A DNA stretch of 60,052 bases, counting the filler, from Sphacelaria rigidula (Eukaryota), in NCBI GenBank assembly GCA_964200075.2. It is 4 parts of 4 records of this genome, joined end to end, with 100 filler letters (N's around TTAATTAATTAA, not from the genome) between each part and the next. Parts side by side here need not be neighbours in the genome. Positions count along the whole stretch, not along the records: positions 15,043 to 29,979 come from CAXNAA020001981.1; 3 more parts are not named here. One strand, given 5' to 3'. Shown here one piece after another: positions 1 to 60,052 of this stretch. The position numbers and the translations under genes are program-made. Each line of letters opens with the position of its first letter. The stretch's first letter is position 1. The notes beneath the pieces are model-generated. The model was not told the origin of the DNA. It searched no databases and saw only the letters and a list, made by a program, of their open reading frames with translations.

Positions 1-1361
1 GTGAATTTGGTGATTTTGAGTCGTGATGATTTGTCCTAACCGTGAAAGATTCACGTGCAAAGCGTGTGCGGAGAAAATCTAAAGTGACAAGGCTGGATGG
101 AAGAATACCTGTGCAACGCCCACTCCGGCTGCCAGCCTGTTTGCACGGCCGTCCCGGGAGTGGTGGGACTATCTGTACCGGGATGTCGCCCCCGGTACCA
201 GGTGCGCCGGCAAGGGCCCGTCGTGCAACCCACTGGTCGCGCGACAGGAGCTAAACCTTCGACTGTTTTGGAGCGGAAACTTTCACTTCCCAACCCTCAT
301 ATATATAGCGGTTCATAAACGATGCTTGTTCGTTTCTTCGAGCGTTCATCCATAACTGGGCGAAGATTGATGATGAGGCCAGCAGGATTCGTTGCAGTCA
401 GCGTGCTCAACTGTCAACTGTACCCACTATAATCGTCATCAGATAACAGGGTGGTGAAATAAAAAGTGCGACGCACCGTGGATATCCATAACGGTTTCGA
501 TGCAGACCGGATCATCAGCGACTTCTCCTGCTGCAGCTGTGACTGTGAAACCTCGCTCTGATACTAGTCTACACATTCTCTCCACGGCTAAGCTGCCAAA
601 ACACCGCCTCCACGATGTGGAAAAGAATAACACTGACACAGCTCATCTGTACGGAATAATAATGGGCGAAGGGATCATACCTCTACTACCCTTCTCTCTG
701 GGCCTCCTGCGCGAGGTAGAATTTTCCTGGCAACACGCATGGTTGATTGTGAAAAGCTTTCCCGACTTTCGGAGCGAGTCAACCCCCCCGCCCCCCCTCC
801 CCCCACCCCACCCCCGTCAACCACGGAAATAAATATCTTGACCGTCTGGAGGCGAAACTGTTCCGAGCCGCCGTGTCATAACTGAGCTTCATCGCTGAAC
901 ACTTGGAGTGATTCAACTGAATGCTCGAGTGATCGCCGTACATGGACTAATCAGCCATGAAACGAAATCCAGCCGTGGTCACAAGACACAGGACGGGCGC
1001 ACCAGGGCAAATGATGTAGACGGGCAGGACTAGACTGCATTGCCATCTCTGAGGTTTGGGACTGACAATGACACCTTCAACGTCGAAAGTGCCGTCAGTA
1101 ATGGCAGTGCTGCACTCTATGCCAGAGTCTCCACAGAACCACACGCAACTTCGTTCACTGCGAGACTTGGTCCTGCGCAGACAGTACATTCGCACTATGG
1201 TATCATGGGACATCAGGACACAACAGCAGCGCAATCCGCGTCCTATCCTACCTGACACCGAAATCTCAACGAGCGCTCAACACCCCAACCGGATGGAACA
1301 TGCCTCACCCGCAAACTCGAAAACGGACATCCCAAGACATACGAACATACCACAAATGCAC

Positions 1362-1598
1362 CTGGGATGCTGATATTGCCTCATTGATGGCATTCGTTTG
1401 AGCTATGGTCTGCTCGTTCTGCATGGCCAAATCAACAGCTGCCGGGTCAGGTGCATCGGCACTAGGAGCAGGGGCAGCAGACTGTTGCTCCGCGGTAGCG
1501 GGCACTGCTTTATCTCCAGTGTGGGTGGAAGGCGGCGCAGCTGCATTCTCTTCTGCGCTTGGACCAGGAGGAGGTGCAGTGCTCTCTTGTTCACTCAT
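1362..1598 (-). CDS. First coding exon of a gene running towards or beyond the left edge; possibly an otubain-like deubiquitinase N-terminus
   Basis: ATG at 1598, 79 codons (MSEQESTAPPPG...AVDLAMQNEQTIAQTNAINEAISASQ), ending at a CAG|GTGCAT donor. The C-terminal part loosely resembles the otubain segment 'LAYDEAIMAQQDRIQQEIAVQ'. No further exons were found, so the product is an inference. Confidence 0.5.
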
Positions 1599-3000
1599 GC
1601 TGATATATGTGTTTGTGCGATGGCTCAACACCACGTTGCACAGCGCGTCAAGTACGGTACGGCGGTGAGAACAACGTTGGTCTTGGCAGCATTTCAAGGC
1701 TTCGTGTGGATTTATTTCGCTTGTCATGTTCTATTTTGGATAATGATAATATGTGTACCGAGACTGGGGTTCTTGGGCAAGAACAATGAACAGTGGGTAC
1801 TGTACTGCATCACTCTGTAGACATACCCTTCGCCTTCACTGCAGCAACGCGTCGTTTTAAGAAAAATAACACAAGATGAACTCGGCTGCTAATGCCTCCA
1901 GGAGGATGCTCGCCCGCTCGGTAATCAGAGTGCCGCTGGCTAAGAAAGCGCCTGTTCCTTCTGGCATTCGAAGTATCAACTCCGGCGCACACGCTGCTGC
2001 TGTCGCCCTTGGGAAGGTTAGTAAGTACTGTCGTATTTTGGTTTAGTGTACCAGTGTACTGTACTCTTGTACTGTTGTACCGGACTGGACTGGACTGTTG
2101 TGACGTGCGGGTCGACGTCTTGCTGGCAAGGATGCGGCCGGGGAACTGGGCAGGGATTTGCGTTGTAATCACTCGAGCATATCCTGTACTGCGTGCGCAG
2201 TGGTTGCAGTGGTTGCTTTGGGCGGCAGGTGTTTGGTCGGGAAGTTGCGGTGCTTGCTTTCCCTGCACCTGTTTCGGCGGGGTATATGGTTGTTCATCTC
2301 CATGTTGCACTAAACCACAGGGTGGGTGAGTGTCCCAGAAAGTAGGCGAGAGTTTACGAGTCAGGATGATACTAGCACCTGTTGCGTGCCGTTGCTGAAT
2401 GCTTCAGCTTCTGTGAAGCGACCATTCGGTCGAGTGTGGAGCCATGAACGCAGGCATGCTGCAGACACCGCTCGACATTGTCATGCAACAGAGTCCTGTT
2501 GTACAAGGACACAGTACAGTACAGTCGTCTCATGTGTTTGAGACATCATGTGTCGTGCCAGTGACGAAAACAAACGGAAGTGTTACATTTTGTCATGTGT
2601 GGAAAGATTGTACTGCCTCCAACCGCCATGGCACACAGCAACCTCAACTTGGGAACATCTCCGAACTGCTGTCTGTAGTATCGTATCGTGTAGTACGCCC
2701 CTAGTACGGGACGTGTGCAAATGGCCCAGTTATATGGGGTACATGTATGCCCGCATAGTAAGTTCATGACTGCGGCTGTACATTCATCGACGCGTTCATG
2801 TCCTCCTCCCGCGTAGGACACGGATTCCCCATCAGCAGATGAATACGAAAGTAGTTGGCACTTGATACTATAAAAGGTACCTGTATAATTATTTTACTAT
2901 ACTTGGAGCACCCTCAAGTTCATGTTCTGCACCTGCAACTTTGTGGAAGGGTAAGGGTAGTGTGTATCGTGGACGCGTTGTGTATTGTCGTGTTGTCATG

Positions 3001-3334
3001 CCATCTACTCTGCACCCCCCTATTAACCTTTTGATCTACACGTATGTGACCGAATCAGCCGGGGTAACGCAGTAGGAAGGTCAACACACGGGAGTTTTTT
3101 TTGGGGGGGGGGTTTCGTACCCGAGCTCCCTTCTGCGGTGGTTGCCGTTCTTTTTCATCGGGAGAAGGGTTTAACGGTCCCTCTCATCGTCGCCTGTGAA
3201 GTCGAATTCTGTGTACCCACGACAAAGTCGCTCTCCTTTGTTGAGCATGATGTGAGGAAAAAAATCCCAGATCGTGTGATTTCACCGAGATTCGAACGCA
3301 CGACCCAACCGTCAGAAGCTTTCGAGTTTCCAAC
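3001..3334 (-). mobile_element. tRNA-derived SINE (family 1), copy 1
   Basis: The body (cagccgggg..gaagg.caacac, ttctgcggtg, tcgaatt.tgtgtacccacgac, gtgag.aaaaatccca) is repeated at 47258-47551. A pol III B-box-like GTTCGAATC lies on the minus strand at ~3289-3297. Confidence 0.7.
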
Positions 3335-3824
3335 GGGGGTGTGAAAATCAGAAAATTGCTCGCGAGTCCGTTCTGAGACTTTGAACGACAAGGAAATTGA
3401 GCAATGGTTGAGGACCGACACCAGGTTCAATCATAAGCTTCGTCCTCCAGTGTTCAAAACCTGTCAACACAATTTTTTTCGCGTTCGATCTGTGTTCAGT
3501 GCCAGAAACTCAGCTCTGATCTTCTTATTCACATGCCTGTCTCGATAAGATCATCATCTGTGAAAATATTCGCGCGACCTACGAGGTGGAGCCAAAATAT
3601 AAATATATTTCGATCGCACACGAAAGAACTCAAGAAAGGGGTGGGGACACCATCGTCTCGACGGAATGTTTGCCGAATACTGATGTACATCACCGATCTA
3701 AGTGCACCGTGGACAACAATCACTAGCTGTTGCACCAGGAAATAAGTGTACTGCGTGAAGTATCGATCGGCAAGGGTTGATGATTAATCAAGAGTTTATT
3801 AAAGTAGACGATATACATTTCAAA

Positions 3825-4293
3825 TGTTGTTCTGTAGGGTACGCGTATGGTCTGTAGGGTGCGGGATTTCTTACAAAACTTTCAGAAATATCGGGTACCG
3901 GTTTGAAAGTCTTGGAGGAATCACAGAACTCGTCGGGTACTGCATGGGGGGCTTACAGAAAACCATACCGGCAATCGGGAATCTCTTTCAGGGCATTCCC
4001 GCGCTCCGCGTAAGGGCATAAAATATGTACATGAAGCACAGAACTGTTATCGGGCAGGGTATGGAGGCTGCACAGAAAACCGCGCCCGCAACGGGGTATC
4101 TTATCAAGAGCATACCCGTGCCCCTGGTAACGGTACGGGACTCTTACAGAACTCACGCAACTATCGGGTAAGGTTGTGAAAGTCTTACAGACTTCACAGA
4201 TTTGTTGGGTACCGGTATGAAAGTGTCTGGGTACGTTTAATACCCAGGAAAGTACCCCGGGTATACAGAGAACCGGACCCTACAGAAGACAAC
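3825..4293. mobile_element. MITE with terminal inverted repeats and internal sub-repeats
   Basis: TIRs TGTTGTTCTGTAGGGT ... ACCCTACAGAAGACAAC; many internal ACAGAA(C) and TCGGGTA repeats; no coding capacity. Confidence 0.7.
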
Positions 4294-5333
4294 CTCGTAC
4301 AGTTCCTCCATCATGACTGATTGATTGTTTATTTCACATCAGCTGACTGCAACAATCCAGCCCGTGGTCAGGAGCAGTAAAAAGTTCCTTCATCATACAG
4401 TAAATAGGGTTTTGTGCCGATGAATTATTCAGTTTTTGTTCCAATTCAAGCAGTCATGTTCCCCAGCATCACTTGTATCGAGCCTAGGAGAGAAACCATA
4501 CTGGAAAGAGTGGTGATCACAATCAGCACGGACAGCTAGCGCAGCAGGCGTGTATCGGCAATGGAGGAATCAGCGTGACAAAGGACGAACGTCACTGCAC
4601 AGATCGCATGTAGTTGCTGATGTCCTCAAAACCTGCCCCCGTCCGGGAGTCCACGACTAAATTGGTACTGTCTGTGTTGTCAGAGATGAGGGCGCCACTC
4701 TGTGCACACGACTACTGACCACTGTATTGTTGACCATGTCTGGCGTGGAACTAGACTTGCATACCGTGTCACTTTCGTGTCTTGTTTGGTTTAATGGTGG
4801 AACGCATAATACCTTGTGCTTCCGAGACTACGGGGAGGTGATGCCACCATGTGACAACAGATGCAATGCTTAGCTTCGAAATATTCAAAATGATGGAGGT
4901 TGATGACTGCTGTATTATAGTGCGAAGACAAGAGCCACGGCAGAGATGGGTTGTCTCGTTACTGTTGTCATACATCCTAGATTTATACTTTGTTTTTGTT
5001 GTTGTTGCATGCCTAGCGTATTTCAGGGTGTGGTGGCCAGTCCGCGTCCTTGGATACGTCACCCTCGAGTCGCATTGCATGTCGCCGATCACCTGTCTCG
5101 AATACATGGACGTGTGTTGAACCCGTCTACCGTGGACAAGACGCCGCCAACGTTGTTGCGCTGGCAACAGTAGCGTTGCCGTGCACTTTCAGTGTTTCGT
5201 CAATGACCTGCCTTCGTACTGTACTGTGTTGTGGTCAATTGAAAGCTGTTGTGCGGCTGCGCTGTATCGTAACCTTACACCGTGTGTGATATTGATCAAC
5301 CAGTACATTTCTTGCTGCCCTGAAACGTGCAAT

Positions 5334-8300
5334 ATGCAGGCTGACAGGTACTACCTATTGGGTGCCTCTGCTCTGCTGGCGGGAGCAACGTTCACCCAAT
5401 CCAGGGTCCACGCGGCTGCCCCGGCTGTGGACTACGCTGCAGTCGAGAAGGTACCACCACCAGTGACAGCCATGCGACGTTTCTCTCTGTATGTTTTGCT
5501 AACTTTGTTCTTGCAACTGCTCTGCACGTGCTGATTTGACTCCTAGTCGGGCTATGGTGGTGCAATTTCAATAGTCGTTGTCCAGTAGTCCTGCTCGTAA
5601 GTTTGGCCACCCAGTTATCATGTTATACTCGCACGAGCGTTTCGACCAGACTGCGTTGCTGCGATAGCGAGAGACTCTTGATTTATATCGGCAGCCCGTT
5701 AGAAGCCTTGATTTTGTGAAACGCTGTTGTGTTGATACGACGTGATTTCTATAACGAAATGATACCTTGGCAGGATCTTGTGGAGATGATGGAGGCTGAT
5801 GACGCGAAGAGGGATGACGGTACCAGCATTGCGGGAACTCTTGTGCGCCTCGCGTGGCACGCTTCTGGGACTTACTCCAAGGTCAGCAAGCAGGCTTGAC
5901 TTGTTATTACAGGCAACACGTACCAGAGTTGAACTTCGATACGCGAAGAGCGGACAGTTAGTTGCCAAGAGCTTGGTGGTAGCCCTCGCTCGTATAGCAG
6001 TAAATCAACTCAAGGGGAGCACAAGAAACATCTGCGTACCCACTATTTTGCCAGATTGTTGACTAGCAAGCGGGTGCACAAGGTAGCTGTATCTGTGTTG
6101 GTCTCGCTTTGAAGCTCTTTCTTGCATTTGCGAATCTTCCGCGATATCGAACCGGCACCTTTAGTTTCTTTTCGTGACCGGGATCGTCAACATGAATTTA
6201 TGCATGAATGCCCGGAGAAACATTTTAAACCCGAAGAAGAGGTGAGGTCCGTCCTAGGCGGGTTCGCCGACTGCTTGCGAACGTGCTATCGCGTCTTCGC
6301 AGTTCACTAGAATATCGGCGCGCGTTGCTGTATCAATCTGATTTCGCTGTTGACCTTACGCTCCCTTCGTTGCGCACTGACCTGTTGCTACAGTAGTTGT
6401 ATATCTGACGACTATTTAGTTCCACCTAGTTGCGCTCAAACCAGCTTTACTCCCGGCGTGCTGCGCGCAGCAGGGTGTGTGATAGCTTGAAATTCTGCCG
6501 TGTGACTTCTCCGAAGCTGGGGCGCTATTTTGTTTTTGTGTGAGGGTCAAGGATGCCCCGAATGTGTCAATCTTGGTGTCTTGCTTGCTTGGGTATGGAA
6601 TACTGTTAGCAGGGTGTGGTATCTTCCATGACGAGTTACGACCTTCAGACGTTCGAGTTTTGAGCTGTAGACCCAGGGGAACAAGCTCAAGGGAAGCCAA
6701 GCCATGCTATGAAAGAACGCGCATTTTTCCCGAAGAAGGAGGTAAGGAGTTTTGGTCCGCGGTGAAAACCGTACAAGCTCCTTCACAAGTCAGTGTCACA
6801 GGCTGGCCGCCCTGGTCTGTCGTATGTTGTCAATTGGCGTTTCTGACTCCGTCCGATTGCTGTTGTTCGATTGATCGATTGACGCACATCAACTGATGAT
6901 GATGGTGACAGTGATCCACGAGGCATCCAGCGCCTGTGAACGTCCTTGAAGTCTCGTCGTTCGAGCGCGCTTGTGTCGGGATCTCTCGTTCCAAGTGTGC
7001 AATATGCCTTCTCTCCCTCTCGCTTCACGTACTGCTTTCAGTATAATAGTCGCGGGTATCTTGTAGCCTGTCGTGCAAACTGCTGGAGTATGACGTGACA
7101 GCATGTGTCACAATGCCACGCAACATGGCATGGCGTGATGTGATGGAAACAGGTGGATGGCACGGGAGGATCTAACGGATCTTGTATGCGTATGAGTCCC
7201 GAGAAGGACTGGGGAGCAAACGCTGGTCTTGGCACAGCCCGTGACTTCATGGAAGGTAATAACTTTGATTAATCAAATAAACACATATGGTGGTAAAGGA
7301 AAACGGTCCAAATGTTCATCTGGGCAAGCTGCGCGTAGATGAACTGCTGATCAAGGCACACCAAATGAGCGATCATCAGCGCTGAAGAAGATTTCTTAAC
7401 GGCCGATATTGACGATGCAATACACACTACGGCGTAGCTCGGCAAACACTTGTGGTGACCAACGGGAGGTGAACTCCCCGTATAATGGTAGTGGTGGTAC
7501 TTTGTGATGCTTCGAAGTCAAGCCATGCGTAATTGGCGTGTCGCCTATCCGTGATGAAGGTAGTTGTATGCTGACCAACAATTCACGTTGACGAATATGC
7601 TGTGACAGCTCTGTCTGACTCGAAGTGGGTGGTGACTAACATGCCGTGGTGGCTACTGGACGGGGATTTATGTTGTATAACTGCAACAGGCGTAAAAGCG
7701 AAGTACCCGTCAGCGTCCTACGCTGACCTCTGGACTTTCGCAGGGGTAACCGCTATCAAGTACATGGGCGGACCCACTGTGGCCTGGTCACCCGGCCGTA
7801 CCGACTCGGATGCCCCAACTACCGTACCAGATGGTGAGTGAACGCTCACTTTAGCTCTCGAACTGTTGTGTCGGTATCTATTGGTGCATCGGATAAGCTA
7901 CCTTCATCGCTCTGAGGGTTGATTGCTCGGGCTATCGTGCCATTGTGAAGTGAACATCGCGAAACCCCGGTTCGCGTTATGAAGACTGAACGTTTGTACA
8001 TTGAAGTAAAACCATGATCGAGCGGAAGCGATCACCTGTAATCCTCAAAAAGTATGCGCGGTCGTAACTTTCTCGTGAAAACTCGGGAGAAAATCCTCAG
8101 GTATGATCATGTTCGGTTTTCGGAGTTTCGGGTAAAATAAAGACAATGTTGGGAATAACATTAATGCGAGTCGTCCAGCATTCTCACCAAAGAGATTATA
8201 GGCCTCTCCACCTCCCTCCCCCCGCGCGCCCAATTCTGTCCGTCGATACTTGGGCATGCACAGCACAGTTCTGTGTGTCGTACCTGCGGGTATTCGGTCT

Positions 8301-10771
8301 GCTGTGCAACTCATCTTACACACACACTGTGGTGAAGTACAGCAGGTAGTGTTGCAGTACCTCATCGACATTGCACACGATTCACGAGTGTGCGGCTACG
8401 TAGTGTTTTGCTTCAACGTATATGTCAGGTCTCCATCACTGCGTGCTCTCCACGATATACACACACGACGTGACATGCGCCATCTTTTGTACGGGGAGCG
8501 ATGAATAACAGTGACTAACTTTATCCGATTTTGATGGAAATGGCCAGTAGTATGCCAATACTGAACGTGCCCGCTAACGCCCAACCCAGTTTGAAGAACC
8601 GAATGCGACGATTGAAAGTCGTGCGTACTGTCACTGCGCACCTGTGTGTGTGTGGAGGTTAAAGTCGTGGTTCGCAATAGCCAAAGAGGAAAATGTGTTA
8701 AGCTTGTACCAGTATTGAGTTTGGTACGAAAAGCATGATCTCAGGGTGGGGCGAGATATTTGGATTCATTCTCTCATGCTTGGAGGCCCCCAACATACTG
8801 GGCGTGCTTGTTCGAAAGCCGTGGGCAGAGACTTCCCACAATCCTATCTAAACTACTCGAGAGCCAACGTCGATATCCTGGAACGGGCATATTTCCATAT
8901 TTCAGCGTGATTTTGGCAGTTTTTGCTGACGGCATTTCGGGACTTTCTCTCAACCCACTCGATTGCTTTTTCTTCACATTTTTGGAAAATTGATTGCGGG
9001 AGCTTTCGAAGGAGCCCACCTAAGATATTGGGAGCCTCTATGCATGAGAGAACAAACGCAAGACACTCCGGAAGATTGGGGGTGACGGCGTCCGGTCACG
9101 TCAGCTTCACGTCAGCTTACAGTTGCTTTGCTTCGGGTTCATCGCGGCGTGGAATACACACGAATTGACGGGGCTAAATTGGCTTCCCGCGTTGCACGTC
9201 GTTTGGTGGTCGTAAAAGTTCATCTACCCCCAACGAGTAACAGGAAGCTACCTTACGGGTCTCAAGTACGATATCAAATTACTGGCTCCTTCCTGCATTG
9301 CTTTTCGTGTGTCGATCATAACATGGTGTCAGGTCGTCTACCAAACGCCGATATGGGCACCGTCGGAGGAACTATCCAGCACATTCGCGACATTTTCGGA
9401 CGCATGGGTTTCTCTGACCGCGAGATTGTGGCTCTCCTGGGAGCGCACGCGGTTGGACGCTGCCACACCAATGCCTCAGGTAATTACAACCTAGAACTCA
9501 TCTAAGAAACTGATTCAAGCATCGACACAATATAACGGGGTTGTAGTTCCTCACCCACCGTAATCGGTGCTGTGGTGTCGCTCATGTAGCATGGAGTATT
9601 GGTCGGTCAACCTGTCGAAGTATCGTAGTTGAGATGGCACTACCATACGGTATTGTTTTTCCATATCACACGAGGGTATAATGTAGTTCTGGCGGGACCC
9701 CATTTAGTTTTTCATTCAGGCGGTTAGTTGCTAGGGCTGCATTGGGTAGATCGCCATGGTGTGTTTCAAATGTTGTCCCCACTCTGCATATTTTGCGCGG
9801 CAGGATACTGGGGTCCGTGGACGAACGCGGAGACTACCTTTTCGAACGAGTACTTCCGCTTGCTCGTGGAGGAAAAGTGGACCTTGAAAACCACGCACGA
9901 GGGGAAGAAGTAAGCTCTCGCATTCTACCAAGTTTGTATCTGGTGAAGTGCACGTCGGGTTTTCTTGTCCATGTGTTGAGATTTGTGCTTGGAGAACTCT
10001 CCCGAGCGCTAGGCACGAGTCCCGTTCGTGCTTTGCTCGTCGAGCGCTGTGCGGTGCCTTCGTGACTGGCCCCCAGAGTACACGATGCACGTGATGTGTA
10101 CTGGCCTTGTCTATTTTTCTGGGCGTGTTGCACGTGTAACAGGGCCTCTTCTCTGTTGCCGTATCGGGAAAGACCAATGGGCGCTATAACCTCTTCGTCT
10201 GGCGCACTACTGCCATTCGTGCCATTCGTACTCTCGAGTATGTTAACACGCGATTTTGTTGTTACCCGCAGGTGGGATGGACCGGACCAGTTCGAGGACC
10301 CCAGCGGGCAGATCATGATGTTACCATCTGACATGGCTCTCGTATGGGACAAAGGTGAGCTAGGGCAAATATATCTGCGTGATCATGACATGACGAGTAT
10401 GATGGTAGCTGTCCGCACACGTTCCATAATCGTGCAGGCGAACGACGAAACGAAAAAAACATGCAGTGGTCGCTTCATCCCACTACGCTATCCTAGATGC
10501 GGACAGGGACACTGGCACGAGTATTTCTATGGTACGTGTTTTTCGGTGCTCACCTCACCCTTTTTGTGCGTCGAATGATTTGTTTTGTGCGATTGCAGGC
10601 TTCCGCAAGATTGTGGAAGAGTACACCGCCGATGAGGAAGTGTTCTTCAAGGATTTTTCCGCTGCCTTTGCTAAGCTGCTCGCTCTTGGCACGCCCAAGG
10701 CTGTCAGCGGCGGCGGAGGTGGTGGTTTGCTCAGCTCCATTCTCTCCATGCTCGGCATCGGCCAGAAGTAG
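5334..10771 (+). CDS. CCP1: Cytochrome c peroxidase (class I heme peroxidase), 8 exons, ~326 aa
   Basis: Exons 5334-5450, 5774-5881, 7153-7255, 7690-7833, 9333-9479, 9804-9909, 10272-10354, 10599-10771; all GT-AG and phase-consistent (981 nt). Motifs: distal [37 protein letters not shown], proximal [18 protein letters not shown] (Trp191 equivalent) and MMLPSD (Met230/Met231/Asp235 equivalents, typical of CcP rather than APX). The sequence at 5334-5338 could instead be a splice acceptor, implying an additional 5' exon. Confidence 0.93.
8769..9052. mobile_element. MITE/foldback element in CcP intron 4
   Basis: Imperfect inverted termini TTCTCTCATGC.TGGAGGC.CCCAA ... TTGGGAGCCTCTATGCATGAGAGAA, plus inner TCGAAAGC/GCTTTCGA. 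Confidence 0.6.
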
Positions 10772-12880
10772 AATCACTCGGGCATGTTCGCCATCACAGA
10801 CACAAGCAAGAGTTGGAGGCACTGGAACTTTCCCCTTTTGCCTTGGTTGGACGGGGGTAGAGTGGAGCTAGCTATGCGTTTACGGGGAGGCACGCTTGTT
10901 GCAAGCATAAATGGTTGTAGTTTGGACTGCACTTATGGCACGGGAGACCAAACGCGGCTTGCCTTCATTTTTTTGTGGTTCCCAGCAGTTAATGTGCGAT
11001 GACAGGGGGTACGGTAGGGTGCTGTCACGTTGTTGCCTCGAATGTTGTCGAACCAGCTGAGATTACTTTTTGTACGTTTTGGTGTCTTTTAGTCGTCGAG
11101 CCGTTGGGTTGAGGCGTTAGTTCGGTTGTCTTGGCTTGTAGATGCTTCGTGGACCGCGCCCGCAACGTTCTCGCATCCAAGTGCTCGGGTTGGTTGAATT
11201 GCAATCGTCACAAACGGCGGGGGGAAGGTACGACAGCTAGGGGCGGGGGTGGAGCGGAGGGGCCCGGGCGTTGCTGGTGGTTGTTTTCATCGGCGGTTCT
11301 TGGTTTCCCATTTAATTGACGTGGTCCGTGTTTCGTAGACGGTTATTTTTGGAGATTGTTCATCACTTTTGCGCGTGTTATGTATTGTGAGTGTGCAGTC
11401 ACCGATACTTCGTTAAGGTGGTGGCTGCAGCCCAGACACCATGATCGTTTTTTAATGGTGATCGCCGTACCACTTTTCTTCCTTGAGCAGTAGTACAGCT
11501 TACCAGACGATATTTGCTTATTGGTTGTCATATGCTCGACATGCTGCTTGGAAAAATGGCGATGAGGAAATTAAAGAAGCGAGGGTCGCATGATTCAACA
11601 CACGAAACGATGCCCACAAGAAACGACGCTTGATTTCTGCTAGCAATTAGAGATACCACGAATTCCTACAAACAAGGTATGTATTGATGGTTGAAGTCAG
11701 TCGATGATGATCAATATGAGGGCATGGTGTACATGGGAGCCACTGTACACCTACGGGTATCATCCTCCAGTAAAGGGGACTACAGCAGGAGTAGTACTAC
11801 TGTGTCGGCTGTCAACAGTGTTGAAACAGAAGAAGGTGGAAACCATGGGCTTGCACGCGTCAAGTTCAAAGGGATTGGACACTCCGGCGGCTGGCTGTAT
11901 TTTAATGGTGCTATCCTGAGGTATCCTCAACTTCTTTATCCATCTGTATTTCGCTGTTGAACTCTTCCAATTTTAACAACCAGGGTCAGCCAACTGTTGA
12001 ATCGGCATCATCCTTTCACTCGAAAAATATATTGAGGGCCCAAATAATCCACCGTTCTGGTCGAGGCGCAATGAACTGGTCGATCTTCGTATAATGGGTT
12101 TCATATATTTGCGCTAACTGTACTGTGGTGATCTACTCAAGGTCCACCTGAAGGGCGGGCTTGGGGTCCAGCAAGTGGTCGATGGGATTGACCCTTAGAA
12201 TGCCCCAGCGGACACCTGAGTCTGCTCGTCATTATTTCACATGACATGCGAATGACGCTGTTCTAAGCGATGGGGAACCCTGCGGTGATGGAAAGGGGCG
12301 GGAAACCATCGTTTCAAGGGCGAAAGGGAAGCTTATAAGTTGGTCATATTCAACTTCACGTACGTCTATTTCTCGGGAACTCAGAGATACATCGGTCTGT
12401 CGTTGATGAGAGTTGGGCCGCTTCCTCTACCAACAGTTTGAAGGCGACGACTCCCCAGGGGAGCCAGCACTAGCAGCGGGACAAACGAGTAGTGCTACAC
12501 CATAACCTTGCCCAGAATAACGCTTGCTACGGGTGCAGCATACAGTATCACCAAGCACTCTTCATTCCGTTCACACCAACCGCGTGTGTGTCGTTTCGGC
12601 TGAAGGGTGGAGGTGGCAGTGCGCTCTTCAGCAAGCGTCCAAGTTGAGCATTAACTGGTAAAAAGCTACAAGACCAGCTGCGTGTGACATTATATTGGAG
12701 GAGGGTCGGGGGGAGGGGGGCGGCGGGGGTGGGAGGGGGGGGGGGGGTGATAGTTCACATTCACACGGAGACTGCAGAGCGATTATTCTAGGCGATTAAA
12801 CGGATCAAAAGCCCGAGGAACAAGGAACAGGGCCTCTTGCCACCTGAACGTCATTTCAGCTGCAGGTCGTCACCTCCAAG

Positions 12881-15800
12881 ATGGCGGAGGTGTCTGTGAA
12901 CCTGGACAGGCTCATAAGCCAGTTCCCCAGATACGAGGTATGCTTGAACTGCTCTTCTTTTGCTCCCGTCCTCCATGGGTATTCGCAGTACCTCTTTGCA
13001 GCAGAATGCGGCTATATCGGGGCAAGACCGCAACAGTTCGCCGCTCATCAGTACAAAAACACCCACCACAATCCCACGCAAGAGTCATTATTACTTCGCT
13101 GTACTCGCTATACTTCGGCTGTAACTTTGCTTGAACCAGCAAGAGTGCAACACCGTTTGGCTCGACCCTTACGGCACGCTTGGACGTGGCGCATACAGCC
13201 ATTCTGGTGGCCTCGTGATTCGCTCTGCCAGTCTACAAATGAATATTGATTACTCGAGTGAGAACGCCGATGAATATCATGTTTTCGCGTATCGCGGACG
13301 TCGACCTGTATCGCTGTACGTGCCGACTGTTGTGAATTCACTGTACCAAAGTACCGACCTTGTCCTGCTCTACCATTATACTGTGTTACACTGTACTGTA
13401 CTGTACTGTACTGTACTGAGTTACAAACTGCGACCTATACACTGGCCGTTGCACCAAAGTAGATTTCTTGCCCTCCAACCTGTTGGAAAATGGCCGGCGA
13501 ATCAAAAGCCGGACGATTGCTGGTATGTTTCACAGGTGGCATTATTGAGTTTACTGGTTTCTATTATTGATTGTCGCACTTTAACCCTTAGACCGCGAGG
13601 TTAGTCTTCTGTTGAATCGGCATCAATTTCAAGTGAAACAAAGCATGCATGATCCAGCAAGACTAATCTCGCGGTCTAACGGTTAACTTAGCTACAGCAA
13701 TGCGCGCCGTGGTCGTGCGACTACAGTGAACGCCAAAGCTACATGTCATCTGTTAATAACACCTGTTGAGTTTTTGATTTTTCGCGTACAACGGACACAT
13801 TGAAATCCTGCCCGTGAACAGATCGCATTAGCAAGCGCAGGCAAGTCGGGTTGTGGCCATCACCTGACTTGCCCATGTACAAGGGGATGCCCAGACGAGG
13901 AAACGCCGGCTGCCGATTCGTCACTTTTCTTTCTCTACAGAACTATTCCCCAGAATATTCCAGGATCATTCGTCGGGCTGTAATGCAGCAAAGCCGTATC
14001 TTTTCGGGACGACAAAATCGCATTCCAACAGCACGTCCGCGACATTCCAGTCTTGTTCTGTTTCCATAATAGAGGTATCTCAAACTCGGCTCCCGGTATC
14101 CTGTTTTTTTGCTGGCTCTGAGTTGTTTACTATTTTCAAGTGAAAGTGATCGCGATTCACAGGAGGACATGACAGGAGGACATGACCTGGCGGTGAAAGG
14201 GTCTCATCCTCTGATGAATCGCCATCAGTTTCATTTGAACAGTCTTCCGCCACAAGAAAAAAAAGGGGAAACATCGGAACAGAATCCGACATCTTTTCGC
14301 CCCAATACGCACGCACACACCGCGTAACCCTATATTCAGCAAGATGGGGTTGTTGTCTGTAGTCTACATGACATGTGGTCGAAGTTTCAGCACGTAAAAG
14401 CACTAATAGCGCTTGCACGGCTGTCTCCTGAAGTGAGCACCTCTACAGGCGATACCAAGATAGGTACCGCGTAGAATGACATCATCCAGAGTGTGCGCAA
14501 TACGGATCGATGTGTTCGTTTGCCAAGGCAGGAGCTACCCAGCAGGAAATGAGCGTATCTACGTGTCAACATATGCATCCACTGACGTCTCACGCAGTCT
14601 GGGCCGAGGGAACTGCGTTTTGAGGGCGTATCGATGGCATTGCCCAAAATCCGTATTTTGCTTCGTGCAACGAGTGCACCACGTAAAACGTGCCGCCGCT
14701 CCGGGAATATGCTGTCTGTGTTGTGGTCTACCTCTGTGTCAAGTTTCAGGCTGGTTACAACAGACACGGCGGAGAAATCCACGAGCAAAATAACCCTTGA
14801 TTTGTACTGAAAATAAAGTACTAAACCCTGTTGAACCGTCGAAAGATACGTGAGGTCTGTATGATTTTTGTATGCGGGAATCGCAACTGACTTGCTTTTG
14901 GGGGGGGGGGGTGTACTCATGATCATGCTTGCCATAGTCATANNNNNNNNNNNNNNNNNNNNNNNNNNNNNNNNNNNNNNNNNNNNTTAATTAATTAANN
15001 NNNNNNNNNNNNNNNNNNNNNNNNNNNNNNNNNNNNNNNNNNCCGTTTCGAAAGGGGTGCGTGGTTAATGGTCAAATGACTAAGGCAAGCAACAAATGAG
15101 TACGCCCCCCCCCCCCCTTTATGAGCCTCTGCATACGTTATGCGAACGAGAAAAGGTTTGTAGGGGTACCCTTTGTCGCCAGCTAGCGGTGAGGATGTGC
15201 ACCTATTTTCACATACCTTCTGCGTGTGCGGAGTTACGAAGCCAATAATCTTCACAGAACACTTTTCTCCGAGAATGTGAAGTCCGCTTCGAAGCCACCC
15301 ATCAGTTAATTGTTCCCCCTCCATTTTTACGACACTTTGGTGCCCGCTTTATTTCTTGGGCGAGACTTTTCCGTTTTTCATCGCGTCGCTGGGAACCGGG
15401 ATTCGAACCCCGGGACTTTCAGTTTATCACGCGTACACGCGTCATCTGATGGTGTCGCCAATGTGAAAAGGTGATTCCTCGACGGACACTTGTGGGAATT
15501 TTTTCCTTCTACATGGTGGTTCCCACAGTGGACGTAATTTTCAGGAACATGTATTTATAGGGGAAAGAGGAAAACCCAAAACAAAACGGGAGGTTCGAGG
15601 TCCGATAATATTTCGCTGGTAAACGAAAAAACAAAATGAATAGTAAGTGGTTGTATCGTATATAATACTAGTTGCGGCGTTTTGCTCATTTTCCCGTCGC
15701 TACCCGTGGAAAAGAAAGCAGTGTGTTGTCATGCAAGCAGTTCGCTCGAGGATGTGATACTCTGCTGCGGCACAGTACAAGATACAGTAATGCGTAATGA

Positions 15801-18800
15801 ATGCCAACGACGATGTCACTATTAATCGTCCCACACGTCTACGTAAGACGGGACTGCAATATACACCGTCCACGTTTAGCCACGGGGCGATCTAATCGAC
15901 CCAGTCGCTCTCGCGTACTCTCGTGGCCTACTGTGATTACAACCATGAGGCTTGCGGTTTCTCCTCGTCGTGTCCCGATCTGACTGCGGTACCTTTGTTT
16001 GGTCTGCGCTTTCCTAACCACGCGGGGAAACAAGGAGCTAACTCTGCAAAGGTGTGCCTACAATGGTACCCAGCCCATCTCCGCCAACTCTTTAGCTTTG
16101 ATTGATTTTTTGCTTGCGCCTCACCTTTTCCCTCCTGTGAATGATCTACAAACATTTGCGTAACCGCTTTCGAAGGTGAGGTGTTGTTGCCTGACCGTTG
16201 TTCTTATATCTTGCGCGTTCTGATGTTGTTATTCCTTGCGTGGACTCGACCGTTCATCTATTGTGGATGGTGCTCCCACGTGCCATCGGACACGCTATCA
16301 TCTCAATACTGTACCAGGACGTGCATATACATGGCCGGAGCGGATATGGACCTGACGGGCGCTGCGGTGAGTGCATCGGTTCAACGTTCGCCGATTGAGA
16401 GGAAAGAAGTGTCGTGTCACTTAGGCGATCTTCTTGTGCTGGCCTTGCGTGAGCTTGTAATTGCAAGCACATACAGGCCAACGTGTTGTGAAGCGTGCTC
16501 TGTGATATGTATCCTGCCAGCTTTGTTTGCTGTTAGTGATATGTGAGATGCAACCTGGCTCAATGTTTATGGGACGCGTTTTCCACACACTTGCGGCAAG
16601 ACAGGTTCTGCTGCCTATTCTTCCACGTGTATGTATAATGGCACTCACTGATCATGACACTCTCTTCGTCACTTTAGCATACGTAGTCAGCTGTCTCTGT
16701 CCCGCACAAGGCCTGTCGATCGACGCCATATTCTCTGCGAGGCACTTCAGGATGAAAAGTGAAAAACGTCCCTGTGGTTCTCGTGTTGGTCTCCGCTGCC
16801 GTATGGGTATCTTGACCCATACGAGCAGCTTGTTTCGCACATTCCCACGTTTCTTGTGTCAGGTAATTGCAGATGTTTTACCCAACATTGCGTGTCGTTT
16901 TTTCGTGTGTTTCGTGTTTGACATGTGTTCCATCACCGAATTTAATGTTCGAATTGCGAAGACACTGACGGCTAGTGACCCGAGGGCGCATAAGTGGACG
17001 GTTCAGCTGCTCTCCGCCTTGCAGTACATGGCAGAGAAAAACATGGTACACAGGGACATCAAGCCGGCAAACGTCCTGCTCCGCCACGGTAAATGAGACC
17101 GACTTTTACCACCACATACATTGTGTGTGCTAGTTGTTTTGTTTCGTCGTGCAAAGTAAGCATAATTTTCTCTTCAAATCGTTGTTGCGGTGGACAACCG
17201 TACTCTTCTGTACTGTTGTATGTCGAGCTAGCCAGACATGATATTTTTCTTTCACGTTCCCGTTGATAGCCCCATGGCACATTGTTTCGCTTTGTCTTCA
17301 TCTTTTTCGCTACAGCACTGCTCCATTTTTCAACGCCAACTCGTTGACGTATTTTAGTGGCTTGAGCATGCAGCGCCCTTCGGTTAAGGCAACACGATGT
17401 GACATGAGACCAAAGGACGCCTTCGCACCTATCTGCAGTTTCGAGCCAATTTTCAGTCTGCTTCATGAACCATCAGTCGCCGGCAAAGGTTCCGTGAGTC
17501 CATTGTGATATACATACATTCGCCGTCATGTCCGATTCACTCGTCTTGGCTTCTCAGTAAGCAGTACCAAGACTTTTTCGTATGATGCATGGAGGTATGC
17601 GCATCGCGTCATCTCTCAGTGGCGGTAATTAATGGGTGCAATGCTTCACATAACCGCGAACTTGATATCATGGTAACGTAGTTGAAGCGTGCTAGAAGTT
17701 ACCGCTTTTACTATTGCATACTACGCATCTATTGCGGTATTCTAATGCGGTAAGCACACCCGCAAATATGTAAGTAAATGCAGTATGCACTTCTTCAATT
17801 GTTATTTATTTGTGCATCACTTTTTTGTTCTCTCCAACGTTTTTTGTGCTTGGTTTACAATCATGACGATGATACTGTATCGTCTCAGACAACATCAAGC
17901 TCGCTGACATGGGCTTTGCGACACCGCTCACCGATGACAACCCCGCGCTCACCACCTTCATAGGCACCCCGGTGAGGCTACCAAACACCAACGATAGAAC
18001 ATATTGCCCAAGGGAGGACACCCTCCGCGGCGCAGTTCACTATATTTTGATTCCGAGATGAAGACGACGACAACAACGTCATGAAACTCCTCTCCTCTTG
18101 CGTTTCTTCCCTTTTCCTTTCATCTTATGCTCGATATCGATATATATATAATGATTTTATTCTTTTGTCTATCGTGAAGGTTTATTTTTTTTCCTTGTTT
18201 CTTCTTCGAACTGTCAACGTTCGCAGTATGCTGGATAGCCAGCTTCCCCGCTGGTAGTGTGTTTTTTGCTGTACACAACAAGATGGGGCTTGTTCCACTG
18301 CAGCACTTACAATAACGACCATGTTTTGTTTTGTTTTCCCTCACACTTTGAACCCCTCCCCTTCCTCGGAATGAGTCCGTTGTCTCAAGGTATCAGCCCA
18401 TCTCTCCCCCGGTACGCGCCTTTCATTTTTGTCTCGCGGATTGAGTCAGCACTCCCGCACCGCGTCTACTCACGCCACACAAACCCAGTCGACTTTTTTG
18501 TTTACTCACGTTCTCACGCTATCCATGGTGAAAATCATACATTACGAGGAGAAAACCCAACGCATCGGGAATCAAACTCCCGTTCCCTCCACCCTTATGG
18601 CGACAGTCGAACCATTACACCACCGGGGCGTGCATGTAATGCTTATTATGTATCTCCACTGAATCACTGTGCCACAGCAGCTTCACGTTACACGTCCGCG
18701 TGCTGAGTAAAGTATGAAAGAGATATACGAATGACACACTGTAGGGTCTTGCAGAGTCTACGTACACACACACACACAAACACACACACTCGGTCGTTTC

Positions 18801-21446
18801 CATCGTCATGGTTGTTTTCGCGCCGTCGCCTCCGCGTTTGCCTTTCCTCGTCGGTAAACATGCTCTCCATGTGCATGTGCATACCAACTGCCACAAATTT
18901 CAGGGATACATGGCACCCGAGGTCTTGCTGCGCCGCAGACACTGCTACCCGGTGGACATGTGGGGTGTGGGCATGGTGATATTCCACATGCTACACGACA
19001 CGACACCCTTCTGGTGAATGTCTCACTCTGTATGTGTACAAAAATAGCCATGCTCCAAGCGTTTTATGAGATGACGCCGAAGAGGCAATATACATATATA
19101 AATATGGCACCGAGAGCGATATTGCCTCTTTTTTACCGAGCGCAGCCATAAATTCATACCCTTGAAGATTACACATTCTTGGCGTGGAAAAGAGAAATCG
19201 GGGATATACTGTAGTAGTCATTTTCATGGTCTGTGGTGAAGCGGTGTGTGACGTGTTTCCAAGCGAGTCTGTACTGAAAGTGGCCATTTTTGTTTAGAAA
19301 AGTGGTCACGTATGTTACCCGTGCAGAGCACACACGAAACGGCGGTACGGTGTGCATGTACAGATAAATCTAAGAAAAGCTTTGCGGCGGTCATCAGTAC
19401 CTTGTTCCGGCGTTGATAATGACATCCATGCTGCGGTTGCCAAGAAACAAGAAATACCTACGAGTAGTCAAGTGCAGAGTGTATTTTTTCATGTACGGAG
19501 TGTATTTTTTCATGGTGCACTTTTCTCAAAGTCAGCACGACTTCAAATCACGTCATTTCGGCCCATGGAATTGAATGAAACAGGCCTGGAAGTACGGCGT
19601 CGCCAGATGACTACAAGAACGAACGCTGGATCGAGCAGGAGACACAGAACGTTTTGACGGGTACCTTCGTCACCCCCATCGCGGCTCCCGTCGTCGCTTC
19701 GGGCTGTGGAGACCTTATCCGGAGGGTACGTTTGACACGATTCGCGTTAGTACTTTCAAGCAGATCTGCGGTTGAAATATAAAAGACGCCACACGCAAGA
19801 CAAGGAGAAATAGTAGGTATATCCACGCCGGAGTGCGCTATAATAGCTGCACATGCAGATCGTGCCGCCCCTCGCACTAGACCGACCCTAGCTACGAGGG
19901 TGTGCACTTGGGGTACAATTTTGGCTACGTGAGGGTGCGACACTTGTATTTCGGGATGGACGTTCAAGAACATTCTTCGTGGGGAGGGGGGATAATCGCG
20001 CCTTGGCATGTCTTCATCAAACTATCCAAGCGTGAAAAGGACGTGGACGCGTGTTATGGGGTGCGTGTATCATACCGACACCGTTTTGGCGGTGTACAAA
20101 CCAAAAGCGCTGTCAAAGTCAATGTCAATGTCAGTAATGGGTGTTTTTGGGATCCGCCCGAGGAGGCCTGTATCACTAAAGCATTAGGGCGTGAGAGGGT
20201 GTGATGGTGTTCGTGCCGTTTCACGCTGGCGCCTGTGCTTTTGTAGTAAAACAGTAGTTCGTGTTCCACAAAGTAACAGTAGGAGGTTGCGTTGTACGTG
20301 TTGTTGGTTGCAGGTTTGTTTGTGTTTCTCTCTTGCCATACTTCCATCCCCAACCCCTTCCCCCTCCCTTTCTCAGGACGCGTCGCGTCCGTAGTCTCAA
20401 GGGACGGATCAACCTCTTCCACGGCACCCAGTGCCTGCCTATTGTAGCCTTTTGGTACCGTCGCGGATTGGGTCAGCACCTCCGCACCGCGGCGCTTGAC
20501 GTCAAAGTTTGTGTGCTACTCACGCCCTTGCGTTTTGAATGACGAAGATCAGATGCTCCTGAAAACAAAACGTTTCAGATTTGTAGCTGCTGGGATCCGA
20601 ACCCTCCACTCCGGCCTCGACGCTTGTACCGTGTACCCGTTGGACCACCGCGGTGCGACGGCTCATCGCCACTTTTTTGTAAGGGGTATTCCGGTTCCCC
20701 TTGTTTGAAACAAGCGCCGCACCGCACGGGTGGTTTCGAACGGCTGGATAGTTTTGTTTCCGTGGCCGTTCAGTGTTTGCCGTTTGTCGTCCCTTATTTC
20801 GGTACAGTGTATAGATGAGCGATATACCTGTCTTGAGTTCGCTCGTTGAAGAAAGTGTTCGCGCGCTTGTATTTGCAGTTACAAATGGGAGCGAATACTC
20901 CGCATAATTACCTCAGCAGCTCTGTTTTGGGGTCAATTTATCTCGGGGTGACGTTGTGGATTGATTTTCATCTACAGTGTTCCTGCATCAAGGATCGTCA
21001 ACTATCTCGTAGTTATACGATCGAAAAAGGGTACTGTTTTGTTCCTTCACAACGTTGACCGTGGTCCCTGGAGAACGAAGTATGTAGTGGGGGGCATCCG
21101 ACGTGTGTACGCTTCGATTTGCCGCAATCGGCCAAATCCTCCCGCGTGTATGATCGGCGTTATTGAAATAGCGGGATAAGACAATACCCATGTCATATCT
21201 CATGTCAGTCTCCCTACAACGCTGGACTTTTTATTCGTTCTCGTCATCTGGCCGATGCAGCTTCTCCACACAGACCCAGCTAGGCGTCTGACAGTCTTCG
21301 ACGCCTTCAGGCATCCCTGGATCATCAGCGACGGGGTGGTGCTGCAAAACACTCGCAACAAGGTCAAGAGCGAACTGCGCAACCACGCCATCGCGACCGA
21401 TCGCGACATAGGGAGACGCCTGCAAATCCTGGCAAAGGACCTGTAG
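12881..21446 (+). CDS. Serine/threonine protein kinase (CAMK-like, divergent), multi-exon
   Basis: Solid exons: 16962(?)-17088 (QLLSALQYMAEKNMVHRDIKPANVLL), 17889-17971 (NIKLADMGFATPL..TTFIGTP), 18904-19013 (GYMAPEVLL..PVDMWGVGMVIFHMLHDTTPFW), 19584-19725 (..VLTGTF..SGCGDLIRR) and 21261-21446 (LLHTDPARRLTVFDAFRHPWI..stop), all phase-consistent. Probable 5' exons: 12881-12937 (MAEV..FPRYE), 13140-13315 (Gly-loop LGRGAYS) and 16318-16366 (CIYMAGADMDL). The exon(s) for subdomains II-IV were not found; an assembly gap lies in this interval. Confidence 0.85.
13381..13418. repeat. (CTGTA)n pentanucleotide microsatellite
   Basis: ctgtgttacactgtactgtactgtactgtactgtactg. Confidence 0.8.
13581..13686. 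mobile_element. piggyBac-like MITE (~98 bp) with TTAA target sites
   Basis: TTAA|CCCTTAGACCGCGAGGTTAGTCTT ... AAGACTAATCTCGCGGTCTAACGG|TTAA (22/24 TIR match). The internal motif TGAATCGGCATCA recurs at ~11998, 14135-14240, 43840-43890 and ~60030; the last lies downstream of TTAACCC at ~59986. Confidence 0.75.
14943..15042. other. Scaffold gap with artificial TTAATTAATTAA linker
   Basis: N44-TTAATTAATTAA-N44, the same construct as at 29980 and 45017. Confidence 0.95.
15385..15450 (-). mobile_element. tRNA-like SINE head (not a functional tRNA)
   Basis: Minus strand has a T-arm/B-box, CCCGGGGTTCGAATCCCGG, but no convincing D-arm or acceptor stem. Confidence 0.45.
18370..18630 (-). mobile_element. 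tRNA-derived SINE (family 2) in a kinase intron
   Basis: Minus-strand head GCCCCGGTGGTGTAATGG (A box) ... GAGTTTGATTCCC (B box). The body shares TCGCGGATTG.GTCAGCAC..CCGCACCGCG and GTCCGT.GTCTCAAGG with 20378-20660. Confidence 0.65.
20378..20660 (-). mobile_element. tRNA-derived SINE (family 2) in a kinase intron
   Basis: Minus-strand head GCGGTGGTCCAACGG (A box) ... GGGTTCGGATCCC (B box); core shared with 18370-18630. Confidence 0.65.
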
Positions 21447-23873
21447 GACTGCTCGTGGGCTGGAGCTCAGACTGATGGCGAAGATGTGAGCTCAATTGGA
21501 GGAGATATGTAGCTTACAGGCATGCTCGTGACTTCTGTGTTGCGATGGGCGTAAACGACTGGGCGACTTTTCAAAATCGAAATCTGCTAACGATGCTGAA
21601 CATCAGGAGGTGGGGGGTGAGCTCATCATCCGTACCTCTGCATTATTGGTGCTTTAGGTTGGTAATTCCTTCGTTCTGTGTGCAGTGCACGCCAGTGCGT
21701 CAAAGAGGGAACGCGAGAGGTTGTTGGATGAGTTTGGTGCAGAGTGAGGGGTTTACTGGTGGGTGTCGACAAAGACCTTCCAAGACGCCTTTGTTGCCGA
21801 TCGTATATTAGCTGATTGTGTTGTGTTTATACGAAGTGTGGCAAGGGGCTGAGCAGACCTCGAGTAAGCTGCACTCTCTTGCATTCGGGATACTCGTGTG
21901 CTGTGCTATGCATATGCGCGGAATCCTCGTTTCTAAGTTCGCGTCACTTGCGGACTTACGCCACCACAAGATGGGGCAAGTGGGTAGCTGTTGGTATGAG
22001 CTGTTGGTAGGCTAGCCCACATTTTGAAGCATGGCTGACCCGACCATGTGAGTCCCGGAAGGTTGTTCAGTGTCTTGTGTGGCGAGAAGAGGGTACTGGT
22101 GCAGGTAGGGGTCAGGACTCGGAGTACTCCAATCGATTACAATGGAGGGCACGGGATGCATGTCACCAATGCCTCCACGACGGCAAACAGGATTGAAATA
22201 TACGTGTGTTTTAGATGTATTGTTAAGCGTGGTGATATGATCGTCACTCCTTCGCTCTGGGGAGATTACGATGTATTGGAAGATGCCTCGCCAGACGCAG
22301 GCCGGCGTGAGACAGCATGCGATGAGGACTGTAGGATAGCGATCCGATGTTGTGGAACGTTTCGTTGGTAAAACTACACCCCGTATTTATTGATAGGCGT
22401 GGAAGTGAATATTTTGGGCACCGCTTGCTGGGCATGTTTCGTTCTGTAGACGTTGCTCTGAATGAACTGTCGGCATTTCATCTTTGGCGGGAGGGAGGAC
22501 GTAAATGATGGGGGGGGGTTAATATTTGTGGGTTTTCGTGTGACATCGAGCACAAATTAGGACAACAAGGAGCCAGCCAAACACGCTCGGTTCAGGGGAT
22601 GCATCAAGGGTGCGGTGAAGCGATGATAGCTTTGAACACTCGCTGGAAAACGTACCTCCTCTCGCCTACTTCCCGTGGAACAACACTTCACTTGGCGTAA
22701 ACAATGCCTCCTTTGGGCTCCTCGAGGTCATCTCTCGTTGATGGGCGGCTTGTATACTTTTCGGTGGTCCGCGATTTGTTTTGTCCCTTATTCTCACATG
22801 CTGTTCTGTTCTGGGGTTTGGTGTATGTGACCACTTGGCGTGAATTATGTTGCGTATGGTTTGGGTGTTTCATGGGTGAGCTTTGGGTGTAAGATGGATG
22901 GATCTCCAATGGGGGGAGGCAACGGATTTGCACAACACGATGTCAAATACGAATATATAGAAGTGGGTACGATACGAAGAAGATATATGTACAGTGCGAG
23001 AGTATTCGGTGGGTAACTAGTGTGTACACTTCCTGAGTGATTACTTGTTGTAGGCGTGACGAGAAGATACGAAATGAATGAAGTGCCAAATGGGAAATGA
23101 GTGCCTTGTGGCGATAGGCGATTCTACTGGTGGCGGTGCCTTACACATCTTGTTGCCTGAATGATGATTTTATTTCATGTAGCCGAAACTCTACTGATTG
23201 AAAAATCCGTTCTGCTGTCAAATGAACCAAGCTTTTCGTCAGATTGAGTGTCCTGCATTTGATCGAGAGTAAGAACCCACAGAATATAAAACCCTTTTCA
23301 CACTTATCGCCCAGCGTGTTTCAGGGGAATACTTCGCCGAGCTAGTTGAGGAGCGGTTTGAATGAAAGCTCTCTGCCGTGAGATGAACCCGATGTGTGTT
23401 TTTATTGTATTGGCGTCGTCAATCAGCAGAAACGTTCGACTCCAGATTTGCAGATACGGTCCAAAAATACCTGGAACATTTTGACTTTAGAAAAATGCCA
23501 GCAGGCCTTGTACGGGGCCTTCATCCCTTTCTGTAGGAGCTGGCCGGTGAAGCCTCTCAAATCCCTGCGTGGGACATCGACGCGTAATTGTGAGCACACG
23601 ACATTGTTACAGGCAGAACTCACGCTCACTCAAATGCCAGACACTCGAATCGGGCAAAGATGTTGTTCTGGACGTTTTTTGGCGTCATCGGTGGAGGTTC
23701 GGTGGCAATGAATACGCCAGTAACGCACATGATGAAGCGATGTTCAAGATCGAGGCAAGGTGTAGAAGGTTTTTTTCCCGCTGCGCCGCTGGTGTCGCTG
23801 CCACTCCAGGTATTGTACACGCAAAAGATGGAGACCAGATTGAAAATATTAATCCTTGCATACATCGCAGGAG

Positions 23874-24114
23874 TGATCCCGCGATAGCCCCCCCCTAGAT
23901 CAGCCCCGAAAATGTCACGAAGAAATCGGCATACAGTGCATGATGGTCGGTTTCAGCCTACGTGAAGCGCCTCATATGGGCGACATCGGCGGAAACGATT
24001 CCAAGTGTTGGAGTTCCCAGTTGCTCAGTGTGCTCGGCTTTCTCATTCTGATTTACATGCAGATTTCGCCTCCACAAACCAGCCACTTTACTGCGGGAAG
24101 CTATCGTGGCATCA
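23874..24114 (+). mobile_element. MITE family A, copy 1 (~240 bp; TIR GATGCCGCGATAGC(C)n)
   Basis: TIRs TGATCCCGCGATAGCCCC ... GCTATCGTGGCATCA; the body is homologous to the copies at 24711, 47973, 51070 and 56722. Confidence 0.8.
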
Positions 24115-24710
24115 GTCGCCGACAAATCGTCCGGTTGCGGACACCAGGGGGGGTAAGTTATGTCTTCAGCCGTACGTAGATAAGAGTACTATTAAGTACA
24201 GTAAATATCAAGAGTCCGAACAGTGTTCAATTTGCTCTCCAGAATACATGTGGATTCGGGGGATTTCCTGCGGAAGGGGTGGGGGATTTTGTGCAACGTG
24301 GCAGTGTCAGACAATCTCCCCCGATCATATTGGTTGGCGACATCAAGCAAAAGACCAACGCGTGGTGCTGGGTTTGCATGACGCCCCGATTACTTGCAAT
24401 GTGATACAACCGCCGAGAAAAAATTCGCATGCTGCCCCCCACATGACAACATACATGCACGCACCTTCCACAAAAACACCGTTCTTCCAGTCAGCACGAT
24501 TTTGTCATTCGTCTCAACAACAATGCAATAAGTCATCACCAACGTGTGCTCATTGATCCCACTCAGCAGTCACAGGTTGTGGAGCAAAGACGGTAGCATT
24601 GTCGGAAACGTACATTGAACTTTCATGCGGCGGGTGAGGTCGGGTGGGTGTAGCTCGGTACCACGGTTGGCTTATTCGCTTCGTGAAAAATGGCCGAAAA
24701 CGCGACGGAG

Positions 24711-24994
24711 TGATGCCACGATAGCCTCCCCCCCCCCATGGTCAATGATCAAACGGCAAAAAAAAACAAAAAATGGGTACGCCCCCCCCCCCCCCCCTCC
24801 CCAAGAAAAATGGTTACTTTGAGATTCAAAATCCATGTCTAAATCAAAACTATGAAAATGCCGAGCACACCGAGCAGCTGGGAACTCCCACTCTTGGGAT
24901 CGTTTTTGCCAGTGTCGCCCATATGAGGCGCTGTTTGCAGTCTGAAACCATTCACCATGCGCTGTATGGTCACGTTTTTCGTGACAGTTTTGAC
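24711..24994 (-). mobile_element. MITE family A, copy 2 (one TIR missing)
   Basis: TGATGCCACGATAGCC(C)n followed by the reverse-complement body (CCGAGCAGCTGGGAACTCCCA..GCAGTCTGAAACC). Confidence 0.75.
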
Positions 24995-26293
24995 CTCTGT
25001 TGCACCTTTCACGCAGCAAGTAATTTTCCCGAGAATGTCAATCTATCCGTTGACAGTCGCGCGAGTTGAACACGGGTGGCTCAGCAAGCTGTGTATATCA
25101 AAAACGCCAGATAGATACGGTATCAAAAACGCAGTTCTATACCCAATTTAAAAAGAGCTAGGGTATCAAGTGGCGGACGTCACGTCACTACACCAGGATC
25201 GATTCCTTCGTTTTCGCCCATGCTAGCAACCGCTCGCCTTGCTAGGCCTTGGTGTACCGGGTACACGAGGATCAGGACCACCGCGGCACCACGTTGTTGT
25301 AGACTGTGATTGTACTTTCATGCGGTACTTGTGCCATCGCTTCGTGTGACGGACACGCGAGGAGTGTGCGTCTGCGCTTATGACATGAATACGCAAGATA
25401 TGCACTGGACAGATGATGTGCCGCCACCGAGGAATAACTAAGGTCCACGTGTGGCGATTTCGTGTGGGCCGGTTTACCCCTTCGATTGGTCGTATCGGCG
25501 ACAATAAAGAGCCAGGTCAGGGAGCGCGGGAATGTGTCGGCGAGTACTAGACATATCGCGTATCAAAAATCAGGCCCCACCTCCGAAAACTTAGCTCCAC
25601 GTGGTGATAGCGGCAGATGCTTGCACAAAGATCGCTCTGAACACAAACTTGCACACAGTTGCCCCCCTTTTGGGTCCCAATGGTCTTATGACTATGGCAT
25701 GCATGATCATGAGTACACCCTTTTGGGTCCCAGGGAGATTTATTCAGTGCTACCTAATGAAAGTTGTTCGCATTGATCTTCCCGACCCGTACACAGTTGT
25801 GGTAGATTGGAAGAAAGACGCCACTAGTCAGGCTATTACCGATTATGCTGGCATAATATCGAGCATAACTCCACCTTCGGTATCATAAAAGAATAGCATT
25901 TCGGCGAGGAGCATGAAGAGCATAGGATTTCAGCGAGTAACACAGAAGGCATCACCTCCACCTTAAAACGGCGAAAGGACGGCCACTTTCTCGGCCTGGT
26001 TCACTTTTCATCCTTTCATGCGAGCAAGCATGACACATTACTGCCGTGTATATGCCACGATGCAGTGTAATGCATCACCATTGAATGGCCATAGCGTCTT
26101 CCATCTCGTCGCGATAGATAAAGCTGCAAAAAGAGGCTGTCAACTCGTGCAACGCGTGCACCAACAAGAGTTTGTTTCTCAGGAGGAGGGGGAGTTTTTC
26201 CGGCACGCCAGGGGGACGTTTACTCATGATCTTGCATGCCGTAGTCATATGACCGTTGACCTCGCACCCCTACAAAGCCGGGACCGAGCACGC

Positions 26294-26502
26294 CGGGTTT
26301 TCGTTGGACCAGGCTGACAATCAATCACCAAGCACGAAGCGCCATGATGTGTTCGGTGAGTCTCATGAGGGGTGACCTGCATCCTCCTAAGGTCGTTGTC
26401 GGGTTTTCGTTGGACCAGGCTGACAATCAATCACCAAGCACGAAGCGCCATGATGTGTTCGGCGAGTCGCATGAGGGGTGACCTGCATCCTCCTAAGGTT
26501 GT
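26294..26502. repeat. Tandem duplication, ~106-bp unit x2
   Basis: CGGGTTTTCGTTGGACCAGGCTGACAATCAATCACCAAGCACG...CCTCCTAAGGT occurs twice, nearly identical. Confidence 0.9.
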
Positions 26503-27136
26503 TCGTCGAAGTGTACTAATCATCTTGCATTTGGGTGATAGCCTCGAAGGAGTTGCTTCATTTTCTGGTATCGCCACTTCCAAAGACAGCCACAGGTTAC
26601 ACGCCTCATGGGTGTCTCACCATTTCAACACTGCGTAGCACGATCATCCCCTTTGCGCGGAGTTGAGGTTCCCCATCCGCACAATATGATCTCACTCGAT
26701 CATCATGGTTATCGAAGAAAAACGGTAAGCTGGTTGCCTAGCTCAGGCATTGCGTGGGGTGCCTCACAGCGCAGTTGCCAATCGACGTCAATCCAATTGC
26801 AGGGGGGGGGGGGGGGGGGGGAGGGGGGGGGCGAGGAACAAAAGAAGGGGGGGAGACACCCTCCTCTGAAAAAGAAAAAAAANNNNNNNNNNGGAGGAGG
26901 AGGAGCGTGAGAGCACGTAGGTGGATGGGGGGAGGGGGGGGGGGGGGGGGGGGGGGTGGCAAGGGCGTGACTGGAATGCAGACATAGCATGGGATTACCT
27001 CTCTATGCGCCAAAAAATGCACTTTATTCAATTTTCGGTGCAATACAGCAGGCGTGAAAAATTACGCGTCCGGGTTTGTTATGGAAGTAGTATGAGAAAG
27101 ATGGAATATTTGGCGTGGGAAAGGCATGGTGAACAT

Positions 27137-28951
27137 TGTGCAGATTATGTATTGGACATAGATCTCATACGTAGATTCTCGGGCATATAGTCAACCAGTG
27201 CCGTTCAGTCTAGCCAGAACGGCTCCGCGGCTCTATATTGTCAAGACCGCAAGAATGCCCCACGAGTACCTCGGGGGCGAGACCCCATGTGAGAGACTGA
27301 CAGGAAAGCCTTTCAACTACAACCGGCTTCGTACTTGGGGATCGGAGTGTTTCGTGCATCAGCACAAGCAGCAACGCGGCGCCGCTGCTAAGTTCCACCC
27401 ATATGCGAAGCGGGGCATCTTGGTGGGGCACGATCGGCACTCTCTCTGCTGGTATGTATGGCTGATACAGGAATCAAAGCTCGTAAAGTCTTCACACATC
27501 GCGTTTGAATCAGAGGCCAAGATCCTAGACATCGTGGGGGAGCTGAAGGCGGTCGAACTCAGTGATGACGAGGACGAGCCATCGGCAGAAGTGGAAGCAG
27601 CGCCAATCGACGGCGATGACGGCCCGGGTGGACAGCCACCACAGGACTCGACATCATCGAAGCGCTCTTCTCCGGATAATGGACTGCGCAGGTCCAGTTG
27701 ACTAGCGCAACGGCATCGAGGGGACAACGCACAGCAACGTTTTGAGAGTTCTGACGGCAGCAGTTCCGACGATGGAAATTTCCTCGCCACCCTTCTACAA
27801 GATCAGGACAAAGGCGCATTCTGCATGCTCGGGGGCCGAATCGTCATTGAACCACAGGAACCGTCGACAGCGAAAGAAACCCTGGCGGAACCTTATGCTG
27901 GCCGATGGAAAGTGCTCATGGAAGAGGAAACCCAACGGAAGGGCAACGAGCCTCAGAGCCGAGAGGCCGGTGAACCGCTGGGACCACGGGGGCCACCGGC
28001 GGCGCCTTTAACTCATACGACTCCAAGCGCAGACGAGCGCTCCAACGGTCCAAAGACCAAGGCATCACACACAAGAAACGAGCAGCAGGTCGGACTGGAG
28101 GATCAAGCCTCCTCGAACGGAGATGATCGTGAACGAGGCCGAATTACCGAACCAACGGAGACGCTGGGCAATCACGAAGAAGCCAAGCTCGAAAATATAT
28201 TCGTGCCGAGCGCGGACGGTTCTGGCCTTGACGAAGAAGCGAAGGAACAGCCCGCAGTGTAGGAAACGACAAAGGCAGGCGATGGACCACCCGAGGGTGC
28301 GGGATGCATGCCGAGCAAGGACAACCTCGCACACAGCCAACATACGTTCAAGTTGCCGCTCTCGACGAAGGATGTCAGAAGGGAAAAGGCGCCGAAATTC
28401 GGGACGAGTCTGGAGAGTCCAGGTCCACCACGTGGCTTCTATGGCATTCAATTGAAGGATTCGTTTGCCTCGTATATAGCACGTTGGTTGTGATCGTATC
28501 AGCTCTCTGCTGTCACCGCTATACGATCATGGGGGAGTGTGCAGATTATGTATTGGACATAGATCTCATACGTAGATTCTCGGGCATATAGTCAACCAGC
28601 CTGGGTAGGAGCCAGTGCCGTTCAGTACAAACTACCGACAGGAACGGTCCGGGAACCAGTACTGTAGCCAGTGTTCAGTCTAGCCAGAACGGCTCCGCGG
28701 CTCTATATTGTAAGCTCTACAGTTGGGGTTTAGGGCTGAGATTCAGAGAGCGAAGGTTCAGATAGAGCTGTACACCAGCGGGTGACGTCGGAATGAATAA
28801 TGAAAAGCACGGCGATGCAGCGCCCCACTCGGGTACGTCGTCTGCTCGACCCATCGAGATCTCTCGTGACAGTTGCCTTGCTCCGCTATAAAACCGTGCA
28901 CTGCGAGGAAGCGCGCCACGGCGACACCAGACAACAATTCACAAGTGCACA
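27137..28951 (+). mobile_element. Internally deleted Ty1/copia LTR retrotransposon
   Basis: 5-bp TSD AACAT at 27132-27136 and 28952-28956; termini TGTGCA...TGCACA. The 3' LTR (28538-28951) is preceded by a PPT (GGGGGAG); a 5' LTR remnant lies at 27137-27241. Protein remnants: copia integrase C-terminal/SH3 fragment (GETPCERLTGKP..LRTWGSECFVH..KFHPYAKRGILVGHD..SSHIAFESE), RT start EPSTAKETLAEPYAGRWKVLMEEE, and an RNase H end remnant (KLENIFVPSAD..LTK). Confidence 0.92.
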
Positions 28952-29979
28952 AACATGACTGAGATTAATGGTGCCTCGACGCCTGGGATGTGATGGCCTG
29001 TTTTTGTTCGAGAAAATTCGTGTCCATCTGTTGTATCTCCCAAAAAGATGAGAGAGAAGCGAGCTGTTGCAGGAATCGGGGTATTGGGTCAACATATCCG
29101 CTTCCTCCGTCGTTGTGAACCGTGATGTAGTCCTGCTTCCTCCTCACTGCGGAGAAAGTTCGGGTGGTTATCAATCTTGCAGCAATGCCGCAAATCGGGA
29201 ACTGTGAAGTGTGCCGACGATCCTCCTCTCCGTGTGCACAACGCCTGCCAGACACTAAAAAGCTCCAGTTTTTGTTCAATATGTTGTCAAGGGGCGAAGG
29301 TCATCGGAGCCGCTTTATTTGGTCGCGGTCGGGGCAGCAGTGGGTAGGAGGTTTGTTTCGATCCTCACAGCGCTTGCCCTGTTTTTTTTTCAGTCTCTGG
29401 AGGCCTTCCCGAGTTTTTCTTATACTTTTCCCAAAACGTGTGTTTCCGACCACGAGCAGACGAAATGAATAAAACCAATTAATGAGAAGCAGGGAGGAGA
29501 ATGGTGAAGAAGAACATGCATGGCCAATGTATGCCGTACCGCGCAGTCGTTAGCGAGTTGCGGGATAACTCCACTTGGTCAATCAGATGCCTTGTTCGTA
29601 TATGTTTGCCTCTTTATCTCGTCTTTGTGTGTTCCCTTCCTAACGTCAACCATTTAGTTGTGTCATGCAGTATTTTGGTATTTGTTTGCAATTGTCAGCT
29701 CGATCCCGACTTTTCTCAGGGTATCGGGGATCAGTGATGACAATATTCGACTTCTGGGTGACGACTGTCAACAAGAAAACGTTCACAAGGGGGGTTAGAG
29801 TTATCGTTGCACTTGTTCGTGATCGGGTATATGTGAAATACATCACACACCACCCATAACCTCTGAGAGAGCTGCCTTTTGTACCCGTTGTTCCGCCCTC
29901 GAGAGCCTGGGTAGATTACTTACATGGACTATGGGGGGGGGGGGGGGGCGTGCTCTTTTGTTGGTTTGCTTATTGTTTT

Positions 29980-30079
29980 NNNNNNNNNNNNNNNNNNNNN
30001 NNNNNNNNNNNNNNNNNNNNNNNTTAATTAATTAANNNNNNNNNNNNNNNNNNNNNNNNNNNNNNNNNNNNNNNNNNNN
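29980..30079. other. Scaffold gap with artificial TTAATTAATTAA linker
   Basis: N44-TTAATTAATTAA-N44. Confidence 0.95.
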
Positions 30080-30435
30080 TAGTCGTTTGACCATTGACCA
30101 CGCATCCCTTTCGAGACGGAGCAGAGGGGGGGGGGGAGGGGGGGTGCGTAACAGGGTCTGGGATTTTGTTTTTTGGGCACCCTTGACATCTTCTTTCATA
30201 ATCGGCGCTTTCCATTTTCGCTCAGTATCCTGAGGAGTAAACTGGATCAAAGTTCCACGAGTCAGACAGCACGTGAGCTAGCTCATCTGTGGGCTATAGC
30301 ACACGTATGATCTGTAATGCGTGGGAGGACCACGAGCTTTTGAAACCGCATCGTCGTTGGAGCACCTCAATGGTTAGGGTTTACACACGCGGCCATTCGG
30401 CTACCCCCATACACATCCTCTATCGCGATTTCCAT

Positions 30436-30820
30436 CCTCTCGAGGGTAAAGTGACCCTCCGGAGGATAAGAATACCCTGTAGAGGGTATTTCATACTCAG
30501 TTCCGGTCATGAAACGAATCCTCTCGAAGGCATCTGATGCTCCAGTGACTTCTGAGGTCTGAATCCCTCGAGAGTAAGAATAAAGATGGCGCTCCGGAGG
30601 GCTGCGCATCCTCCAAGTTTATCCAGAGGGTGCGCGGCCATCCTGAGGCAAAACAAGCCTCTGGAGGCCTTCGATACCACCCCTCTGGAGGGCGACGCAC
30701 CCTCCAGAGGCGTTTAATTCCTCAGGAGGCTCGAAACGTTGACTGGAACAGAGTATTTTGGGGGGTAGCCGAATGGCCGCGTGTGTAGGGTCAGAGTCAG
30801 GGTTAGAGTCAGGGTCAGGG
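30436..30820. repeat. Array of ~12 short palindromes (CCCTC.(G/A)GAGG type) followed by degenerate TTAGGG-like repeats
   Basis: cctctcgaggg, ccctccggagg, ccctgtagaggg, cctctcgaagg, ccctcgagag, ctccggaggg, tccagaggg, cctgagg, cctctggagg, ccctctggaggg, ccctccagagg, cctcaggagg; then tagggtcagagtcagggttagagtcagggtcaggg at 30786-30820. Confidence 0.7.
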
Positions 30821-32236
30821 GCGCGGTCCCTGCAGGGACTGGCCCGATCAGGCTTGAAAAGCGCCAATCCTGGGGCGATTTGAACTATGATGCGGCCCAG
30901 AAGGCACGCGGCCCTCCATTTTTCACCGTTTTTGCCGAGTTTTCTCTGGCGACAAGGCATTTTTTCCCGCGCTTTCTTTTGCAGCGCACTAGGAAGGCTC
31001 AGCGGTACATTACCTTTCAGGTTTGGGTGTCATCTGATGCCTGTGGCGCGTGTTCTGGCCACCGAAAGTGTTCTCGTTCATTTGGGAGCACGAACACACC
31101 GCCAGATATGCCGTCAATGTCACAAGAGCATGAGAGCACAGCAGTTGAACTCAATTGAACATTGCCTTGGCCTTAGTCAGTAGCAAACACAAGACCGTGC
31201 AATGAGCTGTTCTGTTGGCGAGTTCAACAAAGCACAGCACCACGGTAGCACAGGAACGTGTTGCCGCGAAAATAGTGACCCTGTTTTGAAAAAAGGCCCA
31301 GTGAGGTGGAAGCCACAGTGATGCACAAAGAACATGCCAAAAATGTTCCACGTGTTCCAACTTTTCGGGAGTGCCTCCCGCTGTCATGTCTATGTTGCAC
31401 AAGAGCTACTTCTCACTCTGGCACCTCGGAAATACCACACATGTCCTACGCCGGCGGTTCCGCCGTCGGCCTCCGTCCGACTGCCATGTTTCCGAACGAC
31501 ATCCGATAACACATACGATGTTTTGTACAGCCGCAATCACTACTGTACATTGAGATCAATATTCTCTCTTAACCATATGTGTTCGACTTGTGTCACCCCC
31601 GGGAGGCCCGTACCAACCCCCCGAAGGGAAACCTTGTAATATATAATATATACGAAGTATGTATGTAGGCTAGACATGCCCTGTCTGTTGTGCTTCCATG
31701 ACGATGACGATGCTACTTGACCAGAACCTGAGGGAGGTCATAGTTCCTTGTTTTCCCTCCTCGTTACCGTCAGGTTGTCCTTCTTCGGTCTTGTTTTCTT
31801 TTATCTTCTCATCTATCGTTTTTCAGTCTCCGGTGCGCAGGTTCAGTAGAGCATTTCTTTGAACAGCACTCCAGACAGTAGATCTTTTGTGGGATTGGTC
31901 TCTAATCTATGCGACAGTTTCGATTATCGGCTCACTCACTGTTACTACTTTGTGTATACACCAGTATGTGGAAAAAGTAGTCAAGAGGTCACACGCGGGG
32001 ACTGATTCCAGTTCAAGTAGGTCTCCTGCAGTTCAATCGGTCTCATACGGATCTTTTGTAGTGTGGGTGCCCTCTTTTCGTGTAAATGTTTGTTTCTTGC
32101 CTTCTTCTGCAGGCTGTTTGGGTTATGGGTGTATTGGTGGTAGGCTCCTTTCACTCTGTGACCACGGGTTCGGTAGATCGAGCTAATGTGATGGATATAA
32201 TAATAATAATAATAATGACAGTAGTTATAGTCTCAC

Positions 32237-32375
32237 CTCTGCCATGGCGGGCGATAGTAGTCCCATCCCCAGACGCCCACAGCCGAAGTGTACGTGAAGC
32301 CGTGTGAGGGGCGTCTGCGGAGGGTCCTTGGATTCGGCCTCCTTAGTGGTGCGAATGAGGTTTGCTCGCTGACCC
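32237..32375 (-). CDS. Mannitol-1-phosphate dehydrogenase-like exon (N-terminal Rossmann motif); rest of the gene not found
   Basis: CAG|...|GTGAGA-bounded exon encoding GQRANLIRTTKEAESKDPPQTPLTRLHVHFGCGRLGMGLLSPAMAE. This aligns with the MtlD/M1PDH NAD-binding motif (E. coli MtlD ALHFGAGNIGRGFIG; algal HFGAGRLG-type). Confidence 0.65.
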
Positions 32376-34374
32376 CTGTTAACATTCCACCACAACGATT
32401 AGTGGATCAAGATGGATGAGGGTAGAGTGGTGAAATGATTGCACAGCAGGAAAGTCTCATCATCGGTACAGGTATCGGTATCGGTATGAGAGGCAACTTC
32501 ACATTTTCACATCAAATCACATGCGTCCGTGTGTCTCGCGTTTGTTTTCTTGTTTGGGGGGATCTTCATGGTTTCGACTTACATAATATCGAAAGAACGA
32601 CCAAGTCTTCAGCAGGATGACACTCCACAACCCAATGGCAGTATGCAATGATAAACACACTAACATCACGAACACCCTACAAAGAACTTGACAGGAGAGT
32701 GCTACGTGGCACCCCTTACTCTCACTGTACTGTGCTATACTGTACAAGGCGAGACAGAAACTTTCCATCCTGGTGGCAATCGAAATCGCCTTAGGTCATC
32801 GACCAGAGCCGCCGCCTAAAAAAAACGTGCAAATTTCACCGACAGGAGAACTTGTCAGGCCCCTAGATTACTCCTTTCGAGTGTCATGACAACAAGACCA
32901 ACCGTCGCACTCGGGATGCACTGGTGTGATGATACTTGTACAAATATACTAGAGGATTATACAGGATGAGGGGGTAGGGTACTCCTGTCAGACATCTGTG
33001 CCATATTTCGACACTCTCATGTCTGTGTCGGGCTGCAGCGAAACATTTTGATGTAGCTGCTTGCCAACTAGGCTTTCGCACAGCAGCGACACACGGGTTA
33101 GCCTAACCGCACCAGTGACACATGTAGGCGGACATTGTCAGGAAAGAAAACCCCGCCTCTTGCCCGCGTGAACACAGCGCAACGCTACTGGTGGGGATGG
33201 TGAGAGCGCCTCACGACACACGGTGTGAGCAAGAATACAGACAGGTACACGCAGAGCAGTGCTTCGCCAGTCACCTCTTGTTTTTTCTTGTACTTTTGAT
33301 TGTCTTGGTATACTCATGATGACGAATGTCACAGATATGGGGTCTGCAAGCTTGCATTTGACCTCATATTGTCTGAGCAAACTACAGCACGCGTTCACCG
33401 AAGGGTGGACAGTAATCTCATCATCATCTCCTTCGCGCAAATTGGGTGGTGTAGGGGCGCGAAGTTTGTTGCCGCTTGTGTATCCTCCGCCTTCCCCGCC
33501 GACCAGCTTCACGGTGTTTCACGGTATTGAATAGCGAGGTGCTGCCGCCCTCGCACGTGGGGTGAGTCTGGGGGCTAAAAGGTACCTCGAACAATCGTCG
33601 GCCCATGAATTATACTGAACGTGAAGATACGAGTCCCCAACCCAATTTCCCCCATGCTTGAGGTCGTACTAACACGGGAATGGGAGAAGTAGTTTCGACA
33701 GCGGTTACGGTTACAACGGAACAAAATTAAACTTCTAGTTTTATATCTAACAACGTGGTAATCCGGGGATGCGGACTTTTTGCGTCGTTCATGTAATTAC
33801 CTTTTGTTGATTTTCTGCCATTTATAATCGTTTTCACCATTCCCGTCATTGTTGCGTCTTCACAGTCACCATTATCACTATTGCTACTTTGAATCACACT
33901 TGTGAGAACCCAACGTACCTTTTAGGTCTGTCCAATAACTTCTCACTAGTTATATCCATGGGAACGTTCTAGCGCTGAGGAAGCTTCCTCGCACGTCCGC
34001 TAGATCTTTGGAGGATGGTCTATTTGTTTCGAAATATTGGGACAATATCAGACCGAATGTGCGCAAGAGTCATAAAACGTTAAATACAGCATCATCATTA
34101 GGCCGCCTTTCATCATCTCAGGAAGACTCAAAAGATGGGCGGTACTTCTTTCTGACAACTTTTCACCGTTCTCCATGAAAACAAAGCACGTTTTGTGCCG
34201 AAAGTACTTCATGGCCATCATTCATCCTCCACTCCACCTTCAACTGGCTGGCCAATGACAAGTGATTACAGGAAGGATGCAACTACCCACAGGCTACATA
34301 CAGGCTGGTTGAGGGTGAATGACTAAATTTACTCCCCAGTGATTGCTCACGCCGTTTTTTGTAGTGAGGCCGTT

Positions 34375-34825
34375 TCTTACGGTTCGTAGTTTTTGCGGCT
34401 CGTATTCTTCTCTGTTGGGACAATTGGCACGGTTTTGGCCGCGAAACAGAGAATTTTGTCATCGCATGCCTCCAACACTTTGCATTGACCCCAGCGGCAG
34501 GGGTCTGGCCCACTTTTCCGATTCGCACGGCTCCGAGGTTTCGATAACGGCCTCTGGACGAAAATGTAGCTGGAAAATGATATGCGATATCTGCGGGTAT
34601 CTTCACGTAAATTTTATTCTCCAGCTGTATTTTCGCCCAGAGGATGATATCGAAACCTCGGAGCCGTGCGAATCGGAAAAGTGGGTCAGACCTCCTCCGA
34701 TGGGGTGACGTGAAGGGTACAAGGCGCGTGATGGTGATTTTTCTCTGTTTAGCAGCCAAGAACCGTGTCAAATGTCTCAAAAGTGTTAAATACGAGCCCA
34801 CAAACATACAAGCGGTACGAATCCG
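34375..34825. repeat. Long foldback palindrome (MITE-like), core 34502-34692
   Basis: GGTCTGGCCCACTTTTCCGATTCGCACGGCTCCGAGGTTTCGATA / TATCGAAACCTCGGAGCCGTGCGAATCGGAAAAGTGGGTCAGACC is a near-perfect inverted pair; outer arms are imperfect. Confidence 0.85.
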
Positions 34826-35633
34826 CCCCAGACCCGGAAATTTTTCATACAAGTGCTCTGAGATATTAAGAAAAGACTCCCTCATGGGACCCCCGATATG
34901 TGGGGAGGAAAGAAAAAACTCGAAATAATACATTCATGCACCCCTTTGAAGTATCTCCATGCACCCGTATGCAAAGGGGAAAATACGGCGTGTGAGCAGT
35001 TTTCTGTTTGGGCGTTGAAGTATACCGGTGTAAGCGGAACGCCCGCACCTTTCATACTTGATCATAGTATGCTAGGGAAGGTTTCCTCATTTGCTTGGAG
35101 CTTTCACTCAACCCTAGGGGATCAGCTTCTCGAGTTACACGAACAAACAACACAACTTTGTACAAACATTCCTCGGGCCACCTCGGGACGATTCAGATTC
35201 GAATATTTCATTTTCAAGCAATCGGTATCAACCTCTGGGGGTCTTTTCGCTGGGACTCCGGAATCTGGTAGAGGGGGGATACACTTTGAAGTATCCGTCC
35301 GTGCTTTGTCTCATTCATAGCACCCATATCTACCAGACTGCCAAGTTGGAGTATTATCGAAGCTCTTCTATGAAAGTTACAAGGAACAATGTCAAGAGAC
35401 TTTCTGGGTCTGTCGTGCATACTGCTAGTATCATCAGTAGAAATCCGACGACGCCAAAACCTCACATGACATACAGACCATATTTTGAGGTATAACTCGG
35501 TATCCTGAGAGCCGTCTTGAAATCTGATTCTTGAGTTCGATTCCCTAGCTGATGGCGGTTACTGAGATTCAACTCGTGATGAGATTGGGTACACATTGAG
35601 TCGGATATTTCAAGGCTTTGCACGTTACACTCG

Positions 35634-35818
35634 TTACGTTCGTTTCACGTCAAAAGTCGTCAAAAGTTCAGACAGGCTGGTACTCCGGTGGGAGACGTGG
35701 ACCACGTGTAGAGCCCTGTTTGAAAGTCAAGTCAAATCAAGGCTCCCCACGTGGTCCCCCACAGTAGTACTAGGCTGCTTCAACTTTTGACGACTTTCAA
35801 AGTGAAACGTGAACGTAA
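35634..35818. repeat. Foldback palindrome ~185 bp
   Basis: TTACGTTCGTTTCAC..AAAGTCGTCAAAAGTT / AACTTTTGACGACTTT..GTGAAACGTGAACGTAA; inner GGACCACGTG/CACGTGGTCC. Confidence 0.8.
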
Positions 35819-36243
35819 GGCCACTTCTATGTATCAAACACATATGATAAGAAAGCGGTGTTCTGATGAACCGTTTTTCAACAGATTTTTCAAAATACCC
35901 CGCCATATGTAATGCGGACATCCATCACAATCAAAAAAGCATTTATCGCCGTCTTCTACAATATTTGTGGGGGAGGTTTTAAAATCTGGGGCGCGTGAGA
36001 GAGACAGCTGTGCGTTGTGACGTGGTGTACGGTTTGTACTGCCCTGTGATGTTGGCTGAGCAGTGCATGGTGTTCTGCACGATGTAACTCATGATATGCC
36101 CCGCCTCGCTGTACCTACTCACTGTAGAACTGGCGGTTATACATTTTTGCTGTACAGTACTTGTGGTACTCACGTGTATGGACAGCACCGACAACAGCGC
36201 ATATAGACAGTGCTGTATCGCATGTTTGGACCATTATGGAGTA

Positions 36244-36567
36244 CTACGGTATCAGCAAATCGTCGTCTCGTGTGTGCAGTACGCTCGTGTCTCCACCAGA
36301 CTTGGATGAATGAACAGCAGCCTGTACTGCACTGCGATGCTGCTGGTGGCGGCACGCTGCATGCACCGAGCCACACTGGGCTACAAATTTACTGTGCTGC
36401 ACGGTATGGAGCACATAATCGTGTAGACTGTATTCGTCATCGACCCTGCCCTCTGCTGTTCTCATAACGTGAAGGGCCGCCACGCTGCTGGCGAGCGAGG
36501 ACGAGGTAGCAACACGTTGACTGGCCGCGAGCAGCAGCAGCAGCAGTGATGACAGCCAAGCCAGCAT
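36244..36567 (-). CDS. Probable first exon of a secreted/ER protein of unknown function (3' boundary uncertain)
   Basis: MLAWLSSLLLLLLAASQRVATSS is a clear signal peptide. It is divergent from a candidate + strand start at 37038. Downstream exons are not resolved (candidate at ~36121-35979). Confidence 0.45.
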   Translation of the reverse strand: MLAWLSSLLLLLLAASQRVATSSSLASSVAALHVMRTAEGRVDDEYSLHDYVLHTVQHSKFVAQCGSVHAACRHQQHRSAVQAAVHSSKSGGDTSVLHTRDDDLLIP

Positions 36568-37037
36568 CGATGCTGCTGTGGGGTGAAAAGGGGTGTGGCC
36601 CAGATAAGCAGCGGGGTTTGAAACGCATTTTCAGCAACATTTTCCGGTAGTCCAGAGCTATCAGAAAAAAGTGATTTTATGGTGAAATAAACTATTTGCG
36701 CGAAGCGCAATCATGGGCTGGGCGTTCAAATTCGGCACCCGGCAAACTGAGGACCCGTTTAAAATCAGCCCGAGAACTAAAACATGGGACATGTCCTGTT
36801 TCACTGTACTGCAGCACAAACACTCTCACGTCCGGTCTCATACGTGCTGTAGCCATCACTGTTGTTCTATGGTGTGTCGAGACCTTGCGATGGCGACTTG
36901 GTCTCCGCTGAGATTACTTGAGGTGCTATATACACCGCTCGATCGGCTGGGCGAAACCTCGTGCTTCGATTAAAGGAGCAAGGCACACCATAGTGCGGAT
37001 ATACTGCGTCACCAGGGTACTGCTTGCACCCGTCAGC

Positions 37038-37103
37038 ATGGCGGCTGCTGCCGCTGGCATCGGCGCCAGCGCTCGCGGTCATGGGAAGACACGACCGGTC
37101 ATA
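37038..37103 (+). CDS. Possible first exon of an unidentified gene
   Basis: agcATGGCG start context, MAAAAAGIGASARGHGKTRPVI, then an ATA|GTAAGA donor. No downstream exon could be identified. Confidence 0.35.
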
Positions 37104-37506
37104 GTAAGATGGGGATATGCCGATACACGAGCATCGAAATTATCCACTGTGGCGGCAATATGTCACTTGCTGTCTGCTTCTCTGCTTGCAGCTTCGTTTC
37201 GCTGCTGTTGTTCTATTTGTCCCTACGTACACCACAGGTGTGATTCGTGTCCGCGAGCCAATCACAAGCAATCTTCATTACATTATTCACCACGAAGGTC
37301 GCATTTCATTGGCGCTAGATTCTGTCGATTCCTCACGGAAGGGCTTTTGATTGGTTGCATTTCACACATCACTACAAGAATCCATTCATGTATGGGGGTT
37401 GTGCTCAACTTTGGGCTATCGAAAAATGTTGTCAGAAATGTTTCCATCAAAAGCGCGTTTTTTACAGGGAGCGGCCTTGGGCTACTTCTTATGCATGAAA
37501 CATCGA

Positions 37507-37910
37507 CTCCTAAAAAGCATTTTTACAGATTGAAAAAAACAGACAAGAATGGAAATCTGTAAAAATGCTTTTTAGGAGCTTTGACGTAGTTTGACGTCCC
37601 AAAAGAGAGCTAGGCGGAGTTTGACACCTTGAAATGACTCGAGTCACTTGTTGAGGCAGTTCCAGGATATCTTCCCGTCCTGCGGTGGCCACAGTTTTTA
37701 TTTTGGCCGAACAAGAACTTTTTTTCCAATAACGGTAAAAAACAGACGAATGTGGAAAAAATCGCCCTTCTTCGGTGGACTTGACCGTTCTTCGGCGAAA
37801 ATATTTGCTTGGCCAAAACAAAAATGGCGGCCACCGGGAAACGAGAAGATGTCCTGGGACTGCCTCGACTAGTAAAGCAAGTCATTCTAAAATGTCAAGC
37901 TCCGCCTAGC
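37507..37910. repeat. Perfect 25-bp hairpin (37507-37578) followed by a MITE-like inverted-repeat element (37609-37910)
   Basis: CTCCTAAAAAGCATTTTTACAGATT-22 nt-AATCTGTAAAAATGCTTTTTAGGAG; GCTAGGCGGAGTTTGACA ... TGTCAAGCTCCGCCTAGC. Confidence 0.8.
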
Positions 37911-40864
37911 CAACTCGAAGGCCGCTGATTGTCCAAGAAACATCCTGACTAATGGCGCCACGGCAAAAGACGTCGAAAAAAATGCGACCATGTCACACTG
38001 CTCGCTTGCTCGTGGAGCGTCACTAAAATACCAAATATGTTTCTATCGCGTCAGTTTTGCGTTCTGTATCAAGTGGGGAGTATAATTTCGGCATTCACCC
38101 TGAACCAGCCTTTAGGTTGAGTTTTGTTGTACCAGCCACCAGGAGAATGAGCAACACAATCCAGCATAATTAAATGGTCATGATGGCTATATTTCGTCAT
38201 TTTGTCCGATGGGGGTCGCTTTTACACCTGACGTGACACGTGACGTGGAGTGCAGAAAAACGATTATGATAGTACATACCGGCAAGTACCCGCCGGTATC
38301 ACCCTTTCTTTTCCTGAAAATGAAGCCTCCATCATCTAATACCCGGTTTCTCTTTCACCATCCGATACCCACCTCTACGCAGGACACGTTTGTGCCCAAA
38401 CCACCAGAGCATCACCGTAGGCCCTGATTTGAGCTCCACGATGCCCACGTCTGTGACCAAGGGTTCGCGAGATCGGATCAATGTGCGGAAATAATAATAA
38501 TAATAATAATAATGCCAACGAAGACGTTGCCCAGAACACCGTATGAATTCCTCTTGACTTGCCTTGGGTTGGGCTTGCGTCATGAATTGATGAGACCAAG
38601 TGTGCCCAACCATGGAATTTGTAGAACCAGTTTGCGGTCACGTGCCGATAACCTATCGAGGGTACCTAAATGCTGCAGGCGCCGATTTCGACAAAAACAC
38701 GTCCTGGACGATCTGGGTTCACTGCTAACCTGCCCCGGACCAAATTTTTTTCACAACTTCTTTCAGTCTTGAACGAAGTAGCCATCCCTGTCAACCATCA
38801 TGTACCAACATTTCTTTCGGTCTCTTGGAGGAGTGAACTGAACATGTTTTCATGAGGCTTTTTTGTAAGGCGGCCTCTGATGCCAAGAAGAGAGAAGAAA
38901 CTTCGAACAAGCCCAATGTGGCGATATATGGCCGATTTTCGACGGAGTATGGGGCTAGGCGGATGGATTGAGACATGTCCGAAAAACTGCTGAGCTCCGT
39001 CTCAAAGGATACTGGTGCACTTTTCCGATTTTTCATTCAACAAAATTGCGACGCTCGAGCTCGAGTGTCGTGTGAAAGCCGTGACTGTCAAAACTACTAC
39101 ACCATGTCACCTCGTATATCTTTTTCATTTAGTTCCTATCGTTCTTAGCCATAACTCACGCTGCAGCGGGAACTGCAGAGAGCTTTAGGTGCGCAGCTAG
39201 GAAAAGTAAGGAGGGTGTCCCAACCACGCTGACTTTGGTGTGGGCATCATCGTGCATTCGAACAGGGCCTGGCACATTCAACACACCGAGATGATTTTTT
39301 TGACACCATTGGATCGTTTCGTGAGCCCGCGACGTGTCTGGCACGGCCAAGCATGCCATAGTCACCAAAATCTCATGAGCTTGGTCTAGGTGATACGCAA
39401 CTTCCAATATCACCCAGCTCACCTGAGAAATGATCGATCATTACTTTCGGAAGATCCAGATCGCGAACCGTTAGAGGCGACCTAAGCAGTACGATGACAC
39501 GTGATTTATGCTGCATGTAGATTCTTCGACTTTCTGAATAGATTATGCTCATGTTTCAAAGCCGTCGACGCGACGATGAATACTAATGAAAAGAGTGGGT
39601 AGGCTCTGCACCTGTGTGGGGGTGACTCCAGTGTCAAGTGACGTCTTCGGTTGTGCGGAGGAACACCCAGGCTTGCATCGAATTTTACATTCTCATTTAC
39701 GCATCATGACGTGGAAAAGTACAACTAACGAAATCAACCTGTCATCTTGCGCAGAGTATGGTAAGAAGAGCAATGCCCTCGGAAATCGAATGTGATGGTA
39801 TATACCACGAATTGAACGTGGACACTGTTTTGGTACAAAACACGTGATTCAGCTCATGGCATATGAGCGTCCTTCACGAAGGACTCCACCTGGGCCTGGG
39901 GTTGGTCTTCGACACTGCACGTTTTCAACGGCAAAATAAAGCCATCTCATGGCATCAACGTGAGTACGGGACACCCAACACGCAGCAAGAACTCTGCAGT
40001 CCTACAACCATGTTCAGTATCCAGTGATGTTGCTAGCATTCGTGCGCGGTACTACTCGCTGTGTAGAGATCATGATCGATGATGAGACCGGACTGTCAGC
40101 ACAGACCCTGATACGTGGATCGGCTAGTCGACCAGCTTGGAGGGATCGACGAGAGAAGAGGAACCTTGGTCTTTTTTCGGAACAGAATGCACTGCAACAT
40201 TCAAGTTTGCTGCCCTGCTGGATCAGTCGACTTCGCCGAATGGAGACGTACATGAGACAGCTCTCGATAATGGCCAAGTCGTGAGATACGCGTCACCTTG
40301 TTCTCCACACAATGGATGATGTTTGCGTATACGTCCCGACCCCAATCTCAATCGATTGCAAATCAACACCCACCGGAAGTCCTCTTCCAAGATGATGTCT
40401 CACACCTGCAGCTCTACTTGTGTCCACCCGGCAGCGTATAAATATATATATACACATGCGGAGTAGGAATGCTGCGACTTCCAACATCCGGTGCCGTTCG
40501 TGTACTGTATCATCGTCAGCAGAGAGGGTTTGTATTTGTACCAAATTAAGTTTGTTCCGCCGGTCCATGCTTGATTGGGTGAAGCTCTGTTCAAACACCC
40601 TTGACTGTACTATAGACTTCACCCGCGTCAGAAGCGGCGCCCTGGTGCATCCTCGATGGCAGTATCATCACCCGAATATCTCCTCTGCTTCTGTACTTTA
40701 CCTTCATCGTCTATGCTGGCTCTTGTCCTACACGTATTGCGATCGTGTGCATTACGAGACCCTCAACAGGAAAAACAGTGAGTACAGGCATTTTGATCTT
40801 TCATCACTCACACAGGCATGAATCGGGCGTGCGCGGCGCTCATGAGGTGCGTCACAGCGCTGAC

Positions 40865-42526
40865 CTCGCCCTTGGCACCCCTGTGGTAGCCCTGTCTGAA
40901 GCGGCTGTAGCTGATACGGTAGGCTGTGATGGCATCCATGACCTGGCACGCATGTGGTCACGACACGCAACACTGTCTGTTGTACTGGTGTGGCTCAAGG
41001 CGAGACAAAAAAATTCAAAGGACTCTCCGCGCTACACTCCAAAAATAGTGTAAAATGGCGAGCGAGGCCGGTCTCAAACTCCACAATAGTCAAGTCTTTG
41101 ACTCCGAATCAAGGAACATGAAGACTGCACAACTACTACTGTCGTGCTGAAAAAAGTTGAGCGCGCGAGTCGAGGGAGACAGTCCCCATTTGTACAGCAT
41201 ACCAGCAAAGCAGCGCAGAGCTACATACACTGAACGTTACAGTGTGCGCTGCACCCACTGATCTCGAGCAATACATGCAGCGTACGGGGGGGAAAGCGGT
41301 TTACTCCACCTTCGTGATGGATCCGGAGAGAGAGAAAAAGGTTTCCTCCTGCAGCAACTCTTCATCCACAGCGGGGACATCGGGTTCAACATGAAACTGG
41401 TCCGTCTCTCCCTTGGCTCCATGTGCCTTGCCATCGCGGAAGTTGCGGTACGTCCGCCGGTAGTGGGTGATCCTAAGATAGACATACCATGCATGGAGTA
41501 AGTCAGTGCTACTGCAAGGACAGCACCAAGTACAGCCTAGGTACAGCCCAGTGGCGTACGTGGTGCCCGTATGCGCACGAGCGAGGACATGCATGCGAAC
41601 ATGCACACTCACGAAGCTTCTCTCTCTCAAGTTCCAAGTTGGACAGCTGACAGCTGCCCTCGATTACGCCCAAAGAATTTCGCAGAGGATGCTGCCACGG
41701 GTATGGATAATGTAGCGAACTGCGGCAGTGAGCGATTGATATTGGGGCGATTGCCTTCATCGCTACTAGTTCACTAGTGCACGGTACAGGAGCACCCTGC
41801 GTGATTTATCAGTCTGCATTGAACAAGTCTAGCTGTCACATCTCATCGCTCTCTTTTATTTCAGACACGCGTGTCTGATCAATCTTCTCGTGACACGACT
41901 CCAATGAGACGAGACAACTTCTACAGGCACAAAGTGGGGTGCGGAACCGGATAAACACAAATACAAGTGCGAGAGCTGTGGTGCAGATTTTGCACATATC
42001 CTGGCTCCGCATGATTTCCTGCACATGTCAGCTTAACCAAATACCTCACACCATTAGCTTGTTCGAGGACACATAAAACTGGAGACCGAGCTGCAGTTTC
42101 GAGTCGTACTGCACTGAACCTTTGGTACCGAATCTTTTTTGTGCTGTTTACAGAGGATATCTCACTACTTCCAAGTATAGCATAAACTCTGGTTGGAAAG
42201 TGATGAAAAGCTGACGGGCAACGTGGAAAAAACAAGGAGGATACTCACGCTTCGGCCTCCAGCGTCTTCAGGAAGGGCTTGTCCAGGTTTACCGGGATGG
42301 GAAGCGCCATCTTACACGTATTCGTCCGGGAGGTGGTGGCTGAAGTGACGGGGGTGTGCGATCGGAAAGATGATGACGATGCTGCCGATTCGCCTATCAG
42401 ATGGCCGCTGTGATGGAGAGCTCTAGTAGTGACTGATGACACGAAAGCCATTACGGGACCGTTACCTAGAATTTGAAGTACCAATAATAAAAAAACAAAC
42501 AACAATCTACGGCCCGCAAGCAACAT
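40865..42526 (-). CDS. Plastid-targeted protein of unknown function with an internal repeat (3' end unresolved)
   Basis: Exons 42526-42249 (signal peptide MLLAGRRLLFVFLLLVLQILG..VMA|FV plus Ser/Thr-rich transit peptide), 41472-41310 and 40942-40865; GT-AG and phase-consistent. The spliced product has two copies of AITxYRxxYxxFRxGxxxGAKGE, which independently supports the reading frame. Confidence 0.75.
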
Positions 42527-42891
42527 GGTTTGACCCGATCCTGGTCGACTGTACTACCTATGAACTACAATGCCAAGTGTGTTCCCGATCCTAGTAGGTG
42601 TATGCAGTGCCACGCCTGCACAGCATGCGAACGGGTGAGAGATGTGCAAACGTATACACACGCACACACACAACCGGATGGGGCAAGACAAAGCAGAACA
42701 GAAGACTACAGCCGACCGCTTGCTTCTAAAGAGTGGAGCGGTGATCCTCAACAAAATTTGAAAAATGACTTCACAGACTCGCGGTCGCTCTACACCTGCC
42801 AGGCAAGGAAGGTCCACGGGCTCCACAGATGGACACTTTGATGAAAATATTTTATACGGTAGTCCATTTGAGTACGATCTGGTGTGTGGTG

Positions 42892-43420
42892 ATGCGGGGG
42901 CACCCGTTGCTCGCCCTCGCTATTGCCTTCTGCAAAGTTGCGTCGTGCAGCTGCAACACTAAGACGAATCGTTTTGATAGCAACAAACACGTGCCAAACG
43001 CAAAGTCCGCACGGAACAAGAGGCGAGTGCTGCAGACAAAATCAAAACCAACATGGCGCGAGAGTGCAATTCGCTCTGCAGGACAGCAAGCCTTGGAGAA
43101 GCGATCAACGGTAACAGATGTGTTCGCAATCAGAGGTGGACAAGGGCGAGAAAATCTTGGCTTGTCAACTGCAAGGCACCTGCGGCGCACCAGCGAAGTC
43201 ATTGCATACAACGTGACGGATGTTGTGGGTAAGACGCTCAAGACTCTCAACAAGGCACTGCGGAGGGTGTTGGAGCATCACGATACTGCTGCTGCTGCTC
43301 GTGGTGCTGCCGGGAAATGCGGCCAGCGACAACAGGCGATTGTACAAAACGTGCTAGTGTGGGTAGCACTGTTGGGCGTGGTGTACACATGGGCACTCAA
43401 TCGCATCAGCTCGAACAAAG
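42892..43420 (+). CDS. Probable first exon of a signal-peptide/membrane protein of unknown function
   Basis: Longest ORF in the window (233 aa from 42829). MRGHPLLALAIAFCKVASC is a signal peptide, followed by an IRGG motif and a TM segment (VQNVLVWVALLGVVYTWAL). Putative GC donor AAAG|GCAAG at 43421 (uncertain). Head-to-head with the 42526 gene. Confidence 0.5.
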
Positions 43421-44003
43421 GCAAGATCTTATGTCTGTACCGTACAACTTCACATCTAAGGTTGGGTTTTTCTGGTGACATATGTACAGCACGAAAGATT
43501 GGCAGATTACACGGCCTTCCTTTCAAGTAGGCGATGTCTAATCATGTGTGCGTTGTATGATACCAACAGCACTAGATTTCGGGGGGAAACGGACGGAACG
43601 ACTGTCTGTTGCTGCAAGCGATCCTGATCGTGCCACCGAAGAGATACGGCAGACAAAGATGGCACGTGCCGACGGCTTGAATCCTCTGTCTAAGACCAGT
43701 GTTACATGGTATGAAGAGGGTCTGCAAAGACAGTTGACCGTGCGGTAACACCGTGTCTCCGTTCTCCAGACTGTGCGCAACACTGGAGACAGCCGCATAA
43801 AGATTTTGACGCAGGTCGTTTCTAGTGTTATTTCATTCTTCAAGTGAAAGTGATGCCGATTCAACCGATCACTCAACTCTGGCGGTTAAAAACGGTCATG
43901 GCTGCAGGGGGCGAGGTTGAAAAACAGTCTGATTCACGGTTTTGACCCGAACTTCACTCCCATCAGCAAATGCATTTCGCAATACCGATCTAGTAATCGC
44001 ATA

Positions 44004-44177
44004 CATGGTATCATACCGATCGTCATGGCCACCTTATGACCGTCACATTACTGAATTTTTGTTTAAGGCCACACCAGTGGCGACAAGGGTCATGGTATCA
44101 TACCGATCGTCATGGCCACCTGACGACGGTCACATAACTAAATTTTTGTTGAAGGCCACACCAGTGGCGATAAGGGC
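44004..44177. repeat. Tandem duplication, 87-bp unit x2
   Basis: CATGGTATCATACCGATCGTCATGGCCACCT...AAGGCCACACCAGTGGCGA.AAGGG at 44004 and 44091. Confidence 0.9.
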
Positions 44178-45016
44178 GGGAACGCACCTTGATCAATCAG
44201 CGTCCTTCAAATTGTTCTGAAAATGCTTATTCGAATCCCCGACACAGGTTCTCCCCAATGTCCACATGATTCAAAAGCGATGTTATTTTTAGACCGTTTC
44301 TGACAGTTGTTATTTGGATGGGTAGTGCATTTTCCACTTTTGCACATATCGGACAACCCAACCTACCTGACTCGAGTTCTCTCGTTGTGATACGAGTAAA
44401 ACCTGGGGCTGTCATACCGTACTGGTATAAATCAGCGTTACTAGTTACACTGGCTGAGTACAGGTGGCGTCACTACTTCAGAAACTCTAATTTGAGGCGA
44501 AGCTCAAATGTTATTCTTATCGCCGAGCCAAGCATAATTTCTTCCACACAATTTCTTACTTTCCGCACACGTGCAATGATGAATTTCTCAGAGGCCAATA
44601 TCTTAAAGGGGGGGGGTCTTGCATCTTTCAATTTCCTATCCTTATTTTCGCTTCGATCTGAGCAAAAATTCTTAGCATCATTTTTTCAAAATCTGAAAAT
44701 TTTGAGCCTCGATTTCTTAACAGGTTATTTCTTAACCTTTAGACAGCGACCCCCCCGCTGGTAGACTGAGGTAGATACTCCACTTTTGGGGTTCACAATC
44801 ATTCCTTTGTCGCAACCCAAAACGCCTACTCCACGGCAGAAGGGACCGGGAGTGCATCAGAGGTACATAGTTGCCTAATAACTCAGACGGTGGTTTGGTT
44901 GTCGACCACCTGATTATTACGCCTCATATTTTTTCTGTGCTGTCTGTAGTGCATCGTGTCGCGGCTGCACGTGCGGTCTGCAGCGTACTGGATCTTACAG
45001 TGTTGAACGTGCCGAG

Positions 45017-45116
45017 NNNNNNNNNNNNNNNNNNNNNNNNNNNNNNNNNNNNNNNNNNNNTTAATTAATTAANNNNNNNNNNNNNNNNNNNNNNNNNNNN
45101 NNNNNNNNNNNNNNNN
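45017..45116. other. Scaffold gap with artificial TTAATTAATTAA linker
   Basis: N44-TTAATTAATTAA-N44, followed by low-quality poly-G. Confidence 0.95.
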
Positions 45117-47257
45117 GGGGGGGGGGGGGGGGCGTGGGGGGGGGGGGGGGGGGGGGGCGGGGGGGGGGGGGGGGGGGGGGTGATGAACACGAAGGCAGCC
45201 ACAAACCTCGGGTTTTCCTTGTCCTACGCCTCCTAAGTTTGCTTCAAAGTGTCGATCAGATGCTGTTCTTCACCTATGCAACACATTGCAATCGTCCTCG
45301 CAATCGGTCATACACGGCGCGTGCTGTAGTTTGCCCCGGCGACATGTGAGTCAAGCATGCATTTTGCAGCCCGAAAACCGACGACATTCGTCATCATCTA
45401 TGAAAATACGTGAGCATGTATAAGTGCACAGAATAACGGATGCTGAGCGGCATAATGATGTCATACCTGTGTTGCGATCTGGAAAAAAATGACGAAACAC
45501 ATTCTGTCGTTCGAGAAACCAAACGAATAAGTCGACGATTGTTTCTTCCGGAGCGAGTCTATAAGGATCGCATATGGCACGCGTCAGCTCACCACTCACC
45601 GTCACACCTTTCAGTGCTGTAGTGATATGATGTGCACAGCGATGATACTGACGGGGAGTCGGTCTTCCTAGAAAGTGTACTGAGTCGTCGCACCGATTGT
45701 AGACGTCGACACCGTGAACCTTCTGGGTGTGCCTGGTTCCTCAGCTGTTGTGCCACGTAGAAAATCGACATCGTTCAGCTCACGGTTAGACAGCATGATT
45801 CAGAATGTGCTAGAGATCAGGTTGAGCCCTCGCCGATTTTTGTTATTATCCCGATTGGGTGTAAATGCGACTATTTAGCACCAGTATATTATTTTGTGGC
45901 AAATTAAAACCCCAGGTGATATCTTCCGCATATGGCCTATTTTTAGCAAAGCATGAAGACTCTGATCTTTTTCGAGTCATGGTAAGATGTAGCTCGATTT
46001 TTTTCGCCAGGAGGAACGAGATCTCTCGCTGCGCGACGCTGTTGGCAATCAGCACTGCTTTTGCTGAGCACTGTGGGACATATCGACGGTCGCGTGGCGC
46101 GCTCTGAAGAAGAGTCATCAAGATCGTAACTTGTTGTGCTGCTCGTCTTTTCTCCCCGCAGTCATATAGGGTTGAAATGAAGTCCCGACCATCGGATGCA
46201 TTCGGTTGCTTTTGTTCACTGCTCCCAGGCTCATATGCATGTGCTGAGACTCACGAGGTGTGCGCGGGTTCTGTACCAGCTTTTCGCTCCGCAACGATCA
46301 TGGCAACATTTTTTTTTATCACCTGCTGATGCTTTGCTACTGCAGCACTGCAGGCACATGCACTACCGCGGGTGAGCACAGTACGTTGTAGGTGATAGGC
46401 TACAGTCCCCGAAGAAAAGTCTGGGGCAGCCTTCAAAGCTTCTATGAAATCGTGCAAACATTGCAGATGGAGCGCATATGCGCTTGCTTTTGCACCTGGC
46501 AGGGCGGAATTAGAAAATCGTAATTCGACCCCTGGAAACTTCAATTGCAACGCTCACTGTGCGGCTGCTGGGGTACGCACAATCCACCCTAGACCGAAGG
46601 GTACCCACCAGCTACAATACTGCACGGTGTGGTGTGATAACTGACGGTGGGGTTAGTGCTATCAGATCGCTCGCGTGACTATGATAGTTCTGTACATGTA
46701 TTATGTGTCTGCAATACAGCTGTGCTGTACTGTATGCGGACTGTGCTGGCGAATTTGAGTCACGTGAGCCGCGTTCCACACTCTTGCTGGTATCTCTGGT
46801 ACGCCCATCAACAATCACGGCGCCGGTGTGCTTGTTTGATGGTGGCAAGGCGTGGATATGGCTGCTTTCGCACCTGTAATCAGCACAACATGTTGCAGTC
46901 AGTGCGATCGGTGCGGTGGATACGGACTGGAGAACCTCAAGTCAAGTCCAGCACGCTTGGGCGCTGTGACATGTGTAAGGTTTGTCCAACTTCTGTTCGT
47001 ACGTCGTTTAGTTCGCGGCATAGTCGTAGTCCCGATAGTCGTGCTGCAACGAACCGTTTGTGATCTCTAGATCACGTGTATTCCTCGGGTGCCTCTACAG
47101 ACTGCACATCGCTCAAGATTTCTTCATATGTATGTCAGCAGCAAGGAGGTGTAGAGGAAGTACATGTAGTGGTGGAGTCGTCACCGAAGCCAGGCCAACT
47201 GTGCCTTGAAGCATTTTTTTCACGTTTTACCCACTTTCAATCACGAGATTTGTTTTG

Positions 47258-47551
47258 TGTGTGGGCGTGTGTGTGTTGTCGTCCCATCTATTCTAGACGC
47301 CGGTTTACACCTTTCGGTATTGGTGGGCGCACCAGCCGGGGTCACAGTAGAAGAAGGCCAACACTGGAGTTTTTTCTCTTTTTGTTTGATTTTGTTCCCC
47401 ACCTTCCTTCTGCGGTGCTTGTCTTTATTTTTTATCGCGAGAGGGATTCAGCAGTCCCTTTCCCTCGTCGACCGTTATGTCGAATTGTGTGTACCCACGA
47501 CATGGTCGCTCTCCACTGTCGGGTATTGTGTGAGAAAAAATCCCATATTTC
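47258..47551 (-). mobile_element. tRNA-derived SINE (family 1), copy 2, head truncated
   Basis: Homologous to 3001-3334, with a (GT)n tail-like end at ~47258-47277. Confidence 0.7.
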
Positions 47552-47972
47552 TTTTTTTTGTGTGCGGACGAAAATCTGTCACCCCTGTTGCAAAAGTATG
47601 CTGTCACCCGAGTCACTTGGAGAGCGATATAGCGTACAAGCGCCAGAATCTCGTGCGATGGTATCATGCTAGTTCGCACTGGGGAATGCTGTTCACCAAA
47701 CCGACGACAAGCCCCGCCCTCTCTCGTCTCATATCACCCATCCTGCTCCACGACATCGATTAGACTTTGACCTCTAGCTAGGGCATCCATTGTTATCGTT
47801 CTCAAATATAGATTGTGCTTTGCGGGGACATTCCTCATCATCCATCAATATACAGAGTCATTCAAAAGCGTACATACAAAACAATAACCTCCACTCTCAA
47901 GCTTTTGGAGCATGGTTTACGTTATATAACAAACCAAAAATGTTCCGAAAATGACGTATTTTGCCCAAGATC

Positions 47973-48212
47973 GATGCCGCGATAGCCCTCCCCCAAACCA
48001 GTCCCAAAACCGTCACGAAGAATATGGCCGTACAGCGCATGAAAGCTCGTTTCAGACTTCATGAACCATATAAATGACATCGGCGAAAACGATCTCAAGA
48101 ATGGGAGTTCCCAGCTGCTCGGTGCACTATACTCGGCTTTTGTTATTTTGGTCTACATGTACATTTTGCCGCCTCAAATCAGTCATTTTTCTGCGGGGGC
48201 CTATCGCGGCAT
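47973..48212 (+). mobile_element. MITE family A, copy 3
   Basis: GATGCCGCGATAGCCC ... GGGGGCCTATCGCGGCAT with the conserved body. Confidence 0.8.
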
Positions 48213-48609
48213 TATTTCCAAATCGTTCAGGCTCCGCTCCGTCGGACTTCGCAGTTTTGAGCTGAAACCTTTGAACACATGTTGATTCCTATGGTGCGAA
48301 GAACCGCGCCGCATCACCGTTTTGATTTTGTCCCTCGAGGACGAGTTATTTATCTCAAAGTTTGGAGGATGACGAGAATACAAGGATTCGATAAGTCACC
48401 CATTGTTAACTTGGCCCCAGGGGCGGAAAAATATTACGACGCAGCTTCGTTGCTCGTACGATGAGTACCGACGTGTGCGTAAAATTTAACGCTTGAGCTC
48501 GTGTCTCCGAGGCTGAGTGGGGCAAAAGCTTGGTACAAGATCATTGTTTTTTCTTCAGGGGCCAGCTTTGACGGTCATGCATTTTTTCAATTGTTTTCGC
48601 GCTCTACAG

Positions 48610-51600
48610 GACCGTCGTCAGGGGCGGCAGCTGGGTGGCGGCTGACTAGGCCTGGTATTTATCGAACAGTCGTAGGAAGAGCAGGAGTTCCGGTTGTTCG
48701 AGCAGCACAAACCTCGGATGAGGAAGATGAAAAAGTGAGCGTCGGATTCTGCGATAGGAGGTGCTGTTTTGTACTCTACTGCTGTGTACTGTACAGCACA
48801 GCCCTGGCAGCCTTCGATGTTTTGTGGGGTGAGATGATTTCGGCGAGGGCAGGACACCCACTGCTGGTACAGTGCGTCGCGATCTCCAGCTGTCCAGTAG
48901 TGATATGTTTCCCAGCTATTGCGCATCGTAAGTACACGCCGCTTTACCGCGCAGTTTCGTTCGTGTGGTAGTGCTTGAGATACACACCGAGCTTGCGAGG
49001 GAAGCTGACGACGCGTTTTCGTGGAGCACATACACCCACCGTATTGTGTGCCTGCTGTGCGCTCTGGAAGGTGTGAACTCAATTAATACAGGTATGGCAA
49101 TCCCATTCGGCGCACCCGTGAAAGGTAGATTCGCAGCGAGCGGGTAGTGCGCTTGGCTGTATCGCGCCGTCACATCGGGGAAACAGTTGAACGCCCTGCT
49201 TTAATCGTCGCACATTGGGGCATGCGATAGTCCTGTATTACCCCTTGAAATCAGGAGCAAGACGCGTGTCTCCTAGTAATCTACTGATTGGCCCTAGATT
49301 GTCTCGTGAAAAATTCCAAGGGCAGTTCGAGTAGAGTATACTCAATTGCGGGGTATTTTGAAAGACGTACTTGAGGTTCTCAAGTTAGGGTAGAGTGTTG
49401 GGAGTCGTACCAAAAAAATACCTGCGAAGCGATTCCTGGAACCCTATCCCCGATTGGTGTACTTTAAGTAAGAGTTTCGACATACCCCGCAATTGAGTTT
49501 ACTCGACTCGACCTACCCTTGAAAATCTCACACCTACTGTTCGACCTTCCGCCCTGCTCTGTTGCATGTTTGCTCGTGCAGGAGATACTGTACGAGGAGT
49601 GCTCGAGGTACGCTGACAAAAATGCCGTTGCTCAGGAAGTGATATTTCAGGTGGGCGATGATGTGCTCGCTCCGTGGGGTGTTGACGACATCATTTCAGT
49701 CTAGTTTCTATACAAGGAATGCGCGCGCGTGTTACGTACTTTTTTAGTTCACAGAGTTCTGATGTCGTGAAGCACGTGGTTGCTCCAGCAACAGTTTTGA
49801 GGCTCAATGCCTTATCGTTCCTGATTTTTGTTTTCTTCATTTTTTCGCCAAGGGAAAAACAACACACAGCGGGGGTTTCTTCCCAATGTGGTACAAAGAA
49901 CACCACCACGCGCTCGAGGTAATTTTTGACACGAAAGCATCGAATCGTTTCACGCGACATTGATCAGTTGTACGCAATTTTACGATATGTTCCAGTACGG
50001 AGTCAGGGAAGAGGGGGGTGCACTCATGATTTTGCATGCCGTAGTCGCAGGATCGTTGACCTCTCATCCCTACAAAGCCGGGCGGGACCGGGCTCGACGG
50101 GGGAGGGGGGGAAGGGGGGGAGGGGTTCATGACAGCGATGTCGGTATCTTCCCCGTTCGGTCTCCAATTTCGTGGTTCCTCAATCTTGTTGGAACACATG
50201 ACCCCATTGTTTCAGGCCTCCTCGTGTCTCGAGAGAGTCTACAAGAGCTCGAACTGAGTCTCTTGCAGACAATTTCATGCATTTTCTGTTGTATTGAAAG
50301 TCAAACTTACGCATGAACGGTACACACCAGAAAGGAGAGAGAGTACGTGGAGGCGATTGCCATATTAAGCGACACGCATCGTGCTCTTAACCCGGAGCTT
50401 GGACAGCGAACCACTCTCTCCAGACTGTTGGCGTTTCCACGACAGTTGTTTTCGCGAGGTCCGTAAACCGGCGGATGTTGTCCTGCTTTGAAACTGTACC
50501 AACAACCCAGATAACCTCAATGGAGCACTTCGAAGAAGTTGTGTCTCGAGCCGGGGGAGCGGACGAATCCGCACCACAAGGATATGAAGACGCTCTGGGC
50601 AGGTGGCGACATCCACACAAGCTCATGATGGTCGAAGTGCACGCCGGCTGGTGTCGCGTGTGCAAGGGCCTCCAGCCCAAACTTCTAAAATTGATGAAAC
50701 AACACCCGGAGGTGCTTTGCTGCAAGATCAACAAAACGGACAATGAGGTATACGTTGGCTCGCATGCACACTGGCCACCTCGAGCCTCATAGTAAGATTA
50801 CGTGCATGCTGTCGTCAGCATGAGTGGGTGGGTGCTGGCTTCAAATGCAACAATGTTATTTTCATGATCTGCAAAGGCAAGCGCATCATCAGTTGCATGG
50901 TGGTACCACCACTCAGCTCCGACAATATCGTGCCGTGACATTCAACCGTAGTAGTATTGCCTGTTACACGCTGGGTAGTTTGCACTAATCGTGCAAATAT
51001 ACAACATAACTCGTGTGTGGTTTCCGGAGCTCGCTGTTTTGAGCAGGTGCTATCAAAATCTCGTGAGTCATGCCGCGATAGCCCCCCCCCCTAGACCAGC
51101 CCCAAAACTGCCTCGAAAAAATCGTCATGCAGCGAATCATAGCTGATTTCAGACTGCATGGAGTGCCTTTCTCATATGGGCGACATTGGCGAAAACTATC
51201 TCAATCGTGGGAGTTCCCAGCCACTCGGTGTGCTCGATTTTTGTCATTTTGTTCTACATGTAGATTTTGCCTCCTCGAACCAGCCACTTTTCTGGGGGGG
51301 GGGCTACCGCGGCATGAGTCTCGTCCGCACTTTGAGCTTGTCTTGTCGAGACAAGAAGCGAAGCGAGAATCGGAAGTAAGCGTCCAAAAGCAACACGTTG
51401 ATTGATCGCCGGGTGGGTCCGTGGCTGCGGCGGCTAATCGACGTCCTGCTTGTGGACGCTTGTTTCGCTCTACGCCCTTTCATTTTCGTCTCGGTAAAAC
51501 ACAGGCTTAGTTAGCATCGTAACCCGCTGACGATATATACACCCTACAGTACCGGATTGGTGTAGCCCTTTTATTGGCGCCCGCGACCTCTTGTTGTTCC

Positions 51601-54518
51601 GAGAGTATGGTCTCTGACAGTCCCGCCAGTTATAGGAGGATGGCGTCAGTGTTGGTGTGGATTGCCCTCAGTAGACCGGGTAGACGCCAAAAAGAACTGC
51701 TCGCGGGTTTCTGTTTCAATTATGAAGAGGGTCCCGCATCGACCATTTTGAGAGCAATCACTCCAGGAACAATGTGCTGGTGATGACCTCCAGAGGTGAT
51801 GCACACCTCTTGATACAATTTTTAAATTTCAGCTCCCCTCAGACCTCAAGTGAGGAGCCCAACATGTACATATTCCCAACTTTTTGTACATTCCGTTTCT
51901 CTTTGTACAGTACGAGCTGGGCCAGCCTAGACACGGATTTAAGCTCTCAAAGCAATATCTCGTCGACACGGACGAGTTGGGCTATGATCCGCATATTGTG
52001 TTAATCGTCTAACCAAGGGGAAGGTGCCCATCTGCTCAAAAGTTTGGGCCCATATTTTCTCGTTGATTAACCCCCATGGCTAGTAATTCCTATACCTAAC
52101 GAAGATAGAGTCTATACTAAAATCTCTATGAATCCCCCAATCGATACATTCAGTGGATGACGACGAATTTTGGTGTGGACATTCCCTTGAGCACGGGGAG
52201 ATGATAGATACCCTCACCTTCACCTAATTCGTAATCTACCTCGAGATATGGCGCACATAAGTTTACGTACTGAAATCAGTATATTACGAGGAGATGCACT
52301 AGATGAACTAAATCTGGATATCGCCTCTCAGTTTTTGAGAGTGATGCTATGAAATATTGTATGGAGAACCGCTAGTGCATCATAGAGCTTAAAAACCAGC
52401 TTTCTCTTTTTTTTCTTTTTCTTTTTTTTCTTTTTTCTCGGGTTTTTGGGGCAGTTTTGAGGAGGAATGAACACTACTTCTGGGCCTCATCTCAATTTTT
52501 TAGCTCAATTTTTAGAATTGTGATTTGAAACTCAGGATAAAGAACCACAGAGGTATGCTGAATGAAAAAAAATGGGGCCTACGTTTTTTTTTATTTCTTG
52601 GGGGAAGAGACTCGGGCGTTCTCGTAAAAAAAGTGGCGGTTTCCATACTACAACGCCCCAAATGAGTGAAAAAAAAAAACTGACCCACTCAGTTTCGTCA
52701 ATTATGCCCTAGCCACGGCCCACACAAAGTTTCAATACACACTGTTCCAAATTTCTCCTGACCTCGTCACTAAACGGCCCATTAACCGGACAATCTTTAG
52801 AGTTGGACCCTGAAATTTGGTATGGGCAATGAATAGGGCACAGTAAAAACAAATACCAGTGCACACAAGATTTTATTTTTATATTTTTCATAAGTTAAGG
52901 GCAATAATCAGTTTTCAGGTTATCAGTAAAATGCCCCTGACTCATGAACGAAAAAAAAAACTTGTGTGCACTGGTTTTTGTTATCATGCCCTATTCTTTG
53001 TCCACACCGAATTTCAGGATCCAACTTTAAATATTGGCCGTACAATGCGCCTGCAAACTACAAATTCACCTCTCGGCTGGCCCAGCTCGTACACGTTTCC
53101 CCAAATATTCGTCTTGCGCACACAGTAGTTTTTCCTCCACTTCTCCAGTGAGTGTCTATCATGTGGATAATGACCACGACTGGATCATGACTTTTTGGAC
53201 ATCACTTCAAGTACGACAATATATATACATTTTTTTAATCAAATCAAATCATTGGAGCTCGGAAATGGTTTGTCTAACCACCATGAACCACTTGAATGGT
53301 GACGCGTACCGCACTCGTTAACCAGTTGAATGATACGTGATGGTTTGGTTATCGAGCGGGGCAGCCGCGAGCCAAAAAGCCCCCCCCCCCCCAGGAGGGC
53401 CCCGCTGAAGGCGCCGTGCCGGAGGCACGTTTTTACGTGATTTGGCCTCACGAGAGCTAAAACATACGTTAAAGTTGAGCCAATTTCAAGGGCTGTATGT
53501 AGCATACGTAGCCGGTAACGGTAAATAATGGTTAGAAACCATTATCCAACAGTCTTATATAGCCATCACCATTGTAATGATAATGACCAGTTACAACTGG
53601 TACCATTTCCGAGCTCTACAAATCATAGCTTTCAAGCCACGACGAGTTGAGCGTCAAAGCCGGTATCGTTGGTATCGCGTCGGTGTCAGCAACGCGCACA
53701 CCAAATTTCAGGACAGGTGAACTTGATCAGCTACGTGTTTTTCTGTAGCAGTACGCCGCCACCTGATCGTATCGGACATGGCGGGATAGTGCAAATGATA
53801 GAAAGTGCTCGACTAGTCGACGAGATCGCGCGGCCCACTCCGGGGAGATTGTACGGTAGCAGGGTACTGTACCTGCTCTTTGTGAAACATCTCGCTGCAG
53901 CTTGGGCTCTTCGCCCATTAGACACACTTTTTCGTCTCGAGTAGGGAGTAGCGGGAATCAATTCTTCGCCTTGTGGAAGTCACACTTTTATCTTCTTTTA
54001 TATATATTGCCTACACCCCCCCGCACCTCATATCAAGCCTTCATCTAACTACTTTTCAGATTGTACCGTCCTCGGGAAGACAGCTATGCCGCTGGCCACG
54101 GCTTGAGCACGAATATCTAACGCGCGGCATATGGGTGACAACGACCTAGCTATTATATGTAGGCATTGTGTCTCCACCAAAAACAACTATTCCGAATCCC
54201 TGAGGAAGAGAAAAAAAAAAGAAACAAGCAAGCGGCCTACTGGCGCGTGGGTGCCTCAAGGGTCACCTTATATTCAAATGTTTGACAACGGAAAAATAAA
54301 TGCGCAATGACGCAGCGCCTGTCCAAAATTGTCGACCTGCCCTACTGAGACAAAAAATTGTACCACTTTTTCACGGCCTCCTGTGTCAGGATTTGGCCGC
54401 GAAGCTTGGCGTGCGCGGACTACCCATGATCATCTTCTACAAGAAAGGAAAACGAATCGACCACTTCACTACAGCGAACATCAACACCATTGAGGAAGCA
54501 ATCAGGGACAACTCCTGA
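48610..54518 (+). CDS. Atypical thioredoxin-like protein (WCRVC active site), probably plastid; first exon not identified
   Basis: Exons 48610-48734 (transit-like, ..VVRAAQTSDEEDEK), 49582-49650 (EILYEEC..EVIFQ), 50511-50747 (ITSMEHFEEVV..LMMVEVHAGWCRVCKGLQPKLLKLMKQHPEVLCCKIN) and 54390-54518 (DLAAKLGVRGLPMIIFYKKGKRIDHF..stop). Phase-consistent; Trx fold with the cis-Pro motif 'LP'. Confidence 0.88.
49313..49525. repeat. Foldback palindrome/MITE ~210 bp in a thioredoxin intron
   Basis: CAAGGG.AG.TCGAGT.GAGTA.ACTCAATTGCGGGGTAT / ATACCCCGCAATTGAGTTTACTCGACTCGACCTACCCTTG. Confidence 0.85.
51070..51315 (+). mobile_element. MITE family A, copy 4 (in thioredoxin intron)
   Basis: ATGCCGCGATAGC(C)n ... 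(G)nCTACCGCGGCAT with the conserved body; GAGTC on both flanks. Confidence 0.8.
52775..53052. repeat. Foldback palindrome ~280 bp in a thioredoxin intron
   Basis: AGTTGGACCCTGAAATTTGGT..GAATAGGGCA..ACCAGTGCACACAAG / CTTGTGTGCACTGGT..TGCCCTATTC..ACCGAATTTCAGGATCCAACT. Confidence 0.85.
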
Positions 54519-54850
54519 AGAGCTAATCTAAATAGCTAGTCCTTTTCAATAACTAGCGAGAAATTTACACTCGGTGAATACGTCCCCAGATACTGGGTAG
54601 CAGGTGTCCCCGACGTAACTGCACTGGTACAGCGGCGAGCCTTTCGTTCGCGCGACCGCAAATCCACCTATCAACGATTGTAGTGTTAGTGTTACTGGTA
54701 CGGTATTAATACGACAGTATTGGCACACAAATGATTAGCTACTACACCACGACACAACGTATAACAAGCCTCCCCCGTAACAAGTGCAATATACATTCGT
54801 TCAGTAAAAAACTATTTAAACACTTGATTCAAAAATGAATAATCTCAGAG

Positions 54851-57800
54851 TCATAATTCTAGTTGGCGCCTACGCGCCCTCGATTCGTCTGAAGTCGCTA
54901 CCGTGGACACCGCATGCCCTAGGCACGGCACATTCGGGTCATAGCTCAGCCTGGAGAGCATTCCCGACGAGAAGCATGTGGCGTGCTGAATCAAGCCAAC
55001 ATCGGCGAGGCACGGCTGCGATGACGTCGCCTGATGTGCCGTTGCTCCGTCCACTATGACGATCGGCGCGAGGCTCATCCTCGCGTGCCCTAGCACCCCT
55101 ATGGCCGACGCCTGCGAAGGCAGGTGATGGAAACGTTGGGGATCGTTGCACGTGAGAATCGTGCTACGTTGTTTCACAGGAGAGTGCGGAGGTTTGGATT
55201 CAGAAAGTAAATTATGCGTAATACCCCGATGTCAGAAAAACACCACGATATAGAACGCGACGACGGATTTCGTTCCTCAGATGGACGAGGAATTTGATGG
55301 GATGATCTTGTATGTCCATCAGCCCGTGTTCACCCACCTGCCGAAGGACAGAATTAACATTTCGGTACTGAGCATACTCTGGCGATATCGAATTGGCGCC
55401 TCGTCATTCACTCTCGCCAAAATACGGGATTGTCAGACCCGCGCACGCGTGGATTGTTTAGAAAAATCGACAATGGACGCAATAGGTCTACCTATACTTT
55501 ACGTGGTACGAAGGACATTTTTGTCTGTTGTCACTATTGACCATATATTGCCCAAGGCGTGGAAAAATGGTACTTTGCTCCATCTTGCACATGCACGCCA
55601 GCGAAAGGTACGTCAGTGCAGACATGTTGAAAATTGAGAATGGTCAGTAGCACACCATCATGCAAAAGTCTCCTTCAAAATGCCCAACAACTACCATGAG
55701 CACCCAGCGACAGCATTAAACGCATTGTACAGCAGTGACGAACACAATCTACAACTGTCGTTGTACTACACAGCAAGTGTTGGTGCTCAACTGCCTAGTG
55801 GTATCCTCAAGTATGTCGCAGTTGTATGCTGGGTGAGATACAAACGTACTGCCTCTTCTACGTTTCTGTTTTCTCCACTTTTCTTGAGCGATTGTTTCCG
55901 TTTTGTTTCACCACGGGTATATCATCCGTCATGCGGATAATAACGGCGACGGAATCCCTGGGGGGATAGTTAATATGCAACGATCAATCTATCAGACAAA
56001 ATATTGACAAAATATTACTGCTCGTTTGGTTTGTTTTGGGAACGCCGTCGACGGCTCGTCCATCCCACGGACGACGCAGTAGACGACACAATCTCCCCTG
56101 TGTTTCACCGTGGGGTAGATACGGCCATCATTAGTGTACTCAATTTGTCAAAACCTCAAGACCATTTCCGGCAAGCACCGATTGATTTGCAAAGATCCAC
56201 GTGACTCGCAGTATGTGCAATATACTTATTTTATAAACGAAAGAAACATACCCAGCCAAAACGGAAGATTGGCTGTCTGTTGACGTAGCTAAGGGTGAAG
56301 GGAATGTTGAGAGCCCTTTACGACTCATTGACATGTTAGCAATAGGTCTCAGCGTGTAGGAAACAACGTGCTCCGGAAGCGTTGCAAGAGTGGGAACTCG
56401 CTTACATGGTCATTGATGCCATCTACTGTGAATCGTAGAGTACAGTACAGCAGGGCCTTTTTCAATTCCTCATGCCATGGTGTATGCCGTAGAGCCGTGC
56501 CAAGGTTGTCGACAAAAACCTACCGTGGTGCACCACGGGGCTTGAGACGGTTGAGATTGACGATTTGTACGAGAGGGGTCATATTCTACGATCGATACGA
56601 AACGTACAAATGAACACCACCGGACACGGTTCCTCGAAGCGCGCTACTATTGGAAAATACCGAGCCATCCACAGCGAGGTGCCTGGTTTGTTGCGGGCTC
56701 GATACCAAACCACCGGGGAATGTGATGCCGCGATAGCCCCCCCCCAGAAAAGTCGCTATGATCTCATGACTATGGCATGCATGATCATGAATACACCCAG
56801 AGAAGTCGCTGGTTTGAGGAGGCAAGCTCTACATGCGGATCAAAATGACGAAAGCCGAGTATAGTACACCGAGCTGCTGGATACTACCACGCTTGGGATC
56901 TTTTTCGTCAGTGTCGTCCTTATGAGGCGCTTCATGCAGTCTGAAACCGTCGATCATGCGCTGTGCGACCATTTTCTTCGTGGCAGTTTGGGGGCGCTGG
57001 TTGGGAGGGGGGGGGGGGGCTATCGCGGCATCACTGCAGGACATCATCACTTTGTAATTTGACGTGTTCATGACGTGGATACCAAGCTATATAATACGAC
57101 CCAACCTTAGTCCCATCAACATACAGACCACGGACCCTCGCCCACAGCGGGGTCCATTAGAGAAAATGACAGTGTAAGGAAGGTGTTTGATGTAATTATG
57201 ACGAAAGAAATGACAACGTCCTGGCATGACTTTCATCGTCCTTGGCCAGTGGGATGTACGTCATTTCTACGGTATGTCAAGGACGCTGCTGGCGGTTTGG
57301 GAGAGTTGGCTTTCTACGCGCATCTCATATGATTGCCGGATGCGTTTGGTCGTCATTTTTGCATCACCATGCTTGTCTGTCAAAAATGAGGCGTCTAACC
57401 CGGGGATACGAGGAGATAATTCTGAAAGCGTCAAGGGGCATCATAGTCTTGTTGATGGTGTGCATACGGTCGTATAATCCTCCGAAATCTTTGCCCCGCA
57501 GGTGTATAGGATATACTCCAATATTGGTCCTGTCAGCGTTTAAGCAGTTCTCAAGTAGGCTGCCGTTACCTCTTGAGTTGCAGCAACACAACTTGATGCC
57601 CAGGTCGAGGAACACACTATGGCGCTCTTCAAATGACCACCCTGCTCGCGCCACAACCCCACCCGAAACTCCGCATTGGCACAAGGACAACGTATTGGGC
57701 ATCCCGAGAAGTTTTTCACACGCTGAGAGGCAGCGTGTGGTACATACCGGTGACACGACGCAGACGTTCCCGAACCCCAGCAACCACGCCTGTTGAAGCT

Positions 57801-58792
57801 CGGTCAAGATCCGAGTTGTTCCATACCCTCGTGGAAGTACAGTCGCCACTACCCCTGCACCGAAGCTTTCTTGCCCCGAGTCCGTTACTCGCTCCAACAA
57901 GGCCTCATCGTCCGTCACCAAGAGGGCCACAATACCCTGTTGCAACAGCGGAGAACACACGGGAGGTGGGTTGAGCTTTACATAATCGCCTAGCATTCGA
58001 GCATCTTTGATCGATTGATATGCTTTGATTGATGATGGCACGTGTTGAACCGATTCCTAAGGGACCCAGCGGTGGTCATAAGATACAAGATACACGTACT
58101 CAAGGTTAACAAAGCGGGAACACCATGAATAGCTACAAGAAACTTGAAGGGGGAAGACAGAAAACAGAACAAGGAAAAAAAAAAGGATGCAGCAAACGGA
58201 GTGAAGTTTACCGCGTGGGAATCGGCGCATAGGAATCCAAGTCACGGATCGACGCAACTGCACATTGTACCTGCACTAAGTACTACAAGTTATAAAGCGC
58301 ATTCGGTGTCAAACGGTTAGCTTCACCACGTACACGAATTGCGCTGTGCATGTACGTGATGATGGTAAACGTAAGCATTTGCCATTCATCGTATGCCCTT
58401 CAAACAGCCGTGAGAGTTGGTCAGTGACCACAAAGTGCGGGCCACTAGAACACATCGAAATACAGGGTACCAGAACGTTAATAACTCGCCACGACACTTG
58501 TCGACAACGGAACGTGCCATATTGGAAAATGATGGCGCGAGCCGGCTGAGGATATCCCATGACTTCACGCCGGAAGCACGGAAGGACACACACACTACAC
58601 TTACGTACGAAACGAATAACTATTTCGTACGTTACTTGAGTGAACGGGCGACATTGCATACCTGTTGCTCAGGCGTGAGATTGCCCTTTGCGCGGTACAC
58701 AGCGTCGCTAGCTTCCTTGAAGAAGCGTTGCTGCTGCTCCTCCGACATGACCCCCGTATCGCTCACGTCGGTGTACACGTCCATCTCGATCC
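54851..58792 (-). CDS. Divergent fucosyltransferase-like glycosyltransferase (GT37/GT23/GT11 superfamily C-terminal domain), 3' part
   Basis: Exons 58792-58662 (GIEMDVYTD..QRFFKEA..), 57936-57748 (GIVALLVTDDEALL..ILTELQQAWLLGFGNVCVVSP) and 55111-54851 (ASAIGVLGHARMSLAPIVIVDG..SSQPCL..stop); GT-AG and phase-consistent. Motif order parallels plant FUT1: GIQVR / VLVTSL / EMYLLSLTDNLVTSAWSTFGYVAQGLGGLKP / SMEPCF. 5' exons are unresolved. Confidence 0.7.
56722..57034 (-). mobile_element. MITE family A, copy 5, carrying a 38-bp insert with a 15-bp duplication
   Basis: GTGATGCCGCGATAGC(C)n ... (G)nCTATCGCGGCATCAC; insert at 56758-56795. Confidence 0.85.
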
Positions 58793-60052
58793 CTGAGAGA
58801 CACGTGAAGAAAATATAAGTTAGCAAAGTCATCGCGTAAGCGAACAGACCGTACAACGGTTCAGAAGGTTGCAAGCACAGTAGAAAATGTTCAGGTGCGC
58901 AATTTGAATCACTACGATAGTGCGTAAGAAGCAGAGCGTTCAGGAGGAGACAAGGCCTCAGACATGAGTGCAGTGATATTTGATGTACCGATCTCATACG
59001 ACAAAAATCAAATGAAGGGAATGATAGGATGGCGGAAGGACTCGGTAGACTTCGGCGTGGCAGACGCGTACACCAAAGGTCCGTCCTACGGTCAAGCAGG
59101 AAATACCTGTTGGTAAGCCAGTCGCATTAAAAATGGGGGGGGAGGGGGGGGGGGGGGAAAAAAAAAAAAAAAAAAAGAAGCGGGAAGCGCAGGGGGCCGG
59201 CTGTGAAAACAACGAAAANNNNNNNNNNGGAGGGTGGGTCGAGGGTGGAGGGTTGGTGTGGTTGCGGTGGGGGGTGGGCGGGGGGGGGGGGGGGGGGGGG
59301 GGGGGGAATCCCACCAAAAATCCAGTGCACACACGCTGCGAACCCGAGTGGCTGACTTTGATACAGTGCATATGTTGTAGATAAGTGATCAAAACTAGCG
59401 ACTTCAAAATCGATATCATGCCATCGAAATTAGGCGGACGAGGATGGGGATGAGGGTGGTAAGGGAGGGGGGGTAAAGACTATACCATCGTGACAACCGG
59501 GCCACCCCGCGGGTTGGAAACGCCAAATGCAAATTTCAACACTTCGACCGACGGGTCTTCGTCAACTGTGACCAACTCCGGTAAGGGCGTTCCGCAACAT
59601 GTTGGACGGACCACCACACCATCAAGGTGGGGTGTAGACGATATTTCCCACGTGTTGAGGAGCATGCCATTAGTTTGTCACGATCCAAAACGGCAGTTGA
59701 CACCCCCTGAGCGCGCTAGGGGAGGTAGTATGATGCTCTCATATCCCGGGCGTCTGTGGTGCGGCTAGTGGCATAAAGGAGCATAACTCATGAGTGCATG
59801 GTGAAGACGTTCCAATGGTGTCCTTCGCGTGTACGGACCCACTGAACTCCGTCCGCGAATGGCAAATGCATGGACTGGTCAAAGGGGGGGATGCAGTGAT
59901 TATCTCCGGGGGAAGGAGGAGTGATCAATCAGTGTGAGACTATTCTAATATCTGTCGCGAGTCAAAGGTTATTGCTATCCCTCTGTTAACCCTTTGGGAA
60001 CGCAAGTGCTGATTCTTGTTTTGTGAATCTGTGAATCGGCATCATTTTGACT

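Follow-up and report, generated by a model that had tools for sequence, protein, structure and literature searches.

A short repeat inserted at C/G runs in the brown alga Sphacelaria rigidula, best read as a non-autonomous retroposon

In the genome of a brown alga, 38 bp of sequence lie between two perfect copies of a 15-bp direct repeat, and a close relative of the same length lies between a different 15-bp pair on another contig. How did so small a unit come to be inserted, and is it a mobile element in its own right? The preliminary description of this DNA had proposed an ultra-small mobile module of fixed length. Our analysis, which covers ~59.7 kb of one brown-alga genome and eight or nine copies of the element, four of them cut by contig ends, points to a real, repeatedly inserted micro-repeat with a preference for C/G tracts, which is best read as a non-autonomous retroposon whose mechanism we offer as a proposal. 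No description of the element was found in the literature searched.

The window, by which we mean the whole stretch of 60,052 bases that was analysed, is no single locus. It joins four contigs of 14,942, 14,937, 14,937 and 14,936 bp through 100-bp linkers (44 N, TTAATTAATTAA, 44 N) at 14943-15042, 29980-30079 and 45017-45116, spaced at exactly 15,037 bp. The four are similar-sized pieces of a fragmented brown-alga assembly, and since all of them have the repeats described below in common, they belong to one genome. ORF density is low across the 60 kb. A Pfam scan of 147 ORFs of at least 95 aa (30 + 117) matched a peroxidase, a protein kinase, a thioredoxin, a copia-type SH3 domain and, weakly, ArgoL1. 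ARAGORN found no tRNA genes in the window, and Rfam gave no match anywhere in it at the gathering threshold. The matched ORFs are as follows.

9086-10771 (+): class I (cytochrome c/ascorbate-type) peroxidase, exon-sized match to a host gene
16506-17096 (+): protein kinase, exon-sized match to a host gene
50391-50792 (+): thioredoxin, exon-sized match to a host gene
19881-20201 (+): weak match to Argonaute linker-1, exon-sized
27162-27698 (+): ORF with a retroviral/copia-type polymerase SH3-like domain (PF25597, E 4e-15), an LTR retrotransposon fragment adjoining a cluster of long G runs

From the exon-sized Pfam pieces and the copia-type integrase fragment it follows that the window is eukaryotic nuclear DNA with introns. 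The best named match of the peroxidase exon, at 96% identity, is an unnamed Sphacelaria rigidula protein product, the next named ones coming from other brown algae. A prokaryotic origin or contamination was rejected, the 25-mer of the core having no exact match in 185,579 prokaryotic genomes.

Other repeat structures are present as well. Six imperfect palindromes or foldbacks of 100-470 bp (34365-34830, 52776-53051, 37609-37910, 35634-35818, 49314-49524 and 13581-13686) share 69-74% identity with their own reverse complement; three of the six have sub-threshold Rfam matches, mostly to plant or animal miRNA-precursor families (MIR8562: 68.6 bits versus a gathering score of 211). At 44004-44176, a unit of 86-87 bp is duplicated in tandem with 92% identity.

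Two insertions preserve both of their borders in readable sequence.

25665-25679 (+): left 15-bp target-site duplication, CCCTTTTGGGTCCCA (CCC + 12 nt), with 3 further C before it
25680-25717 (+): 38-bp core, subfamily A (nhmmer E 7.8e-10)
25718-25732 (+): right 15-bp duplication, CCCTTTTGGGTCCCA, identical to the left one
56743-56757 (+): left 15-bp duplication, CCCAGAAAAGTCGCT, host MITE-like sequence just inside the C run of its terminal inverted repeat (TIR)
56758-56795 (+): 38-bp core, subfamily A, 35/38 identical to 25680-25717 (E 3.5e-07)
56796-56810 (+): right 15-bp duplication, CCCAGAGAAGTCGCT, 14/15 versus the left one; host MITE sequence resumes here

The first core was found between perfect 15-bp copies, as originally described. 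The second was likewise found to be of equal length, 35/38 identical and flanked by a different 15-bp pair, CCCAGAAAAGTCGCT and CCCAGAGAAGTCGCT, which agree at 14 of 15 positions. Because the bases immediately outside both repeat pairs differ, each direct repeat is exactly 15 bp long. The proposed long target-site duplication was thus recovered in both of the measurable cases, with the same geometry, 3 C plus 12 nt being duplicated each time. The other copies sit in C runs or at contig ends, where the length of a duplication cannot be read, and the figure of 15 bp therefore refers to two cases only.

The core 25-mer has four matches in the window at no more than 3 mismatches, versus 0.00 expected from 100 shuffles, and simple arithmetic predicts ~0.006 exact 15-mers repeated within 100 bp per 60 kb. 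When G-run families and four tandem duplications of adjoining units are set aside, the 15-bp pair at 25.7 kb is the only direct repeat within 400 bp that the repeat search of the window returned.

Both duplicated targets end in GTCNCN followed by GG, that is GTCCCA^GGG at 25674-25682 and GTCGCT^GGT at 56752-56760. This GTCNCN^GG motif at the downstream cut amounts to 6 of 15 shared positions, which is not beyond chance, and is a hint only. The long copies carry GGTCA just upstream of the 38-bp boundary. The GTC in the MITE copy at 56.7 kb is a private change from the family's GTG. The shared motif may be a cut-site or microhomology signal, or chance.

The second insertion can be compared with its unoccupied counterparts. 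Self-comparison of the window placed the core at 56.7 kb within a MITE-like repeat family of ~240-310 bp with ~75% identity between copies, whose TIRs of 22-25 bp read ATGCCGCGATAGC, followed by a run of 8-13 C.

56722-57035 (+): host MITE-like repeat carrying the insertion (TIR ATGCCGCGATAGC + C run)
51065-51320 (-): paralogous MITE-like copy, empty, with CCCAGAAAAGTGGCT once and no core
47973-48212 (-): paralogous MITE-like copy, empty site
23871-24117 (-): paralogous MITE-like copy, empty site
24713-24992: partial MITE-like copy with its TIR at 24713 and an element copy in its C run

Empty sites, which the preliminary description had suggested looking for, do exist as paralogues within the window: three of the five left ends of the MITE-like family have a single target and no core. 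These three read TIR, C run, AGAAAAGTGGCT, GGTTTGAGG; the left end at 56.7 kb reads TIR, C9, AGAAAAGTCGCT, core, CCC AGAGAAGTCGCT, GGTTTGAGG. Both copies of the 15-mer at 56.7 kb have GTCGCT where the family has GTGGCT. Since this private G-to-C change is present in both, the duplication arose at this locus, after that MITE copy had diverged. The paralogous empty sites with their single target establish that insertion and target duplication are real. At the fifth left end (24713), a degenerate element copy lies inside the C run itself, with C10 to its left and C16 to its right, and all four right-hand TIR ends are empty. In all, two of the nine TIR C runs were struck, by independent events in two MITE copies, with the element oriented alike in both. 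Only the MITE-like copy at 51 kb shows a repeat of 5 bp (GAGTC) at its flanks.

Copies of the element were gathered with blastn-short and with an nhmmer profile built from the copies. At E < 1e-5 the profile search of the window recovered eight copies, with no other noteworthy match; a ninth is doubtful. The further copies already listed, at 14912-14942 (-), 15068-15104 (+), 24738-24781 (+), 26219-26256 (-) and 50019-50056 (-), all proved real, and two were added: 30080-30125 (-), a 5' part at a contig start, and the doubtful 29949-29979 (-), which the profile search did not recover. They group into subfamilies A (25680, 56758, 14912), B (26219, 50019) and C (15068, 24745, 30080). Together with their surroundings, the copies other than the two 38-bp cores are these.

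14900-14942 (-): subfamily-A copy truncated to 31 bp at the contig end, then C12
15043-15117 (+): subfamily-C copy, at least 62 bp, beginning at the contig start, then C13
24738-24797 (+): degenerate subfamily-C copy (~44-45 bp) + C16, in the TIR C run of a MITE-like copy, lacking a unique-sequence duplication
26210-26297 (-): long subfamily-B copy (~79 bp), its 3' end followed by CGT + C5
50012-50101 (-): long subfamily-B copy (~83 bp), flanked by C-rich runs immediately upstream (50105-50120) and by C6 on the downstream side
30080-30144 (-): subfamily-C 5' part, 46 bp, cut by the contig start, with C7-T-C11 directly before it
29933-29979 (-): doubtful and degenerate 3' portion, truncated to 31 bp at the contig end, then C16 (blastn E 1.4e-4, homopolymer included)

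Mean column identity across the copies is ~81%, with 35/38 within subfamily A. All eight copies in which the 3' end is present have it in common, ATGAGTAC(A/G), i.e. ...GAGTAC(A/G)-like. A fixed length of 38 bp, as originally claimed, does not hold: only two of the eight solid copies have it, and others with the common 3' end reach ~45, at least 62 (from a contig start), ~69 (the full length that the copy at 30080 would have), ~79 and ~83 bp, thus extending 5' by 7 to ~45 nt. Both full 38-bp copies of subfamily A start at the same base; the 5' ends of the other copies differ, even within subfamily C, a pattern that discrete lengths per subfamily may also produce, and the mutual similarity of the two B copies stops at 50101 and 26297. 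The 38-bp unit is a short form of a family of ~70-85 bp that sits in or at C runs. The flanks of all copies differ within the window, and the one or two shared fixed flanks that would mark an internal segment of larger repeats were not seen there. At eight or nine copies in 59.7 kb, a density of roughly one per 7 kb, the genome as a whole probably contains the family in very high numbers.

Directly upstream of the copy at 26.2 kb, a 107-bp unit is duplicated in tandem (26294-26508, 96% identical). Further upstream, at ~26513-26535 (-), comes another, incomplete 3' core half (ATGCAAGATGATTAGTACA), with no C run after it; its score was reached in 0 of 500 shuffles and is thus significant. The 107-bp unit resembles the element only marginally (26 of 500 shuffles do as well), and we claim no longer parent element in the region 26.2-26.8 kb.

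The association with C/G runs was borne out in detail. At least 3 C lie directly 3' of seven of the eight copies with the 3' end present (run lengths 3, 3, 6, 12, 13, 16 and 16), and the eighth reads CGT, then C5. On the 5' side, a C run is found 0-12 nt upstream in five of the six assessable copies. Orientation is constant, the C run always being 3' of the core. The site preference is real, two independent insertions having struck the C run of the same TIR in two MITE copies. The core had been described as having no tail; its common 3' end precedes a homopolymer C run, in the position of the poly-A or microsatellite tail of a retroposon. Given this C-run tail and the variable length, the 38-bp unit does not look like a new class of ultra-small transposon but like the shorter version of a small repeat family of retroposon type.

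G/C homopolymers are in marked excess in the window, with 37 runs of at least 7 and 19 of at least 10, versus ~5.5 and ~0.09 expected by arithmetic; A/T runs of at least 10 number 5. Examples are 26802-26831, 26934-26956, 45117-45180 and 59280-59306, and many are broken by a single T (C run, T, C run). Only some of them adjoin the element or MITE TIRs. Gaps of 10 N, at 26883-26892 and 59219-59228, both lie within G/C-rich runs. The G run at 3103-3112 was considered as a degenerate copy and rejected as a T/G homopolymer difference within another repeat family. Five of the six internal contig ends fall in the element or in G runs.

On structure, the preliminary description was right that terminal inverted repeats are lacking, and the long copies have no inverted terminus matching the 3' end; the core is not free of inverted symmetry, its halves matching at 11 of 18 positions as an inverted repeat. 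A hairpin is predicted for the core of subfamily A (-12.2 kcal/mol, z -2.1), and neither its pairs nor the inverted symmetry is kept in subfamilies B and C. The hairpin was rejected as evidence for a structured RNA: across 7 copies it shows no covariation (0 compensatory pairs), and the share of paired cells, 70.6%, does not exceed that of shuffles.

There is no coding capacity in or beside the element, which makes the suggested mobilisation in trans plausible. An autonomous partner was sought among the ORFs of the window and not found: Pfam detected no reverse transcriptase, LINE endonuclease or transposase among the 147 ORFs, and the sole mobile-element match is the copia-type integrase fragment. 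ARAGORN and Rfam gave no tRNA-like or other small-RNA head at the copies, and no promoter was found. Rfam had no match at any copy, either at the gathering threshold or at E<=5; matches at E<=5 lie elsewhere only and are mostly miRNA-precursor-like. A search of predicted proteins (87-2000 aa; 27-88 aa) for translated copies, with the two open translations across 25665-25732 as queries, gave no candidate sharing three 5-residue words, which is weak evidence.

To account for these features, we propose that the element is a short non-autonomous retroposon that uses target-primed reverse transcription to insert at (C)n/(G)n tracts, with the 38-bp form being minimal or 5'-truncated; we tentatively put the probability of this reading at about 0.45. 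The family would be a non-coding, retroposon-like one of the host alga with a full length of ~70-85 bp, the 38-bp module being its shortest form, and its copying into such tracts would depend on a reverse transcriptase/endonuclease whose gene lies elsewhere. A nick in the bottom strand inside a G run, ~3 nt from the end of the run, would leave 3' G's exposed; paired with the terminal 3' C's of the RNA of the element, these would prime cDNA synthesis. A cut in the top strand 15 nt downstream would then yield the 15-bp duplication (CCC + 12 nt), and either incomplete copying or a short master copy would give the 38-bp form. In this scheme the insertion, the duplication, the preference for C runs, the common 3' end and the differing 5' ends are observed, and we infer an RNA intermediate, priming by G residues and the enzyme itself.

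Several of the observed features suggest this route. The common 3' end, the homopolymer in tail position, the differing 5' ends, the ~15-bp duplication starting with the homopolymer base and the constant orientation together fit target-primed reverse transcription, and a constant orientation with the C run 3' is a prediction of priming on a G run. The geometry would parallel that of L1 at TT/AAAA sites, with C replacing A. A duplication of 15 bp is within the range of endonuclease-dependent non-LTR retroposition, and known eukaryotic DNA-transposon superfamilies make target duplications of 2-11 bp. The three diverged subfamilies, with no coding capacity, point to a long-lived, repeatedly copied family. 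Counting against the retroposon reading are the missing enzyme, the missing promoter-bearing head, the small number of copies (8-9) and the lack of a precedent for the tail, as we know of no retroposon with a homopolymer C tail.

A further objection comes from the two 38-bp copies themselves, which have identical 5' ends and an identical 15-bp layout (3 C + 12). Neither is predicted by random 5' truncation and the variable duplications of the L1 type; both fit a discrete unit moved with a fixed stagger. They speak for a discrete 38-bp DNA element, an extreme MITE or foldback moved by some transposase or integrase whose cuts, made where C runs end, would be staggered by a constant 15 bp. The quasi-palindromic core (halves 11/18) with its predicted hairpin would agree with this, as would the presence in the same genome of an active-looking MITE-like family whose TIR also has a C run. 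However, cut-and-paste of a fixed unit would not give copies that have the 3' end alone in common and are 7 to ~45 nt longer on the 5' side. What inverted symmetry there is, is weak and disappears in subfamilies B and C, no transposase is encoded in the window, and no eukaryotic DNA-transposon superfamily is known to us to make 15-bp duplications. We regard such an element as unlikely.

Doubtful to a similar degree is an origin as a by-product of repair at fragile G/C tracts, by which breaks in C runs would be copied from a C-run-flanked donor (through synthesis-dependent strand annealing or gene conversion) or filled by templated insertion of the polymerase-theta type, spreading a cassette between C runs. 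The excess of G/C runs reported above is in keeping with this, and the element does lie between C runs at 24738, 30080 and 50012. Moreover, no unique sequence is duplicated around the copy at 24738, which lies within a C run; this is the outcome expected of conversion guided by C-run homology. Conversion by way of flanking homology, however, makes no duplication of 12 nt of unique target, and such a duplication is seen twice. Templated filler is idiosyncratic, whereas the same 38 bp with the same ends were found at two unrelated sites on different contigs, and the constant orientation relative to the C run needs extra assumptions.

An artefact of assembly or library preparation, for instance adaptor-like sequence, or a loop in the de Bruijn graph that produced the duplication, might be suspected from the five of six internal ends of short contigs that fall in the element or G runs and from the error-prone G/C homopolymers with their 10-N gaps, but is highly improbable, as the copies differ among themselves (35/38 within a subfamily, ~81% mean column identity overall), one duplication pair is mismatched, the copies are found far from contig ends and bordered by unique sequence, empty paralogues are present and the 25-mer has no exact match in the prokaryotic genomes searched.

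Read as a retroposon, the element invites comparison with SINEs and other non-autonomous non-LTR retroposons, of which the eel pair UnaSINE1/UnaL2 and short internally deleted R2 derivatives are examples mobilised through a LINE-type 3' end. Like these it is non-coding, has a common 3' end with a simple-sequence tail, varies at its 5' end, is flanked by a duplication of ~15 bp and occurs in many dispersed copies that form subfamilies. The target duplications of such retroposons vary over about 5-20 bp; here both measurable cases have 15 bp. In contrast to SINEs, its tail is homopolymer C where theirs is A or a microsatellite, the searches revealed neither a polymerase III head nor a part derived from a small RNA such as tRNA, 5S, 7SL or snRNA, and its full length is only ~70-85 bp, the shortest form being 38 bp, with no partner LINE seen in the window.

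Target-specific LINEs of the R1 and Tx1 groups offer another parallel: R1 makes a 14-bp duplication, and simple repeats are the targets of Kibi, (TC)n; Koshi, (TTC)n; Dong, (TAA)n; and Waldo, (ACAY)n. The element resembles them in inserting in or at one kind of simple repeat, with the repeat on both sides, and in its fixed duplication (15 bp in two of two cases) and constant orientation to the repeat. It differs in that its target would be a mononucleotide tract, (C)n/(G)n, which to our knowledge has not been known as a LINE target, and in that only a putative non-autonomous passenger was seen.

MITEs are likewise tiny, non-coding, abundant and flanked by duplications, and the MITE-like family of the window is itself among the targets of the element. 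Unlike them, the element has no TIRs (its internal symmetry being 11/18 only), varies in length at one end only and makes a 15-bp duplication, longer than that of any superfamily known to us. With the introner elements of algae and other protists it shares short length, abundance, a target duplication and an algal genome; the one dated insertion, however, lies in a MITE-like repeat and not in a gene, and the 53 bp that it added lack consistent splice signals.

According to a preprint on brown-alga genomes, the assemblies of some species are short-read SPAdes assemblies (k up to 127, N50 3-31 kb) (10.1101/2024.02.19.579948). With five of six internal contig ends lying in element copies or G runs, the element likely limits assembly contiguity in this genome, and together with the C runs it is probably a main cause of the fragmentation of the short-read assembly. 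It would also escape masking by repeat libraries from other brown algae.

A bolder version of the retroposon reading would have a retroelement system with homopolymer (C)n/(G)n tracts as its specific target, in which an RNA ending in C's pairs with a nicked G run, the minimal unit of 38 nt is the smallest retroposon known and its activity seeds and lengthens the G/C tracts that break short-read assembly; taken as a whole, we consider this improbable. If the retroposon reading itself is true, it could explain the richness of this genome in long G/C runs (19 of at least 10 in 60 kb versus ~0.09 expected), and ~38 nt would be a lower bound for recognition and copying by such machinery. The mononucleotide C/G tract would then join the simple-repeat targets of site-specific retroelements.
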